Shown: positions 1 through 64,000 of the stretch, piece by piece | How positions within the stretch are numbered: the stretch's first letter is position 1 | Layout: each line of letters begins with the position of its first letter | Assembly: GCA_000004985.1 (NCBI GenBank) | Contig: GG738845.1 | From: Naegleria gruberi | Taxonomy: Eukaryota | DNA: 64,000 nucleotides | Reading direction: 5' to 3' (one strand) | Made by a program: the position numbers and the translations under genes | Notes under the pieces: model-generated | What the model was told of the DNA's origin: nothing | The model's input: only the letters and a program-made list of their open reading frames with translations | The model's database searches: none

Positions 1-1
1 A

Positions 2-1684
2 TTGGAAAGATTATTGTACAGAGATAGATCAAGAAAGGAAACTCTTGTAGTTGCATTGCTTCCTACAAGAGAATTGGCAGCTCAGTGTTACGAAGATTGC
101 AGCCATTTTTTACAATATACAGATATTAGATGTTGCTTAATTACGGGAGGAAACCTTAAAATCCAAAAACAAATTCAAGTTTTGCAATCAAAGCCAGAAA
201 TTATTATTGCAACACCGGGAAGAGTTGTGGATCACTTACTCAACTCTCCAAACTTCCGTCTTGATGAAGTTGAAGTACTAATCTTGGATGAAGCTGACAG
301 ATTACTGGAATTAGGTTTTGAACCTCAAATCAAAACAATCTTGGATCACATTCCAACAGCAAGACAAACAATGTTATTCTCAGCAACAATGACAGATGAC
401 ATTGAACAATTAGTGAAACTCTCATTAAAGAATCCAATCAGAGTTTCTTGCGATTCAAGAACAGGTGTTGCAAGTGGATTGACTCAAGAGTTTATCAAAC
501 TTGCTGATGATGAAAATATTATCATGAAGCAAGCTATATTACTTTCCTTGTGTACAAGATCTTTCCCAAGTGAAGTAATAATATTTTGTAACACAAAATC
601 TATGGTAAGAAAACTGAAAATGTTATTATTTTTGAAAGGACTAAAAGTGTCTGAACTTAGCTCATCTCTTACACAAGCTGTTAGATTGAAGGAATTATAT
701 AAATTTGCCAGCCATGAAACAGACTTTTTAGTGTGTACAGATGTTGCCTCTAGAGGTTTGGATATTAAAGGCGTAAAGACAGTTATCAATTTTGATATGC
801 CTCTAAATTTGAAAACCTATATTCACAGAGTAGGTCGTACAGCTCGTGCTGGTGCATCAGGTGTTGCTGTTTCAATGAGTAGTGAAAGTAGCATTGCTAT
901 CTTGAGAAAAATTGTTCGCCACTCAAAGAAAAAGGGACAATCAGTACAACAAAGAGTAATACCGACAGAATCTATAGAATTTTGGACAGATAAAATTGAA
1001 GAAATGAAACCACAACTCAAAGAATTAGAACAGCAATTAAGAATGGAAGAAGAAATGCAACAGGCTGAAATGTTAGCTGCCAAGAATGAAAATATCGAAG
1101 AGTTTAGAGAGGATATTATGAGTAGACCTAGAAAGGAATGGATCATGTCTAAGGCTCAGAGAGAAGAATTGAATGAAAAGGCAAAAGCCCAAATGGTTGA
1201 ACAAGATGAACCAACAAAGAAGAAACGTAAATTAGATCCTGAGGAATATGAAAACGAAGAAGAAATGTTAGCTAAACAACCTGCTGTTGAATATATGGAT
1301 TATCTGGAAAAGAAACCTGTTGATAAAAAGAAGAAAAAGAAGGAATCTTTTAAGAGGGAAATGAAGGAAATGGGCATCAAGAACTGGGATTCATATGTAA
1401 GAAAATCTGGAAAGCAAGCAAAACTCATCCACAAACTTAAGCGTAATCATATTGAGTCTGATTTGATCCATAAGGATAAAAAGGAAAAAATCATGCAACA
1501 AAAAGAAAAGAGAAAGGCAAAACTTGCCTTTAAGGAAAAGAAAAAAGCAAAGGTTGAACGAATCAAGCAACAAAGAGGAGCCCAAGACAAAAAATCAGAG
1601 AAAAGAGCTGCTGATGCTTTCAAAAAGACTAAGAAACAATCTCACTCAGGTTTCAAGAGCTCTAAGAAATATAAGAGAAGATAA
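2..1684 (+). CDS. DEAD-box ATP-dependent RNA helicase, DDX27/Drs1-like (ribosome biogenesis); 5' end lies upstream of window
   Basis: ORF open from window edge. Motifs Ia PTRELA, Ib TPGR, II DEAD (LDEADRLLE), III SAT, V ARGLD, VI HRVGRTARAG. Lys-rich C-terminal tail typical of nucleolar DEAD-box proteins. Stop TAA at 1682-1684. Confidence 0.75.
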   Translation: MERLLYRDRSRKETLVVALLPTRELAAQCYEDCSHFLQYTDIRCCLITGGNLKIQKQIQVLQSKPEIIIATPGRVVDHLLNSPNFRLDEVEVLILDEADRLLELGFEPQIKTILDHIPTARQTMLFSATMTDDIEQLVKLSLKNPIRVSCDSRTGVASGLTQEFIKLADDENIIMKQAILLSLCTRSFPSEVIIFCNTKSMVRKLKMLLFLKGLKVSELSSSLTQAVRLKELYKFASHETDFLVCTDVASRGLDIKGVKTVINFDMPLNLKTYIHRVGRTARAGASGVAVSMSSESSIAILRKIVRHSKKKGQSVQQRVIPTESIEFWTDKIEEMKPQLKELEQQLRMEEEMQQAEMLAAKNENIEEFREDIMSRPRKEWIMSKAQREELNEKAKAQMVEQDEPTKKKRKLDPEEYENEEEMLAKQPAVEYMDYLEKKPVDKKKKKKESFKREMKEMGIKNWDSYVRKSGKQAKLIHKLKRNHIESDLIHKDKKEKIMQQKEKRKAKLAFKEKKKAKVERIKQQRGAQDKKSEKRAADAFKKTKKQSHSGFKSSKKYKRR

Positions 1685-1708
1685 TACCCATTTTTTAAAG
1701 TAAAAATT

Positions 1709-3884
1709 TTAGTTACTAAGGGGTCTTATCAAATTGAGCAATGTTTTCACAGAATTAATTGTGAGTATGTTACAATCCTGTACTCGTGTTAGAAGACTGT
1801 TATCTTGAAACCTCTCTTGCATGGCTAGAATTAAATTGTAGTGAGTTTGGTATTTTTCAACTGTTGCCAAGTTTACACTCTCACTTTCATTTACTTGCAT
1901 TGGTTGAGTATTCGAGATGTAACCACATTTTTCTTTTTGATATTTCAAAAAATCCCATGCATTCTCTTGATTAAAGTTTTTGCTCTTTACATATTCATCA
2001 ACTATTGATAAAGTAGCCACCTCAACGTCACTAATAATCTTTGGTCTAGATTCTGTCAAAGTATTCTGAATTCTAAATAAACCAAAGTCTCTCTTTACAG
2101 ATGGATGGAAATTCCATTTTGTACCAGAAATTGCAACCATCAAACAAACATGGGCCATCCCCTCATAAGCATGTTTTTCCATGTTTTGACTTTTTTCTGA
2201 CTCTTTTTCTTCTTCGAACTTGAAAATTAAATTAATTCCAATTTTTGAAAGATTTGATAATAATTTTGAAGGATTAACCCATGTTTTTGTTATTTCTGCC
2301 AAAGAATCACTAAATGGAGAAAGGAGCTTACATTTATCCTTATTGATAAGGATAGTAATTTCCTCTATTGACTTAAACCCACTGTCTTGGTAATAATGTC
2401 TTGGACTAATTTTCAAAACAACAGCATCTCTCCCAAGAGAAGGAATAGGGAACAGTGTCCAATTTTCGAATGGCTTATCAAGATGTTTGTTCTTAATTGT
2501 TGTTAGAAATACATAATTTTTAAAACTTACATATACAACAGCTAGAGGACAGGTCAAATGGCTTGTTAAAAACCCTATTGTCTTTGACTCCAAGTCATAA
2601 AAAGTGTTTGCAATACCATCTGTTGACCAAATCTTTTCCTTTTCGTTCCACCATGCAATTGTTGGTTTATCTGACCTGAGCATGATGTTAGGAAGTGGAA
2701 TAACAACCTTGGCTGGTGGTCCCTCCACTTCTTGGTTTTCATTGTTGGTAATGGAATAAGCCTTTCGTTTGACATGGGTAGATAACTCTGTTATTTGTCT
2801 TATTTTCCATTCTTCGCAAGTGTTCACAATTGGTGGGATATGCACTATATCGATGGAAAAAACTCCTCCAATTACAATAAAGTTTTGAGGATGTGAAGAA
2901 GTAGAAGAATAAATGTCTTCCTTCAAGTACATTGCTCTAATTGCTATTTCTTGATATCCCATTCCTTTAATAGCCAATTCTACAATAACATTTAATTCGG
3001 GATATTCCACAAAACGAGTACTATTGGTAAAATGAATGTTATTGAGATATTAAAAAAATTACGTACAGATTTTTGGAAATATTGGTCCAAATGCCATACT
3101 TGATAAAAGGATGTACCTTTTGGTATTGGTCATTCTCAGAGGAAAGATACTTATCAAAATATTGCATAATATGAGCAGTAGCGTCATCCATTGTTTGAAC
3201 TATACAATTTGAAAGATAGTTCAAGTATTTTGTACAATGGGTTTCAAGATCTTTCTTGCTTTGTGCAATTGATTCGACTAATAAATATTCTATTTCATTC
3301 ATAACTTTACACCCTTCAACTACCATTGCAAAATCCTCGTTAATATTTCGTATTTCTTTTTTCAAAGCAAGCTCATTTAGATCACGCCATGAAGAAATAA
3401 AATTATTCATATCAACATCGTCATCAAGCTTTGGAAGATTTTCACAATTCACAAATTTGTTCCATTCGTCCTCTTCTTTAGCAACTATCATGAGAGTATG
3501 AAGCTTCTCTTTAAAGGAAGGGATAACTTCACTATCAAAAGATCCCTTTTCCTCATCCAATCTTTTTTTTTCCTCCTCTGCCTTCTTCCTTCTTTCCTCA
3601 TTAATTTTTCTCTCCTCTTCTTCCTTTCTTTTTCTTTCTTCTTCTTCCTCTTTCCTTATCCTTTCTTCCTCTTCTTTTCTTTGTTTTTCCTCTTCCTCCT
3701 TTTTCTTTTGTTCAAGTACTTTTTTTTGTTTAGCTGTTAGCTTTTCGCCTTTTTCTCCTTTTTCAGCCTTAGTTGATTTAGAGGATGATGGCTTGGACGG
3801 AGCCGATTGGTTTTTGGTTGGAGAGGCAGTTGTACTACTTTGTGTTTTTGCGCTTGTTGGTGGTTTAGGCGTGTTTCCTGGCAT
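1709..3884 (-). CDS. CASC1/IC97 (DNAI7)-like axonemal inner-arm dynein associated protein; 2 exons 3884..3067 and 3020..1709, about 709 aa
   Basis: ATG at 3884. N-terminal K/E-rich region then DEWNKFVNCENLPKLDDDVDMNNFISSWRD, collinear with the human CASC1 N-domain ([29 protein letters not shown]). A 46-nt intron (GTACGT...CAATAG, plus 3021-3066) joins the 281-aa ORF in phase 2 to the 433-aa ORF, which begins at GTG (not a real start). Total length matches human CASC1 (716 aa). Confidence 0.65.
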
Positions 3885-3900
3885 TTTTTTGATTTAACTT

Positions 3901-3914
3901 TTTGCCGCCCAAAA
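3901..3914 (-). promoter_or_regulatory. Palindromic-type GC box TTTGCCGCCCAAAA (reverse complement TTTTGGGCGGCAAA) 17-30 nt upstream of CASC1-like ATG (3884, minus strand)
   Basis: Variant of the E2F-like element; same 12-mer core as the 9511-9524 copy. Confidence 0.4.
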
Positions 3915-4011
3915 CTACAGCCCCTCCACTAAATTTTTGTAATTGTGTATTTATAATTCATTTGACATGTTTTGCATTGCTGTCTGACACCATCAACTAA
4001 TTACATTAAAT

Positions 4012-5985
4012 TTATTTTTGAGGTTTTCGATTGTCTTTTGTTTTTAGACCGGCCCTCTTTTTTGCTTGCTCGTTGAAAATATCCTCATACACAGGGATAG
4101 TATCCAAGGAATAGGATTCTGCTCTTACACTGATTTTGTTCGAGTAACTATTTCTATAAGATGAAACATCTTCGTCCTTTTCAACCTCAAACCCTTCATA
4201 AACATCGTTAAGGAATTCTTCCAACTCCTCGTTTGGTTCATCAAGAGTGTGTAATTTACGTTGCTGAACTTGGGCCAAAATATCCATTTCCACATCATTA
4301 CTCTCGGTTCTGGCAAGAAACATTGGTTCTTGTTGCTTCTTTTTCTTCAATCCTTTTACGATATTGCCACAATAAACTTCCTTGGCTTTGTATGTTAAGT
4401 GACTGCTAGTGTCTTCTTCTTCCAATTGTTGATTTGATGAGAAAGGATGAGACGGCTTTCCCCTGTCACTTGATGCTGTCATTGGTCTGCCCCCTACTGA
4501 GCTTGTTGTTGTTGGTCTTATCATAGATGAAGTTGTTGGTCTCATTTGAGATGTGGATGGTCTGAGACCAATTCTACTCTTTGACATGCTCCTAAATATG
4601 GAGGAAGAAGATGTGGAAGGTCTCCTAAAGAAGGAAGCAGATTGTGGTCTGCCTCCATCTAATCTTGGAGTTGATGTTGTTATATTTCGTATCATGTTAT
4701 TATCTGCAGGGTTATAAAGACGATTGCTAATTGTCAGAATTAAGGGGTTATCATTAAGGGTTTCATCCAAGGACTCCATTCTTGTAAATTTGATAGATTT
4801 TTTCAGCATTTCAAATTCATTTTCTAATTCCTCTAAAGAAGGGGTTTGCCCATCTTTTTTAATAGGACTAATACCTCTGTCGTCCATTTCATCCTCAATC
4901 AATGGTGAATCATCTAAATACTCCAATGTTTGGAGAGTACTCTTAACCATAGACCTATATCCAATCATTTTAACAACCAGTGGGTTACCTGATAAAGTTA
5001 AACTTGTTAGATGCTTGCAATCAGAAAGATAAATTAACTGTAACTCATCTTCAATATTATTTCCTTCCAAATCCAATACTTCCAATTCTTCCATTCCCGA
5101 TAGATCGGAAATGTCTTCAATGTCATTATAAGAAAGATATAATTCCTTCAATCGAGAGAATGTTGATATTCCATCCAATTCCCCAATGCCACATCTCGAT
5201 AACCATAAAATTCTTACAAACTTTAAACTTGTTCCAAGATCTCTTATGGAGGGAATTGTGCTTCCATTTAGTTTTAACTCTTCTAAATTGGGCAATTTGG
5301 AGCCAACATCACCAAGTGAATTTTTGGTTGTATTTACAATAATTTCGAGATGTTTTACATTGTTAAGGTTATCCTCGCCAGTTGCTGCCTTGAGCTTTGA
5401 CTCTGATAAGTACTCCTCCAGAGCTAGAAGATTAGGGTCAATTTCTTCAGAAGGTAACTCATTCAAATCAAAGGAAACAATAGATTTGACAAGACCAAGA
5501 GGAAGACTTGTACTAGGTATTGGTTTTAAATCATCGACTTCTGAGGTTCCTCTATACTCCACCCTCGCCTCTGTTTGTTTCCTTATGAACTCATCATCTT
5601 CATCGTCACCGTCGTTACTTAAAAGTGATGACACACTTTCTTCGGAAGGAGTTTCTATACTTTCATTGTCATCATACTTTTCATTGTCCTCTTTCTTTTT
5701 GATTTTTTTGCTATTCTTTGGGTTGCCCAAAACACTAACCATCTTTTTGTTTTCGATTGAGCCAGAACGTTTTGGCAAAATTGGATTTAGAGGCTCCACA
5801 ACTTTTTGTCTGACTGGTTTGCTTTGTAAGTCATCCTGAAGAGTTGTTCCCATATGTTTTAAAAGTCTATTTCTCGTAAAAGATGAAGCTGATTTTGTTT
5901 GTTCCACAGAAAAATCAGAATGAATAACTTTACTGCCTCCTTCAAACTCCTTCCGATAGGAAGACTCTAAAGATTTGTTCAACAT
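4012..5985 (-). CDS. Leucine-rich repeat protein, SDS22-type LRRs plus LRRcap (DNAAF1/LRRC56/LRRC6-like); disordered N- and S/T/R-rich C-terminal regions
   Basis: 657-aa ORF, ATG at 5985. Central LxxLxLxxNxIxxI repeats (LEELKLNGSTI...LKELYLSYNDIEDISDL...LEVLDLEGNNIED) followed by GNPLVVKMIGYRSMVKSTLQTLEYLDD, which resembles the LRRcap of DNAAF1 (GNPVIRQIPNYRRTV...LTYLDD). Confidence 0.6.
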   Translation of the reverse strand: MLNKSLESSYRKEFEGGSKVIHSDFSVEQTKSASSFTRNRLLKHMGTTLQDDLQSKPVRQKVVEPLNPILPKRSGSIENKKMVSVLGNPKNSKKIKKKEDNEKYDDNESIETPSEESVSSLLSNDGDDEDDEFIRKQTEARVEYRGTSEVDDLKPIPSTSLPLGLVKSIVSFDLNELPSEEIDPNLLALEEYLSESKLKAATGEDNLNNVKHLEIIVNTTKNSLGDVGSKLPNLEELKLNGSTIPSIRDLGTSLKFVRILWLSRCGIGELDGISTFSRLKELYLSYNDIEDISDLSGMEELEVLDLEGNNIEDELQLIYLSDCKHLTSLTLSGNPLVVKMIGYRSMVKSTLQTLEYLDDSPLIEDEMDDRGISPIKKDGQTPSLEELENEFEMLKKSIKFTRMESLDETLNDNPLILTISNRLYNPADNNMIRNITTSTPRLDGGRPQSASFFRRPSTSSSSIFRSMSKSRIGLRPSTSQMRPTTSSMIRPTTTSSVGGRPMTASSDRGKPSHPFSSNQQLEEEDTSSHLTYKAKEVYCGNIVKGLKKKKQQEPMFLARTESNDVEMDILAQVQQRKLHTLDEPNEELEEFLNDVYEGFEVEKDEDVSSYRNSYSNKISVRAESYSLDTIPVYEDIFNEQAKKRAGLKTKDNRKPQK

Positions 5986-6106
5986 CCAATTTAATTTGAT
6001 TTTTAAAAATGCTGAAGATTAAGATGTGTTGATGTTGTACTGGGTTAGGAGATTGCTGATGTGAGTTGTATGGTCAATTTTTTTTGTTTTTAAAAAAAAG
6101 TACAAG

Positions 6107-6119
6107 AAAAGGCGGGAAG
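6107..6119 (+). promoter_or_regulatory. GC box AAAAGGCGGGAAG about 125 nt upstream of the LRR-protein gene (minus-strand ATG at 5985)
   Basis: Same GGCGGGAA core; it is the only GC-rich element in the 253-nt spacer. Confidence 0.4.
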
Positions 6120-6238
6120 AAATACTATGAACCTGATTTGTACAATCTAAAAAATATTTAATATTTAAAATTAAAATTATTATTTTTAATTAACGTTACA
6201 ATTTAATTAACAAATCCTACGCTCCTATTTAAACAAAA

Positions 6239-6994
6239 TTATTCATCCTTATCGGAGGTTGGAGTCATTGTTTTTTGTTGTTCTTGGACTTGTTGTTGGA
6301 GCTTCTTCTTGACATCAGTTGGAAGACCCTTCTTCTTCTTGGAAGACTTCTTAGCAGAACCACCCTTAGCAAGGTTAGCAACTTCCATCAATTCCTTTCC
6401 TTCATTCAAATACCAGAAATAAGCATATTGAGCAGTGAAAATCAACAACCACAACATGTATGGAGTATTGATATAACCTGCAAATTTCAAAATACTATTG
6501 AATTGACTTGTAGTGAACATGGAAACACCAATCAAGGTGATAAGGTTCAACAAGGCCAAACTCAAATCTTGAACCCACCATAAAGAAACTGAAAAGAGAA
6601 CATTAACAACCAAGTGCAAAGCATAAACAGTCAAAGCTCTGTTCCAAGTTTGTCCACCGTGAACATATGACAACCAAGAACCAATAGCCAATGGAATATA
6701 CAAAGCAATCCAAATATTGAAAATAAGAGATTCTGAGAAATAGTATTTTCCTTTTTCCAAATCCTTATACCACTTTGACTTGATGCCCTTGTTTCTGGCA
6801 AACCAAAAGATTCCAGCAGCGACGGCAACAGCAGCTAAACTCAAAACAAGTGCAAAGAAGTTTTCAGAAATAGCTTCAGGAGTAATATACCATTGATCTG
6901 GTTGGAAGAGGTATTCCCATGATACATCAGGTTGTTGGGTGAGCAAATCTTCTGGGATTGTTGGATCGAAACTGGAAAAGTCTTCAGCCTCCAT
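6239..6994 (-). CDS. TspO/MBR-family five-helix membrane protein with N-terminal extension and Lys-rich C-terminal tail
   Basis: 251 aa; five hydrophobic helices. WY..L.K after helix 1; helix 5 NTPYMLWLLIFTAQYAYFWYLN matches the TspO PYL.W..FA..LN pattern; helix 3 LxxNxLFSVSLWW. ATG at 6994. Confidence 0.5.
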   Translation of the reverse strand: MEAEDFSSFDPTIPEDLLTQQPDVSWEYLFQPDQWYITPEAISENFFALVLSLAAVAVAAGIFWFARNKGIKSKWYKDLEKGKYYFSESLIFNIWIALYIPLAIGSWLSYVHGGQTWNRALTVYALHLVVNVLFSVSLWWVQDLSLALLNLITLIGVSMFTTSQFNSILKFAGYINTPYMLWLLIFTAQYAYFWYLNEGKELMEVANLAKGGSAKKSSKKKKGLPTDVKKKLQQQVQEQQKTMTPTSDKDE

Positions 6995-7200
6995 TTTATA
7001 TGATAAATATGATGATGATTTTTTTTTAAAATTTTAAATAAAATTGTTGGGGTTGTGTGCAAGAAGAGAGCGTGTTGAGATGATGACTCACGCAGGAAAG
7101 AGCAAGCCAGCACAGGTTTACAAATTCGCATTTTTGACAACGCATTAAAACAAGTGGCCAGTTAACCAAAGATTAACAAACATTTAAAAGAATATCAGAT

Positions 7201-9453
7201 TTATTTTGTACCTCTGTAGAACGTGTTTAACTCATCTTGAATCCTTTCTCTGTCCATATCCATTTGTTGAAGTAATACCTGAAGTCTCTGTATTTCATGT
7301 TTCAAATTTTTTTCTCTTTGTCTCAGTCTTGTTTGGGTTTCACTTTCTGTTAACAGTTGTTGTTCTTTCTCCTCTATCTTCCTTCTCATTTGTTTGAATT
7401 CTTGTTCCATATCAAATATTTTCTTCTCTAAGTCAGGGCTTCTCTTTTGTTGTTCCATTGTTAGAGATTTTGAAAGTTGATTATTCTTTGAAAGAGTATC
7501 ATTTAGTTGAAGTTTTAAATGTTCATTTTCTGCTTGGAGTATTCCTGTTTGCCTTCTCATGTTGGAATTCATATCTTGTAAATCAATAACTACATGTTGT
7601 GCAGTGGAAAGGTTTTTCAACATCTTCTCCTTCTCCTTATCAAATTCAACAAGAGCAATGGATTTTGAGTGAAGTTGGTCTGATAATTGGTCAATTTGTT
7701 GTTGGGATGATTTCAGTTTCATTATGAGGTGCTGATTTTCGTCATCTAAGTTTTTGGCTCTTGATGAAAGGTGTGCCAGCTCATTTGTTTTAAGTTCTAA
7801 CCTTGTTCTTGAATCTCCTAATTCTCTACTTAGCTCTTCAAATTTGTCTTTCAATGCGAGGTGATCCCTATTCAGAGATTTGTAATTGAACATTATGTCT
7901 TCAAACTCTCTATCCTTAATTTTTAATCTGTGCTCCATATCAATACAAACAGAAAACTTTTCCTCGAGTTTTTGTTTCATCTTGTCCATTTCTTCCACAG
8001 TTTTGTTTAGTTGTGTATGTAAAAATTGATTTTCTCCAGTTATTTGCTTTAAATCTTCTCCTGCATGCTCAATTTCCTTCGATTTGAATTCAAAGTCGTT
8101 CTTGAGTTTTGTGTACTCTTTTTGTATTATTTCCAGTTGCTCCTTTTGATTGGTAAGTAATCGGTCCTTTTCTTTTAGTTGCTGTAATTGTTGTTGAATT
8201 CCAAGTTCGATTTGATTCGATTTAGTTTTGATTTCCAAAAGTTCCTTGCCCAGCTCTGAATTCTTTTTTTCCAAAAAGGAAAGCCTTTCATCTTTTTCGT
8301 CTAATTCTGTACTCATAGCATCCTTGTTAGAGTCAATCTCCTTAATAATATTTCTTAGATTGTTTAAATGATTATCTTGGTCAAGTATTGTTTTTTCAAG
8401 ATTTGAAATCTTCACTTTGAACTCTTGTTCATTTACCAATTTTTCATGACTTCTATTATTCAACTTTTCAATTTCTTGTTGTAAAACTTCTATTCTTGAA
8501 CTTAAATGTTTGGATAAAGTTGTTAATTTGGAAACATCTCCTTCTTTTTGATATAAAATCTGTTGAGATTGATTAAGTTTATCCTTAAGGGATTGAACTA
8601 TTTCTTCATGTTGGCGGTTATGTTTGTTGAGATCAATAAATGATCTCTTAGTTTCACCCAAGTCGCGCATCAATTCATTCCTTTCTTTGGTAATAATAGT
8701 TAATTGTTGTTTCATATCCTTGTTTTCCTTTTGTAATTGTTCAAATCTCTCATGCTCTGCAGAAATATCACGAGCGGTATCTAATTGTTGCTGTAAAAAT
8801 TCGATTTGTTCTGTAAGGTTTTGTATTGTATTAACACTATTAGAATATTCCCTTTCAGATTTGATTACATCAACGGTTTTACCTCCTCTTTCGTTAACTA
8901 ATTTTGTTAATCTGTCTATTTCTCTTAAAAGTCTGTCATTTTCTTGTGTTAAAACATCTATTTTGGATTCTTTTAAATGGGATACAGTTTTTTTCAGTGT
9001 TTCGTTTTCATTTCTTAATTGATCATTTTGTATTTCTGTCATTTTCATTACATCCAACATTTGAGTTTTAAGACTGGATTGAAAAGGTTGGATTTCCAAT
9101 TGTTTAAGGTATTCGGAAAAAGAAGATTCAATCCTTTCTCTTCGATAGGCAGAGTCGGTTTCCTTGTTTGATGTTCCTGAATGGGAGAACCAAACATTTG
9201 TTTTTGACATATAATTTTCAAGTCTCTCTTTTACCTCCTCAACAGAATGTTCCATCTCCTGATTTCTTAATTCTAATTGTTGATTTGTATATAATAAAGA
9301 TTGATTTTGTTGAGAAAGCAACCGTATTTGATCAACATATTGAAGTGATTGTTGTTTGAAAGTATCCTCTCTTTTAATCATCATTTGATGAAGCTCATTG
9401 TTTTCTCGGGTGAGCCTCTTCTTATCCTCCATTAGAAGTTTGTATTCATCCAT
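7201..9453 (-). CDS. Long coiled-coil protein (about 750 aa), function unknown; candidate flagellar/basal-body protein
   Basis: Continuous heptad-rich ORF. The first ATG in good aaaaATG context is at 9453 (MDEYKLLMEDKK); the listed ORF begins at an upstream TTG. The promoter carries TTGGGCGGCAAAAG at 9511-9524. Confidence 0.6.
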   Translation of the reverse strand: MDEYKLLMEDKKRLTRENNELHQMMIKREDTFKQQSLQYVDQIRLLSQQNQSLLYTNQQLELRNQEMEHSVEEVKERLENYMSKTNVWFSHSGTSNKETDSAYRRERIESSFSEYLKQLEIQPFQSSLKTQMLDVMKMTEIQNDQLRNENETLKKTVSHLKESKIDVLTQENDRLLREIDRLTKLVNERGGKTVDVIKSEREYSNSVNTIQNLTEQIEFLQQQLDTARDISAEHERFEQLQKENKDMKQQLTIITKERNELMRDLGETKRSFIDLNKHNRQHEEIVQSLKDKLNQSQQILYQKEGDVSKLTTLSKHLSSRIEVLQQEIEKLNNRSHEKLVNEQEFKVKISNLEKTILDQDNHLNNLRNIIKEIDSNKDAMSTELDEKDERLSFLEKKNSELGKELLEIKTKSNQIELGIQQQLQQLKEKDRLLTNQKEQLEIIQKEYTKLKNDFEFKSKEIEHAGEDLKQITGENQFLHTQLNKTVEEMDKMKQKLEEKFSVCIDMEHRLKIKDREFEDIMFNYKSLNRDHLALKDKFEELSRELGDSRTRLELKTNELAHLSSRAKNLDDENQHLIMKLKSSQQQIDQLSDQLHSKSIALVEFDKEKEKMLKNLSTAQHVVIDLQDMNSNMRRQTGILQAENEHLKLQLNDTLSKNNQLSKSLTMEQQKRSPDLEKKIFDMEQEFKQMRRKIEEKEQQLLTESETQTRLRQREKNLKHEIQRLQVLLQQMDMDRERIQDELNTFYRGTK

Positions 9454-9510
9454 TTTTTTGTTGTTGGTGGCGCCATTTGTAATTGTGATTTTGTACAAAA
9501 CATTTAATAA

Positions 9511-9524
9511 TTGGGCGGCAAAAG
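9511..9524 (+). promoter_or_regulatory. Palindromic-type GC box TTGGGCGGCAAAAG about 60 nt upstream of the ATG (9453, minus strand) of the 750-aa coiled-coil gene
   Basis: Shares TTGGGCGGCAAA with the CASC1-like promoter copy. Confidence 0.4.
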
Positions 9525-9654
9525 TTTTACAAATGATTTTTAGATTGTTTATTGAGAAGCAGAATTAGGTGAAGAGCTAATTTGTCAATTAATTCATTCA
9601 TTACTGACAGTATGGGAGTTTCAAGGAAAAATTACAGAGTTGTTGTAGGGTAAG

Positions 9655-10147
9655 TTATTCAAGCTTATCCAAAAGTTGTAAACGGCTCAAAATAACTGGC
9701 TTGGCAGTTTCTTGTATTTCTCCTGCCATGTACATTTCATCAAGGATCATATATACCTGTTGTAATAATTGAAGAATTATATTTTGATGATCATCTGTTT
9801 AGTTAAATAAAAAAGCTTACCTTGTGGAAGTTAAAAACTAAATCCAATTCGCAAACATTTCCAAAGAATTGATCCAAAACTTCTACAAAAAGATGAACAG
9901 ATTCAAGACAAGCAAGATCATTATCATTAACATCAACTCCCATACTAAAGTATAATCCGGCATATCTACGATAAACAACTTTGTATTTACGGAATTCAAC
10001 CATGTTGGTAAATTTTTGGTCTCTTGATGTGATTAAACGATGTACTTCGATTTTTATCTTTTCCTTTTCATCATCCTCGAAGGCTTCATACCATTTGGAG
10101 AGACGAGTTTTACCAGCACGGTTTTGAAGAAGAATAAAGTGGATCAT
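9655..10147 (-). CDS. AP2S1: AP-2 complex sigma subunit (clathrin adaptor small chain), 142 aa; exons 10147..9821 and 9756..9655
   Basis: [20 protein letters not shown]...[14 protein letters not shown] is near-identical to sigma-2 adaptin. A 64-nt intron (GTAAGC...ACAACAG, plus 9757-9820) joins it in phase 0 to [33 protein letters not shown], matching the sigma-2 C-terminus. Total 142 aa, the canonical length. Confidence 0.85.
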
Positions 10148-10246
10148 CTTTCTCGTATTTTTTGTGATTGATTTTTTAAAAAAAATAAAATTAATTTTTA
10201 ATTATTATTTTTGACAAACAACGACAAATAGCCAGATTTATTATTA

Positions 10247-12787
10247 TTAGAGTTCGTCTTTCTTTTCAGTTTCTTCTTGATTCACTTCTTCTGGTTGAGT
10301 TTCACTTTGAGGAGGTATGACAGTTTCATTCTTTTCTATTGTTGTTTCTGGTTTTGGTACAGGTTTTTTGGCCAAAATTAATGTACGTTCAGAAACCTTA
10401 CCACATTCTTTTTTAATTTCAGCTGCTAAAACTGTTGGAGCTTCAAAAAGGGGGAGCTTGTCTTGTTTGGAAATAGTATCACTTAAATACTTTTCTTTTT
10501 CTGTTATCAAATCTAAAAGTTCTTGTCTCTCTTCGTCAGTAATATGCTTTTGGTTATCTTTCATGTACTTAACAGCTTGATTGGTTACATTAAAAATATT
10601 TTTACAAAAACCAACAACTTCCTTTCTGGCTCTATGCTCCCTGTGTCTATCGTGGATTGGATTTGTAAAATCAGTAATAGTTCTGAGTTTTGTATTGTAA
10701 GTATCAACAACAGATTGATCCACAGTTCCTTCATCATAATTATCACTCAACCATACCTCCAATTCATCTAAAGCTTTGTTGATATTATTCTGTTCTGTAA
10801 CTGTAAAATATGGTTTAAATTCAGGATTGTCAAGAATCTTGTCTCTTGTACCATATAATGTTGCTTCTAATGTATTTCTGGCTGCAGAGATTTTTCTTTT
10901 TAAGGATTCATATTTTTCAACATTGTTAATCTTTTCTCTGGATGCTTTTAATTGTTCTGGAGTTAATTGTTTAACAAGAGATACCTCTGTCATTTTGAAA
11001 TCTAAATCAACTTTGGTAGTTTTAGTATCTTTTTTGTAGGTTGGTTCAGGTTTAGTTTCATTTGAACCATCCTTGATTGTATCGTTGGTTTCGACTCTAA
11101 CAGTAACTGTTTCTTCAAGAATAGCATTAACAGAATCTAATTCAACAAGGCCATATCTATTGAGTTTGAAAGTAGCCTTTACCTTTTTTTTCTTACCACG
11201 TTCATCCTCAAAAGTCCAATTAGACATTGTCTTTGTTACACCATTAATTTGATAAGTAGAAATAATAGAGTTTTCAGTAGTGTAAGATTTTGGAATGGAG
11301 TTTGGAGAATATTTCAATGTGATAGAAAAATCTTCCGTTCTTGGTACAGTAATTGTTTTCTTGGAATCAATTTCATCATTTGAATTAAATAAATTAATAT
11401 CCTTATCACTTCCAGATAGAGCAAAATTAATTTGATATGGAGTAATATCAACAAGTTTAAATGTTTTGACATGGAATGATGGAGAATTTGAAGCTCCAAA
11501 GAAACTTGCACCCATAGCAATTGCTTCATCTGCATTAAGACTATAACTCAAACTTAATTTGTTTGCAAATTTGGATAATCTTTCTTGAATTGCTGGAATT
11601 CTAGATGAACCTCCAGACATTTCAAAATAATCAATATCATCCATTGTTAAGTTGGCAGTTATAAGAGCTTCCTTGATTGGATCAACTAGTCTTAAAAGTA
11701 AACTCTCACTCAACTTTTCAAAATCTTCACGAGTAACTTTCATAGAGAGATCTCTGTCGTTATAAAGGCTTTCAATAGACAAGTGTGCTTCATTATTAGC
11801 GCTCAAGATATGTTTAAGTCTTTGAGCCTCTTCAACAAGTCTGGTTGCTGGTCTTTTTTCAACCCTTGGATCTTGCTTATACTTTTCTATGAATTTTTCA
11901 GCAAAATAGTTGGCCAAAACATTATCAAAATATGCTCCACCTAACTTTTCATCTGAAGCAACACCTAAAACCTTAATATTACCAAGACTATTCTTTTCCT
12001 TATTTTGAGAATATTCAACAACACTTACAGTTGTTGAAATGGATCCAATATCATAAAATAAAGTAATCATTCTTGGTTTTGTTAGCTCTTTGATGGTTTT
12101 AGTATTCTTAATACCATATTGTAAAGCAGTGGCAGCATGATCATGAATCAAAGCCAATACCTTAACGTTGGCAATAGATGCTGCGTCTAAAATGGCTTGT
12201 CTTTGTGAAATTGTAAAGAAATGTGGAATAGAAATTACAGTGTCAACAACTGGAGAACCTTTGCTGATATCATCCGCTAATTGTTTAATGTAGAGAAGAA
12301 TCATTGATAAAAGTTCCTCTGGACTATAAGAAACACTATTAGAAAATTTGACATCAATTGTTCCTCTTTCTTCATTCTTAACGAGTGATACTGGTACTTT
12401 CAATTCATTATAGCGTGTTAAAGTTTCATTCATTTCCAAATTATAATTCTTTCCCAATAGGAAATTCATGAAACGTAACATTTTTTCAGGGAAACGGGCT
12501 ACCATAGTATATGCAGCCTCTCCTACATATCTATCTTCATCTCTAAAACCGATAATATTTGAAGTTTTACGTTTAGATTGTTCATTTAGTACCAAATCGA
12601 TTGGAGAGCCTGATTTAGCAATGCCAATCTTCAACCACCTGGAACCAAGATCAATACCAATCAAAGGTCCTTGTTGGGAAGATGATATGAATAAACAAAC
12701 AATTAAAATCACAACCAAAATGGAATGGGTAATTATTTTGGATTTGTTGATACCTCCTCTTTGAGGTGGTAAAGAGTATCCGATCAT
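10247..12787 (-). CDS. ER-lumenal Hsp70-family chaperone, Grp170/HYOU1/Lhs1-like (846 aa)
   Basis: N-terminal signal-peptide-like hydrophobic segment, then IGIDLGSRWLKIG (Hsp70 phosphate-1 motif). Large Hsp110/Grp170-type C-terminal extension. C-terminus ends KDEL. Single exon, ATG at 12787. Confidence 0.8.
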   Translation of the reverse strand: MIGYSLPPQRGGINKSKIITHSILVVILIVCLFISSSQQGPLIGIDLGSRWLKIGIAKSGSPIDLVLNEQSKRKTSNIIGFRDEDRYVGEAAYTMVARFPEKMLRFMNFLLGKNYNLEMNETLTRYNELKVPVSLVKNEERGTIDVKFSNSVSYSPEELLSMILLYIKQLADDISKGSPVVDTVISIPHFFTISQRQAILDAASIANVKVLALIHDHAATALQYGIKNTKTIKELTKPRMITLFYDIGSISTTVSVVEYSQNKEKNSLGNIKVLGVASDEKLGGAYFDNVLANYFAEKFIEKYKQDPRVEKRPATRLVEEAQRLKHILSANNEAHLSIESLYNDRDLSMKVTREDFEKLSESLLLRLVDPIKEALITANLTMDDIDYFEMSGGSSRIPAIQERLSKFANKLSLSYSLNADEAIAMGASFFGASNSPSFHVKTFKLVDITPYQINFALSGSDKDINLFNSNDEIDSKKTITVPRTEDFSITLKYSPNSIPKSYTTENSIISTYQINGVTKTMSNWTFEDERGKKKKVKATFKLNRYGLVELDSVNAILEETVTVRVETNDTIKDGSNETKPEPTYKKDTKTTKVDLDFKMTEVSLVKQLTPEQLKASREKINNVEKYESLKRKISAARNTLEATLYGTRDKILDNPEFKPYFTVTEQNNINKALDELEVWLSDNYDEGTVDQSVVDTYNTKLRTITDFTNPIHDRHREHRARKEVVGFCKNIFNVTNQAVKYMKDNQKHITDEERQELLDLITEKEKYLSDTISKQDKLPLFEAPTVLAAEIKKECGKVSERTLILAKKPVPKPETTIEKNETVIPPQSETQPEEVNQEETEKKDEL

Positions 12788-13118
12788 TCTTTTTTTGAAA
12801 ATTACTATTGTCTAAAACTTTGAGTTTGTAATCGTTTCGGTGTTTGTATTGGTTCTTGTTGTATTTTTTTGATTTTTTGTTTTAAATTATCGGAAGGATT
12901 CCTTTGAGTGCTAATAAAACACGTGTTCGGGAAGACGTATTGTGTGGACTGGATTTTGTTTAGATTTTTTCATATTATGCTAGTCATTGCTACTAGCTAA
13001 CAACATTATAATTGTTGTTTTTAAATTTTAAATTGGACGAATTTATTATCTTACTAGTACAATATCAATACAAGTAATTTTCTTCTTATTACCTCCCAAA
13101 GTCACAAACAATTAAAAA

Positions 13119-16100
13119 ATGCTGACAACCATAGAACATCAGTACGAGGCACAAATTTCCAAACTCAACTCGTCAATGAGTTCGGGGGTTGTTGGCAGTA
13201 TCAAAAAGAGTCATAGTGGACTTCCTATCCAAAATATCAGATGGTTATCAACTATGAATCTATTGAACAAACCATCTGTTCTAGTATCAAATAATGTGAT
13301 TTCATCCAATGCTGTTGGTGGGATAACAAATGTAAATTTACAATCATCGTCACTATCTAGTGGAGTATCATCAGCACATTCTAATTTATTATCGGCTCAA
13401 CTTATTTCTGATCCGTTATTTCTGTATAGTAATGTTAATAGTAATCAATCAAATTCTCCTTCATCTATTTATTCTAAACAAGATGTAATCTTGGAACAAT
13501 TATATACTAGTAATACTTCACCAACAACATCTAGAAGTGACAAACAAGAAAAGAGCAAAACATTTACCAAACAATTTTCCTTTGATATGCATATAGCAGA
13601 AATGGGAGGTAAAAGTGCCTCTACTTCCAATTCAATATTTAGTAACCAAAACGTAAAGAATATTCTGGTTGACCCACAATTAGAAGAGTTACTAAACCGT
13701 TATAGATCACAAATTACTTGTATTAACACTTCTGATAATGGAAAGTTTGTCGTTTTTGCTATTAAAACCAATGAAACATCCTCTAATAATAGTAATTCTA
13801 CACCAGTAGTCTCAAAACCTAATATTTTAATCATTATTTACTCTAGAAGCCAACAAATTCAAAATATGGTTAATAATTTAAACAAAACTAATCAAAATTC
13901 CCAACCATCCATGTCTCAAAAGATAAAAACATATTTTAATGGATCTAGTAATTTAGATTCGTCAGACTCCAAAAAAACAAAGAAAGGTAATCTTGGCCAT
14001 TTATTAGGACAAATTAAAGTAGTTCAACCTCCTCGTGGTATGCAAGAAATGGACGGATTGAGTTGGAGAAAAAAATTAAAAAGTGTTGAAACACTAAATA
14101 GAAACATAAATGAAAGAAATATTTCAAAGGGAAACATGGGAGATAGTAACGATTTTATTAAGGGAAGCAGTCATACTAACCAACCAAGTAATACTATTAA
14201 TATTTCTCAACTTCCTCCTGTTTCTGTCAAACAAATTTTTATTTCTAATGATGGTTATAATGTTGTTTGTGTAACAGAAAATAATGATATTTGGTTATAT
14301 GATTGTTTCCCATCAAGTAGATCAAATATTGCTAATCTATTTAAATATGAAAATTCAATGTTTAGGATTAATAATAGTGGGAATCTAAATAATTCTACCA
14401 ATATGTCATCAAGATCGAGATCAGCATCTTCTCCACAATTTGGAAATGTTGCATCATCTTTTGGAAGTACAAATACTGATAGTAAACGAATGAGTGACTC
14501 TAGAAATACCATTAATGCCACCTTACTTCCTTCCAGTAATATAGATAGTATGCTTGAAGAGGAGACTTTTCACAGATATTTAATGAAAACAAATAATCAG
14601 GGATTATTTGCAATAGATGATTTTGGTCTTCACTACCAACCAAGAAATTCTGTTGTTGGTAATGAATTACTACCTACACCCAGAGAGCCCATTGTTACAG
14701 TTTCAGGCATGAATATTCACTCTTCTAGTTCATCATCAATTGGTAACTATCTTCAGTATTCAATTGAAGAATGGACTATTTTACCATCACATTTAGATGG
14801 AGTAGACAATGTAAATTACAGGTCTAAAGAAGGGACAGATCAAAAACAAGTTCTACTCCCAAATGAAGATATTCATTTTGACATCAAATTTTGCCACAGC
14901 CCTATCCATGGAAGATTTTGCCAGATTAGCTCGGCTATTGTAAGCAAAATGTTTGTGAAATATGAAATTTACAAAAAAATGCAATCAATGTTCCAAGCTA
15001 ATATTGAATCACCTGAAAAGAAAAAAGTTAATGCAAGTTTGGGAGTTATTAATAGTAACAATGCTTCTATTATGAAACATGAGGGTTTTTCTCCTTTAGA
15101 AAATCTTCCTTCCAGTTCATCCCTTTTAAAAGAGCAAGGTTTAGTTATAAAGGATAAAAATAAGAATAGCGATGATGAAGATATTGGTCCAAACATAAAA
15201 GCAAGACGAAGCCCTTCAGTATTTAGACATATGGCATCAGCAAATATTTCTACATCAGCAGATATCAGTGATTCAGATTCAGATTCTTCAGATACTCCAA
15301 CATTGTCCAGACAAAACTCTCTTGTTTCCCTTGCTAACAGCGTTAAAATACCAAAACTTAAACTTAATTTTGGAAGTAGTGAAAAGAAAACAAATGATAG
15401 AGTATCTGTCAAAAGAGAAATGGCTTTTGAAACTGTAAGAAACGATAATCAACTCTCAAAAAAGTCTAGTAATAAGAATATAGGAAGAATGTCCATGATT
15501 CTATCAAGATCAGGCCTTGCTTCTGCATTTGATACATCCTCTTCTGGAATATCTACACCAAGATTAACAAGTAGAGTTGGTACATTTTCTGGTGCATCAG
15601 CAGATCAGGTTATTCCAACTCTTTTTGATGATTTTAATAATTTACCAACATCATTTCAATCAAAAGATTTGGAAACACCAAATATTCTCTCTAGATGTTT
15701 ATTGATATCGAATTGTACTGTATTCCTTTCAAAAAGAAAGTTTATCAAGTCTGCAAATAGTTTTAACACTAATCCTATTCCAACACCAAGATTCCCAATA
15801 ATTGACCACTGTCCATTTCATTTAAGCATTGATAGGACCTATACTGTTCTTGATAAGGTTTTAGATGAAGAGGATGTCTCAATGACAAAAGTATTTCATG
15901 GAGCTGCTAAACAAAAATCAATACCTGAATGTATTGTAAAATGGGATAACGAAACGTCTATGTTATGCGTTGTAGCAAACAGTTTTGATCATAGTTCGTT
16001 ATTTGAATCAAAAGTATTTTTTTATTCACCAATTAGAAGAAAATCTGTTTGTGTAGTGTATGGCACAAAGTCATTAGAGTGTTTACCAATGAGTAGAACT

Positions 16101-19100
16101 TCAAGAAATCCAACAGAGCTTGTTTCATTTTCAGTCCAAGACATGTGTTGGTCAAATAATAGTTTATTCATAATATTAGTTGATGCTAGAGGAAATATGT
16201 CTATGATTAGTAGACTTAATGAGTTTATGCTTATGAAGGATAAGCAATTATTACAACAAAGTGCAATCTCTAATTTTGTACCATTTTACAAAAATCATAG
16301 TGAAAGTAGAGATTTAGAAACTACAAAATTTTCTGTTAAATCTCACCCGTACCAAGGACAATTTATTGTTTCTGATGGATTTAAGGTAAAACTATTTAAT
16401 TTTGTTTCAGAAAGAGATGAAATTGATTTAACGACCATTCTTTCTTCTTATCACGGTTCTTGTTATGGTATTGAACAATATATTTTCCATGCGACCTATG
16501 ACAAAAAATCAAGAGTTGATACCGCTTTGGATATTTGGAGATTATGTGTCTCTCATCCTCAACTTTCCAGATTCCAAAAGCAAAATCATAATTATTTAGA
16601 GTTTGTAATCAAAAAGATGAGTGAGTATATACTCAACCATGGAGATTCCTTCTCCAAAAAAATAACCTCATTCTTTGAAATTCTTCAAGACAGCTTGGAT
16701 TGGAGTATTAATGGCGTTCAAAATCCAAGTTTTTTGCTTCCATATCTTATCAAACTTACAGAGATGGTTTTCAGAAAGTTTTTAAAAAAGGAAAAAAAGC
16801 AAAACCTTCAAAGATTAGCTAACTTTTTGGAAGAAACAGAGGCCAAATGTAATGAGCTTGTTCATTATTGTCAATCTTGTTTTGTTTGGGATACAAATAC
16901 TTTGGGCGATTCAGAAGCTGACTCTATTCGTCAATCTCCTATCATACTATTTGATTGTTGGGTAGAGCTTGGACAAAGTATTCAAACCGCTCTAAATAGA
17001 ATGAAAAATAAGCCTAATACTTCTGATATAAAGGCAACAGTGTTAAAGATTATTTCATCTGAAAAGAAGGCTAAGAGTGAGGCTGGAATGATTGAGAGTA
17101 GCAGTTCTGACGAAAGTGATCAAGAGATTAGAAAAAAACCTGCTAATAATATTATTTATGATAGCGATGAAAGTGATACATCAACAGAATATTTAGGTGA
17201 TGATATTGAAGATTTCTCTGATACTGCCAAAGTAATTTCTTCTGATGAAGAAAATGAAGATCTTGAAAATACCTTGAAAAAACTTTTAGAGCTGGTGATT
17301 AAAAAGTTGAAAAATCGTACAGCTTACTTGAGCAACAAAACTTCTGTTAATGGAACATTCCTAGAAAGATATTCGACTACATTGAATCCAAAAAGCAAAA
17401 GTATTTTCAGATTCACTAATCAAGATGTAAAATATTTACTGACTGGTAACAACCAATACATGTTAGGAAATTACAAAAAGGCTATCAAATACTATATGAA
17501 AATACATGAATCAAATGAAGCCCAATCACCTACCACATCAGCTACAATTCCATCAACAGCTCTTTCTTATTACACAAAATCTACAGTACTTTTTTTAGCA
17601 AATTTATTCATGTATGATATTACAGAAATATTTAGAGTTTTAAATGATCAAATGCATACAGGTATCGTTGATTTAGTTAGAAGCTCTGGAGTTCTTCTTG
17701 AACATCATAAAAATAATATTAGTAAGGGTTTGGGATCTGGTGTCCTTAGATCAACAGCCAATATGAATGTTATTAATGCAGTAATTACTTTACTAACTGC
17801 TCTATATGAAAAGAAAAATGTTTACATATTGTCACCTGTTTTTTATCAAATAATTGTTGATAAAAATACTGGTAATGATAATAAGAATATTTCTATAGAT
17901 TTAGTAATTGTAAAAGATATTACTTCCAAGCAAACAACAAATAGTATTGCCTACTATTATATTCCTCTAGATATGTCAACTTTTAAAACAAATTTTGAAA
18001 ATGAAATGAAAAAAAGATCAGTCAATGGAAAATCCATTGTAAATCAGTTATTGCTTGAAACTGGTAGAATACATGAGGCTATACGTTTTTGTTTGAGATT
18101 TGATTATAAGAAAGCTTACACCATCTTTCTAGTGACAAATGGAATGCTTGGAAGTAAAGAAACAACAGATACGTCTAACAATAGTGGTAACAATTCTGCA
18201 AAACCTGTACCAACCAAAAAATCATCCACACCAGGTCAAAAGAAAAATCAATACGATATTCAACAAATTGTACATATTTACAAAGAACTTTTGTACGAAT
18301 ATCTAGATAAGGAAGATAGCAAAGAGGTAAACACTATTCTAAGCACTACTGATTTTTTCATTCCAAAACAAAGTGATGAATTGAGAGTTGGTGCCATTGA
18401 AACATACCTCAGAAAATTGCAACTAATGTTAAAAGAAACATGTTCCTTGCTATTTTTAAGTAAGGAAGATTTTACTTCTGTTGTTACAACAAACGATAAT
18501 GATACGAGAAGGAGAAATAGATCTTCTGTTCTTTCTAAAGAAAAAAAGCTAACTAGGAAATTGGAAGATTTACTTGATAGAGAGTTTATGAAAAGTGAAT
18601 CATATTTTCTTTCGAACTTGTGTCAGTTCATAACTTCCCAAAAACCATCGAAGCCTACACGAAAACAAAGAGAATATTATCTTTCCTTATTGGATGCTAT
18701 TAGATCAGGTAATTTATTACCACACATTACCTTCAGAGAATATAGACTGAAATATTTGAGAAGAATTAATGAAGATGTTGTTGCCTATGATGAATCAGAT
18801 GGAATCCCTTTTTCCACACCAGTAACGACCAACATAAGAGGCGATAATATTAGTAATCTTCCCCTTATTACTGTAATCGAAAAAGAATGTGAAAAAAGCG
18901 TTAGATTTTTATTGATGGATCAATTGATTATCTTTTCAAACATTCCAAACCTTTCATTTATTGAATTACTAAAGTATTACCAAAACGACTTTTGTAAGAT
19001 GAATGGATTTTCTAAAGGTTTATCATCACAAGAGAAACAAAACCAATTGAGTCTCTATATCAAACCATTTAGATTTTTGTGTAGATTTTTATGGTATTGT

Positions 19101-20591
19101 CATATTACTGAGGAGATGACTTCCATAACTTCAAATAATAGGACAAATCCGTTTAAATTACTTTATAATCACTCTAAAAAATTGGAAACAGAGTCTGATA
19201 TTTCTGATTTAACTGATACCCTTGTGTATACTTGTGAATTGTTTGCCTTTTTGCTTGACTTTAGAGAATTTTTTACTAGATCATTTTTAGAATCTACTGT
19301 ATTAACAATTTTAACTGTGGCCATCAATATTTCACACAACACTAAAGATGAGGATGATATGAAATCTCCTAGAAGAGAAACAGATACTTCTCAACTACCT
19401 CACACAGAAATTCAAAACGATACAACAAAGAAAGGAAAGAGAAATATGATAGCAGAAACTGTTTGTAGAATATTAGCTAAGCACATGCATGATTCCCAAC
19501 AAGTAGTTCCTCATCTTGGAAAGAGATATGTACAACTTTCAAAAGCCCTAGATGAGAATATTTTAGAATCTAAAATCAACGAGTTTGAGGCTTTTAGACA
19601 ATACAAATCAGAAAATACCCAAGTAACAGATCAAGATAATGGTTCTTCAATTTTATGGACCTGTGAAATTGAAGAGTCATACTGGACCTTTTTACAAGTA
19701 TTTTTCAATGACGTTTTGAGTAACGCTGGATCGAATGCTAAGGATTTAATGACTAATATAACAGCAGCTATTTCTCAAGGAGAAAATTCAACTAGTTCTC
19801 TAATTGTAGACTCTCTTAACACTTTGAAACATTCCTTGGCAAAGATTAAAAACACCAAAACTACCAGTGGAACTTCAATCAAACCATCAACAACAGATGC
19901 TGACTCTAACAGATCACAAGAGCAAAGAGATATCACAAGACAACTTTCAGCTAAAGAATTGATCAATGACTTTAACAATATGGTTTCACAAAACAATAAT
20001 GGTGATTTAAGTGGAAGAAAGATTATTCCAAACAGAAGAACTAAGTCAGTCATTAGTACTAATACCACCATTAAGTATGAAGATAAAGTTGAAGAAACTG
20101 ATGACACTTACAATCTCCAAACTACTGAAAAAAGAAACGATTACGAAAATTCAAATGAAAAATATCCAACAACCAAGAAGAAAACTCAAACTCTGGATGA
20201 TCCTGCTTTGGGTTTAATTATTGACAGTATTTCAAATCCACAACAGCAAGTTCCTCCACTAAATATAAACAAGGAGGACGAGAAGAAAAAGCCATTCTCA
20301 ATCAAGAACTTTTTCAAATCAAAAGAGAGTCCAAGAAGTAGTTCCACAATTTCCTCTTCAAATGGCAACAAATTGAAAGATCTTACATCTCCAAGAGCAA
20401 ACACAATTTCTTCCACACCACCAACACATAAAAAACGAGCAAATAAGACAGTAATGGATGATGGAAATATTATTGGAGAAACTATTTGTGGGGATAGTCC
20501 AGCATCACACGAAATTGCAATCGAACACGATATTGATTCACCAGAAAGTGATGGTGAACAGACAAAATCCTACACAACAATCCACATCTAA
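13119..20591 (+). CDS. Very large (2490 aa) low-complexity protein of unknown function, single exon
   Basis: Uninterrupted 7.47-kb ORF, ATG in aaaaATG context at 13119, TAA at 20589-20591. N/S/T-rich segments alternate with structured-looking blocks. No family recognised by eye. Confidence 0.6.
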   Translation: MLTTIEHQYEAQISKLNSSMSSGVVGSIKKSHSGLPIQNIRWLSTMNLLNKPSVLVSNNVISSNAVGGITNVNLQSSSLSSGVSSAHSNLLSAQLISDPLFLYSNVNSNQSNSPSSIYSKQDVILEQLYTSNTSPTTSRSDKQEKSKTFTKQFSFDMHIAEMGGKSASTSNSIFSNQNVKNILVDPQLEELLNRYRSQITCINTSDNGKFVVFAIKTNETSSNNSNSTPVVSKPNILIIIYSRSQQIQNMVNNLNKTNQNSQPSMSQKIKTYFNGSSNLDSSDSKKTKKGNLGHLLGQIKVVQPPRGMQEMDGLSWRKKLKSVETLNRNINERNISKGNMGDSNDFIKGSSHTNQPSNTINISQLPPVSVKQIFISNDGYNVVCVTENNDIWLYDCFPSSRSNIANLFKYENSMFRINNSGNLNNSTNMSSRSRSASSPQFGNVASSFGSTNTDSKRMSDSRNTINATLLPSSNIDSMLEEETFHRYLMKTNNQGLFAIDDFGLHYQPRNSVVGNELLPTPREPIVTVSGMNIHSSSSSSIGNYLQYSIEEWTILPSHLDGVDNVNYRSKEGTDQKQVLLPNEDIHFDIKFCHSPIHGRFCQISSAIVSKMFVKYEIYKKMQSMFQANIESPEKKKVNASLGVINSNNASIMKHEGFSPLENLPSSSSLLKEQGLVIKDKNKNSDDEDIGPNIKARRSPSVFRHMASANISTSADISDSDSDSSDTPTLSRQNSLVSLANSVKIPKLKLNFGSSEKKTNDRVSVKREMAFETVRNDNQLSKKSSNKNIGRMSMILSRSGLASAFDTSSSGISTPRLTSRVGTFSGASADQVIPTLFDDFNNLPTSFQSKDLETPNILSRCLLISNCTVFLSKRKFIKSANSFNTNPIPTPRFPIIDHCPFHLSIDRTYTVLDKVLDEEDVSMTKVFHGAAKQKSIPECIVKWDNETSMLCVVANSFDHSSLFESKVFFYSPIRRKSVCVVYGTKSLECLPMSRTSRNPTELVSFSVQDMCWSNNSLFIILVDARGNMSMISRLNEFMLMKDKQLLQQSAISNFVPFYKNHSESRDLETTKFSVKSHPYQGQFIVSDGFKVKLFNFVSERDEIDLTTILSSYHGSCYGIEQYIFHATYDKKSRVDTALDIWRLCVSHPQLSRFQKQNHNYLEFVIKKMSEYILNHGDSFSKKITSFFEILQDSLDWSINGVQNPSFLLPYLIKLTEMVFRKFLKKEKKQNLQRLANFLEETEAKCNELVHYCQSCFVWDTNTLGDSEADSIRQSPIILFDCWVELGQSIQTALNRMKNKPNTSDIKATVLKIISSEKKAKSEAGMIESSSSDESDQEIRKKPANNIIYDSDESDTSTEYLGDDIEDFSDTAKVISSDEENEDLENTLKKLLELVIKKLKNRTAYLSNKTSVNGTFLERYSTTLNPKSKSIFRFTNQDVKYLLTGNNQYMLGNYKKAIKYYMKIHESNEAQSPTTSATIPSTALSYYTKSTVLFLANLFMYDITEIFRVLNDQMHTGIVDLVRSSGVLLEHHKNNISKGLGSGVLRSTANMNVINAVITLLTALYEKKNVYILSPVFYQIIVDKNTGNDNKNISIDLVIVKDITSKQTTNSIAYYYIPLDMSTFKTNFENEMKKRSVNGKSIVNQLLLETGRIHEAIRFCLRFDYKKAYTIFLVTNGMLGSKETTDTSNNSGNNSAKPVPTKKSSTPGQKKNQYDIQQIVHIYKELLYEYLDKEDSKEVNTILSTTDFFIPKQSDELRVGAIETYLRKLQLMLKETCSLLFLSKEDFTSVVTTNDNDTRRRNRSSVLSKEKKLTRKLEDLLDREFMKSESYFLSNLCQFITSQKPSKPTRKQREYYLSLLDAIRSGNLLPHITFREYRLKYLRRINEDVVAYDESDGIPFSTPVTTNIRGDNISNLPLITVIEKECEKSVRFLLMDQLIIFSNIPNLSFIELLKYYQNDFCKMNGFSKGLSSQEKQNQLSLYIKPFRFLCRFLWYCHITEEMTSITSNNRTNPFKLLYNHSKKLETESDISDLTDTLVYTCELFAFLLDFREFFTRSFLESTVLTILTVAINISHNTKDEDDMKSPRRETDTSQLPHTEIQNDTTKKGKRNMIAETVCRILAKHMHDSQQVVPHLGKRYVQLSKALDENILESKINEFEAFRQYKSENTQVTDQDNGSSILWTCEIEESYWTFLQVFFNDVLSNAGSNAKDLMTNITAAISQGENSTSSLIVDSLNTLKHSLAKIKNTKTTSGTSIKPSTTDADSNRSQEQRDITRQLSAKELINDFNNMVSQNNNGDLSGRKIIPNRRTKSVISTNTTIKYEDKVEETDDTYNLQTTEKRNDYENSNEKYPTTKKKTQTLDDPALGLIIDSISNPQQQVPPLNINKEDEKKKPFSIKNFFKSKESPRSSSTISSSNGNKLKDLTSPRANTISSTPPTHKKRANKTVMDDGNIIGETICGDSPASHEIAIEHDIDSPESDGEQTKSYTTIHI

Positions 20592-20633
20592 CAAGATTTT
20601 TTAATAAAAATTCATAAAAAATCTTTCAAAAAA

Positions 20634-22577
20634 ATGTTTGGCTCATCAGCGACGGGTAGAACATCATCTATGCAAGATGATCAACAAGAATCAAAATCAA
20701 CAACAAACGCTAACATTACAAATCTTGAAGGTGTCAAGGAAAAAGATTTGGAGGATTATAAACAAATATTAAATATTTTACTTGGAGCAGGATATTTCCG
20801 TGTTCGTATTGCATCATTAACACCTTTTGACAAAATTTTGGGAGGATTATGTTGGTGTATTAGTAATTCCTACAATGCTGATGCGGATGTAGAAATGTTA
20901 AGTTATGAAGAGGAAGCAAACATTGGTAAAAAAATTAAATTGGCAGAAAAAGTTGTTCTTGCTCTTAGAAGAATGGGTTGTACAACAGAATTAAATCCTG
21001 TACAAATTCAAGGTTTGGATTGTCCTTTCATCTTACAGGTATTTTCATGGCTTGTTAAAAAAGTTCATGAATCAAGAGAGGAAAACAAAGAAAGAATTCA
21101 AAGGTTTAGCGAACTTCAATTTTCTAGAAAGTTTGAATTACCACAAGATACTCAATCCATGCAACAATATACTCAAGCTGTACCATACTTGGAAAGTATT
21201 AAAGGATTTTATCATCCAAAGAGAAAGTTCAAACATCAACAAAGAAAACAAATCAAAAATGAATGGGGTCATGTGCAGACTGTACTTTTAGAATATGGGG
21301 TAGAATTTAAAAAAATTGAGAGATCCCAACAAGAGAAAGAAGATAAATCAAAACTAGAGAGACAATTAAGAGCCCAAAAAACAAAAGCAAATGAGCCATC
21401 AGGTAATTTGGTTGAGGATTTGGATGAAGAAACAAAGGAAAAGAAAATTCAAGAACTTAAAAAACTTGTGGAGCAAAACGAAAACTTTTACAATAATATT
21501 TCAGCTTCTGGTGCTTCTACTTTGATTAGTTTGGGTGCTCATGATATTATGAAATTAAAGGAAGAATACGATGAAAAGACCAAAGACTTTATGGATCAAC
21601 AAGAAAACTTACAAACTGATCAAACTTTACACAAAAGAAATGTTGCCCAATTAACCAAGAAAATAGAAAACCAAAAAGCGTAAGTGTATTAATAGCTTTA
21701 ACATTAAATTAATGGAAATAGTATTTACTTGAAAGCAAAGGAAGAATATAACAATGTAAAGATTGAATATGACAAGGTTGCTGAAAACTACTCAAAATTC
21801 AAAGAATATAACGAACAAATTCAAGAAAAGATCAATCAACTCAAATCTACTGTTGAAACCAGAGATGTGGATCAAACAGTCATTAAGAAATTGGAAAATT
21901 TAATTGCAACCAACGAAAGCTACAAAAAGCAAGAAACTGAATTTAAAACAGAGTGTCAACAAAAATTGAAGGAATTGAAGGAATCAATTGCAACTTTGGA
22001 ACAAGTTGTTACTGATCCAAATGATCCAATTGTTCAACTACAACAATCATATGTTAATGATATGGAAAAGATGAAAAAGATCAAAAAGTTAGCAGCCAAA
22101 AGAAACAGAGAACTTGCAATTATTCAATCTAAAATTGATGAAATCCCTTCAAGAACAGAATTATCTCAATATGAAAGAAGATTTACTGAATTGTTTACTC
22201 AGATCTCATCAAAACTCGATGAAACAAAGAAGTATTTTGTATCGTATAACACATTATCATCAACTTGCTCATTTATGGAACAAGAATTATCTTTGCTCAA
22301 TGCTATTGCTGATTTCTTCCAAAAATCAGTACAGTCCCAAGATAAGAAATATAAAACTTGGATGGTAACAACAATAAGTGACAGAGTTGAAAAGGTAAGA
22401 CAGACCAAAGAACAAGTCAACCAAAAATTAAAAGAAACTGAAAAGAAAAGAGACGATTTGCAAAATAAGTACAATGAATTGGTTTCCAAACAAAGAAATT
22501 ACTTTAGAGCTGTCAAGGAGTTCCAACATGAGATGTTAAAGAATGAAGAATTGAATAAGAGATTAAAACAACAATAA
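20634..22577 (+). CDS. CCDC93: CCDC93 (Commander/CCC complex coiled-coil protein); exons 20634..21679 and 21722..22577
   Basis: N-terminal GAGYFRVRIASLTPFDKILGGLCWCI...NPVQIQGLDCPFILQVFSWLVKK is collinear with the human CCDC93 NN-CH region. C-terminal NRELAIIQSKIDEIPSRTELSQYERRFTELF matches [31 protein letters not shown]. A 42-nt intron (GTAAGT...AAATAG, 21680-21721) joins the two ORFs. ATG lies 42 nt after the upstream gene's stop. Confidence 0.85.
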
Positions 22578-22584
22578 ACAATTG

Positions 22585-22598
22585 TTTCCCGCCAAAAC
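22585..22598 (-). promoter_or_regulatory. E2F-like GC box TTTCCCGCCAAAAC (reverse complement GTTTTGGCGGGAAA), 35-48 nt upstream of BBS4 ATG
   Basis: Lies within the 55-nt spacer between the CCDC93 stop and the BBS4 start. It is a GC-rich island in AT-rich DNA. Confidence 0.5.
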
Positions 22599-22632
22599 CA
22601 CTACAATCCTACCAAAAATAAATACAAAAAAA

Positions 22633-24000
22633 ATGAGTTCAGCATCTGTTACCAGCCCTCGTTCGAATTCACCAGGCAACAACAATATTACAGATAATCA
22701 AGATGATGAACTAACAAAGGATATAAAGGAACATCAACTTCAAACACAATCCTCAAAAGTTGAGATAAAACGACAAGTATCTGACATTGAATCTGAGAAG
22801 GAAAAGAAAAATTGGTTAATTCATGTACTGTACACTAGGCAAGATATTGAAGAATGTTTAAATACAATAGAAGAACAAATCAGAGCTTGTGAAGGAAAAT
22901 GCGAATATGCTATTTATGTTAAAGGATTGATTAAGAGACAACAAGGTGATATTACACAATCACTTCAATTATTTCAACAAGCTTGTATTTTGAACCCGAT
23001 GAATCCTCAAAATATAAAACAAGTAGGAAAGAGCTTGTTCCTTATGGGAAAATTCAAGGAAGCTATTGAAATTTATGATGAAGCCAAAAGAATTTCTCCA
23101 CAAGATTGGGAGATTTGGCATAATAAGGGTTTATGTCATGCAAATCTTGGAGATTTTGAGAAGGCTGAAGAATGTTATCAAAGATCAAATTCGATACAAC
23201 GACATGATATAACTTTTATAGAATTGGGAAAAATATTCACAATACAAGAAAGATACGAAGAAGCAATTGATATTTACTTGGAAGCATTAGACTTTTCTCC
23301 AGAAAATCCTGAACTTTTGAGCACTGTTGGTCTTCTCTATTTGAGAGTTGGTGATAATCTTAAAGCATTTGATTATCTCGGAAACTCACTCTCTCACGAT
23401 CCAACCAATCCTAAAACTATTTTGGCAACAGGCAGCATCATACAAGACCATGGAGAAATGGAAGTGGCCTTAAGTAAATACAGAATTGCTGCAAAAAAGA
23501 ATCCAAATTCTGCCCAACTTTGGAATAATATTGGCATGTGCTTTTTTGGCAAACAAGATTATGTAACTTCCATCGCTTGTTTGAAAAGAGCTTTGTATTT
23601 GGCACCATTTGAGTGGATCATTTCTTACAACTTGGGTCTTGTTCACCTCAACACTAGACAATATGCCTCTGCTTTCCATTACTTCTCAACCTCGATTAAT
23701 TTGAACCCAAATTTCGCAAGTACATACATGTATTTGGGAATAACATTGAACAGACTGGACGATTTTGAAAATGCATGCTCTGCTTATGAAAAAGCAATTG
23801 AAATGGAAGGAGATTATCTATTCGAACTGAACTATGCCATCACATTGTACAACCACCAAAATTTCGAACAATCAAGAGCCCATTTCGTTGAATTTGAAAG
23901 ACTTTTTCACGAGGCACACACAGGAGAGGATGCAGAAGAATGTGATGATGAATTTATTATGGAAGCAAGAAAAAAGTTATCGTCATTGCTTTCATCCTAA
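22633..24000 (+). CDS. BBS4: BBS4 (BBSome TPR subunit)
   Basis: KKNWLIHVLYTRQD...CEYAIYVKGLI...IKQVGKSLFLMGKFKEAIEIYDEAKRISPQDWEIWHNKGLC...LWNNIGMCFFGKQDYVTSIACLKRALYLAPFEWIISYNLGLVHL is collinear with human BBS4 over its TPR array. ATG at 22633 (MSSASV) lies 55 nt after the CCDC93 stop. Single exon. Confidence 0.9.
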   Translation: MSSASVTSPRSNSPGNNNITDNQDDELTKDIKEHQLQTQSSKVEIKRQVSDIESEKEKKNWLIHVLYTRQDIEECLNTIEEQIRACEGKCEYAIYVKGLIKRQQGDITQSLQLFQQACILNPMNPQNIKQVGKSLFLMGKFKEAIEIYDEAKRISPQDWEIWHNKGLCHANLGDFEKAEECYQRSNSIQRHDITFIELGKIFTIQERYEEAIDIYLEALDFSPENPELLSTVGLLYLRVGDNLKAFDYLGNSLSHDPTNPKTILATGSIIQDHGEMEVALSKYRIAAKKNPNSAQLWNNIGMCFFGKQDYVTSIACLKRALYLAPFEWIISYNLGLVHLNTRQYASAFHYFSTSINLNPNFASTYMYLGITLNRLDDFENACSAYEKAIEMEGDYLFELNYAITLYNHQNFEQSRAHFVEFERLFHEAHTGEDAEECDDEFIMEARKKLSSLLSS

Positions 24001-24429
24001 AGCAAGGGTAAAAATAAAAAAAATGGCCAATATTGATGAAATTGTGGTGTGTGCAGACACTCTTTTTGATTAGTAGGTAATTTAGTCAATAATTATTAAG
24101 AAAATTTTGCAAGTGAATGTGTGATTGATTTCGGAAATGATTGCGAATCTGCTTTAAACGTTTATAATACAGTGATTGTGGATGAAGAATTGTCATCAAA
24201 TGTGACAAGAAATATCGAACTTGTAAATAATGAAGGAACTCATTCTGTTAAATTGTATGTTAACAAATCATCATGATTTCTTAATATTATTTAGAAATTT
24301 CAAGAGTGACTCAGCCAGAACTCTCCGATCATCAGTGAAAGGAACTTTGGATACCATTCACCTCTCCATAGAAACCTTGTCATATTTTAACTAGTAGTTG
24401 AACAAGAATAAATATCAGCTTCAAAAAAA

Positions 24430-25518
24430 ATGTCTTCAGCAAACACGTTGAGCAATACAAAAGAATTGTTACCCAATACTGAATGTTCTGAGCACAATTC
24501 CGAACACTTAGAAAATAAGAGAAAGAATGAATGTGACCAAGAAGATGACGAACAACAAGAAGTTAAAAAGAGAAAATATCCACAGTGTGAAGTTTGTTCC
24601 TGTATTGAATCCAAATACACATGTCCTGGTTGCAGTTTGAGATATTGTTGTTTAGATTGTTTTAAAAACCATAAAACTTCATCTGGATGTTCTGGAAAGA
24701 GAGATGCAACCAAGTTTGTTGATTTAAAGGATTTTTCAGAGCAATCATTACGTAGTGACTATAACTTTTTGGAGAATCTTGACTCACAAACTATTCACTG
24801 GTCAAGAATGAGAGCTCAAGAGAAAATTGACTCACATTCCTATCAATATCATCATCCAAGAGTGAGAGAGTTACAATATAAAGCAATACAGAAAGGGATT
24901 CGAATGGAATTAATGCCCCAAGGAATGTCACGAAGAGAAAGTAACACATCCTATTTCAATAAGAAGACAGACAAGATTTTTTGGAGACTGGAATTTATAT
25001 TTGATCAAGAAATGGACAATATTACAAACAAACCTTCTCAAACAATCGAAAACCATGTTTCTGAGGATGTAAAAATCTTAGACATTATCCAAAAATACTT
25101 TGATAAGGATGTGAATGGTAGTGCAAAAACAAGAGATAAGATGCAGAAATATGCTTCACATTACGAAAAAGCAGAATGTAAGAGTGCACTATTCAAATTC
25201 TTAATTCAAGTTGAGGGCACAAGTGAAAGAATGTTTTACAATGTGAATGTGTCTCTACCTTTACGGGATGCTCTTAAGGATATGGTTATTATTGAATATC
25301 CAATTATTCATGTCATACTTTCAGAATCTGAAGAGTATAGAATAATTTCGGAAGAGGAAATAAAAGAAATGAACAAAAAGAGAGACGATAAACTCAAAGA
25401 AAAGAAGGAAAAAAGGCAAGCATTCATCGAAAAAAAGAACAAATATGAAGAGAGAATGGCAGAAAAACAAGAGAGAGAACAACAGAAAAGAAGAAATAAC
25501 CCTCAAAGAAAAAAGTAA
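24430..25518 (+). CDS. Box C/D snoRNP assembly factor Bcd1/ZNHIT6 (zf-HIT protein)
   Basis: zf-HIT CEVCSCIESKYTCPGCSLRYCCLDCFKNHK, then a BCD1-domain resemblance (DYNFLENL..., LRDALKDMVIIEYPIIHVILSE vs human LRNKVIIEYPTLHVVL). K/E-rich tail. Confidence 0.7.
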   Translation: MSSANTLSNTKELLPNTECSEHNSEHLENKRKNECDQEDDEQQEVKKRKYPQCEVCSCIESKYTCPGCSLRYCCLDCFKNHKTSSGCSGKRDATKFVDLKDFSEQSLRSDYNFLENLDSQTIHWSRMRAQEKIDSHSYQYHHPRVRELQYKAIQKGIRMELMPQGMSRRESNTSYFNKKTDKIFWRLEFIFDQEMDNITNKPSQTIENHVSEDVKILDIIQKYFDKDVNGSAKTRDKMQKYASHYEKAECKSALFKFLIQVEGTSERMFYNVNVSLPLRDALKDMVIIEYPIIHVILSESEEYRIISEEEIKEMNKKRDDKLKEKKEKRQAFIEKKNKYEERMAEKQEREQQKRRNNPQRKK

Positions 25519-25522
25519 ACAT

Positions 25523-26809
25523 TTATTTCTTTTTCTTTGGCTTTTTCTTTCCACTTGTGTCACTCTTCTTAACCAAATCTTTGACCAATTTCTTGGCACT
25601 CTTCTTTTCCTTCTTAGCTTTCAATTTTTCTTGTTTTTCCTTATTGAGTTCGAGCAATTCCTTATCATATTTCTTCTTTGGAGTTAATTCTAAGAGTTCA
25701 ATATCGTAAAACAGTGTAGCATTTGGAGGTACCTTGTCAATTACACCCTTTTCACCAAAACCCTTTTCAGGAGGTATTACTAATTCTCTTTTACCACATA
25801 CAGTCATTCCTTCAACACCAATATTGATACCCTTGATAACCTTTTTAGTTCCTAATCTGAAACTGAATGGATTTTTTCTTGTTGATCTATCGAATGTTTT
25901 TACCTTGTCTGGATCAAGTCTACCTTTGTAATAGAGTGTCACCTTGTCACCAATTTGTGCTTTTCTTCCATGACCAACAAAAACATTGGTAATTTCCACA
26001 CTCTTTCTTGTGAAAGTCTTTGGTTCAGTATGATCTTCAGCTAATCTTTCTTCTTCTTCCTTGTCAGCTTTGATTTCCTCTTGTTGCTTTTCGAATTTTT
26101 CCACTTTGGATTTTTCCCATGGTGCTAAATCTTCCTTATATTTGGTTTTCTTGAGCTTTTCAACAATTTCCTTGAAATAGTTTCTCTTTAGTCTAAAGTA
26201 TGCTTTTGCCTTGTCCTCAAAGGTTGCCTCAGGTGAAAACATAATGATTCCATGTAAATCAACACCTAAACATTTTTCCTTATTCAAGTATGGTCTTCCT
26301 TTCAATTCAAATGTAAGATTACTAATTTCTTCAGCAGAAAACATATGTTGCAATACAAATTCACTTCTTGTTGGATAAGAAAGTGTTGCCAAGACAAACT
26401 TTCTTCTTTTGTCATCATCTTGAATACACACCTGTAAGACACACCCTGGTTGTTTTTCTTTGTCCAACGATGCTTCTTCGTCTTCATGAGCCATGATTGA
26501 CTTTAATTTTTTCTTAGCCTCTTCCAATTCTTTAACTTTAGAAGGGAGAGCAATAGAATAATTATTGTCAATTTGTAAAGAACATGAAGAAATAGCCAAA
26601 GAGCAATTATTAACCTGTCCAAGAGAAAATGGTTCTTCGGTAGTGACTCTGATTCTCCATTGAAGTCTATCTTGGCTTTCTAGAAATTCTTTAATATCCT
26701 GAGATGGATGTTGCATAAAAGCTTCCTCCTTGATTTTGTTCTCCTGTTCGTATTTTGTCTTTTTTGGCTTCGGATCATTCGAAGAAGCGCTTGAAGCTGA
26801 TCGTTTCAT
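25523..26809 (-). CDS. Nucleolar FKBP-type peptidyl-prolyl isomerase (Fpr3/Fpr4/FKBP39-like): nucleoplasmin-like N-domain, acidic/basic linker, C-terminal FKBP domain
   Basis: C-terminal GDKVTLYYKGRL...FDRS...PFSFRLGTKKVIKGINIGVEGMTVCGKRELVIPPEKGFGEKG...PPNATLFYDIELLEL is a canonical FKBP fold signature. ATG at 26809. Its stop lies 4 nt from the Bcd1 stop (convergent). Confidence 0.8.
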   Translation of the reverse strand: MKRSASSASSNDPKPKKTKYEQENKIKEEAFMQHPSQDIKEFLESQDRLQWRIRVTTEEPFSLGQVNNCSLAISSCSLQIDNNYSIALPSKVKELEEAKKKLKSIMAHEDEEASLDKEKQPGCVLQVCIQDDDKRRKFVLATLSYPTRSEFVLQHMFSAEEISNLTFELKGRPYLNKEKCLGVDLHGIIMFSPEATFEDKAKAYFRLKRNYFKEIVEKLKKTKYKEDLAPWEKSKVEKFEKQQEEIKADKEEEERLAEDHTEPKTFTRKSVEITNVFVGHGRKAQIGDKVTLYYKGRLDPDKVKTFDRSTRKNPFSFRLGTKKVIKGINIGVEGMTVCGKRELVIPPEKGFGEKGVIDKVPPNATLFYDIELLELTPKKKYDKELLELNKEKQEKLKAKKEKKSAKKLVKDLVKKSDTSGKKKPKKKK

Positions 26810-27030
26810 TTTTTATTTGAACAAAGTGCAATATTTTTGTGTTGCAAGATTTGTTTCCTACATCAACAACAATTACCAGCAATTATTTAATTTTATTAAT
26901 AAATTATTGTTTTAATTATAATTATTATTTGTTATATCAAAGAACCAAGTTGAAAATAAATTTGGGATAACGGTGGCAAACCACAACCCTTAAAAAAAAT
27001 TCAATACATCATCAAATTATCCAACGATAA

Positions 27031-30000
27031 ATGAATCTAACTAAGGAAACTAAAAAACTAGTTTGGAAACAACAAATAGAAGCTAGGGGAAGTACTTGGA
27101 AAGTAAAGTGTGTTTCACTTTCGGAAAATGACTTATTAGTACTTGGTTCTGACACTGATGAACAGAGCTCACATTTATTTATTTGTGATTTGAAAAGTTT
27201 GGAGTGGTCAACAGCCCCTCTCTTCGGGGATGGTCCTAGCAATTCTGATTTTCATTTCCCAATAATATCTGAGGAAAATGAAGGCTTGTTTGTTTTTTGG
27301 ATCATGAGAGAAAAGGGATTACCTGCACTTCTTGTTGCTGATTATGAAAATGAAGGACTGACTCTTTCCAAAGGAGAACAAGTATTGTTATTTGATAGTG
27401 ATACAATGGATGACGATATGATATTGTGCATGAACAGGAAGGATAGGGTAATAGTGGCACCAAAAACACTGTTTGCAGTAGAAGAAGAAAATTCATTTTT
27501 TGAATTTTTTGAAAGATCAGAAATAGTAATTAGTTTTTTAAACTTTGCAAATGGAATGCAATGGTCAAGGATTCTAGTTGACAATGACCAGGCACCAAGG
27601 GCTAGAAGAGATTTCACCTGTACCAAGATAGATCAAAAGATTTACTTTTTTGGAGGAATTTCAGATAGTGGAATCATTCACAATGATATGTACATATTAG
27701 ATTTGAGTAGGTACTTCTTTTTTAATCTTCATCAGACATTTATCATTCAAATAGTTGATTTGAAGTGGTCTAAATGTACCTTTAAATCTGAAGATGATAA
27801 GCCAACAGCTAGATATGGTCATTCTGCAACTGTTCTAGATAGCGAATATATTCTGATATTTGGAGGAAGTGGATATGAAACAAAATTTAATGACCTGTAT
27901 CTATTTAATATTTTTAGTAAGGAATGGAGTTTGTTGGAAATTGATGAATGCCCCTTAGCGAGAAGTCATCACTCTTTTGTGAGATTGAATGAATTTATTG
28001 TTTTATTTGGAGGAGAGGGTGAAGAATCAATACTGAATGACCTATTCATTTTGGATATTGAGGAGAGTAGATGGGAGAAAATAGAAAACGATTTTAATCC
28101 ATCCCCCAGATTTAAGCATTTTTGTGGTTTGTTTTCTTCACAGGACTCTCTTGTATTTTTTGGAGGAGAGAATGGTTCAGAAAATTTATTCGATATCTAC
28201 ACACTGCATGCAGAAGATGATAATGAAGTGGAATTGATTTATTCTTCACCTAAATTGGAAATAGAAGACGAGTTTCGTCTCGAAATAAGTTCTGAAGAAA
28301 ATGACTCAACACAAGTAGAAAACGATGTTAATTGGTCAACTAACCAACCAGAGGAATACGAATTGAATAGTTACGCATTTATTGAAGAATCTGCTGAAGA
28401 AGAAGACAGAATGGACGAAATTGTATTTGAGGAAAATTCATCAACAACATCCGTTGTGGAGCAACCACAACAGTATGATCAAATGACACAAACCTCTGTT
28501 GATAGAGAAGAAGAAATTTTTGACTTTTCACACGACTTTCAAACTCACAATGAAGGTAATGACCTGGTTATTGAATTTGATACTCATGAATTTGTCGTTG
28601 AGGACGAATGCTTTCTTGAACCCACTAGCTCTCAATTGACTGAGGAAAAGGATATGTTGGAAGTAATATTTAGAAGCATATCTCTTGGAAACCCTACTAT
28701 TTCACTATTTACATTGCTAAAAATATGTAGAAACTGCAGAATAACAGAAAATTGGCTGTGTTATGATTCAATCCTTGAAACCGTCTCAAATATCTTACAA
28801 AAGAGTAAGTTATTACAATATATAATTACTACCTGTTAAAATAGCTTTAAATGGAGAGGAACAAATTGATTGCTTGGAATTCAGGAAAATAACAGCAGAG
28901 CTCTCGCAAAAGAGAAGTAAGAAACTCCAAGACACAACATTCAGCCACATGCAACTAATTGAAACTCTGTTAAAGCCTTACTACAAAACAGTTAGTAATC
29001 CAGATGATATGTTAATAGAGATTTTGTCTCCAACAATTCTCAACTTATTCACTTCTAAAAAAGAGCAGCTTCAAGAGGTGAGTAACAAAGCTTATATATC
29101 AAACTTATTTAACATTCAAAGTTGTTTTCTGTGTATTCATGTCTTAATTCAAATTCTCATTTTCCAGATACAAAGGAAGTTATGAAATCAAATAGTACAA
29201 TATCTCTAGCAGAATTTCTTTCTTTTGCAGAAACATTTGACATTACTCCCCACAAAATATCAAGAGTCCCCCTTCAAAAAACAATATTCTATAATAGTCT
29301 ACCTCCTGAAGGAAGTGAATCATTCAAAGAGAGCAAATCAAAAGGTTTAAACTATCCTCAGTTTCTAGAGTCGTTATGCAGGTTAGCAATACATATTTAC
29401 TCTCAACATCCTTTCTCTAACCTAGTCAAGACGAGTAAAGATAAAGTAGATATCTTTTTTAAACATATGGGATTTAAGGACATCTCAAAGTTCAAAGAGT
29501 TTTTAAAAAAAGCTGGTATTGGTGGTATTTCATTTAGCCCTAGCAAGAAAATAGCAACCAAAATTGCAAAACCTTCCAATTTAACAAACAGTGGAGGATC
29601 CACAAAACAAAAACCTGACCAAATTATGGAAACCAAACAAATTATTACCGATGAAATAAGAAGACAATATGTCGAAATGATCCAAAACAAATATCTTCTC
29701 AAAGAAGAGCTAGAGAATGTTTTTATGTATTACTGCTCTTTCGGAAATAGGATGAATCTAGATTTAATGAGCTCCTCCAAGTTCAAAATGTTCATTAGAG
29801 ATACTAATATATATAACTATGGTTTCAAGCAAGAGGAAGCAGATTTAATTTTCGTAAAAATATTATCAAGTACAAAGAAGAAATCTAACTTATCCCAAAA
29901 GTTGACATTTCCTCAATTTGTAGACTGTGTAAAAGAGATTGCCTCAAAACTTCGTAAGGATATAACTCCCTCTAAAGCATTTGCACAATTTTTACTTATT

Positions 30001-30476
30001 GATGTTTTACCAAAGGTCCATAGGTTAGAGAATCAAAAATATTTAGGCAATGATGAAAAGTTAAACGTTTTACTTGACAAGTTTAGAAACAATCTGCAAA
30101 AGGTTTGTAAAATACCCATTAATTCATGTTAACCTGCAAACAGCTGTTTTTATTTTATTGCAACTTGGATACTGGAGTGACTCTAAAAGAAACCATGTCC
30201 AGTAATAATTTATTCAAACTTTGTTTGGATTTTGAGATAATTCCTCTTGTATCAAAAAAAGATATTTACAAAGTTTTCAGATCACACACAAATACCGAAT
30301 TAGTTTATCACAAGTTTGAAAATTGTTTAATAGAAATTGTACATTCAGCATATGATAAGCATCCTTATAACTCTAAATACCCTTCACAAGCTGAAAAACT
30401 TGGAGCTCTTTTTCAAAAAATGGAGCTTGGAGATTGGAATATGACAAGGAAACGTTTGGAAACACAACAAGAATAA
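27031..30476 (+). CDS. Kelch-repeat beta-propeller fused to three p25-alpha/TPPP domains (about 1107 aa); exons 27031..28804, 28845..29077, 29122..30102, 30144..30476
   Basis: Kelch repeats (RYGHSATVLDSEYILIFGG..., ARSHHSFVRLNEFIVLFGG...). Downstream blocks match the p25-alpha fold pattern (ISLAEFLSFAETFDI..., FKMFIRDTNIY...LTFPQFVDCVKEIASKL, NLFKLCLDFEIIPLVSKKDIYKVF...). Three short introns of 40, 44 and 41 nt (GTAAGT..ATAG, GTGAGT..AAAG, GTTTGT..ACAG) preserve reading phase between the four ORF segments. The join between the Kelch and p25 parts is inferred from splice-phase consistency only. Confidence 0.5.
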
Positions 30477-30898
30477 AACTGTCTTTTTTTTTATGTCTCT
30501 TATCGCTGTGAGAGCAACAACTATTAAAATCAATAATAAGGCAGTTCCTCCTTTTGTTGGAAGGGAAACGGAACAGTCAAAGGTTGAAAATGGAGGAAAT
30601 ATTGTCCCAAGTAGCATTCAGTTCCTGTTTTTCATGACTGCTTTTAGTGTTCCAACTCTGAGATGATTTTTTTAGATCTCTAAAGTTCAAGGTTTCGAAA
30701 TCACAACAAGAATAAATAATTGGCCAGAAATTGCCTTAGAGTAAAAAGTTTATAAATGCTACGTGCCATGTAAAAGAGAGACATAATAATTGTAACAAGA
30801 AATAGGCTGCCACCGCACGCTTTCGTGCTTCGCAAGGTTTTGAATAAAATACGTTTCATCAAGATTAAAAAAAATATATTTATTTACCTACATAAACA

Positions 30899-31149
30899 AT
30901 GCAAGTTAGGTCAAGAAAATCGGGAGGTGTTAAACAACAAAAACTTACTGTATCAGGTTCTGATCACGGCACGATCTTGAAGACTTACTTTGGTGATGAT
31001 GATGCTCCAGGTATTAAAGTGTAAGTGGTTTACATTCTATAAATGTTTAATAATCATTTAATAGTTCCCCAACAACCGTTCTTGTTGGTAGCTTGGTTTT
31101 TATCTTCTCTGTAATTGTTCTTCACTTCTGGGGTAGATTCTTTGGATAA
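30899..31149 (+). CDS. Sec61 beta subunit (Sbh1), 68 aa; exons 30899..31020 and 31065..31149
   Basis: A 44-nt intron (GTAAGT...TAATAG) joins ...KTYFGDDDAPGIKV to SPTTVLVGSLVFIFSVIVLHFWGRFFG. This matches the Sec61beta signature (Y.ED.PGLKV.P..VLV.SL.FI.SV..LH..GK) and C-terminal TM anchor. Confidence 0.7.
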
Positions 31150-31351
31150 ATCATCAACTGAATTTACATTGTACTACTTCCATCAATTTCCTTTCTCCCA
31201 TTAATCACTAATAAACAAACTACATTATCATTGATGTATAGGATGAAGTAATATTATTTTGTAAAATAATAGTATTATTCTCTATTAATCAAAATTTAAT
31301 TGTTATTAATTCACCACTGATTAAAAAAAGAGGTAATTTTAAATTTAAAAA

Positions 31352-34300
31352 ATGGACAAAGTGTTAGAGGCCTCAACTTTGGAGATCGCATTGGAGGGAT
31401 TCAGAGGTTGCTCGTTCGAGAAATTAGTAAAACTCTTACAAGAATATCACGAGTATGATATAAAAGAAGACGAAGATATGCAAATATGTTTGTGGAGTTA
31501 TTTACTTAGAAATAGTAAACTTTCTTTCTTTAAAATAGTTCCGAACAATGGCGACTCTTCAACAACCAACAATACTCCACCACCTAAGCAGAAATCAAAC
31601 AAAAAAGCCCCACAAAAGAATGACTATCAATACACAACCGAAGGTTTCCAAGAGTATGCAGAGACTAGAAACAATTTCGATTCTCGTTTCTCCTCTAAAC
31701 GGTTGTTGGTTGATAACCTTTCTGAATTGGGTACACTACCAACATCAGATATTTGTATTGTTGCACAATTCGAATATAGAAAATTTGCTTTAGGTTTAGA
31801 TATTAGATCCGATGTTGAAATAAGTGAAATACAGTATTGCATGTTGGAAGAAGTTGGCCGGTCAAGATATAGTGGAAGGTTCCAAAATGATTTGACAAAA
31901 TACTTATGTATTGATTCAAGGTCAACTTTATATCACTTAAAACGGTTATACGGATTAAATTTACTTTTGAAAAAGTCTTCATATGATCCACGTTCTAAAA
32001 CAACTTCAAATTTAATCCATTTATTCAGATTTACTGATACCAAGAAACAAAAAGAGTTTATCAAAAAAACTGACGATGAAGTTAATGCAGAAAAGATATT
32101 TGAAAGGTATTCTCAACTGAAAGAAAATATTGTCGATACTGTTGTTGGAATGCTAACAAAGGCAAAGGGAAATGTATTGATAGATTATGAAGTAAGAAAA
32201 AAACTTTTGGATTTTGTTAAAGACGACACACAACAAAAACACAAATGGGAAAGACTGAAACTTATCTTACAAGCAAGTGGAAAAGTTGAATATTTTAAGG
32301 CAATTTTTGAAAACAGACTTACCTATTGTGTTCGTCTTCTCAACCAAGATAACAATTTATCTTCCTCTAATCCTATTGCTACAAATAATGCAATAGAAGA
32401 TGGATTACTAAATCCTGGATTTGATATGGAAAGGCCTCAACTCTATCAAATGTATGACTATATAGAAAAGTTTGGTGGTAAAAGTGGATTAAACCACATG
32501 GACATTTATCAACATTTTGAAATGACATCCAAAGTGAGTGGCAACCTTTGCAACGATTTGAGGAAAGACTTTGGTGTAACTTCTGTAGCAGAAAAGGGAG
32601 AAAAACAGGCTAAATCAACAAGTTATAGATTTTTCGTTCCTTACATTAAAGAAGTAGAAAATGATAAAGCTAATGAAGTCTCTAACAATGAACAGGAATC
32701 TCCTCAAAAATCCAAGTCTAGGAAAAAAAAGAAATCTCAACCACCTAAACAATCAACAAATAATTCTCAAGAACAAGTACAACAAGAGGTCCAGTCTGTA
32801 TTGCCATCAATTAATTTGGAAGATTCTAGTGATTCTCTTTATGATAGTGATACAGGAAGTGATGACGAAAGTGATGAAAATAAGCCAGCCCTTACTCCAA
32901 GCCAATATTTGAGGACAGAAGGAAAGAGAAAAGAAGAAGGATCCAGAAAAGAGGTAATAACTAAAAATTTCTCAGAAAGATGCAAATTGGCTCTTTCCTT
33001 TTTGAAAGAAAAGAAGTGTATTGCCAGATTTCAGTTGAGAGAACATTTTAAACAAAATAATGTTAGTGTGGAAAGCAAAGCTATATCAAGATTGATTCAA
33101 TACTTGGAATCGAATAACCTTGCTAAAAAAATGACTATTGCTGTACCTAGTTTATTTGGAACAACCTCAAAAATGCACATATGTTTAATTGATTGTTCTT
33201 TGGATATGAAATCAAAGACTGTACAGGACTTTATTACAAGTTTATACTCTCATGAAGTACAAGTTAATTCAAAAGAAAAAGTTGATAGAACAATTTTAGA
33301 AAAAGTTGATAGTATCGATCACTTAGAGACTAAAAGGTCTCAAAAAAGATTTTCCTACTTGCCACTCTTTCATTCACTTCTTAATGGCTATATCAATGCA
33401 AAAATGTTGCGAGTTAGGGTATTCCATCAATATCTATGGAATAAGGTGAATGAGGGATCTGTTAATCCTGAGCGTATTTGCCTTTATGATATTTATAGTA
33501 ACATGTCTGTTTCTCTATTTTGTAAGCTTGTTGGTTGTATTGCAGAAATCAGACTTGGTTCAGATGATAAGGAGATTTTACAAACAGTAACAATTTCTAA
33601 TGCGCCAGAAAATATTAAAAAAGCTGTTGATGCATCGGTAGTGGGAAGAAGAGCAGTTGCTCTCTCAAGAGTTGAAACATTTATTGATATAATGGAGAAG
33701 TTGGGATTATTGGTTGTACAGGCTATACGTGATAAAGAGAGCAAATCAAAAGTTTTTTCATTATTGAAAACAGTAGAATTTCCTTTCCCACAACAATTCC
33801 CTGCAACAGAGTACAGACAAGTTACATTTAATTCAATTAATGATGTAGAAGAATATTGGGACGATTTGGAAATGTGTAGTGTAAATATGGAGACTATTAG
33901 ATGTGAGCCAATTGGTGATGATCAAGAAGATAGCCCACAAATTTTTTCAAAGATTCAAGATTTGGGAAAAAGACCTAGTTGGACTGAGTATAGACATTTT
34001 TCTTTGAGGCAACTTCGTATTTTAGAGGCTTCTTATAAGGAGAATCAAACACCAAATTTTGAGGAATGCGACAATATTTGCAAAAAATTGAGAATACCAA
34101 TGGAACAAGTTGTTCTCTATTTTTACAGATATAGAAACTCTATTCTTAGCAAGCGTATTTCAGATATTGGTACTATCCCAGAGGGTCAATCCAAGTCAAA
34201 TACTAAACGTAAAAAGGACGATGATTTTATAGTTGGTGATGACGAAATTGAGTATGAAAGCAATGATGAGAATGTAGAGGTTAGAGCAAAAAAAACAAAG

Positions 34301-36553
34301 CGTTTGCCATCTGTTTCATTGTTATTGATTGGAAATAGAAAAACAAGGAAAGGCTCTACCAGAAAGGGCAACAAAAAACAACCTACCGATACTAATGAAA
34401 ACACAGAAAAACAAAAAGAAAAAACGATACCAACAAGAGGGTACAAGTGGACTAATGAGCAAGATCTTTTGCTTTTAGAGGGACTCTCAAGGTTAAGGGA
34501 ATTGGATCCAAGTACTGGTACTTTCCTTACAAAGCCTATAAAATGGCAAGAAATAGCAGATTCTATTGGTGATGGTATAACAGCCAATCGGTGCAAATTG
34601 AGATGGAATAATGTTTTGAGAAAACTTCCATGGTGTAAGAGAGCACTTGAGCTTGCTATTGGTCACAGAGATTTAAATAAGAACAATCCAAATATTCCTC
34701 CCATAGAAATAAGAACGCTTGTACAAACCTGTAGAGATCAGTACAGAATCGGACCTTCTGATTCTAATAATCAATTAATGAGTGTAGATCTTCCTAGAGA
34801 TTTAATCAATATTGTAAAATACTTTAAAGTTATAAGGTTTGAACCACTAGTAGAGGATAATGCAGACGAAAATATCAATATCACTACAGAGAATAGATTG
34901 AGACTCAGTTCTTTGGAAACCCTTTTCAAAATTATTCTACTTACCCCTGATGAACACTATGATGTAAAATTAGCCAACAAACTTGTTAAAAGATTCAAAT
35001 CAAAGGAAATAGAGGAATGTTTTAACAGTTTAAGAAAGAGATCAATAATATCCAAGTCTAAAAGAGGTCTAAGAATGAAGGGTTACCATCTCAACATTAA
35101 TTTTACAACAAAAACCACCGTGAACTTTTATCCACCAGAAATTTTTGAAGATGCTCCAAAATTCAGAAAAAGAGCGTTAATGATTAATGAGGAGGATGAC
35201 TCTGATGAAGAAGATGATATGGAGGTTAAACCACTATTTAATAGACATGGAGCATGCTTTAATCCTCAAAGCTCTGGTGGTGTAGTAGCAGCTTTAATGA
35301 GTATGGTAATGTTGGAAGAAATTAGGTTAATACCAAGGGTTGCACCACTTTCCGAAGAAGAAAAAAATCAAGTAGGAAGAACTCGTAGTATCCAAGATAT
35401 GGAAGAGGATGACGGAACAGGCGTCAGTAATCATTTACTAAGGGTGGGAGCTGTGAGACCTGGTGAGAATGATCATATTCATGCAGAAGGTACAAACATT
35501 AAAAGTTCACACGGCTCACTACAATTACCAGATTGGACGATAGCTATAGAATCCATCACTGAAGTAAATTTATTTAGTGAGATGGGAGCTGAAAATGAAC
35601 ATCAAACCCACATTTCCAGAATAGTATCTGAGTACGGGCACAAACTCTCTAGTATTGAATTTTCTATTGAACTCCCAGATCAAGAGAATGAGAATAAGAG
35701 AGAAAGAGATGAATTTAACCAAGATAACACCTATGACCCACCTCAAAAGAAAAAGAAACAACACCACATTACTAACTCTGAAATTGAGGCATATTTCGAA
35801 ATGTATGCTGCAGAAAGTAGTTCTATAACAACATTCACCAATGATCAAATAGATTTTGTTGAAAATATTACATATCCAGAGATTAAACCTCTTGCACAAT
35901 ATATTATAGAATCTGGAGTTGAAGAATATTCATTTTGGATAGAAAGGATAATTTTGGTGTATTCATTTATTGGTAATACCAAGTTTGAAGGGGCAAACTT
36001 TGACACTATTTCTCAAAAATTTTCAGATTTTTCTACTGATTATGATCTTTCGATCAAAGAAATATTACAACAATTAGTTAACTTTAATTGTATTGTGGAG
36101 GTAAATTCTGAAAATGAAACAAGATTTTTGAGATTTGAAGAAGCCAAATTGCACACAATACCATACTCAGAAAATGGTGCAACACAATATAGACCAATTT
36201 CAGTCTTCAGACAATTATCAGGAGAGTTAAATGATAACCTTTTACAAAACTTTAAAAAATGTATCATCTCCAGAATTATGAGATATCCTGGTATTTTGGA
36301 AAAAAAGCTTATCAATAGTATTGGTGTTATTTCTGCCCAGGATATAAGAAAAGTATTAGGATTTTTGGAGGATGACCAAATCATTCAATCTAGCTATCAT
36401 AGAGCAACATCTAACGAGAAATTGAAGTGTAAAAATATATTATTCATGCATCAAGATGAGATGGATGACTTGGAAAACAGTGATTGTTACCCTACAGAAT
36501 TTCATAGATCTCTTTTTGTTACCCCAAAATATATTTTCTTCTCTACACAATAA
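31352..36553 (+). CDS. TFIIIC large B-block-binding subunit (GTF3C1/Tfc3-like), 1733 aa, single exon
   Basis: N-terminus MDKVLEASTLEIALEGFRGCSFEKL and IVAQFEYRKFALG...CMLEEVGRSRYSGRFQNDL are collinear with the human GTF3C1 winged-helix region (EVALEGLDGLCL...; IIVASQAMRYRALIG...CILERLGRSRWQGELQRDL). Contains a Myb/SANT-like segment (GYKWTNEQDLLLLEGL...RCKLRWNNV). Confidence 0.6.
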   Translation: MDKVLEASTLEIALEGFRGCSFEKLVKLLQEYHEYDIKEDEDMQICLWSYLLRNSKLSFFKIVPNNGDSSTTNNTPPPKQKSNKKAPQKNDYQYTTEGFQEYAETRNNFDSRFSSKRLLVDNLSELGTLPTSDICIVAQFEYRKFALGLDIRSDVEISEIQYCMLEEVGRSRYSGRFQNDLTKYLCIDSRSTLYHLKRLYGLNLLLKKSSYDPRSKTTSNLIHLFRFTDTKKQKEFIKKTDDEVNAEKIFERYSQLKENIVDTVVGMLTKAKGNVLIDYEVRKKLLDFVKDDTQQKHKWERLKLILQASGKVEYFKAIFENRLTYCVRLLNQDNNLSSSNPIATNNAIEDGLLNPGFDMERPQLYQMYDYIEKFGGKSGLNHMDIYQHFEMTSKVSGNLCNDLRKDFGVTSVAEKGEKQAKSTSYRFFVPYIKEVENDKANEVSNNEQESPQKSKSRKKKKSQPPKQSTNNSQEQVQQEVQSVLPSINLEDSSDSLYDSDTGSDDESDENKPALTPSQYLRTEGKRKEEGSRKEVITKNFSERCKLALSFLKEKKCIARFQLREHFKQNNVSVESKAISRLIQYLESNNLAKKMTIAVPSLFGTTSKMHICLIDCSLDMKSKTVQDFITSLYSHEVQVNSKEKVDRTILEKVDSIDHLETKRSQKRFSYLPLFHSLLNGYINAKMLRVRVFHQYLWNKVNEGSVNPERICLYDIYSNMSVSLFCKLVGCIAEIRLGSDDKEILQTVTISNAPENIKKAVDASVVGRRAVALSRVETFIDIMEKLGLLVVQAIRDKESKSKVFSLLKTVEFPFPQQFPATEYRQVTFNSINDVEEYWDDLEMCSVNMETIRCEPIGDDQEDSPQIFSKIQDLGKRPSWTEYRHFSLRQLRILEASYKENQTPNFEECDNICKKLRIPMEQVVLYFYRYRNSILSKRISDIGTIPEGQSKSNTKRKKDDDFIVGDDEIEYESNDENVEVRAKKTKRLPSVSLLLIGNRKTRKGSTRKGNKKQPTDTNENTEKQKEKTIPTRGYKWTNEQDLLLLEGLSRLRELDPSTGTFLTKPIKWQEIADSIGDGITANRCKLRWNNVLRKLPWCKRALELAIGHRDLNKNNPNIPPIEIRTLVQTCRDQYRIGPSDSNNQLMSVDLPRDLINIVKYFKVIRFEPLVEDNADENINITTENRLRLSSLETLFKIILLTPDEHYDVKLANKLVKRFKSKEIEECFNSLRKRSIISKSKRGLRMKGYHLNINFTTKTTVNFYPPEIFEDAPKFRKRALMINEEDDSDEEDDMEVKPLFNRHGACFNPQSSGGVVAALMSMVMLEEIRLIPRVAPLSEEEKNQVGRTRSIQDMEEDDGTGVSNHLLRVGAVRPGENDHIHAEGTNIKSSHGSLQLPDWTIAIESITEVNLFSEMGAENEHQTHISRIVSEYGHKLSSIEFSIELPDQENENKRERDEFNQDNTYDPPQKKKKQHHITNSEIEAYFEMYAAESSSITTFTNDQIDFVENITYPEIKPLAQYIIESGVEEYSFWIERIILVYSFIGNTKFEGANFDTISQKFSDFSTDYDLSIKEILQQLVNFNCIVEVNSENETRFLRFEEAKLHTIPYSENGATQYRPISVFRQLSGELNDNLLQNFKKCIISRIMRYPGILEKKLINSIGVISAQDIRKVLGFLEDDQIIQSSYHRATSNEKLKCKNILFMHQDEMDDLENSDCYPTEFHRSLFVTPKYIFFSTQ

Positions 36554-36566
36554 AGGTTAATAATGT

Positions 36567-38300
36567 TTATTCACTAATGACTATTGAATCAATACAAAAG
36601 AGAGCAGAATTAACATAGGAGGAAAGCAGGCATTGTACTTTAACAGGTATTGGGTCATCCTGATTGAGCTGGAGCAGAACATTTTCCTTGATAAAAGGAA
36701 TTTGGAATGGATCTAATAGCAATAGACGAGCACTTGCAGCATTGATGGATGTATTGATGGTAGTGTATTGTTTTGCATTTGAGTTTTCCATTCCTTCAGT
36801 GCTAAAATCAATAATTGGGTCAATTAAGTCTATGGATGTTGGAGAAAAGTTTACATGAATACGCATTGGAGGACATAAGTACAGCTTTAGGAACCCATTT
36901 TTTGTGTCATCTTGCAGTTTGGAATAAAGTGAAACTTCAATAACAAACTGCTTGGAATTTTCATTTTCTTGGAATGTATTTACATTTTGGAGATCGGTCA
37001 AGTTTGTGGCACACGACAGTTCAGATACAGAGCTCACTGACACAGGTGATGTGAGCTTGGATGGAATGCAAGAGCCATCTTCATCTATTTCATCATCTTG
37101 CTTAGCATTGGTACCTCGTGGAAAATGTCTAACATCTATTTCAAACTTTGACTTGGCATTTTTAAAAGCAATCAAAAACTTGGATTTGAGTTTTGTTGTA
37201 AGATGTTCTTGTAATGCATCATAAAAAGTCTGAGAGGAATTAAATGTTGATGCCAAAAGAACTTGTTTCATAAAATTTTTCATTGGAAATAGATCCTCCT
37301 CATATTTTCTTGATTTGTTTGGTTCCAATGACTGATAAATATCGGTAATTTTCCTCTTATTTGTTTGATTTGTTACGGAAATAAAATCATCAAAAGAAGG
37401 AAACCCAACTTCGGTATGTACAGTTTCACAGAATTGTTTCAGAACGTTCTCATTTTGAGATTTTCCTGAGAGATAGGTTTTTTCGAGATCATCTAGGATT
37501 TTAATATGTTCTAATTGCTTTGTTTTCAAAGTTACAGACAACTTTTCATATATGTGTGCAAGATTCTGTACAATCGTACTTAGTTGTTTTAAAACTTCAA
37601 TCTCTTCTTTAAATCTCCTAATAGGAGAAGTTTTAACTAAATTACTCATTGCTGCAGTTTCGTCCTTATTCTTTTCAAGAAATGCGTTATAATTATTTTG
37701 ATGATCAAAAAAATATTGTTTCAAGTTCTTTGTAATGATTTCTAATTGTTGTACTTTTTTATCCGCATCATTGTATCCTAAAACAGTGATAAACTTGTCT
37801 CTCTTTTCTTTGAATTTTTCCAATAATTGTTTAGCTGTCCCGTAGTCATGTCTTAATCTATCACATTCATGTTTGTTTTTAATTATTCCAATAAATGTGT
37901 CCCAAAATATTTGTGATTCATTAACTGGTTGTTGTGGTGTTTGTGTAGATTGTTGGCTATTTGATTGTTGTGTATTATTCTTCGGAGTCTGATTTGATTG
38001 TTGCTGTTGTATAGTGTGCTGATTTTGTTGAACAGTTGTTTCTTGTTGTGGAGGTTGCTGTGGACGATAGTGCTGCTCTGCATGATATGGAATATTTTGT
38101 AACTCTTGGATAAATACTTGTTTTGTTGGTGATGTGTTCCAAGCTTGAGTAACAAAATAAAGAGCAATCTGGTCCACAGTCTCCTTGGGAAATTTAGGAT
38201 TATTCTTGAAGAATTCGTGATTGGAGACAAGGGAAGTGGTGTAGGTAACAAATTTTTCTTGCTCTTCGGGGCGTACTTCACTGTGCCAAGGTTGAGACAT
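36567..38300 (-). CDS. Gln-rich nuclear-looking protein of unknown function (about 578 aa)
   Basis: ATG at 38300 (MSQPWHS); the listed ORF starts at an upstream GTG. Long Q/N/T-rich tract after an N-terminal globular part. No family assigned. Its stop lies 13 nt from the TFIIIC stop (convergent). Confidence 0.5.
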   Translation of the reverse strand: MSQPWHSEVRPEEQEKFVTYTTSLVSNHEFFKNNPKFPKETVDQIALYFVTQAWNTSPTKQVFIQELQNIPYHAEQHYRPQQPPQQETTVQQNQHTIQQQQSNQTPKNNTQQSNSQQSTQTPQQPVNESQIFWDTFIGIIKNKHECDRLRHDYGTAKQLLEKFKEKRDKFITVLGYNDADKKVQQLEIITKNLKQYFFDHQNNYNAFLEKNKDETAAMSNLVKTSPIRRFKEEIEVLKQLSTIVQNLAHIYEKLSVTLKTKQLEHIKILDDLEKTYLSGKSQNENVLKQFCETVHTEVGFPSFDDFISVTNQTNKRKITDIYQSLEPNKSRKYEEDLFPMKNFMKQVLLASTFNSSQTFYDALQEHLTTKLKSKFLIAFKNAKSKFEIDVRHFPRGTNAKQDDEIDEDGSCIPSKLTSPVSVSSVSELSCATNLTDLQNVNTFQENENSKQFVIEVSLYSKLQDDTKNGFLKLYLCPPMRIHVNFSPTSIDLIDPIIDFSTEGMENSNAKQYTTINTSINAASARLLLLDPFQIPFIKENVLLQLNQDDPIPVKVQCLLSSYVNSALFCIDSIVISE

Positions 38301-38358
38301 TTTCACAAGATGTCTTTTGAAGTATTTTTTTATTTTTGAAATTCTTTAAATAACCATT

Positions 38359-38372
38359 GTTCCCGCCAAATT
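38359..38372 (-). promoter_or_regulatory. E2F-like GC box GTTCCCGCCAAATT (reverse complement AATTTGGCGGGAAC), about 33 nt upstream of the ATG of coiled-coil gene 38403
   Basis: Same 11-mer core TTTGGCGGGAAC as the IFT52 copy. Confidence 0.45.
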
Positions 38373-38402
38373 CTACAATTAATAATTTTTAAAAAAAACA
38401 AC

Positions 38403-40770
38403 ATGAGCAACATTGGTGTGGCACGATCGTCTATAAATCTTGTTAGTCCTCTCACTCTATCTTCCCCTATCAATATTGGTGGTCCACAACTGGAAAGAGA
38501 TCAAAAACACTTCCCATTTTCAAGGAGTACCATGGATTTAAAAGAAGTGGAACGAAATAATAAGGATTTAGTTGTACCCTCAAACCGAACAGATGACCCT
38601 TTCAAGGATTTTCCTGCAACTACCGATGTATTATCATGCAAAACCAAAGTGAATGAATTAGAAGTACAAATAGAATATCTTAAAGACATAGGTATGTTTT
38701 ATTTAGTATTAAAACTGTTAATCAAAATTAAATAGTTCAAAGGTTGAGTGACGAAATGGCTAGGTATCAGGTAAAATATCCGCCAATTGTTTCAAGTGAT
38801 TCCGAAGGAGCTTGTTCTACGTTAATTGCTCCATGGTTTTACAACTCCCAACACATGAACCCTCTTCTTGTATCATACGATCACAGAATCATGGAATTAA
38901 CAAACGAAATTAAACTCTATAAGGAAAAAATTGAAACAATGACAATTGAAGTAAAAGCAGTGTCATCAGAAAATGAAGATCTTCAACATAGTTTGAAAAA
39001 TATGATTGAAAAACATCTGTCAAAACCCAATGAGCCAGGGTCTTCGATTCCTTTCAACATTCCTACTGAAGAATGGGACGAACTTCAACAGAGAGTTGAA
39101 CTATTAGACAGAGAAAACAAGTTGTTATTGGAGGAGCAAAGAGAGCTTCAAAATGAAATTGATCGATTGAGAAACGAAAATAGAAGACCATATGTTGAGT
39201 CATCATTATCTTCGACAGATTCTGATAGAACTCGTTTAATGCTGGAAAGTGCAAAAAAAAAAATTTCATCCTTGCAAAGAGAAAAAGAAGATTACCAAAG
39301 AGAGATTAAAAGGGCTAGGCATTTGGAATCTGTTGTTGGTGATTTAGAAAGAGCACTAAGTTCCAGTAATCAGAGATGTAAATTGTTGGATGAAGAATTA
39401 GAAAAACATAAATGCTTGATAGACGACTTGAATCATGAAAGAAAGCGATTTTTCCAAACAGAAAAAACCATCAATTACAAGGATATAGAGATGACAGGTT
39501 TGTTATTTACTTTCTTAATATTAGTTACAATTTGAAAGAACTTCGTGACAAGTTGACAATAGCACTCAGGGAAGGAGATGAAATAAGGGAAGAAAAAAAT
39601 AAGATTTTACATGAAATAAGCCAAATGGAGCAGAGAATAGTTGCTTACCAACAGAGTGAATTTGAAGCTTTACAAAAAGTGAAGGAAACTATGGAGTTAC
39701 TTGAAACAACAAAACTAGAAAGAGATACTGCTAGAACAGCTATAAAGAACAAAGAACAGGAAATTGAAAGGTTAGAAGAAAAGAATAAGAAGCTTTCTAA
39801 TGACTATTCTGAAAGGTTTAAAAAATTGTCTTCACATTTTCAAGAAAAACACAAGGAATCACTCCAAGCTTTGGAAGATCAACTAAAAATATTACAAATA
39901 GAGAATGGCCATTTAAAATCAGATGTAGACAGGTTAAAAAGAGAGAAAAAGTTAGTATTATTTTAAATATTATTCAAACACAATATTAGAACAACTGAGA
40001 ATGAGTTGACCAAGGTAATTAAGGCTGCCGAGACTGAGCAATTAAATTCACCATTTGTTGTTAATGATTTAAACCAACAGATTAACCATTTAACTAATGA
40101 GAGAGATGAATCAGAGAGGATGTACGAAAGATTAAGAAACTCTCATAGAAGAGCTCAACAACAATGGGAGCAGGAGCGAGAACAATTGAATGCAAGATAT
40201 CTTGAGTTACAAAAAAGAGTTTCATCAATTGAATCAGAATCCGAGGAACAAAGACAAAACAACATAAGATTAAACGAACAAATCAATAGACTTGAGCAAC
40301 AATGCCAAAATGTTAAGTTTGAAAAAGAAGAGGTTGAAAGATCATTGAAAGACTCGATACGAACCCAACAAGAACTTTCATCTCATGATACAAGAGATCT
40401 AAGGAAAAAGCTTGCTCTAACTTTAGAGGAATATAACAGAGCAGAAAACTCATTACACCAACTCAATATGAGACATCAAAAAGAACAATTGCAGTGGAGA
40501 GAAGAGTTTAGTAAGTTTAAGGAAAAAAAGGATAAGGAAGTACACGATTTGACATCAATTGTTGAGCAATTAACAAGAAGAAACCAAGAAATGGAGGGTA
40601 AAATCAAACTCCTTTTAAAGAAAGAAGAAGAACTTCTTAATCAAAAGAAAGACCTTCATATCAGAGCTGACAAGTTAACAATATATCTGGAGAGAATGAA
40701 AAGAGAAAGAGATATGCTCGCAAAACACATGGAAGGGAAGATTACAGATATTAGTTTTGGTTTTGAGTAG
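38403..40770 (+). CDS. Coiled-coil protein (about 747 aa), 4 exons 38403..38691, 38736..39497, 39539..39950, 39990..40770; candidate centriolar/flagellar protein
   Basis: Four ORF segments joined in phase by introns of 44, 41 and 39 nt (GTATGT..AATAG, GTTTGT..GAAAG, GTTAGT..ATTAG). Heptad-rich throughout. The promoter carries GTTCCCGCCAAATT at 38359-38372, about 33 nt upstream of the ATG. Confidence 0.6.
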
Positions 40771-40833
40771 CTGGCAATAAAATTAATTGTTTAATGTTTG
40801 GAATTTTAATTTAAATTATAATTAAAAAAAGAA

Positions 40834-41255
40834 ATGTCTGTTGATGAGAAAATCTATGCGGAAAAAATTAAAACTTTTGGACATGGTTTTATACGATATT
40901 TGAATACAATTGATGATGCTTTCGGAAAATACTTCGACAAAGTGTAGGTAGTTAATTACATTGAATTTGTATTTATGCCCACAAACTTAAAAGAGAAAAA
41001 TCTCTGGATGATCCTTTGAGCAAGGAGGAAGCAATAAACGATTTAGCAGCAATACAAAAATTAATTAACCAAGTTTCTAATGTTACCGACGCAAATAATT
41101 TGTATAGTTTTCTTCTTCCACCAAAAGAAGATGCATTGGAACAACTGGAAATTAGAGAAAAAGAAAAAGAAATCAAAAAACAACATCTTATTCAAATATC
41201 AAAAAACTCTACACTGGTACAGGAGCTTGTATCAAAGTTTGATATTGTCGAATGA
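40834..41255 (+). CDS. Small (about 123 aa) coiled-coil protein of unknown function; exons 40834..40943 and 40994..41255
   Basis: ATG in aaagaaATG context. A 50-nt intron with GTAGGT donor and AAAAG acceptor keeps the frame into the ORF listed at 41016-41255. Confidence 0.45.
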
Positions 41256-41369
41256 AAATGTTATTGTAAATAATAATAATGCGGTATTTAAGTAAAGTTC
41301 CCAAATCATCATAATCATCATTTCATAACCCACCGTCAACTGTCCCATCAAAGATTTTCTTCAAAAAAA

Positions 41370-44300
41370 ATGTCTTCCCAAACCTTGAACGTGCAGGCTC
41401 TGTCAGAACAAACGAAGGAGGAAAGCCCTATGAAATCCTTTCCAAGGTTTAGACCATTTCTCAAAAGTGAAGTAGAGAGTTCAGGAGACGATAAGCCAAA
41501 ATGTTGTGCTGCATTTCATAAGGTAGGTTGAGATTGTTTGAGTGTTGTTTAAAAATCCGAAAGAATGGAAAAAATATTTTGATAAAACATGGTGTTTCGT
41601 CGAATGTTGAATTTACTTTTGACAAAGTGTTGAAAACAACCAATACACAAGAAGATGTATATAATAGTTGTGGAGATGATATTATGAAACATATATTAAA
41701 GGGCCATAACTGTACATTATTTGCACTTGGGGCCCACCAATCCGGTACGTATCATTCATTTTAAAACTTAACTTTCTAATACACATACGAAACAGGTAAA
41801 ACATATACCCTTTTTGGTAACGTAGCAAAATCAGCTAATTGGGCAACTGAACTGGAAAATCAAAAATTTGATGGTATTGCTCCTCGTTTTATAAGAGCTG
41901 TTTTTGATTTTATTATGAATCAAAGCCCAGAAAATATAGAATTCTCAGTTTCTCTTAATGCATTCGAAATTTGTGGATTGGAAAATGGCAATGACGCCTT
42001 AATGAATGATTTATTAGCTAATACCTCGACACCTCCAAAATTAGACGTACTCGTTGAGGAGGAAACTAATGCTGTGGAAATTGTTGGACTTCAGGAGGTT
42101 TTTGTTACAAGTGATAGTGAATTGTTTGAAAATATTTCTGGTGCACTAATGAAAAGATCTAAAAGTAAGTATTTAAAACTTCATTATATTATATATTTGT
42201 ATAGAATTTAGCACAGCATTCTTTGAAATTAAATTTGTACAACATGACACTTCAACTAACTTGACAAAGGAAGGAAGATTGTGCATTATTGATTTGGATT
42301 CTGAACGCTCCAGTGATCAATATAGGAATACCAGAAAGACTGGATGTAAAGTTTTTCAAGAGGTAGCAGAATCTCTCTACACGGAAGTTGAGGATTATGA
42401 CTATTTCAGTACAACTCTAAAATGCCTTGTATTTTCTAGAGTTTTTGTGAATACAGCCACATTTTCCTTTGTGACTTTATCTCCAATGATATCGGTAGTA
42501 GAAGACCAAACCATTCCATATTTACAACTGGCATCCAAGATTTGTGAACTCTCTAGTGATGTCATGGTAAATTATGTACAAGATCCTATTGTTGAAACTC
42601 CACAAGAAGAAGAAAAATCAATCCCTACTCCGCATCCAGTAGCTTCTGTGCAAGCTAATGCCAAGGTAGAGGCTGTACAACAGGAAGAACTAGCCAAACC
42701 AATTGGCAACCCTACTTCCCTGCCTACCACAAATGAAAAAAAAGAAATTCCAACAATCCTTGACATTCCACCGAAACCAACTCAATCAATCACTGATGTA
42801 ACGAAATCTGAGGAATATATGCAAATTTTGAAGGAAAAAATTAACATTGAAGAGGATATATTACTCCTACGCACACAATTCAATTCGCTTAAGGATCAAC
42901 TTGAACGTGAAGAAGAAAAAGCTAGTAAGTTTGAAAAAGAAGCCTCTTTAAAAGATAGTGCCACTAAAGAGCTTGCAAAACAATTGAAAGAAAGCTTTGC
43001 ACTCACAGAACAACTTCAAAAAGAAAGAGACCGCTACGAAGAGCAAGTCAAAGCATCTCAAAATGACATTCAACAGTTGAAAGAGAAATTGATTCATGAA
43101 GAATCTATTAGGGATGAACTAAATGAAAAGGCTCACGAACAAGAAAAAACACTAGCAAATTATAGGTCATCAGAGGAGCAAATGACTATTCAGATTACTC
43201 AACTTAAAAAAGAGTTACAAGAATTTAAACAATCTTCCAACACTAATCATGGAAGTATCCCGACTCCTCTAAAAAACAAAGGAGAAGAACTAGAAAAGGA
43301 AGTAGTATTGCTCATAAAAAGCCAACATGAAGAATTGAAAAATGCATATAACGAACTCTCAATCAAAATTGTTGAACTTGAAAAGAAGAACATTTATCTG
43401 GAAGAAGAACTTGTAGATGCTGAAAAGAAAGCACTTGAAGCTGATGACCCATCCCACCAATTAATTGAAAAGCTAAAATCAAAGAACAAACTGTTATTAG
43501 AACAGTTGAACCTGTCAAAGAGAGAAAATTTAAAATCTCGTGAGAAATCAGTAGAAATTAACATGAAACTTATTGAACAAAAAATTCAAGAATATCAGCA
43601 GTTAGTAAATCAATCATCAACAGTGTTACCAACTCCACTTAACGATACAACAGTCACTGTAAATAATGAAGATTTGGAACCAATATCTCCACAAGAAAAA
43701 CTCAATGTTCAAAAGTTGAAAGAAAAGGTTACAGATCTTACCAACAAACTTACTACAGCTCGTAAGAAAGCAACAGAAACTGAAATTGCAAGAATGAAAT
43801 GGCAAGAAGGTGAAAAGGCGACACGACAAAAAATCTCTGATTTGGAAAATGAGATTGAAGAGCTCAAACAAAAAATGACGGCAAAAGAATCATCCTTAAA
43901 AGAAGAAATTGATCAATTACAAAAAGAAATCAATAGCTGGAGAGAAACTGACCAAAAGATCAAGTCTGAATTGAAAAAAATTGAAAAGGAAAAACAAAGC
44001 TTGGAACAAGTTATCAAAAAGGAAAATGTTAACAGAAAAAAGAGTGTAATGGTTATGCATCAAGTACAACAAGTTCAAGAAAGTAATAATTTGATTTTGA
44101 GAAATGAGTTAGCTCAAGCTAGAGAGAGAATTGAATATTTGGAGCGTGAACTAAAAAAAATCGGTGGACCAGGTATGAAAATATCATCCAGATCTCAAAC
44201 AATCTCCCCATCATCACGCAGTCCTATGACTCCAACTAGTGAATCTTCCTCACAAAGTCTCCCAACAACAGCTCCTAAAAAACTGGATGACAATTCCCAG

Positions 44301-53858: not shown

Positions 53859-55385
53859 ATGACGGAAATACAATCAAAGGGTTCTGAACAGTCTTCAAAG
53901 ACAATAATGTTCAATGTTTGTAAGAATGAGTACGGAACACCTAAAAACAACTTACAAAAGCTCTATAAAAAACTAAGGATGGAATATAAAACGATAATGT
54001 AAGTGATGATGACAATACAATTTCTAAAGAGTCCTGCAAATAGCAATGAAGAGGATTTTAACCTTGAAAAATTAAAACAAGCGGATTTGGTAATATTTTG
54101 TGGCCCTAGGTTGAAGTTTACAGAGCAAGAGGTACGTAAATTAATTTGGAATTTTCATACCCAACAATTGTAGTTTGCTGCCATAGGACAATATATTAAA
54201 GAGGGAGGAAGCGTGCTATTCCAATTAGGAGAGGGAGGTGAACCAAGATTTGAAACTAATATTAACTATCTTTTAGAAGAATGGGGTGTTTTCATTAATT
54301 CCGATACTGTGATCAGAACATCCTTCTTTAAATATTACCATCCAAAGGAAGTTTGTGTACAAAAGGGTGTGCTTAACAGATCAATTAATAGAGAGGCTGG
54401 TAAAGGAAACGATCTTGGTAGTGATTTATCAGATCCAAACTCTCACCTTACATTCGTTTATCCATATGGAGCCACTTTAAATGTTGAAAGTCCATCAACT
54501 GCCATTCTTGCTTCTGGGCATATTTCATATCCTGTTAATAGACCTGTATGTGCCTTTTATTCCTCCAAAAATGACAAAGGGAGAGTAGCTGTTATTGGAA
54601 GTGTTCATTTATTTGATGATAAGTGGCTGGAAAAAGAGGAAAACTCAGTTCTTCAAGATGTAATTTTCAAATGGCTGTTGTTTGGATTTGATTTGAATCA
54701 GATTGATGCAACTTCACCAGAAGTTAATGATTATCAATTCCTTCCTGATTCCAAATCACTTTCTGAAAAGGTTAAACCATGTCTACAGGAGAGCGAGGAG
54801 CTGCCCATTGATTTTACAGAATTGTTTGTGGACAAGATGTTTAAATTTGATACTGATTTGATACCTGAGGCTGTTAATTTATATGCTCAACTTGGTGTGA
54901 AACATTCACCTCTTACTTTGATTCCACCTGCTTTTGAAACTCCATTGCCGAGTTTAAGACCTGCAGTTTATCCTCCTTCACTTCGAGAATTTGCCCCTCC
55001 AGAAATTGACCTTTTTGATTTGGATGAACAATTTGCCTCTGAAGATGTTCGTTTGGCTCAACTCACTAACAGATGTACAGATGAGGATGCTGATTATTTT
55101 ATTCAGAAGGCTGGAGAAATTGTTGGTGTTACCAAATTATTGAAATCTGAATATTCTTTCAGTGCAAAACATATTCTTGAATTAATGTTTAGACAGATAG
55201 TGCAATTCAAGAAGGTTAATCCAAGTAATGAAGACATTTTGCCATCACATTTGAGGCACAATAAGGTTCTTCCAAAGTTGGCAAAAAATATTGAAACCAT
55301 ATCAAACCCTGTAACAAATCCTCCAACACCAATTTCTTCTCCACTCAGAGGAGGAAATTTGAGTGATGATGAATATGTAGATTAA
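53859..55385 (+). CDS. IFT52: Intraflagellar transport protein IFT52 (IFT-B core), 3 exons 53859..53998, 54032..54131, 54174..55385
   Basis: GEGGEPRFETNINYLLEEWGVFINSDTVIRTSFFKYYHPKEVCVQKGVLNRSINREAGK is near-identical to the human IFT52 GIFT domain; also ...LTFVYPYGATLNV...FYSSKNDKGRVAVIGSVHLFDDKWLEKEENS. N-terminal exons (TIMFNVCKNEY... / ...VIFCGPRLKFTEQE) are collinear with human IFT52. Introns of 33 and 42 nt. Confidence 0.9.
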
Positions 55386-55536
55386 AGATGTTAAAACTGT
55401 TTTAATATTACACTTATCCAACTTTGTATCTTTATTAATAATTATTGCTATTTTGCTATTTTCGTTTCAAAGCAGAAAAAATTCTTTTTTGGTCTTGTTG
55501 GTTATTAATATTTTGGCTTAAGACTCTTTAAAAAAA

Positions 55537-56295
55537 ATGCGTACACCATACATTGGAGGAAACTGGAAGTGCAACGGAACTGTTGAATCAATCAAACAAC
55601 TTGTCCAAGATTTAAATCAAGGACCTTCAACTGAAGGAAAAGTTGAAGTTATTGTTGCTCCATCATCTATCCACATTGGTCTTGTTCAATCACTTAACTT
55701 GAGAAAAGATTGGAAGATCAGTGCTCAAAATATTGTTCAAGAAAAGAACGGTGGAGCCTTTACTGGTGAAATCAGTGCTTCAATGTTGAAGGATTTAGGT
55801 ATCGATAGTACTCTTCTTGGTCATAGTGAACGTCGACATGTTTTTGGTGAGTCAAACACTGTTATTGCCAAGAAGGTAAAGGTTTCAGAGGAAGTTGGCT
55901 TGACAATTATTGGATGTGTTGGTGAAACTTTAGAAGAAAGGGAAAGAGGAGAAACCAATCAAGTCATTACCTCACAATTGAAGGATTTCAATGTTACTAA
56001 TTGGGACAAGTTTGTTATTGCTTATGAACCTGTATGGGCCATCGGAACTGGTAAAACAGCCTCTCCTCAACAAGCACAAGAAGCTCACAAGGTTTTGAGA
56101 GATTGGTTGGCTGATAATGTAAATTCCGAAGTTGCTCAAAAAGTCAGAATTATCTATGGTGGTAGTGTAAATAGTGCCAACTCTGATGAACTTATTAAGC
56201 AACCAGATATTGATGGATTCCTTGTTGGTGGTGCATCCCTCAAGAGCAAGGACTTCTTGTCAATTGTTAATTCTGGTTTGAAAAGTGTCGAATGA
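55537..56295 (+). CDS. TPI1: Triosephosphate isomerase
   Basis: MRTPYIGGNWKCNGT...AYEPVWAIGTGKTASP...IIYGGSVNSAN...FLVGGASLK: canonical TIM catalytic motifs. 252 aa, single exon, aaaaaaaATG context. Confidence 0.95.
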   Translation: MRTPYIGGNWKCNGTVESIKQLVQDLNQGPSTEGKVEVIVAPSSIHIGLVQSLNLRKDWKISAQNIVQEKNGGAFTGEISASMLKDLGIDSTLLGHSERRHVFGESNTVIAKKVKVSEEVGLTIIGCVGETLEERERGETNQVITSQLKDFNVTNWDKFVIAYEPVWAIGTGKTASPQQAQEAHKVLRDWLADNVNSEVAQKVRIIYGGSVNSANSDELIKQPDIDGFLVGGASLKSKDFLSIVNSGLKSVE

Positions 56296-56412
56296 CTCAA
56301 TTTAAGACAAAGTAAATTGTAATTTAAATTTTATTTACAATAGCTTCACATAATTTTTCATATTCAGAGCTGGTAGTTAAGGTTATTAGAATAATAACAA
56401 ATAATGCTCTAC

Positions 56413-59400
56413 TTACTTATTTTTGTGTTTAAACATGTTGAGGAAATTGAATCTGTAATCTTTGTTTTCCTTTAGGATAGTACTTAGTACACCAACATCA
56501 CAAAGGAGGGTTGCAATAAGGAGAGCATAGCCAATTGTTTCTCCTTCAACAAAACATTCTAATAAATGCTCTAGATCATTTTTCAAATCTGTTGTAATAT
56601 ATAATAGGTTTTGAGTGGTTGTAAAATATTCATGATTCAATAAGTGTTCGTTTTGTTTGGTATCTAACATATTGTTGACGGCTGACTTGTTGGCTCTTGG
56701 AATGTTGAAGGATTTGTGAATTTTGGAGAACATTTCCTCCCATGAGGGAGAATCTTCAATAAGTGTGGATGGGAATTTACCAGACTTGAGTTTCTCTCCA
56801 TCTTGTAACCATTTCTTCAAAGATACAGTCTTTATGGATCTCTCCAATTGGAGTAAGGCAAATAGATCACAACTTGTCATTAGTTCTCTCATCTGTATGG
56901 AAATGATACTTTCTACAATTGGATTATCTTCTTTCTCGGACATTTCAGTATTATCTTCAGCCTTTTTCTCCTCTTCTATTAAATTAATGAAACGCAAAAT
57001 GTCATTTGCTAATTCAAACTCTAATTGTGAGAGAGTAATGGTCAAGACTTGATATGAAAACTTCAAAACTTGATCAATACCTTCGGTGTGTTGTAATATT
57101 TTCAACATGTTAGCAGCTGAGTGTACGGATTTTTTATGGATGAAACTCTCAAACATAGCTAGAGGAGACTGTGGCAAACATTTGAAAATCTTGTCCCAAT
57201 GTACAATATCTGTTTTTCTCAAACAATTAACAACAATATCTAAAAGTGTTATTAATAATTTGTAATAAAGCTTACCATTAAATTGTGAAAAGTGGTGCAA
57301 GAAATTTACAACTTTCTGGAGGGAATCCCTCATATCTACTTTTACAAATTTGTGGTCCTCTTGTAATTTTTCAATTGATAAATAACTAGAGCTATCTGTA
57401 CTTCCCAAAGCACAATGTAGCATCCATTCCAAATTAGCAGTGAAGGAGGCCATTGGAGAATTTTGAAAGGCAGGTAAATTCTTGGTAAATGAAACCAACT
57501 TTTCATGATCCTCTTCCGAAGACTCAATCAAAAATCCTAATAAGAGGCCATGTATATAGGGGTACATTTTTGGTTGCATTTCATAATGAGGAAACCCCAG
57601 AGGATTTTCAAGAAACAAAATTTCACGACCACTAAATCTATGAGGAGAAAGATCTGAAATTTTGGTGGAAGACTTCTTCTTTTCTATAGGAGCACAAATT
57701 CTTTGTTTAACACTTTCTGATATTTGTAAAAAAACTCCAAACTCTTTTAACATTCCAATTGGCACACCCTCTGTATCGAAAGGGATTATATTTTTGACCT
57801 TGACATGGTTTAATTTTGGTAATTGTGAAAGATCTACAATTGATAAATCAGTTCCTCCTCTGCTCATTTTTCCATTAAAGGTAAAATAAACCATATTATC
57901 ACCAAACGATTTTTCTGTGTCAATCCAAATACCGTCAACTCCCCTCTCTAAGATGAGTTCCATTCTTGAACCATGTAATCTGAAGGCGCCAATATCTCCA
58001 TTCGTGTGTAAAAATATTAATCTGGTTGATGAGAGTAATTTAGTATTTTCAGAGGAATTGATACTACACCTAGAATGGCAAGAAACACTAATCATAGACT
58101 TTGGAGGTATTGAATGAAATTTAGACATGTCTATCACTTCAAGCTTTGTTAATGATACAGAAATACTATTATTATTACCATAGTCAATTGGGCATGTATA
58201 AATGTGTAGTGTCATTGATTCATCGTACATAAAAATCAAATGTACTAATTTCATTTGATTTTCTGTAATTCTTAACAATACAGATGTAGTATCAATAAAA
58301 AGAATATTTGAATTTGTAATTATACGCTTCTCTAATCTTGTTGTATCACTCAAGTGATGTTTTGGGTAGAGAAGTAATTCACTTTCACCAAGGTCATTTC
58401 TAGAAACAATTGCCAATACAATATTATCAATCCAAACCATTCCAATACAATTAATACAATACTCTTGTTCAAGATTTCCAAACATTCTCCACTTTTTAAC
58501 ATTTCCAGAATAAATTATACATCCTTTTCTTCCAGATAATGCTAAAGAATTACCATCAGGACTTGTAGCAACATTTTCTATAGGATAATTGAAACCAAGA
58601 TAGGAACGAGGTATTTCAAGAGGTTCCCAGTCAGCATTTACAAAATCAGTTCCAGAAGACATGTGAAATCTCAGTAATTTTTCGCTTGTTTGAAGTACAA
58701 CCTTAGAATTTTTACTTTGTGCAAAATTATTGGATAGAATACTCTTACAAAAAGTAAAATCAGCAAGGGTACTAGTACCATTAGAAACAGCAACGAGATG
58801 GCACCCGTCACTATTCCAAACAAGTGATCTGACACCAGATCCGAACGGTTCAATAAGCTTGTTTTTAGAAACATGTGTCTGATTGGTTTGAGACAGAATA
58901 CTACATGGTTCAATTCAATTGGTAAAAAAGTACTCACCTTTGCATTTCCTTTTCTGAAAATTGGGGTAAAGTTGTCATTATACAAATACCTGAAATGTGA
59001 AAAACAGCAAATCCCCTCTTACTGAATCCCACAGCTACCACTAAGCCATCATGGGGGCTGAAACATATGGATGCAACTGATCCAAGTTCTTTTCGTGTAG
59101 AAAAATACAGTTGTTAACATGATAGATTCATTACTAACCTTCATAGGTGAATCCTCTGTAGGCTAAAGAGAGACGAGATCTTTCAGTCAATTGATTGTTT
59201 TTTGCAATTTCAAAGAGAATAACCTGACTATTTTTACATCCAACAGCCAATAGATTATTTGCCTTATTAAATTGAACGCATACAGCCTCAAGATTTTCAA
59301 TAACTCGAAGAGTTCTAAGATTTTGTAAATCCATTGTCTTTTCTGAAATAATTATTAAAACTGCACCCAATTCTAACACAATAGCAAAAATATTATTATT

Positions 59401-60132
59401 GGTATTATAACTAAGGCTTTTGATAGACTTGATGAGAGAAATTCAACTCAAAATGTTATGAGAAACCTACAAGTAATCTGTCATCTTGCTCCACTAGTTT
59501 TTTTGATGTTGATGATAATTGTTGTAAAATAAAATCCGAGCCAATGTATTGGGAAAAGTTTTTTGATTTGCTCTTTTCAAATTCAGTTTTTGTAAAAAGT
59601 AAACCTCCAGTATTTGTTCCAATTATAATTCCAGTTTTTTTGTCTGATGCACATATCCCACCAATATTTCCATATTCACATTCCAACTCGGCATACTCGG
59701 AAATGTTTAATTTCTCATGAAAAGATGATGTATTATTTGTTCTTTGTTTGATATATTCTTGTTCATAGGAAGATCCAGATTGAACGGAATGTAGTTGATA
59801 TCCACTTATTTTAAAAACAAGTACTGAATTATTTGAAAGAGATACGATGAGTAGGGAATAGGAAGGGAATATCTTCCACAAAATATCGGCTTTTGGTAAA
59901 TATTTTACCTTTGCTCTATATTCTAAATGGTAACCATCCTATTTTCATTAAAATTGAATCACCATTTGCAAATAATTACCTGTTCAATTGTCCAAATAGA
60001 AATGTGTTTAGATGTTGCTACTGCCAACAAGGGTAAATTTTCGTTAAAAGCAACCCCACATATTTCCTCGTTTTCATCTATCCTGTCCACACATTTGATT
60101 GTGTTAACCCAACCAACAGGAAAGTGTACCAT
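56413..60132 (-). CDS. RIC1: RIC1 (Rab6 GEF complex subunit), about 1150 aa; 5 exons 60132..59980, 59938..59471, 59337..59139, 59088..58938, 58900..56413
   Basis: N-terminus MVHFPVGWVNTIKCVD...LPLLAVATSKHISIWTIEQ is collinear with the human RIC1 start (MYFLSGWPKRLLCP...FFAVLAAARLSIWYSRP). Mid-region ICFSPHDGLVVAVGFSKRGFAVFHISGICI; KKWRMFGNLEQE matches KKWKLFGNITQE. Introns of 41, 133, 50 and 37 nt (donors GTAATT, GTAGGT, GTTAGT, GTGAGT); phases consistent. Confidence 0.7.
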
Positions 60133-60213
60133 TTTTTTGATGATTTTTCATCACTTTCAAGAATGGTCCAAAAAACTGTGAGCTCATCCTACCTATAATT
60201 GATTTAAAAAATT

Positions 60214-60294
60214 CGCGGTCTACAGGATTCGAACCTGTGCGGGTCGCCCCAATTGATTTCTAGTCAATCACCTTAACCACTCGGTCAAGACCGC
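60214..60294 (-). tRNA. tRNA-Ser (anticodon AGA), long variable arm
   Basis: The minus-strand sequence GCGGTCTTGACCGAGTGGTTAAGGTGATTGACTAGAAATCAATTGGGGCGACCCGCACAGGTTCGAATCCTGTAGACCGCG folds as a cloverleaf. Anticodon loop CTAGAAA; T-loop GGTTCGAATCC; near-identical to metazoan tRNA-Ser-AGA. No intron. Confidence 0.9.
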
Positions 60295-60348
60295 TTCATG
60301 ATGGCAAACAAACTAAAATTAATTGGTGAAAGGTATGAATTTTTACTT

Positions 60349-62715
60349 TTAATCGATTGACAGATTCAAGTCCCTTCTCCAGTGTAGGGGAAGTTTGCAT
60401 TGTGTAATGAGTGCTAAATATTTGATTTTCTCTTTGCCTGAAATCATATTCTGTGAAAAACAATAATCAATAAATGAAACCAGTTTGGTGTTGATGAGTT
60501 GGTGAACAATTTGATGGGCCAGTTTTTCAGAGCCATTTAGTGGTGGGTAAATTTCAAACCAAGGAAGTACGGATTCTGATATAATTGAAATACATTGTCT
60601 TACATATTCATCCACTAGACCAATGTCTTGTACTATTGAAGGGAATTTGAAATTATGTACAGTATTACATAATCTCTCAGTGATGGTCTCCATTATTTTT
60701 TTGTCTTCATTTGTGTTGGTAGGACTGGATAGTAAATACACTTTGTACTCTTTTACTATTTCTATAGCATTTCTGGTTTGAGTAAAGTCCATAGGATTGT
60801 AAATTTTAGATAAAGTATGCTGTATAAAAGGAAAGATGGTTTTTCTAATAATTTCTGGTAAAATTGTTTCCTCATCAATCTCATTGTTTTCACCGTAGTT
60901 AAAGAGCGTTTTCCAAAATTCAAATACTGAAAATGATGTACATAGTAATGGGCTAACAGACCAGGAAGGTAATTGGCCCTCAATATTTTTCATTTCACCA
61001 AAACTGATAGGGGAACCAGTAGTAAACAATTCATATCTTGAAAAGATTGAAAACATTTTTTGTAAACAAAGGCTGCAATATGTATCCCTATATAGGGAAG
61101 GATATTTGGATTTCCAACCCTCAAACCGAGTTTTCAGTAAAGTTAAACTATAATAATCCTCATCCACATCGTTGAAAACAGTTTTCATTTTTTCAACTAG
61201 TATTGCCACTTCCTGTAAAAATCTATCGTAGGTTATTTCTACTGTTCCATCTCCGCCAAAAGAAGCTGCACGCTCATATTGATCTTCTCTGTAAGCTGTT
61301 ATGAAAGAAGCATGTCCATGAAACGACTTTTCAAATAACTGTCTGTAATATCGCTCTTGTATGTCCAATATTTGAGATTCTATTATTTCAATCTCAGGAA
61401 GTTTTGTATCTAAAAGGTCCGATAAGTTGTCGGTAAATCTTCCCATTTCTTGGAAGTACTCATATTGTTCCTTGTATTGGTCTATATCTTCATTTAATTG
61501 AGAAAGATTCTTGGCGCAATGTTCGATATCGGTATTGGTATCTAAAACAACCTTCATACAGCCAGAATGAGAAATTTCAAGTTCTTTCATTCGTTCCAAT
61601 AATTGCTTTTCTACAATTTCAAAAGATTCTATAAGCTTGGTATCATTCTTTGAATCAAATCTATTAATGGATTCCTCTAACATTCTACTTTCTTCAATCT
61701 TTAGCATTGCTTCTTTTTCTACTTCTTCACTCGATTTGAATAAATTATTTTGTGTAAAAATTGTGGAAGAGTTTTCTGGAAGATACAAGCCTGCATTTCT
61801 CATTTGTTTCATTTCAAAATCAGTGATTTCTTTGTTTTTTTCTTCATCTTCAATAGATTCGGTATCATCCATCTCAATTTCTCCATATGATTCTTTTTGA
61901 TCTCCCTTATTCCTATCATCGTTAGGTTTTCCAAACATAATTTTTGATTCCTTCCAAGATTCGAACACTTCTTCATCCCTGTTAATAATTTCATCTATAT
62001 TATCTTCAAAATCATCATCTCTCACCAATCTTCCCTCATCTAGATTTTTATGTAAAACAATGTCTCCATTTTTCATAACTATTGAATAATTACTGTTGTT
62101 GGAAAATCCTAAACCGGGTTTATCCGGCATGTATTCAAGAGGTATGTATTCCTCAGATTCTGAAACTGTACTATTTTCTTGATTATTTCCTTCCCTAATT
62201 TTTTTTCTTTTCATCTTGATAGCCTGAATTGTAATATCGTCTGGTATTTCTGTTTGATCTTGATTAGTCATGACATCGTCGACAGTTAAATCCTCATCAT
62301 TAACATGTACCACTACTGTGGTAACTGTTGGCTCATGAATTATAGGGGTTTCCTGTACATTTCGTTTCCTTTTTTTAAGATCTGAAGTTGAAAATGTTGC
62401 ATTTTGTTTAGTATTCCTCTTTTCTCTCGGTTGAAATTTCAAAGTTGAGTCTTCTTGCTGTTTATAATTTTCTTGAAGTATTTGCTCATTGTGCATTGAT
62501 CCATACAATTCAAGAAAATCTATGGTAGTAGTATTGGATTTTTTCGTACTAGATGAAGTAACAGAAACTATTGCTTGCTTCTCCGATAATAAATCGCTAA
62601 TAGCCCGTTGGTCATTTTCATTTATAACGACACTGCTTTCATCCAACACTGTATTATTGGCACCTTCTTTGCCCCGTTGATTGGAGGAACTCTTCGCAAC
62701 CCTTTTTTTAATCAT
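60349..62715 (-). CDS. GCFC-domain protein, PAXBP1/GCFC2-like (splicing/intron-lariat turnover associated), 788 aa
   Basis: C-terminal region VFNDVDEDYYSLTLLKTRFEGWKSKYPSLYRDTYCSLCLQKMF resembles the PAXBP1 GCFC domain ([43 protein letters not shown]). Acidic/low-complexity N-terminal half; no G-patch seen. ATG at 62715. Confidence 0.55.
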   Translation of the reverse strand: MIKKRVAKSSSNQRGKEGANNTVLDESSVVINENDQRAISDLLSEKQAIVSVTSSSTKKSNTTTIDFLELYGSMHNEQILQENYKQQEDSTLKFQPREKRNTKQNATFSTSDLKKRKRNVQETPIIHEPTVTTVVVHVNDEDLTVDDVMTNQDQTEIPDDITIQAIKMKRKKIREGNNQENSTVSESEEYIPLEYMPDKPGLGFSNNSNYSIVMKNGDIVLHKNLDEGRLVRDDDFEDNIDEIINRDEEVFESWKESKIMFGKPNDDRNKGDQKESYGEIEMDDTESIEDEEKNKEITDFEMKQMRNAGLYLPENSSTIFTQNNLFKSSEEVEKEAMLKIEESRMLEESINRFDSKNDTKLIESFEIVEKQLLERMKELEISHSGCMKVVLDTNTDIEHCAKNLSQLNEDIDQYKEQYEYFQEMGRFTDNLSDLLDTKLPEIEIIESQILDIQERYYRQLFEKSFHGHASFITAYREDQYERAASFGGDGTVEITYDRFLQEVAILVEKMKTVFNDVDEDYYSLTLLKTRFEGWKSKYPSLYRDTYCSLCLQKMFSIFSRYELFTTGSPISFGEMKNIEGQLPSWSVSPLLCTSFSVFEFWKTLFNYGENNEIDEETILPEIIRKTIFPFIQHTLSKIYNPMDFTQTRNAIEIVKEYKVYLLSSPTNTNEDKKIMETITERLCNTVHNFKFPSIVQDIGLVDEYVRQCISIISESVLPWFEIYPPLNGSEKLAHQIVHQLINTKLVSFIDYCFSQNMISGKEKIKYLALITQCKLPLHWRRDLNLSID

Positions 62716-62802
62716 TTTTTTTGTTGGTTGAACGTGTTTTTACTTAAAAAATTATATTCATCAAGTTTTATTGGACACTACTTGATAATTATCACAACTA
62801 GG

Positions 62803-64000
62803 ATGGATACAACAGTACAACAAGATGTTGCTTCCATAATAGCAGCTTCAAATTGTAGTGGTGTTGGAGGTAATGTACAACAAGTAGGATCATCCTCAAA
62901 CAAACCCAAGACCAGAAGAGGAAGACCACCAAAGGCACAACAGAAAACAGCTTCCGTTGTATCCTCAAGTCACCTACACAATGTTTTAGAATTTAAACAA
63001 ACATATTCAAGATTGCTCCGAAAACAACAAGAAATTATGGAACAAAAAAGACCAAAATCTCTATTGGATACCAGTTTAATGTCGATCAATGATTTAATGA
63101 ATGACCTCAGTGATGACGAAGAAGATATTAGCAGTGGAACAAATCAACAACCTGTTGCAGGTAGTGAAAATTTTAATAATTTAATGGAAGAGGATGAATT
63201 GGAAGATATGATGTCAACAACAGCCACACGAACAAATAATAATAATTTATTGATAATACCTCCAGAAAAACAATCACTTAGGGATTTGCTTCAATTCAAA
63301 GATTTAGCTATCAAAAAACCAGAGCAAATAATAGAGGAAGCAATACGAAAAGAATTAAAACGAACCAGAGGAATGGAGGATGAAATAGATATGGATGTAC
63401 CAAATGATGTAAGAAAAGTAATTGATTTTTCTAGAATACCCAAATTTACAACAATTCTGGAAGAGATGGGAGAAAGTACCGAAGGAACTAGCCAACAATG
63501 TGTCTATAGTATTACAGAAGAAGCTAAAGTAGAGAATGGGTATTTTTTACCAAAGAGGAACGAAAACTTTATTGCACCTACAGAAGAAGCTAATTATTTT
63601 GGAAAATACCACAAAGAGAAGAATGAAAAAGTACCATTGGATGAAGTAGTTCTACAAGTGGCCATTTATCACCCTATTAGAAATACTAAAGTTCAAGAGT
63701 TTATGGTTCTGGGAAGCCAAAAACTTACAGAACTAAGGGATTGTATAGATTGTATATCTAATACTGTTTTTGGAGATGTCAATAATTATTTCACATCATC
63801 AGCCTATTTATTTATTGAGAATATATTTTACAATGATAGAAGAATTGCAAATAATATTGATTACAGTGAAAATATTATTGAGTGGATGAAAACTTTTGAA
63901 GATGGCTCCACATCAAAAGCACATGTATTTTCCTCATTGAAAATGGAGGATGTTTCTTTTTATGATTTATCAATAAGGTTAAACGAGCCTTATATTTATT
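62803..64000 (+). CDS. AT-hook-containing protein, possibly snRNA-activating protein complex subunit SNAPC3/SNAP50-like; 3' end beyond window
   Basis: ATG at 62803. AT-hook RRGRPPK near the N-terminus. The segment VLQVAIYHPIRNTKVQEFMVLGSQKLTELRDCIDC resembles the conserved SNAPC3 core. ORF stays open to the window end. Confidence 0.4.
   Translation, partial: MDTTVQQDVASIIAASNCSGVGGNVQQVGSSSNKPKTRRGRPPKAQQKTASVVSSSHLHNVLEFKQTYSRLLRKQQEIMEQKRPKSLLDTSLMSINDLMNDLSDDEEDISSGTNQQPVAGSENFNNLMEEDELEDMMSTTATRTNNNNLLIIPPEKQSLRDLLQFKDLAIKKPEQIIEEAIRKELKRTRGMEDEIDMDVPNDVRKVIDFSRIPKFTTILEEMGESTEGTSQQCVYSITEEAKVENGYFLPKRNENFIAPTEEANYFGKYHKEKNEKVPLDEVVLQVAIYHPIRNTKVQEFMVLGSQKLTELRDCIDCISNTVFGDVNNYFTSSAYLFIENIFYNDRRIANNIDYSENIIEWMKTFEDGSTSKAHVFSSLKMEDVSFYDLSIRLNEPYIY

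What the first reader, a model, noticed from the sequence alone, without database searches (positions are those of the whole stretch)
3901..3914. Second, palindromic GC box TTGGGCGGCAAA shared by CASC1/IC97-like and a coiled-coil gene promoter
TTTGCCGCCCAAAA (3901-3914; reads TTTTGGGCGGCAAA in gene orientation) lies 17-30 nt upstream of the CASC1-like ATG. TTGGGCGGCAAAAG (9511-9524) lies about 60 nt upstream of the 750-aa coiled-coil gene's ATG. The 12-mer TTGGGCGGCAAA is identical, is GC-rich in an AT-rich spacer, and is a near-palindrome of the E2F type (TTTSGCGCSAAA). Both genes are plausible axonemal or basal-body components, so this may be a variant of the same regulon element, or the binding site of a second factor.
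Basis: seen in the sequence. Interest (0 to 1): 0.6.

Follow-up and report, generated by a model that had tools for sequence, protein, structure and literature searches.

The report
E2F-type promoter box, Naegleria cilium genes
A short GC-rich DNA box sits just upstream of two Naegleria gruberi genes, one for a flagellar dynein subunit and one for a CEP135-like centriole protein; it looks like a variant E2F transcription-factor site, which gives a testable lead on how this amoeba switches on its basal-body and flagellum genes.

Summary
TTGGGCGGCAAA(A) occurs exactly twice in the window, at 3900-3912 (-) and 9511-9523 (+). Both copies lie in short AT-rich 5' gaps, 17 nt and 58 nt upstream of the start codons of IC97/CASC1 and of a 750-aa coiled-coil gene. 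I show that this second gene belongs to the CEP135/Bld10 centriole family. The window is Naegleria gruberi.

The box differs at two positions from the window's main box, TTTGGCGGGAA. GGCGGSAR has 7 matches, all in promoter gaps (chance expectation 0.5). All five confidently assigned cilium or centriole genes carry a box; none of 13 housekeeping genes does. Both forms fit the E2F consensus TTTSSCGC.

Site 2 is conserved as a class. Three of the four closest CEP135-like relatives elsewhere carry their locus's only TTTSSCGC in the upstream gap, two of them on the sense strand at -60 and -64, against -69 here. Site 1 is not conserved in N. fowleri, N. lovaniensis or Willaertia.

The "palindromic versus half-site" distinction fails, and the two copies have opposite orientations relative to their genes.

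Best reading: an orientation-independent E2F/DP-type site of a centriole and cilium regulon. Factor identity and expression link are inferred, not shown.

The parts
3900..3912 (-). Site 1. The 13-mer TTGGGCGGCAAAA read on the minus strand (plus strand TTTTGCCGCCCAA, containing TTTGCCGC). It lies 17 nt upstream of the IC97/CASC1 ATG, with the TTTSSCGC reading antisense to the gene.
   Evidence: It holds the only CpG in the 127-nt promoter gap.
9511..9523 (+). Site 2. The identical 13-mer on the plus strand. The sense strand of the downstream minus-strand gene reads TTTTGCCGCCCAA, and the TTTGCCGC starts 69 nt upstream of the ATG at 9453.
   Evidence: An E2F-consensus site is present upstream of family members in L007 and L008 (same strand and distance) and in L009.
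9469..9474 (.). A second GC element (GGCGCC, in GGTGGCGCCATTT) in the same promoter, 16 nt upstream of the ATG. It holds the only other CpG in this gap.
   Evidence: GGCGCCATTT is also found in the L007 promoter and the Willaertia MNS1 promoter.
1709..3884 (-). IC97/CASC1 gene (inner-arm dynein I1 intermediate chain). It has two exons. The public 281-aa model (NAEGRDRAFT_61231) stops inside an unrecognised intron of about 46 nt near 3021-3066.
   Evidence: Pfam Casc1_N 6.8e-41. Orthologues are 668-686 aa.
7201..9453 (-). A 750-aa coiled-coil gene (NAEGRDRAFT_77710), a short member of the CEP135/Bld10 centriole family.
6111..6118 (+). Main-form box GGCGGGAA, 126 nt upstream of the ATG of a 657-aa LRR gene (4012-5985, minus strand). 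The sense strand reads TTCCCGCC.
22585..22597 (+). Main-form box TTTCCCGCCAAAA, 36 nt upstream of the BBS4 ATG (22633), inside a 55-nt intergenic gap.
   Evidence: BBS4 identified from PDB 6xt9_D, 1.8e-128.
38358..38370 (+). Main-form box TGTTCCCGCCAAA, about 33 nt upstream of the ATG (38403) of a coiled-coil gene of unknown function.
53768..53775 (+). Box GGCGGGAG in the 140-nt divergent promoter between DRC12 (minus strand) and IFT52 (plus strand).
   Evidence: DRC12 name from UniRef.
53822..53834 (+). Main-form box TTTGGCGGGAACA in the same divergent promoter. Its GGCGGGAA core ends 26 nt before the IFT52 ATG (53859).
   Evidence: IFT52 identified from Pfam, 1.1e-68.

Best explanation
The 13-mer is a DNA-level transcription-factor binding site in the proximal promoter. 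It is a variant (TTTGCCGCC) of the E2F-type box (TTTCCCGCC / GGCGGGAA) that marks basal-body and flagellar gene promoters in Naegleria gruberi.

The most likely mechanism is as follows. A winged-helix E2F/DP-type factor recognises the central CGC/GCG core and the T/A-rich flank in either orientation. It acts 17-130 nt upstream of the start codon, usually next to a TACAA element. Through this site it places the gene under the common programme that switches centriole and cilium genes on during the amoeba-to-flagellate differentiation, or keeps them off in growing amoebae.

Shown here:
- the sequence and its non-random recurrence;
- its restriction to promoter gaps;
- the association of the box family with cilium and centriole genes;
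- conservation of an E2F-consensus site, at the same position and orientation, upstream of CEP135-like genes in other protists.

Inferred, not shown:
- that the binding factor is an E2F family member;
- whether it activates or represses;
- the link to differentiation timing.
For: 1. Non-random promoter element. There are 2 matches against 0.12 expected. The family pattern GGCGGSAR has 7 matches against 0.51 expected, all in promoter gaps. Seven of the 11 GGCGG pentamers lie in 6.6% of the window (P = 1.5e-6). The box CpG is the only CpG in the CASC1, BBS4, g38403 and DRC12/IFT52 gaps, in a genome with CpG observed/expected of 0.41.

2. Gene association. Boxes lie upstream of IC97/CASC1, BBS4, IFT52, DRC12 and the CEP135-like gene. 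There are none upstream of 13 housekeeping genes. Fisher's exact test gives P = 1.2e-4.

3. E2F consensus. Both copies contain TTTGCCGC, which fits TTTSSCGC. The main form reads TTTCCCGCCAAAA, a textbook E2F site (the consensus itself is from established knowledge).

4. Conservation at site 2. In the closest relatives of the CEP135-like protein, the only TTTSSCGC in each locus lies in the upstream gap. It is on the sense strand at -60 in L007 (TTTGGCGCC) and at -64 in L008 (TTTCGCGC), compared with -69 in N. gruberi. L009 has TTTGGCGCC in its upstream gap. L006 has GGCGGC at -45.

5. A second species. In 22 kb of Willaertia magna, the only TTTSSCGC lies in the promoter of the ciliary inner-doublet protein MNS1/CFAP127.

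6. DNA level, not RNA level. The two copies are in opposite orientation relative to transcription.

7. Precedent. E2f4/Dp1/Multicilin directly activates centriole-biogenesis genes, including Cep135, in Xenopus multiciliated cells (PMC4083089). The E2F/DP/Rb families are reported in Excavata and inferred for the last eukaryotic common ancestor (PMC4862756).
Against: - Site 1 is not conserved. There is no GGCGG or TTTSSCGC upstream of CASC1 in N. lovaniensis (none in 22 kb), N. fowleri, W. magna or the metagenomic relative L001.
- L006 lacks a strict TTTSSCGC.
- TTTGCCGC is the least typical of the four TTTSSCGC variants, and the variant also contains the Sp1-like core GGGCGG.
- I could not verify that N. 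gruberi encodes E2F/DP. I could not retrieve expression data for genes 61231 and 77710.
- The sample is one 64-kb window plus nine short loci.
- Two possibly ciliary genes, p25-alpha and a kelch protein, have no box.
- Transcription start sites are unknown.
Confidence: 0.55

Rival explanations
1. The variant is the site of a second, different GC-box factor, for example an Sp/KLF-like C2H2 zinc finger that reads GGGCGG. On this view it marks a sub-regulon distinct from the GGCGGGAA genes.
For: Only the two variant copies contain GGGCGG; the five main-form boxes contain GGCGGG instead. The two copies are identical over 13 nt, more than an E2F core would require.
Against: The variant shares the GGCGG core and the T/A flanks with the main form and differs at only two positions. 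One of those is a position the E2F consensus leaves free. The flanks do not fit the Sp1 decamer (G/T)GGGCGG(G/A)(G/A)(C/T). Relatives of the CEP135-like gene carry TTTGGCGCC or TTTCGCGC at the same place, and these are E2F sites, not Sp1 sites. The two variant-bearing genes are one axonemal and one centriolar, so they form no distinct class.
Confidence: 0.12
2. These are ordinary cell-cycle (G1/S) E2F sites unrelated to flagellar differentiation. The association with cilium genes in this window is a small-sample coincidence, and the CEP135-like gene is simply cell-cycle regulated.
For: The consensus is the classical cell-cycle E2F site. The conservation upstream of CEP135-like genes spans organisms whose biology is unknown. 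No expression data could be obtained.
Against: Naegleria amoebae divide without centrioles and build basal bodies only during differentiation (PMC4819266). IFT52, BBS4, DRC12 and IC97 therefore have no known role in cycling amoebae. The association is 5 of 5 cilium or centriole genes against 0 of 13 housekeeping genes. The sole E2F-consensus site in the Willaertia locus is at MNS1, a ciliary gene.
Confidence: 0.15
3. The box is a generic core-promoter or start-site-associated element, or part of a bidirectional promoter module, with no regulon specificity.
For: It lies very close to start codons (17-130 nt). It is usually accompanied by a TACAA element that may be initiator-like. At CASC1, the unit TTTGCCGCCCAAAACTACAG points away from the gene.
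Against: At least 13 housekeeping promoters in the same window lack any GGCGG. The HSP70-like/2490-aa divergent promoter has five TACAA copies and no box.
Confidence: 0.08
4. The two copies are a chance coincidence with no function.
For: One unrelated GC-rich 13-mer also recurs in the window by chance, in coding sequence (38576 and 61117). Site 1 is not conserved in four related species.
Against: Shuffle statistics, restriction to promoter gaps, the shared family core, the sole-CpG status, and the conservation of an E2F-class site at site 2.
Confidence: 0.05

Closest known systems
E2F/DP binding sites (TTTSSCGC; for example TTTCCCGCCAAAA) in animal and plant G1/S promoters
   Same: The consensus matches. 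The sites are in the proximal promoter, work in either orientation and contain a CpG core. One promoter can hold two sites, as in the DRC12/IFT52 gap and the CEP135-like gap.
   Different: The target genes here are ciliary and centriolar structural genes in a protist that divides without centrioles. The variant TTTGCCGCC plus a C before the A-tract is atypical. No binding factor has been shown.
The E2F4/5-DP1-Multicilin (EDM) programme of vertebrate multiciliated cells (PMC4083089)
   Same: E2F sites in the promoters of centriole-biogenesis genes, explicitly including Cep135, are used to build basal bodies outside the normal cell cycle.
   Different: Multicilin and GEMC1 are restricted to vertebrates. 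In vertebrates, axonemal and IFT genes are driven mainly by RFX and FOXJ1, whereas here the same box also sits at IFT52, BBS4, DRC12 and IC97.
The X-box/RFX and FOXJ1 ciliary regulon of animals
   Same: A short promoter-proximal motif is shared by functionally diverse cilium genes and lies within about 150 nt of the ATG.
   Different: The sequence is unrelated. There is no GTNRCC...RGYAAC inverted repeat; only a GGCAAA resemblance to one half-site. RFX and FOXJ1 are reported absent from Naegleria (PMC12183034).
Sp1/KLF GC box (GGGGCGGGG)
   Same: The two variant copies contain the GGGCGG core, in an otherwise AT-rich promoter.
   Different: The flanks do not fit the Sp1 decamer. The five sister boxes lack GGGCGG. 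Orthologous positions carry E2F-type sites, not Sp1-type sites.

Membership tests
E2F/DP binding site | Matches the consensus TTTSSCGC (GCGSSAAA on the other strand) | tested here: met
   Both copies contain TTTGCCGC. The window has 4 matches in all, against a shuffle mean of 1.0.
E2F/DP binding site | Located in the proximal promoter, close to the transcription start | tested here: met
   The copies lie 17 and 58 nt upstream of the ATGs, in gaps of 127 and 202 nt. Start sites themselves are not mapped.
E2F/DP binding site | Site maintained in orthologous promoters | tested here: inconclusive
   Met for site 2: a sense-strand TTTSSCGC at -60 (L007) and -64 (L008) against -69 here, and a TTTGGCGCC in the L009 upstream gap. 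Not met for site 1: absent in N. fowleri, N. lovaniensis, W. magna and L001.
E2F/DP binding site | The genome encodes E2F and DP winged-helix proteins | not testable with these tools
The literature reports E2F/DP/Rb in Excavata (PMC4862756), but I did not verify this for N. gruberi specifically.
E2F/DP binding site | Physically bound by E2F/DP (gel shift, ChIP or DAP-seq) | not testable with these tools
   This needs an experiment.
E2F/DP binding site | Targets are cell-cycle (G1/S, replication) genes | tested here: not met
   The box-bearing genes are IC97/CASC1, BBS4, IFT52, DRC12 and a CEP135-like gene. Centriole genes are, however, E2F4/5 targets in vertebrate multiciliated cells.
Sp1/KLF GC box | Decamer (G/T)GGGCGG(G/A)(G/A)(C/T) | tested here: not met
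   TGGGCGGCAA fits the core but fails at positions 8 and 10. The five sister boxes lack GGGCGG.
X-box (RFX) | Imperfect inverted repeat GTNRCC-N(0-3)-RGYAAC, with an RFX factor present | tested here: not met
   The only resemblance is GGCAAA to one half-site, with no partner half. RFX is reported absent from Naegleria.
CDE/CHR tandem element (DREAM) | A GGCGG-like CDE followed after 4 nt by the CHR TTYGAA | tested here: not met
   No TTYGAA follows any of the seven boxes at that spacing (contexts printed).
CEP135/Bld10 family (for the 750-aa gene) | Conserved N-terminal coiled-coil motif (ENxRLxxENxxxH ...) and collinear similarity to known CEP135 | tested here: met
   The family profile matches PDB 7bji_A (CEP135) at E = 4.5e-7. 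Library hit P0022 is itself CEP135 (7bji_A, 6e-41) and aligns collinearly with the 750-aa protein (E = 3e-18 and 9e-5). The extreme N-terminal CEP135 domain is missing.

The most novel reading that the evidence does not exclude
E2F-type boxes are the master cis-code of de novo basal-body and flagellum assembly in Naegleria and other heteroloboseans, which lack RFX, FOXJ1 and XAP5. On this reading, the wiring of E2F to centriole genes such as CEP135 is ancestral to eukaryotes, and the vertebrate Multicilin-E2F4/5 programme re-uses an ancient circuit. Naegleria would then have extended that circuit to IFT, BBSome and axonemal genes.
Probability: 0.25. Interest if true: 0.85.

Novelty: new variant of a known kind. 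Interest (0 to 1): 0.62.

Why it matters
Coordinate transcriptional induction of flagellar genes in Naegleria has been known since the 1980s. No cis-element or factor has been identified, and a 2025 review states that RFX, FOXJ1 and XAP5 are absent and that the regulators are unknown (PMC12183034).

A short, countable E2F-type box upstream of centriole, IFT, BBSome and axonemal genes makes that question directly testable. The available tests are a genome-wide scan against existing expression time courses and binding assays with the organism's E2F/DP proteins.

The box also predicts new basal-body or flagellar genes: the LRR gene at 4012-5985 and the coiled-coil gene starting at 38403. The conserved E2F site upstream of CEP135-like genes in several protists hints that the E2F-to-centriole link seen in vertebrate multiciliated cells may be old.

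Tried and rejected
- **Expression data.** Neither the Naegleria differentiation microarray paper (PMC2987438) nor the 2025 RNA-seq paper was held. The preprint version has no supplements held. A search for the gene numbers returned only noise.
- **More N. gruberi sequence.** A look-up of the CASC1 model returned only a near-identical ENA contig (L005). The 788-aa gene at the right end of the window is not on record. The ENA contig L004 for the coiled-coil gene is identical across the promoter, so it is uninformative.
- **Metagenome scans for CASC1 relatives.** Both scans found nothing. The first was wasted on low-complexity patterns.
- **Synteny.** The coiled-coil gene is not near CASC1 in N. 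lovaniensis or Willaertia.
- **RNA-level element.** Rejected, because the two copies are in opposite orientation relative to transcription.
- **Hidden upstream exon in the 9454-9655 gap.** A short ORF, MNELIDKLALHL..., would splice in frame. I rejected it because the annotated N-terminus (MDEYKLLMEDKKRL) matches that of relative P0016 (MNDEKESLRLENRRL).
- **Shared A-rich flank.** CAAAAGTT is common to both copies and to the conserved N. fowleri/N. lovaniensis block CCAAAAGTTTACGATTT. The 8-mer occurs 14 times in the window, so this is weak evidence.
- **PDB and Pfam searches.** These gave no identity for the 577-aa gene at 36567-38300 or for the gene starting at 38403. The LRR protein gave only generic LRR hits.

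Full report
**What the window is.** It is Naegleria gruberi. The 281-aa ORF at 3039-3884 (minus strand) is identical to an NCBI N. gruberi protein on a 1.56-Mb contig (NAEGRDRAFT_61231). The DNA is about 33% G+C, gene-dense, and has few short introns.

**Checking the observation.**
- TTGGGCGGCAAA has exactly two matches on both strands, even allowing one mismatch. The shuffle mean is 0.12, and 0 of 100 shuffles reach 2.
- The identity extends to 13 nt, TTGGGCGGCAAAA.
- Site 1 lies 17 nt upstream of the ATG at 3884, the start of the CASC1/IC97 gene (Pfam Casc1_N, 6.8e-41).
- Site 2 lies 58 nt upstream of the ATG at 9453, the start of the 750-aa coiled-coil gene.
- The right-hand neighbour of site 2 is the 3' end of a clathrin-adaptor sigma gene on the same strand. 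Site 2 therefore lies in a 202-nt gap between that gene's 3' end and the next gene's promoter.
- Both downstream genes are on the minus strand, so the two copies have opposite orientation relative to transcription. It argues against any RNA-level role.
- Recurrence alone is not overwhelming. Among 1114 GC-rich, CpG-containing 12-mers, three sequences recur, and one of them is a coincidence in coding sequence.

**The box belongs to a family.**
- The pentamer GGCGG/CCGCC occurs only 11 times in 64 kb.
- Seven of these lie in 5' promoter gaps, which make up 6.6% of the window and are only 28.5% G+C (binomial P = 1.5e-6; Markov-1 expectation 0.45).
- All seven share the pattern WWW-GGCGG-[G/C]A[A/G]. 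The pattern GGCGGSAR has 7 matches, all of them these sites, against a shuffle mean of 0.51 and maximum of 3.
- The main form is TTTGGCGGGAA (TTCCCGCCAAA on the other strand). It occurs at 6111, 22586, 38360 and 53825, with GGCGGGAG at 53768.
- The finding's box differs from the main form at two positions: TTgGGCGGcAA.
- In the CASC1, BBS4, g38403 and DRC12/IFT52 gaps, the box CpG is the only CpG present. In the coiled-coil gene's gap, both CpGs lie in GC elements. The genome as a whole has CpG observed/expected of 0.41.
- Both forms are equally symmetric, 8 of 12 positions, so the "palindromic versus half-site" contrast does not hold.

**Which genes carry a box.**
- IC97/CASC1.
- BBS4 (PDB 6xt9_D, 1.8e-128). 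The box sits in a 55-nt intergenic gap.
- IFT52 (Pfam, 1.1e-68) and DRC12 (UniRef name). These two share a 140-nt divergent promoter with two boxes.
- The 750-aa gene.
- A 657-aa LRR gene of the SDS22 class. From memory its repeat region resembles LRRC56/ODA8, whose Naegleria homologue is reported to be induced early in differentiation (PMC4361367). I did not test this identity.
- A coiled-coil gene starting at 38403.

No box lies upstream of the genes for TspO, adaptor sigma, an HSP70-like protein, CCDC93, BCD1, FKBP, a TFIIIC-like protein, BOP1, CDC73, triosephosphate isomerase, RIC1, GCFC and others. Five of five confidently assigned cilium or centriole genes have a box, against none of 13 housekeeping genes (Fisher P = 1.2e-4). 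A p25-alpha gene and a kelch gene, whose ciliary role is uncertain, have none.

**Identity of the 750-aa gene.**
- Pfam and PDB searches with the single sequence gave nothing.
- A search of 1.8 billion representative proteins found 45 relatives.
- The top three (P0016-P0018) are full-length relatives that share the N-terminal motif L-x-x-EN-x-x-LH.
- Lower hits include clear CEP135/Bld10 proteins. P0022 matches the CEP135 crystal fragment 7bji_A at 6e-41, and aligns collinearly with the 750-aa protein in two segments (E = 3e-18 and 9e-5).
- A profile of the family hits 7bji_A at E = 4.5e-7, through ENxRLxxENNxxH.
- The gene is therefore a short member of the CEP135/Bld10 centriole family.

**Orthologous promoters, site 2.** I fetched the loci of four relatives.
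- **L007:** the only TTTSSCGC in 3.4 kb is TTTGGCGCC, on the sense strand 60 nt upstream of the ATG.
- **L008:** the true ATG is at 2806, judged from the conserved N-terminal motif. The only TTTSSCGC in 6.2 kb is TTTCGCGC, on the sense strand at -64.
- **L009:** the only TTTSSCGC in 5.6 kb is TTTGGCGCC, in the upstream gap (shuffle expectation 0.03).
- **L006:** there is no strict match. One of only two GGCGG in 8.5 kb lies at -45, and ATTGCCGA lies at -74.
- **N. gruberi:** the sense-strand TTTGCCGC starts at -69.

Across the seven loci fetched from other species at that point, TTTSSCGC occurs about once per 16 kb. Two sense-strand hits in the same 10-nt-wide position are therefore very unlikely by chance; my estimate is 1e-4 or lower. 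The sequence class is conserved; the exact 13-mer is not.

**Orthologous promoters, site 1.**
- CASC1 orthologues were found in N. lovaniensis and Willaertia magna, in N. fowleri, and on a metagenomic contig.
- None has a GGCGG or TTTSSCGC upstream. The 22-kb N. lovaniensis locus has none anywhere.
- N. fowleri and N. lovaniensis share only two upstream blocks: CCAAAAGTTTACGATTT, about -53, and TCGATCAAAAAAATG.
- Site 1 therefore appears specific to N. gruberi. It is also the only box in a one-directional promoter whose TTTSSCGC reading is antisense, and it is the closest of all boxes to its ATG.

**A second species.** In the 22-kb Willaertia locus, the only TTTSSCGC is TTTGGCGCC, 80 nt upstream of MNS1/CFAP127, a ciliary doublet inner protein (PDB 9cpc_5N, 2.6e-41). 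A one-mismatch copy (TTTAGCGCCAA) and a TTACAA follow it. This is the same layout as at N. gruberi BBS4, IFT52 and g38403.

**How it most likely works.** The box fits the E2F consensus TTTSSCGC, and the main form TTTCCCGCCAAAA is a textbook E2F site (established knowledge). It acts at the DNA level in either orientation, from the proximal promoter, often 4-8 nt before a sense-strand TACAA. TACAA is present in all seven box-bearing promoters and in 2 of 14 others.

I propose that an E2F/DP-type factor uses these boxes to co-regulate basal-body and flagellar genes. The vertebrate precedent is that E2f4/Dp1/Multicilin directly activates centriole-biogenesis genes, including Cep135, in multiciliated cells (PMC4083089). 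E2F/DP/Rb are reported in Excavata (PMC4862756).

The identity of the factor, whether it activates or represses, and the link to differentiation timing are all inferred. I could not verify E2F/DP genes in N. gruberi, and I could not obtain expression data.

**What is known, and novelty.** A 2025 review states that RFX, FOXJ1 and XAP5 are absent from Naegleria and that other, unidentified factors must regulate its cilium genes. My literature searches found no description of a promoter motif for Naegleria differentiation genes. The element is a known kind of site (E2F) in a new role and lineage, with an atypical variant sequence. I rate it a new variant of a known kind, with interest 0.62. The main limit is the small sample.

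Noticed in passing
window 22598-22606, 38372-38379, 53836-53844, 9485-9491; L003 19098-19104: A sense-strand (C/T)TACAA element follows the GC box by 4-8 nt at BBS4, g38403 and IFT52. It occurs in all 7 box-bearing promoters but in only 2 of 14 box-less ones. It also follows the E2F-like site at Willaertia MNS1. It may be an initiator-like element or the site of a partner factor.
   Followed up: partly
window 12920-12936: The divergent promoter between the HSP70-like gene (10247-12787, minus strand) and the 2490-aa gene contains CACGTG followed by TTCGGGAA. The latter fits the heat-shock element pattern TTCnnGAA. The same promoter has five TACAA copies and no GC box.
   Followed up: no
window 9469-9478; L007 628-637; L003 19035-19044: The 10-mer GGCGCCATTT is shared by the N. 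gruberi CEP135-like promoter (16 nt before the ATG), the L007 promoter and the Willaertia MNS1 promoter.
   Followed up: partly
window 38358-38370 and 53822-53834: A second recurring GC-rich 13-mer, TGTTCCCGCCAAA, is shared by the g38403 promoter and the DRC12/IFT52 promoter. This is the main-form counterpart of the finding.
   Followed up: partly
window 1709-3884 (-), intron about 3021-3066: The public model of IC97/CASC1 (281 aa, NAEGRDRAFT_61231) is truncated. It reads through an unrecognised intron of about 46 nt (GTACG...AATAG). The 433-aa ORF at 1709-3010 is the rest of the gene. Orthologues are 668-686 aa.
   Followed up: yes
window 7201-9453 (-): NAEGRDRAFT_77710, annotated as a hypothetical protein, is a short CEP135/Bld10-family protein that lacks the extreme N-terminal CEP135 domain.
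   Followed up: yes
L002 9990-10003 and about 9945-9965; L010 about 2620-2640 and 2662-2678: The N. fowleri and N. lovaniensis CASC1 promoters share only two blocks, CCAAAAGTTTACGATTT and TCGATCAAAAAAATG. The first resembles the A-rich 3' flank of the N. gruberi box (GGCAAAAGTTTTAC) but lacks the GC core. The 8-mer CAAAAGTT is common in the window, so the resemblance is weak.
   Followed up: partly
L002 9857-9870: A perfect 14-nt palindrome, TCGGGCTAGCCCGA, lies about 135 nt upstream of the N. lovaniensis CASC1 ATG. It is not seen in N. fowleri.
   Followed up: no
window 52622-52700 (+): A small unlisted gene begins [24 protein letters not shown], which from memory looks PHF5A/SF3b-like. The fourth TTTSSCGC match in the window (52654) lies inside its coding sequence.
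   Followed up: no
window 60214-60294 (-); L003 about 9850-9920 (-): There is a tRNA-Ser(AGA) gene in the window. A tRNA-like sequence lies immediately upstream of Willaertia CASC1.
   Followed up: no
window 4012-5985 (-): The box-bearing 657-aa LRR protein has a repeat region (VRILWLSRCGIGELDGI...LEVLDLEGNNIED) that, from memory, resembles LRRC56/ODA8. The Naegleria LRRC56/ODA8 homologue ('Friggin') is reported to be induced early in differentiation (PMC4361367). I did not test this identity.
   Followed up: partly
L004 and L005 (ENA sample ERZ929261): A public 'metagenome' assembly contains contigs that are essentially identical to N. gruberi. The promoter is 100% identical, and the 750-aa protein differs by one residue in 750.
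   Followed up: partly

What the first reader, a model, noticed from the sequence alone, without database searches (positions are those of the whole stretch)
20592..22632. Head-to-tail gene array with 42-55 nt spacers (possible polycistronic or minimal-promoter organisation)
The 2490-aa gene (stop 20591), CCDC93 (ATG 20634) and BBS4 (ATG 22633, 55 nt after the CCDC93 stop) are all on the plus strand with almost no spacer. The FG-nucleoporin stop (49528) lies 75 nt from the BOP1 start (49452), and the CDC73 stop 120 nt from the FG-Nup start. Either core promoters and 3' end-processing signals are compressed into about 50 nt (the BBS4 E2F-like box occupies most of its spacer), or the neighbours are co-transcribed.
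Basis: seen in the sequence. Interest (0 to 1): 0.55.

Follow-up and report, generated by a model that had tools for sequence, protein, structure and literature searches.

The report
Tightly packed, separately transcribed Naegleria genes
Three neighbouring genes of the amoeba Naegleria gruberi lie only 42 and 55 bases apart, which is the normal tight packing of this genome and not an operon: each upstream gene has its own end-of-message signal, and the cilium gene BBS4 has its own tiny conserved promoter box.

Summary
The coordinates are correct. A 2490-aa gene, CCDC93 and BBS4 lie head to tail on the + strand with 42- and 55-nt spacers. FG-Nup/BOP1 and CDC73/FG-Nup are 75 and 120 nt apart. 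The window is Naegleria gruberi NEG-M.

These spacers are the low end of a continuum. The median tandem gap in the window is 139 nt. The shortest divergent gap is 87 nt and the shortest convergent gap is 4 nt, which predicts a minimum tandem gap of about 46 nt.

Each upstream gene carries its own AATAAA. Gene A has one 12 nt after its stop. In CCDC93, FG-Nup and CDC73 the stop codon lies inside the hexamer. AATAAA occurs once in 53 kb of sense coding sequence, against about 125 expected.

BBS4's E2F-like box (TTTCCCGCCAAAA) sits 45 nt before the ATG, and 46 nt before it in N. fowleri, where the upstream neighbour is different. Gene order is not conserved, and spacer 2 has no AG acceptor.

Verdict: these are independent transcription units with compressed, partly overlapping signals, not polycistrons. 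No RNA data for this locus could be examined.

By-product: the E2F-like box precedes all four recognisable cilium genes in the window and none of 17 other genes. CCDC93 also appears to be missing from the reference annotation.

The parts
13119..20591 (+). Gene A, a 2490-aa protein of unknown function (NAEGRDRAFT_77711)
   Evidence: It is an uninterrupted ORF. Its product is exactly EFC50344.1. It has no Pfam or PDB match.
20592..20633 (+). Spacer 1 (42 nt, 12% G+C) between the gene A stop and the CCDC93 ATG
   Evidence: [quoted passage not shown]
20603..20608 (+). AATAAA poly(A) signal of gene A, 12 nt after the stop. The predicted cleavage site is roughly 20618-20628, which is 6-16 nt before the CCDC93 ATG.
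   Evidence: This is the first sense-strand AATAAA since the gene's start. The signal-to-cleavage distance of 15-20 nt comes from N. gruberi direct RNA sequencing (PMC11529991). The cleavage position itself is inferred.
20617..20633 (+). AAAAATCTTT followed by CAAAAAA immediately before the CCDC93 ATG; a candidate CCDC93 core promoter or leader
   Evidence: Both 10-mers (AAAAATCTTT and CAAAAAAATG) are identical upstream of N. lovaniensis CCDC93, which has a different upstream neighbour. The support is only suggestive: the chance of such a match is about 0.04 by my estimate.
20634..21679 (+). CCDC93 exon 1
   Evidence: Pfam CCDC93_N and CCDC93_CC. The MFG start is shared with N. lovaniensis.
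21680..21721 (+). CCDC93 intron (42 nt, GTAAGT...TAG)
   Evidence: Splicing joins the two ORFs in frame. Its size and ends match the other introns in the window.
21722..22577 (+). CCDC93 exon 2, ending in stop TAA at 22575-22577
22573..22578 (+). AATAAA that contains the CCDC93 stop codon (a 'dual-use' stop / poly(A) signal)
   Evidence: This class is described for N. gruberi, with a median 3' UTR of 22 nt (PMC11529991).
22578..22632 (+). Spacer 2 (55 nt) between the CCDC93 stop and the BBS4 ATG; it contains no AG dinucleotide
22585..22597 (+). E2F-like box TTTCCCGCCAAAA (reverse complement TTTTGGCGGGAAA), with its core 45 nt before the BBS4 ATG. It is a BBS4 promoter element that lies inside the predicted CCDC93 3' UTR.
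   Evidence: A related box (GGCGCCAAAA) lies at -46 in N. fowleri and at -24 in the metagenomic Naegleria L009. SSCGSSAA has 10 matches in the window against 1.72 expected.
22600..22606 (+). ACTACAA, a motif that recurs between the box and the ATG of BBS4 and IFT52 in three genera; a possible initiator region
   Evidence: Its function is inferred only.
22617..22622 (+). Second AATAAA, 16 nt before the BBS4 ATG. It may be a back-up poly(A) signal for CCDC93, or it may be part of the BBS4 leader.
   Evidence: FG-Nup has the same arrangement, with a second AATAAA at 49484-49489. The role is unresolved.
22633..24000 (+). BBS4 (NAEGRDRAFT_28891), single exon, 455 aa
24013..24018 (+). AATAAA poly(A) signal of BBS4, 13 nt after the stop
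46852..49452 (-). BOP1
   Evidence: Pfam BOP1NT 2.5e-71.
49453..49527 (-). 75-nt spacer between the FG-Nup stop and the BOP1 ATG
49528..50730 (-). FG-repeat protein (putative FG nucleoporin), with a dual-use AATAAA at 49527-49532
   Evidence: It has 16 FG dipeptides and no Pfam or PDB hit. The signal is shown.
50731..50850 (-). 120-nt spacer between the CDC73 stop and the FG-Nup ATG
50851..52359 (-). CDC73, with a dual-use AATAAA at 50850-50855
   Evidence: Pfam CDC73_C 5e-45.
53820..53834 (+). E2F-like box TTTTTGGCGGGAACA, with its core 36 nt before the IFT52 ATG (53861). It is shown for comparison, as the same promoter type as BBS4.
   Evidence: The equivalent box is at -34 in N. fowleri and -36 in L013.

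Best explanation
The three genes are separate, monocistronic RNA polymerase II units in the compact Naegleria gruberi genome. Their 3'-end and promoter signals are squeezed together and partly overlap.

- Gene A's transcript is cleaved and polyadenylated about 15-20 nt after the AATAAA at 20603. That gives a 3' UTR of roughly 27-37 nt and places the cleavage a few bases before the CCDC93 ATG.
- CCDC93's stop codon lies inside an AATAAA (22573-22578). This predicts a 3' UTR of about 20 nt that ends in or just past the E2F-like box. A second AATAAA at 22617 may act as a back-up.
- CCDC93 and BBS4 each start from their own promoter, which lies within about 50 nt of the ATG. The promoter DNA therefore overlaps the 3' UTR, and possibly the last codons, of the gene in front.
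- The 5' UTRs must be very short: under about 30 nt for BBS4 and perhaps under 10 nt for CCDC93.
- For BBS4 the key promoter element is the E2F-like box.

What is shown: the gene structures, the signals, their positions, the avoidance of AATAAA in coding sequence, the conservation of the box, and the lack of conserved synteny.

What is inferred: the exact cleavage sites, the transcription start sites, and the factor that binds the box.
For: 1. The organism is N. gruberi NEG-M. The IFT52, BBS4 and gene A products are identical to NAEGRDRAFT_77715, _28891 and _77711.

2. [quoted passage not shown] About 11-13% of stop codons overlap AAUAAA, and those genes have a median 3' UTR of 22 nt (PMC11529991).

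3. In the window, 11 of 23 stop codons overlap AATAAA and 15 of 23 have one within 13 nt. This includes gene A (+12), CCDC93, FG-Nup and CDC73.

4. AATAAA occurs once in 53,075 nt of sense coding sequence, against about 125 expected from composition. The antisense TTTATT occurs 63 times and AATAAT 73 times. Within gene A all 14 copies are on the antisense strand. The hexamer is therefore strongly selected against inside transcripts, which fits the signal acting wherever it is transcribed.

5. Gap arithmetic fits independent units. Divergent gaps are 87-455 nt, convergent gaps 4-158 nt, and the tandem median is 139 nt. Half the shortest divergent gap plus half the shortest convergent gap is about 46 nt, which matches the observed 42 and 55.

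6. The BBS4 box core is at -45 in N. gruberi and -46 in N. fowleri, where the upstream gene is divergent and 751 nt away. It is at -24 in L009, which has yet another neighbour.

7. The same box lies at -36, -34 and -36 before IFT52 in three Naegleria species.

8. CCDC93 has different neighbours in N. lovaniensis, in the metagenomic Naegleria L004 and in Acrasis.

9. Spacer 2 has no AG. The only AG in spacer 1 lies upstream of gene A's poly(A) signal.

10. Relatives show equally short tandem gaps between annotated coding sequences. Willaertia has 53, 63, 70, 77 and 96 nt, and N. lovaniensis has 97-179 nt.

11. Comparative work reports about 2 genes per directon and an inter-/intra-directon spacer ratio of about 1 for Heterolobosea.
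Against: - No transcript data for this locus could be examined. The N. gruberi genome and its RNA assemblies were not retrievable with the tools.
- Start sites and cleavage sites are predicted, not observed.
- Support for a CCDC93 promoter element in spacer 1 is weak: a single two-species 10-mer match.
- If the BBS4 start site lies upstream of 22617, its own 5' UTR would contain AAUAAA. That would require cap-proximal signals to be ignored.
- Polymerase II usually travels beyond the cleavage site. Nascent read-through into the downstream gene, and some transcriptional interference, is therefore likely and is not excluded.
Confidence: 0.8

Rival explanations
1. This is a true polycistronic unit. 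Gene A, CCDC93 and BBS4 (and BOP1/FG-Nup/CDC73 on the other strand) are transcribed from one promoter. The precursor is then resolved into capped monocistronic mRNAs by spliced-leader trans-splicing coupled to polyadenylation, as in kinetoplastids or nematode operons.
For: The genes share a strand and have very short spacers. Naegleria belongs to Discoba, the group that contains the trans-splicing Euglenozoa. The upstream genes have AATAAA just before the next ATG, as nematode operons do.
Against: - Spacer 2 has no AG acceptor at all. The only AG in spacer 1 lies upstream of gene A's poly(A) signal.
- Gene order is not conserved in any relative examined.
- BBS4 carries a gene-specific promoter box that stays with it across species.
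- Same-strand runs in the window are short: at most 5-6 genes, with a mean of about 2.5.
- Heterolobosea show about 2 genes per directon, no long directons, and normal numbers of transcription factors and motifs.
- No spliced-leader RNA family matched in the window, although such a gene need not lie here.
Confidence: 0.04
2. The units have independent promoters, but transcripts overlap substantially. Upstream transcripts often ignore the first signal and end inside the downstream gene, using for example the second AATAAA at 22617. Downstream start sites may lie inside the upstream coding sequence. This would resemble microsporidian and nucleomorph genomes, where many mRNAs carry pieces of their neighbours.
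For: - Convergent stop codons only 4 nt apart (BCD1/FKBP) and 13 nt apart (TFIIIC-like/G15) make some 3' UTR overlap with a neighbour unavoidable.
- CCDC93 and FG-Nup each have a second AATAAA about 40 nt downstream, close to the next ATG.
- BCD1 has no AATAAA after its stop.
- The promoter DNA must overlap the upstream 3' UTR, given a 42-nt spacer.
Against: - In every tight tandem pair the first AATAAA leaves at least 25 nt before the next ATG. That is enough for cleavage 15-20 nt downstream (PMC11529991).
- The near-absence of sense AATAAA in coding sequence argues that the first signal is used efficiently.
- This rival differs from the best explanation in degree, not in kind.
Confidence: 0.13
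3. The short spacers are an annotation artefact. Either the true start codons lie further downstream, or gene A and CCDC93, which are in the same reading frame, form one gene joined by splicing or stop-codon read-through.
For: The gene A stop and the CCDC93 ATG are in frame, separated by 14 sense codons. CCDC93 has a second in-frame ATG at codon 13. CCDC93 is absent from the reference annotation.
Against: - The N. lovaniensis CCDC93 is a stand-alone 667-aa protein that also starts MFG and has a different upstream gene.
- The 633-aa product covers both Pfam CCDC93 domains from end to end.
- The first ATG has the A-rich context typical of the window's start codons.
- A canonical AATAAA follows the gene A stop.
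- BBS4 has only one possible ATG upstream of its conserved region.
- No donor of the local type (GTAAGT, GTTAGT or GTTTGT) lies near the end of gene A.
Confidence: 0.03

Closest known systems
Ultrashort 3' UTRs and 'dual-use' stop codon / AAUAAA signals of Naegleria gruberi (direct RNA sequencing, Genome Res 2024, PMC11529991)
   Same: It is the same organism and the same signal. AATAAA lies at or within about 13 nt of the stop. The CCDC93, FG-Nup and CDC73 stop codons lie inside the hexamer. Predicted 3' UTRs are 20-40 nt.
   Different: That study did not address promoter placement or tandem spacing. CCDC93 is missing from the annotation it used. In this window dual-use stops are far more frequent (11 of 23) than the reported genome-wide 11-13%.
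Minimal promoters and very short UTRs of other compact protist genomes, such as Giardia lamblia (from my own knowledge plus PMC11529991)
   Same: Promoter elements lie within about 50 nt of the ATG. [quoted passage not shown]
   Different: Giardia uses WGURAA and an AT-rich initiator. Here the signal is the canonical AAUAAA, and at least one class of promoters uses a GC-rich E2F-like box.
Overlapping transcription in compacted eukaryotic genomes: microsporidia and nucleomorphs (Williams et al. 2005 PNAS, from memory)
   Same: Intergenic spacers are shorter than the combined length of normal UTRs and promoters. Convergent genes lie 4-13 nt apart, which forces overlap of 3' ends.
   Different: In those genomes multi-gene transcripts are common because the signals are degenerate. 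Here each gene keeps a strong canonical AATAAA that is purged from coding sequence, which predicts clean monocistronic mRNAs.
Kinetoplastid polycistronic transcription units and nematode SL2 operons
   Same: Head-to-tail genes are separated by spacers of around 100 nt or less, and a poly(A) signal lies just upstream of the next cistron.
   Different: There is no acceptor site, no long directons and no conserved gene order. Gene-specific promoter boxes are present, and the lineage is reported as conventionally monocistronic.
E2F/DP binding sites (TTTSSCGC) and the animal MCIDAS-E2F4/5-DP1 multiciliogenesis programme (PMC5839779, PMC12183034)
   Same: The box TTTTGGCGGGAAA matches the E2F consensus and lies next to the promoter. 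In this window it precedes cilium genes: BBS4, IFT52, and DNAI7-like and DRC12-like genes.
   Different: Binding by an E2F protein is untested. Naegleria is unicellular and has no known multicilin. The box is absent from the Willaertia orthologues. The association rests on 4 genes in one window plus orthologues of 2 of them.

Membership tests
Spliced-leader polycistronic unit (kinetoplastid PTU / nematode operon) | A 3' splice acceptor (AG after a pyrimidine tract) in the intercistronic spacer, where the leader is added | tested here: not met
   Spacer 2 has no AG. Spacer 1 has one AG at 20594-20595, directly after the stop and upstream of gene A's AATAAA.
Spliced-leader polycistronic unit (kinetoplastid PTU / nematode operon) | Long same-strand gene runs with few internal promoters | tested here: not met
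   Same-strand runs in the window are 1-6 genes long, with a mean of about 2.5. The literature gives about 2 genes per directon for Heterolobosea. A gene-specific box lies in spacer 2.
Spliced-leader polycistronic unit (kinetoplastid PTU / nematode operon) | Gene order within the unit conserved among relatives | tested here: not met
   CCDC93 and BBS4 have different neighbours in N. lovaniensis, N. fowleri, Willaertia magna, Acrasis kona and two metagenomic Naegleria contigs.
Spliced-leader polycistronic unit (kinetoplastid PTU / nematode operon) | A spliced-leader RNA and polycistronic precursor RNAs exist in the organism | not testable with these tools
   Only the window could be scanned against Rfam, and it yielded one tRNA and nothing else. 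No RNA data were accessible.
Compact monocistronic units with dual-use stop / poly(A) signal (N. gruberi, Giardia) | The species' poly(A) hexamer overlaps the stop codon or follows it closely | tested here: met
   The CCDC93, FG-Nup and CDC73 stops lie inside AATAAA. Gene A has AATAAA at +12 and BBS4 at +13.
Compact monocistronic units with dual-use stop / poly(A) signal (N. gruberi, Giardia) | The hexamer is avoided inside coding sequence on the sense strand | tested here: met
   There is 1 sense occurrence in 53,075 nt against about 125 expected, and 63 on the antisense strand.
Compact monocistronic units with dual-use stop / poly(A) signal (N. gruberi, Giardia) | A mapped cleavage site 15-20 nt downstream, and a separate capped 5' end for the next gene | not testable with these tools
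   This needs the published direct-RNA reads or CAGE data mapped to this scaffold.
E2F/DP-type promoter element | Match to the TTTSSCGC consensus | tested here: met
   The box at 22585-22597 reads TTTCCCGCCAAAA. Further sites lie at 3902, 6111, 9514, 38360 and 53823.
E2F/DP-type promoter element | Non-random, promoter-proximal placement | tested here: met
   SSCGSSAA has 10 matches against 1.72 expected, and no shuffle out of 100 reached 10. Of 9 SSCGSS hexamers, 8 lie in the roughly 11% of the window that is non-coding (binomial p = 1.7e-7).
E2F/DP-type promoter element | Conserved at orthologous promoters | tested here: met
   For BBS4 the box is at -45, -46 and -24, and for IFT52 at -36, -34 and -36, in three Naegleria species each. 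It is absent from both genes in Willaertia magna.
E2F/DP-type promoter element | Bound and regulated by an E2F/DP protein encoded by the organism | not testable with these tools
   E2F, DP and Rb are reported for Excavata as a group (PMC4862756). The N. gruberi genes were not examined here and binding is untested.
Overlapping transcripts of compacted genomes (microsporidia / nucleomorph type) | Mature mRNAs that contain parts of neighbouring genes | tested here: inconclusive
   Convergent stops 4 and 13 nt apart imply overlapping 3' ends. For the tandem pairs, the first AATAAA leaves at least 25 nt before the next ATG. No RNA data were available.

The most novel reading that the evidence does not exclude
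The E2F-like box (TTTSSCGSSAAA) may be the cis-element of the Naegleria cilium/flagellum regulon, the set of genes switched on together during the amoeba-to-flagellate transformation. If so, it would act from a fixed position about 25-55 nt upstream of the ATG as part of an unusually small promoter.

- In this window it precedes all four recognisable cilium genes: BBS4, IFT52, DNAI7/CASC1-like and DRC12/CCDC153-like.
- It also precedes two genes of unknown function (G5 and G15).
- It precedes none of the 17 other genes examined.
- It holds its position before BBS4 and IFT52 in three Naegleria species.

A 2025 review states that RFX, FOXJ1 and XAP5 are absent from Naegleria and that the factors controlling its cilium genes are unknown (PMC12183034). 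If an E2F/DP protein binds the box, the link between E2F and ciliogenesis known from animal multiciliated cells would be far older than animals, or it would have arisen twice.
Probability: 0.45. Interest if true: 0.7.

Novelty: new member of a known kind. Interest (0 to 1): 0.35.

Why it matters
For the finding as posed, the result is a clarification. Spacers of 42-55 nt do not signal operons in Naegleria. They are what a genome with roughly 20-40-nt 3' UTRs, stop codons that double as poly(A) signals, and roughly 45-nt promoters produces when two genes point the same way.

This is useful for annotation. The 1.9-kb CCDC93 gene between two annotated genes appears to have been missed in the reference. 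The strand-specific absence of AATAAA from coding sequence is also a strong, simple guide to gene ends and gene strand in this genome.

The more interesting outcome is the by-product. A canonical E2F-type box at a fixed short distance from the ATG marks the cilium genes in the window and is conserved across Naegleria species. That gives a concrete, testable candidate for the unknown transcriptional switch of Naegleria's rapid flagellar differentiation.

Tried and rejected
- Direct transcript evidence was not obtainable. The exact spliced protein is not in the collection. Look-ups of the FKBP ORF and of N. gruberi IFT52 found no contig. The only contigs carrying BBS4 exactly are genomic metagenome contigs 100% identical to the window.
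- The supplementary 3' UTR tables of PMC11529991 are not held. The Naegleria differentiation expression papers (PMC2987438, PMC11753955) are not held either.
- Literature searches for Naegleria 5' UTRs, start sites or promoter motifs found nothing specific.
- Metagenome scans for more orthologous loci failed. The DNAI7-like exon gave none, and BBS4 gave one unrelated TPR protein.
- Pfam and PDB searches did not identify gene A, G5, G15 or the FG-repeat protein.
- An Rfam scan of the window found only a tRNA.
- I considered a gene A-CCDC93 fusion, because the two are in frame, and rejected it. I also considered a downstream CCDC93 start codon and rejected it. The reasons are given under the rival explanations.
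- I considered that the GC box might be a downstream element for CCDC93 3'-end formation. I rejected this because the box stays with BBS4 in N. fowleri, where no gene ends nearby.
- The recurring 'YCA(A)nATG' and 'ACTACAA' motifs were noted, but I did not try to establish them as initiators.
Full report
**Observation**

- Gene A is an uninterrupted 2490-codon ORF (13119..20591) that ends in TAA at 20589-20591.
- The next ATG, at 20634, opens a gene whose two exons (20634..21679 and 21722..22577) are joined by a 42-nt GTAAGT...TAG intron.
- The 633-aa product matches Pfam CCDC93_N (2.8e-36) and CCDC93_CC (5e-81) from end to end.
- The ATG at 22633 opens a single-exon 455-aa TPR protein. Its homologues are named BBS4 in many sources.
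- The spacers are 42 nt (20592..20633) and 55 nt (22578..22632).
- On the - strand, FG-Nup/BOP1 and CDC73/FG-Nup are 75 and 120 nt apart.
- The E2F-like box is present at 22585..22597. It covers 13 of the 55 spacer bases, not most of them.

**Organism**

- CCDC93 is 79% identical to N. lovaniensis C9374_014006.
- BBS4 is 88% identical to N. fowleri FDP41_013666.
- The IFT52 exon in the window is 100% identical to NAEGRDRAFT_77715.
- Gene A and BBS4 are exactly NAEGRDRAFT_77711 and NAEGRDRAFT_28891.

The window is therefore Naegleria gruberi NEG-M. The GenBank protein accessions of gene A and BBS4 are consecutive (EFC50344 and EFC50345). No N. gruberi protein appeared in the CCDC93 search. CCDC93 therefore seems to be unannotated in the reference.

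**Is the spacing unusual?**

I built working gene models for the whole window and measured the gaps between coding sequences.
- Tandem gaps are -4 (a doubtful model), 42, 55, 63, 75, 120, 127, 151, 206, 253, 429, 603, 793 and 875 nt, with a median of 139.
- Convergent gaps are 4, 13, 24, 117 and 158 nt.
- Divergent gaps are 87, 142, 221, 331 and 455 nt.

Suppose each gene needs a promoter segment P and a terminator segment T. Then divergent gaps equal 2P, convergent gaps equal 2T, and tandem gaps equal P+T.
- The medians (221/2 + 24/2 = 122) predict the observed tandem median of 139.
- The minima (87/2 + 4/2 = 46) predict the observed 42 and 55.

The tight spacers are thus the expected lower limit for independent units, not an excess of closeness among same-strand genes.

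Annotated relatives show the same range. Willaertia magna has tandem gaps of 53, 63, 70, 77 and 96 nt. N. lovaniensis has 97-179 nt and a 1-nt convergent gap. Two recent comparative preprints report that Heterolobosea have about 2 genes per directon, no long directons, and equal spacer lengths within and between directons.

**3'-end signals**

Nanopore direct RNA sequencing of N. gruberi (PMC11529991) established four facts.
- AAUAAA is the dominant signal.
[quoted passage not shown] - About 11-13% of stop codons are part of the hexamer, and those genes have a median 3' UTR of 22 nt.

In the window, 11 of 23 stop codons overlap AATAAA and 15 of 23 have one within 13 nt.
- Gene A has AATAAA at 20603-20608.
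- The CCDC93 stop lies inside AATAAA at 22573-22578.
- FG-Nup and CDC73 are also of the dual-use type.

The hexamer is almost absent from the sense strand of coding sequence. It occurs once in 53,075 nt, against about 125 expected from composition (about 83 if the reading frame in which TAA would be a stop is excluded). The antisense TTTATT occurs 63 times and AATAAT 73 times. Inside the 7.5-kb gene A all 14 copies are antisense, and the first sense copy is the one after the stop.

Such avoidance is expected if the hexamer triggers cleavage wherever it is transcribed. That makes stable read-through mRNAs across 20603 or 22573 unlikely.

**Promoter evidence**

- The BBS4 box (core CCCGCC) starts 45 nt before the ATG.
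- In N. fowleri a related box (GGCGCCAAAA) starts 46 nt before the BBS4 ATG. There the upstream gene is divergent and 751 nt away.
- In a metagenomic Naegleria (L009) the same GGCGCCAAA lies at -24, and a degenerate TTTCCCTCCAAAAC lies further upstream. The neighbour is again different.
- Willaertia lacks the box.

The box recurs in the window.
- SSCGSSAA has 10 matches against 1.72 expected, and none of 100 shuffles reached 10.
- Of 9 SSCGSS hexamers, 8 lie in the roughly 11% of the window that is non-coding.
- It lies 36 nt before the IFT52 ATG (53861), and at -34 and -36 in N. fowleri and the metagenomic contig L013.
- It lies 25 nt before a Casc1_N (DNAI7-like) gene.
- It lies 55 nt before a CCDC153/DRC12-like gene (PDB 8th8, 2e-16).
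- It also precedes two genes of unknown function.
- None of 17 other genes has it within 130 nt.

A promoter element at a fixed 25-55 nt from the ATG means that the start site and the whole 5' UTR fit in less than that distance.

For CCDC93 the evidence is weaker. AAAAATCTTT and CAAAAAAATG are shared with the N. lovaniensis orthologue, whose upstream neighbour is a SIR2 gene.

**Against a polycistron**

- Neither adjacency is conserved in any relative.
- Spacer 2 contains no AG. The single AG of spacer 1 precedes gene A's poly(A) signal. Leader addition in the spacers is therefore not possible by canonical splicing.
- By established knowledge of scanning-dependent initiation, an ORF placed after a 2490- or 633-codon ORF on one mRNA would not be translated. 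BBS4 and CCDC93 therefore need their own capped 5' ends.
- BBS4 belongs to the box-bearing cilium group, while CCDC93 (endosomal recycling) and gene A do not. This suggests different regulation.

**Model**

1. Gene A mRNA ends about 6-16 nt before the CCDC93 ATG.
2. CCDC93 initiates within the last roughly 10-25 nt of spacer 1, possibly at the CA of TTTCAAAAAAATG.
3. CCDC93 mRNA ends about 15-22 nt after its stop, in or just past the E2F-like box.
4. The second AATAAA at 22617 may catch read-through, as may the equivalent second copy after FG-Nup.
5. BBS4 initiates between the box and the ATG.

The promoter DNA of each downstream gene therefore overlaps the 3' UTR of the upstream gene. The signal positions are shown. 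The cleavage and start positions are inferred from the published genome-wide distances.

**Unresolved points**

- Where exactly the start sites lie.
- Whether the AATAAA at 22617 lies inside the BBS4 leader.
- How far polymerase II runs past each cleavage site.

**Comparison and novelty**

The organisation is the known compact style of N. gruberi and of other small protist genomes such as Giardia. It differs from kinetoplastid or nematode operons in every feature that could be tested here. The locus is a new, well-resolved example of that style and not a new kind of system.

Two items seem to be new.
- The CCDC93 gene is apparently unannotated.
- The E2F-like box is associated with cilium genes.

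A 2025 review notes that RFX, FOXJ1 and XAP5 are missing from Naegleria and that its cilium-gene regulators are unknown. E2F/DP/Rb proteins are reported for Excavata. In animals MCIDAS-E2F4/5-DP1 drives the multiciliogenesis programme.

The association here rests on four genes in one 64-kb window plus orthologues of two of them (Fisher p = 5.5e-4 against 12 housekeeping genes). It is a lead that needs a genome-wide test.

Noticed in passing
window 20634..22577: The 633-aa CCDC93 gene seems to be missing from the N. gruberi reference annotation. The flanking genes have consecutive GenBank protein accessions (EFC50344 and EFC50345). No N. gruberi protein was returned for CCDC93, although N. gruberi proteins are in the database.
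   Followed up: partly
window 3899..3912, 6109..6120, 9467..9476, 9512..9523, 22585..22597, 38358..38371, 53766..53775, 53820..53834: E2F-like GC boxes (TTYCCGCCAAA and variants, in both orientations) lie almost only in upstream intergenic DNA. They precede all four recognisable cilium genes (DNAI7/CASC1-like 1709..3884, BBS4, DRC12/CCDC153-like 52963..53718, and IFT52 53861..55385). They also precede two unknown genes (7201..9453 and 36567..38300), and one lies 131 nt before an LRR protein gene (4012..5985). They precede no housekeeping gene.
   Followed up: partly
whole window: AATAAA is almost never found on the sense strand of coding sequence: 1 occurrence in 53 kb against about 125 expected. 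It is common on the antisense strand, so the hexamer map alone reveals gene strand and gene ends. The single sense copy is at 25359..25364 inside the BCD1 ORF, and BCD1 has no AATAAA after its stop.
   Followed up: partly
window 25516..25525 and 36551..36569: Convergent gene pairs have stop codons only 4 nt apart (BCD1 / FKBP-type isomerase) and 13 nt apart (TFIIIC-like / G15). In three of the four genes the stop lies inside AATAAA, so their 3' UTRs must run antisense into the neighbour's coding sequence.
   Followed up: no
window 29182..29185: There may be a 4-nt ATGA overlap between the stop of a Kelch-repeat gene (27031..28804 + 28845..29185) and the start of a p25-alpha/TPPP-domain gene (29182..30102 + 30144..30476). 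The gene models are uncertain and the two could be one gene.
   Followed up: no
window: 10-15 nt upstream of most start codons, e.g. 20627..20633 and 22624..22632: Most start codons are preceded by a run of A, often headed by CA (TCAAAAAAATG, TACAAAAAAAATG). This could be a Kozak-like context or an initiator that yields 5' leaders of only about 7-10 A residues.
   Followed up: no
window 53861..58662; L012 8001..14070; L013 2160..7014: The order IFT52 -> triosephosphate isomerase -> RIC1 (opposite strand) is conserved between N. gruberi, Willaertia magna and a metagenomic Naegleria. It is rearranged in N. fowleri.
   Followed up: no
window 60214..60294 (-): A tRNA-Ser(AGA) gene lies 54 nt downstream of the stop of the protein-coding gene 60349..62715, on the same strand.
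   Followed up: no
L001, L002 (ERR1078381 / ERZ929261) = window 21531..24372: Contigs from a public metagenome (PRJEB11402) are 100% identical to this N. gruberi region over 2.8 kb. N. gruberi NEG-M or a near-clone was therefore in that sample.
   Followed up: no
window 22600..22606, 53839..53845; L006 ~5985..5993; L008 ~5985..5993; L011 ~7985..7992: A short motif, ACTACAA (or CTACAA), recurs between the box and the ATG of BBS4 and IFT52 in Naegleria. It also recurs just before the ATG in Willaertia, which lacks the GC box. It could be an initiator-type element.
   Followed up: no

What the first reader, a model, noticed from the sequence alone, without database searches (positions are those of the whole stretch)
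27031..30476. Unusual gene architecture: Kelch beta-propeller fused to three p25-alpha (TPPP) domains
The Kelch-repeat ORF (27031-28839) can be spliced through a 40-nt GTAAGT..ATAG intron in correct phase into a small exon. Two further 44- and 41-nt introns then lead into ORFs that encode three tandem p25-alpha-like modules. p25-alpha is a cilium-associated tubulin-binding fold that normally occurs as a small stand-alone protein. A roughly 1100-aa Kelch + 3x p25-alpha protein would be a novel domain combination, possibly a microtubule/axoneme adaptor.
Basis: partly seen in the sequence, partly recalled or inferred. Interest (0 to 1): 0.55.

Follow-up and report, generated by a model that had tools for sequence, protein, structure and literature searches.

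The report
Known Naegleria Kelch–p25alpha fusion gene
This is a real single gene of the amoeboflagellate Naegleria gruberi that joins a Kelch propeller to a row of tubulin-binding-type (p25-alpha/TPPP-like) modules. The protein and its domain combination were already in public databases and were described in 2012, so only a corrected 3' end and a fuller module count are new.

Summary
Window 27031-30476 (+) is one gene. The product is 1090 aa: a six-bladed Kelch propeller with an SH3-like insert, a 134-aa acidic linker, and four EF-hand-like helical modules. Three of these modules (B, C, D) are demonstrably p25-alpha/TPPP-like.

The window is Naegleria gruberi scaffold_1:384001-448000, and the gene is NAEGRDRAFT_61240 (XP_002683090). 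The public model already fuses Kelch to p25-alpha. Orosz 2012 (PLoS One) lists this very protein as "Kelch + 1 short p25alpha". The claimed novelty therefore fails.

What is new is minor. The module count is 3-4 rather than 1. The architecture is conserved across Discoba, including in transcriptome assemblies. An SH3-like insert is seen only in Naegleria and Willaertia.

The closest solved relatives are microtubule-bound ciliary central-pair proteins: Chlamydomonas FAP216 and Tetrahymena TLP1/TLP2. A role as a microtubule or axoneme scaffold is plausible but untested.

The parts
27031..27706 (+). CDS exon 1 (start ATG 27031): Kelch blades 1-2, the SH3-like insert, and the start of blade 3
   Evidence: ORF list. 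JGI exon 411031-411706. Translation identical to P0026.
27707..27754 (+). Intron 1, 48 nt, in frame, GTAGGT..AATAG.
   Evidence: Removed in the JGI model. Its removal restores the Kelch motif DMYILDL|IDLKWS. A 45-nt in-frame intron sits at the same place in N. lovaniensis, L001 3614-3658.
27755..28804 (+). CDS exon 2: Kelch blades 3-6, the acidic linker, and the first half of module A
28805..28844 (+).
   Evidence: Same as the JGI model. It lies inside folded module A. N. lovaniensis has no intron here, and its ORF is continuous from Kelch into the helical modules.
28845..29077 (+). CDS exon 3: second half of module A and the first helix of module B
29078..29121 (+).
   Evidence: N. lovaniensis has a 42-nt intron at the same place, LLQK|IFDVF.
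29122..30102 (+). CDS exon 4: module B, a basic/Ser-rich linker, module C, and the first helix of module D
   Evidence: P0020 is 99% identical.
30103..30143 (+). The public model uses the same donor but an acceptor at 30540/30541.
   Evidence: The position NLQK|LF is conserved in N. lovaniensis, where it is NLQR|LF. It sits at the position in module D homologous to intron 3 in module B.
30144..30476 (+). CDS exon 5 (stop TAA 30474-30476): most of module D. This exon is missing from the public model.
   Evidence: Aligns to all orthologues, with invariant columns up to E1086. 53 family hits at E<1e-5. Pfam p25-alpha E=0.028 on module D alone.
27031..28230 (+). Six-bladed Kelch beta-propeller (aa 1-384, interrupted by intron 1)
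   Evidence: Pfam PF24681 E=1.9e-51. AF2 model pLDDT 85.7, pTM 0.81, all-beta. Foldseek LZTR1 Kelch E=1.9e-18, TMt 0.80, plus KLHDC2/3.
27307..27510 (+). SH3-like insert within the propeller (aa ~93-160)
   Evidence: Present only in N. gruberi, N. lovaniensis and Willaertia magna among orthologues. Pfam SH3_2 E=0.033, below threshold. A profile of the insert hits the NCK2 SH3 domain at E=0.0035, and many other SH3 domains in register. The AF2 model shows short beta strands at 97-150.
28231..28632 (+). Acidic, probably disordered linker (aa 385-518; 31% D+E, 3% K+R)
   Evidence: Composition. pLDDT <50 for aa 386-420. Poorly conserved and variable in length among orthologues.
28633..28996 (+). 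Module A (aa 519-626): EF-hand-pair-like helical module with no significant sequence similarity to p25-alpha
   Evidence: hhalign against B, C and D gives probability ~1%, and Pfam gives no hit. In the AF2 model of the N. fowleri orthologue it has the same helix-strand-helix x2 pattern as B-D, with pLDDT ~90. It is conserved in Willaertia and other Discoba.
28997..29526 (+). Module B (aa 627-788): p25-alpha-like (D-type)
   Evidence: hhalign B-D probability 98.5%, E=2.4e-15. No direct Pfam hit. Aligns to FAP216 residues 259-338.
29653..30036 (+). Module C (aa 831-958): bona fide p25-alpha domain (short type)
   Evidence: Pfam PF05517 E=2.4e-10 alone, and 47.5 bits in the whole protein. FAP216 E=1.1e-7.
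30049..30473 (+). Module D (aa 963-1090): p25-alpha-like
   Evidence: Pfam PF05517 E=0.028. hhalign C-D 91%, B-D 98.5%.
30541..30666 (+). Last exon of the public JGI model. Judged not to belong to the gene.
   Evidence: JGI exon 414541-414666. Its peptide has no significant match in 170 family proteins. It would need a 438-nt intron, whereas annotated introns nearby are 39-64 nt (one of 179 nt in jgi_61244).

Best explanation
Window 27031-30476 (+) is one five-exon protein-coding gene of Naegleria gruberi, NAEGRDRAFT_61240.

Its 1090-aa product has three parts:
- An N-terminal six-bladed Kelch beta-propeller. It carries an SH3-like insert seen only in Naegleria and Willaertia.
- A ~134-aa acidic flexible linker.
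- A C-terminal array of four EF-hand-pair-like helical modules (A-D). B, C and D are homologous to the globular core of p25-alpha/TPPP.

The gene structure, domains and conservation are shown. The function is inferred. The TPPP-like cores probably dock on the microtubule lattice, as the TPPP-like domains of Tetrahymena TLP1/TLP2 are seen to do; the homologous protein FAP216 is a central-pair subunit. The Kelch/SH3 end, held on a flexible tether, would recruit another protein. The protein would then be a microtubule-associated scaffold of the flagellar apparatus, or possibly of the spindle.

The fusion itself is already public (RefSeq, Orosz 2012). The public model is wrong only in its last exon.

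Confidence in the gene model and architecture is about 0.9. Confidence in the microtubule-scaffold function is about 0.45.
For: Identity:
- The neighbouring 1733-aa ORF equals XP_002683091 exactly, and the cluster of the exon-4 ORF holds XP_002683090.
- The JGI GFF coordinates match.

One gene, not two:
- The public model joins the same exons.
- In N. lovaniensis a single uninterrupted ORF (L001 2935-4959) runs from Kelch through module A into module B.
- The window protein aligns collinearly with the N. lovaniensis and N. fowleri proteins.
- Intron 2 lies inside folded module A.
- Kelch and p25-alpha occur in single ORFs of transcriptome assemblies from Stygiella, Entosiphon, Sulcionema, Namystynia, a protein labelled Hpha, and Apiculatamorpha. 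They also occur together in the Willaertia magna genome model.

3' end:
- Exon 30144-30476 is conserved.
- The intron position is conserved.

Domains:
- Pfam Kelch and p25-alpha hits.
- hhalign between modules.
- AF2 models with pLDDT 86.1 and 85.7.
- Foldseek matches at probability 1.00 to CGI-38/TPPP3 and to central-pair chains.
- Profile against PDB sequences: FAP216 E=2.2e-28, TPPP 5e-12.

Mechanistic precedent:
- TPPP-like domains of TLP1/TLP2 wedge between protofilaments, and TLP2 combines them with an ARM repeat domain.
- FAP216 is a C1c central-pair subunit needed for motility.
Against: - No N. gruberi transcript data could be consulted, so the splice junctions rest on comparative evidence and on an ab initio public model (manualCuration=no).
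- Module A has no significant sequence similarity to p25-alpha.
- The modules lack the GXGXGXXGR motif of long or partial p25-alpha domains, and they lack canonical EF-hand Ca2+ loops. Tubulin binding therefore cannot simply be transferred from TPPP.
- The gene carries no curated description in the GFF, whereas a neighbouring gene is curated as FM140. No expression or localisation data were found.
- The Kelch propeller is closest to those of ubiquitin-ligase substrate receptors, which allows a different function.
Confidence: 0.8

Rival explanations
1. There are two independent genes. A Kelch gene ends at the in-frame stop at 28837-28839, and a separate p25-alpha gene starts downstream. The apparent splicing would be coincidental.
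For: The Kelch ORF does run on to a stop at 28839 if it is left unspliced. No N. gruberi transcript evidence was available.
Against: N. lovaniensis has no intron at this site and encodes Kelch, module A and part of module B in one ORF. The stop would cut module A in half. Trinity transcripts from several Discoba carry both domains in one ORF. Exon 3 has no plausible start, and it continues the alignment in frame.
Confidence: 0.02
2. The public JGI 3' end is right, or is a major isoform. Exon 4 would splice to 30541-30666 over a 438-nt intron, giving a 1021-aa protein without module D.
For: It is the deposited model. It uses the same donor and has GT..AG ends.
Against: The skipped 333 nt are an intact ORF in phase. 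They are conserved in every orthologue up to the last residues, with 53 hits at E<1e-5 against none for the JGI exon. N. lovaniensis has a short intron at the same position followed by the homologous exon. Most annotated introns nearby are 39-64 nt. The model is ab initio and was not curated.
Confidence: 0.06
3. The gene model is the same but the role is different. The Kelch propeller acts as a substrate receptor or adaptor in ubiquitin or other signalling. The helical modules would be generic EF-hand-like protein-binding domains, not microtubule binders.
Against: No BTB, BACK, F-box or SOCS/BC-box family is detected in the window protein. The Willaertia BTB may come from a merged neighbouring gene. 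The closest relatives of the modules by sequence and by fold are proteins seen in or on ciliary microtubule structures. According to a paper abstract returned by the literature search, the p25-alpha domain occurs only in organisms with cilia (PMC10455874).
Confidence: 0.2

Closest known systems
NAEGRDRAFT_61240 / XP_002683090 / D2UXU0_NAEGR, as listed by Orosz 2012 (PLoS One 7:e49276, Table 3: multidomain TPPP-like protein, 1 short p25alpha + Kelch)
   Same: It is this very locus. Exons 1-4 and three of the four introns are identical.
   Different: The public model has a wrong terminal exon and lacks module D. The paper counts one p25alpha domain, whereas three are detectable here, plus a fourth structurally similar module.
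Tetrahymena TLP2 and TLP1 (TPPP-like proteins of the ciliary-tip central pair, PDB 9nw3)
   Different: TLP2 has ARM repeats, not Kelch. It has two TPPP-like domains joined by a long lattice-binding helix, not four contiguous modules. Sequence identity is only 12-19%. Orthology was not tested.
Chlamydomonas FAP216 (C1c subunit of the central apparatus, PDB 7n6g/7sqc)
   Same: It is the closest solved relative by sequence. The profile gives E=2.2e-28 over modules C+D and the single sequence gives E=1.1e-7. The order is the same: a C-type module followed by a B/D-type module.
   Different: Only the region matching modules C+D aligns. Whether FAP216 has a Kelch domain was not checked. Its function is known only from a motility-defective mutant. 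Orthology was not tested.
TPPP/p25, TPPP3/CGI-38 (PDB 9j4d, 2jrf, 1wlm)
   Same: The same globular fold and Pfam family for module C.
   Different: TPPPs are small single-domain proteins with disordered tails and the GXGXGXXGR motif. That motif is absent here.
Kelch propellers of LZTR1 / KLHDC2 / KLHDC3
   Same: The same six-bladed Kelch fold: TM 0.8, E down to 1.9e-18.
   Different: 17-18% identity. No BTB or BC-box partner domain is detected. The SH3-like insert is seen only in Naegleria and Willaertia.

Membership tests
TPPP-like superfamily (p25-alpha domain, PF05517) | Significant match to the p25-alpha profile | tested here: met
   47.5 bits against the gathering score of 22.6 for the whole protein. 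Module C alone gives E=2.4e-10, module D E=0.028, and modules A and B give none.
TPPP-like superfamily (p25-alpha domain, PF05517) | Globular fold of TPPP3/CGI-38 | tested here: met
Long-type TPPP / partial p25-alpha domain | C-terminal Rossmann-like GXGXGXXGR motif (Orosz 2012) | tested here: not met
   A regex search of the 1090-aa product finds no such motif. The domains are of the short or truncated type, as Orosz classified them.
TPPP-like superfamily | Binding to tubulin or microtubules | not testable with these tools
   Only inferred, from TLP1/TLP2 and TTLL11 structures on microtubules.
Kelch-repeat beta-propeller | Repeated Kelch motifs forming a closed propeller | tested here: met
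   PF24681 E=1.9e-51 and Kelch_1-6 hits. AF2 pTM 0.81, all-beta. LZTR1 TMt 0.80. Six blades were counted from the GG/W motifs in the alignment.
BTB-Kelch / KLHDC-type cullin-RING substrate receptors | BTB/BACK domain or C-terminal BC/Cul box next to the propeller | tested here: not met
   No BTB, BACK, F-box or SOCS family at E<=1 in the window protein.
SH3 domain | Significant profile match and a five-stranded barrel | tested here: inconclusive
   Pfam SH3_2 E=0.033 and SH3_10 E=0.063, both below cut-off. A three-sequence profile hits NCK2 SH3 at E=0.0035 and about 15 other SH3 domains in register. The AF2 model shows short strands in aa 97-150. The insert could not be fold-searched on its own.
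Ca2+-binding EF-hand proteins | Canonical 12-residue DxDxDG-type loops | tested here: not met
   No match to D-x-[DNS]-x-[DNSG]-x6-[DE] anywhere in the protein. Only the fold is EF-hand-like.
FAP216 orthologue (central apparatus C1c) | Reciprocal-best relationship and shared full-length architecture | not tested
   Homology of the C+D tandem is shown. Orthology, and other N. gruberi paralogues such as XP_002682916, were not examined.

The most novel reading that the evidence does not exclude
The Kelch + four TPPP-like-module protein may define an uncharacterised family of lateral microtubule-lattice binders that is at least Discoba-wide. It would be analogous to Tetrahymena TLP2. Several wedge-type TPPP-like cores would span neighbouring protofilaments of flagellar, basal-body or spindle microtubules. 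The tethered Kelch (plus SH3 in Naegleria/Willaertia) would recruit a partner. In Naegleria, which builds microtubules only for mitosis and for the flagellate stage, this would be directly testable.
Probability: 0.35. Interest if true: 0.45.

Novelty: already known. Interest (0 to 1): 0.2.

Why it matters
It matters little as a discovery, because the domain combination has been public since 2010 and 2012.

The practical value is an annotation fix. XP_002683090 should end with exon 30144-30476, not 30541-30666, which gives 1090 aa.

The analysis also shows that the "one p25alpha domain" counted in the literature is really a conserved four-module array. That array is shared by heteroloboseans, a jakobid and euglenozoans. 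It is related to proteins now seen on central-pair microtubules (FAP216, TLP1/2).

That makes the protein a reasonable, cheap candidate for anyone studying how Naegleria builds its flagellar or mitotic microtubule arrays.

Tried and rejected
1. A homologue search with the full 1090-aa product was swamped by generic Kelch proteins. Searching with the C-terminal part alone gave the orthologues.
2. I looked for expression or localisation data. The gene id is absent from the main text and tables of Velle et al. 2024, and appears only in their GFF. Fritz-Laylin & Cande 2010 (PMC2987438) is not held.
I used the N. fowleri orthologue for A-D and the public model's first 420 aa (identical to the window product) for the N-terminus.
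4. The afdb50 fold library was unavailable.
5. I searched for further p25-alpha modules downstream of 30476, because other Discoba have a second C/D-like pair. None were found in 30300-31400 or elsewhere in the window.
6. I considered module A as a fourth p25-alpha domain. This was rejected at sequence level (hhalign ~1%) and kept only as structurally similar.
7. I considered a BTB-Kelch ubiquitin adaptor. No BTB is present in the window protein.
8. The third protein-database search was not spent, because a named kinetoplastid orthologue would not have changed the verdict.
Full report
**Where the window comes from.** The sequence is AT-rich (about 32-33% GC) and has long standard-code ORFs and very short introns. 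The 1733-aa ORF next to the finding is identical to XP_002683091 (NAEGRDRAFT_61241) of Naegleria gruberi. The cluster holding the exon-4 ORF also contains XP_002683090 = EFC50346 = D2UXU0_NAEGR = NAEGRDRAFT_61240, a 1021-aa "predicted protein". A copy of the JGI GFF in a supplement places gene jgi_61240 at scaffold_1:411031-414666 (+). The window is therefore scaffold_1:384001-448000.

**Checking the observation.** The 602-aa ORF 27031-28839 exists. The three proposed introns have the stated coordinates, lengths and ends, and joining the exons gives an open frame to the TAA at 30474-30476:
- 28805-28844, 40 nt
- 29078-29121, 44 nt
- 30103-30143, 41 nt

The conceptual protein hits Kelch families (PF24681 E=1.9e-51, and Kelch_1 to Kelch_6). 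It also hits p25-alpha, PF05517, at 47.5 bits against a cut-off of 22.6.

Removing it restores a normal Kelch motif, and it is removed in the public model. The product is therefore 1090 aa.

**Comparison with the public model.** The JGI exons, in window coordinates, are 27031-27706, 27755-28804, 28845-29077, 29122-30102 and 30541-30666. The model is an ab initio fgenesh prediction flagged manualCuration=no.

The only difference is the last splice. JGI uses the same donor (30102/30103) but jumps 438 nt to 30541.

- The 110 residues of exon 30144-30476 align with the C-termini of the N. fowleri, N. lovaniensis and other relatives, with invariant columns up to residue 1086.
- This exon gives 53 hits at E<1e-5 among the collected family proteins. 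The JGI terminal peptide gives none.
- N. lovaniensis has a short intron at exactly the same codon boundary (NLQR|LF), followed by the homologous exon.
- Most annotated introns nearby are 39-64 nt.

**One gene or two.** The strongest evidence does not depend on splicing. In the N. lovaniensis locus (L001) one uninterrupted 674-aa ORF (2935-4959) runs from the Kelch propeller through the linker and module A into module B. There is no intron at the position of the N. gruberi 40-nt intron.

Other evidence agrees:
- In N. gruberi that intron falls after residue 575, in the middle of a folded module.
- The N. lovaniensis protein (945 aa) and the N. fowleri protein (742 aa, truncated at the N-terminus) carry Kelch and p25-alpha Pfam hits and align collinearly with the window protein.
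- A profile search of 1.84 billion representative proteins found 959 relatives of the C-terminal region.
- Among the best 150, eleven besides the two Naegleria proteins also match the window's Kelch part. Pfam confirms Kelch in all eleven, and p25-alpha above its gathering score in seven of them.
- These come from Willaertia magna (KAL9651198.1) and from transcriptome assemblies of the jakobid Stygiella incarcerata, the euglenid Entosiphon sulcatum, the diplonemids Sulcionema specki and Namystynia karyoxenos, a protein labelled 'Hpha' (probably Hemistasia; this is my reading of the prefix), and the prokinetoplastid Apiculatamorpha spiralis.

The architecture therefore occurs in Heterolobosea, Jakobida and Euglenozoa, and it is seen at transcript level in relatives.

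**Anatomy of the N-terminal part.** Residues 1-384 form a six-bladed Kelch propeller. The AF2 model has pLDDT 85.7 and pTM 0.81. Foldseek matches the LZTR1 Kelch domain at E=1.9e-18 and TMt 0.80, and then KLHDC2/3/10.

Between blades 2 and 3 there is a ~70-residue insert (about aa 93-160). It is present only in N. gruberi, N. lovaniensis and W. magna, and is absent from the other orthologues. It looks like an SH3 domain:
- Pfam SH3_2 gives E=0.033, below threshold.
- A three-sequence profile hits the NCK2 SH3 domain at E=0.0035, and many other SH3 domains in the same register.
- The model shows a run of short strands there.

I rate this as probable, not proven.

Residues 385-518 are an acidic linker (31% D+E). 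The modelled part has low confidence, and the linker is poorly conserved.

**Anatomy of the C-terminal part.** The C-terminal 572 residues form four modules:

| Module | Residues |
|---|---|
| A | 519-626 |
| B | 627-788 |
| C | 831-958 |
| D | 963-1090 |

Pfam recognises C (E=2.4e-10) and weakly D (E=0.028). It does not recognise A or B.

Profile-profile comparison of the modules gave:

| Pair | Probability | E-value |
|---|---|---|
| B-D | 98.5% | 2.4e-15 |
| C-D | 91% | - |
| B-C | 36% | - |
| A vs any | ~1% | - |

Module A is a fourth module of the same helix-strand-helix x2 pattern in the AF2 model. That model was made on the N. fowleri orthologue and has pLDDT 86.1. Module A has no detectable sequence relationship to the others.

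Introns 3 and 4 lie at homologous positions of modules B and D (LQE|LF and LQK|LF, both phase 0), which fits an internal duplication. The protein has no GXGXGXXGR motif and no canonical Ca2+-binding loops. Other Discoba carry a further C/D-like pair after D. The Naegleria proteins end after D, and nothing similar lies downstream in the window.

**What it resembles and how it may work.** By sequence profile, the closest solved proteins are:

| Protein | E-value |
|---|---|
| Chlamydomonas FAP216 (over modules C+D) | 2.2e-28 |
| A 2520-aa flagellar-associated protein in the 96-nm repeat structure 8glv | 2.5e-13 |
| TPPP | 5e-12 |
| CGI-38/TPPP3 | ~1e-9 |
| TTLL11 | 1e-4 |

The window protein alone hits FAP216 at E=1.1e-7.

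According to the TLP paper, the globular TPPP-like domains of TLP1/TLP2 wedge between protofilaments at the intradimer interface. TLP2 combines them with an N-terminal ARM repeat domain (bioRxiv 10.1101/2024.12.02.626492). FAP216 is a C1c central-apparatus subunit whose loss severely impairs swimming (bioRxiv 10.1101/773416).

By analogy, I propose that modules B-D, and perhaps A, dock on microtubule lattice or on an axonemal complex. The Kelch/SH3 platform on its acidic tether would bind a partner. This step is inference. No expression, localisation or binding data for this gene were found. The propeller's resemblance to ubiquitin-ligase substrate receptors leaves a non-microtubule role open, although no BTB or BC-box partner domain is present.

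**Novelty.** The exact protein XP_002683090 is listed in Table 3 of Orosz 2012 (PMC3498115). The entry reads: multidomain TPPP-like protein from Naegleria gruberi, one short p25alpha domain, other domain Kelch. The protein is also mentioned in the text. No other held paper names the gene.

The "novel domain combination" is therefore already known. The new elements are:
- the corrected last exon;
- three to four modules instead of one;
- conservation of the architecture across Discoba;
- the SH3-like insert;
- the link to FAP216 and TLP1/2.

These are refinements, not a discovery, so interest is low.

Noticed in passing
window 30899-31149 (+): A small two-exon gene for Sec61 beta. Exon 1 is 30899-31020, the 44-nt GTAAGT..AATAG intron is 31021-31064, and exon 2 is 31065-31149. 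Pfam PF03911 gives E=1.2e-14. The JGI GFF copy shows no gene model between 414666 and 415352, so it appears to be unannotated.
   Followed up: partly
window 25523-26809 (-): An intact 428-aa ORF with a C-terminal FKBP_C domain (E=3.7e-25) and a charged N-terminal/central part. The JGI GFF has only a 300-nt fragment model here (jgi_5012, 409676-409975).
   Followed up: partly
L001 3614-3658 and 4714-4950 (N. lovaniensis PYSW02000007.1, gene C9374_013977): The N. lovaniensis orthologue model leaves a 45-nt in-frame intron unspliced in the Kelch domain. It also skips the first half of module B with a 222-nt 'intron'. The homologous coding sequence is present but breaks frame near 4935-4950, from either an assembly indel or a real frameshift.
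   Followed up: partly
window 29078-29121 and 30103-30143: These two introns sit at homologous, phase-0 positions of modules B and D (LQE|LF and LQK|LF). Both are also present in N. lovaniensis. This suggests the intron predates the internal duplication of the module.
   Followed up: partly
window 27307-27510 (aa ~93-160): An SH3-like domain is inserted into the Kelch propeller. It is shared only with N. lovaniensis and Willaertia magna and is absent from the jakobid, euglenozoan and other orthologues.
   Followed up: partly
P0028 (Willaertia magna KAL9651198.1, 2024 aa): The Willaertia model carries a BTB_2 domain at residues 29-126, about 700 residues upstream of the Kelch part. It may be a merged neighbouring gene or a real BTB-Kelch-TPPP-like protein. 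This was not examined.
   Followed up: no
P0020-P0024: All close relatives carry a precomputed hit to Pfam PF27858 together with PF05517. That family is not in the local Pfam copy, so I could not see what it covers. It may cover the modules that PF05517 misses.
   Followed up: no
window 4012-5853 (-): Gene jgi_61232 is curated as 'FM140' in the GFF description. I read this as a flagellar-motility gene set. It encodes a leucine-rich-repeat protein. The longest ORF (4012-5985) extends 132 nt upstream of the annotated start.
   Followed up: no
P0023, P0024, P0027-P0029, P0035: Most non-Naegleria relatives have an extra C/D-like module pair after module D. The three Naegleria proteins end just after D, which suggests loss of that pair in the genus.
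   Followed up: partly
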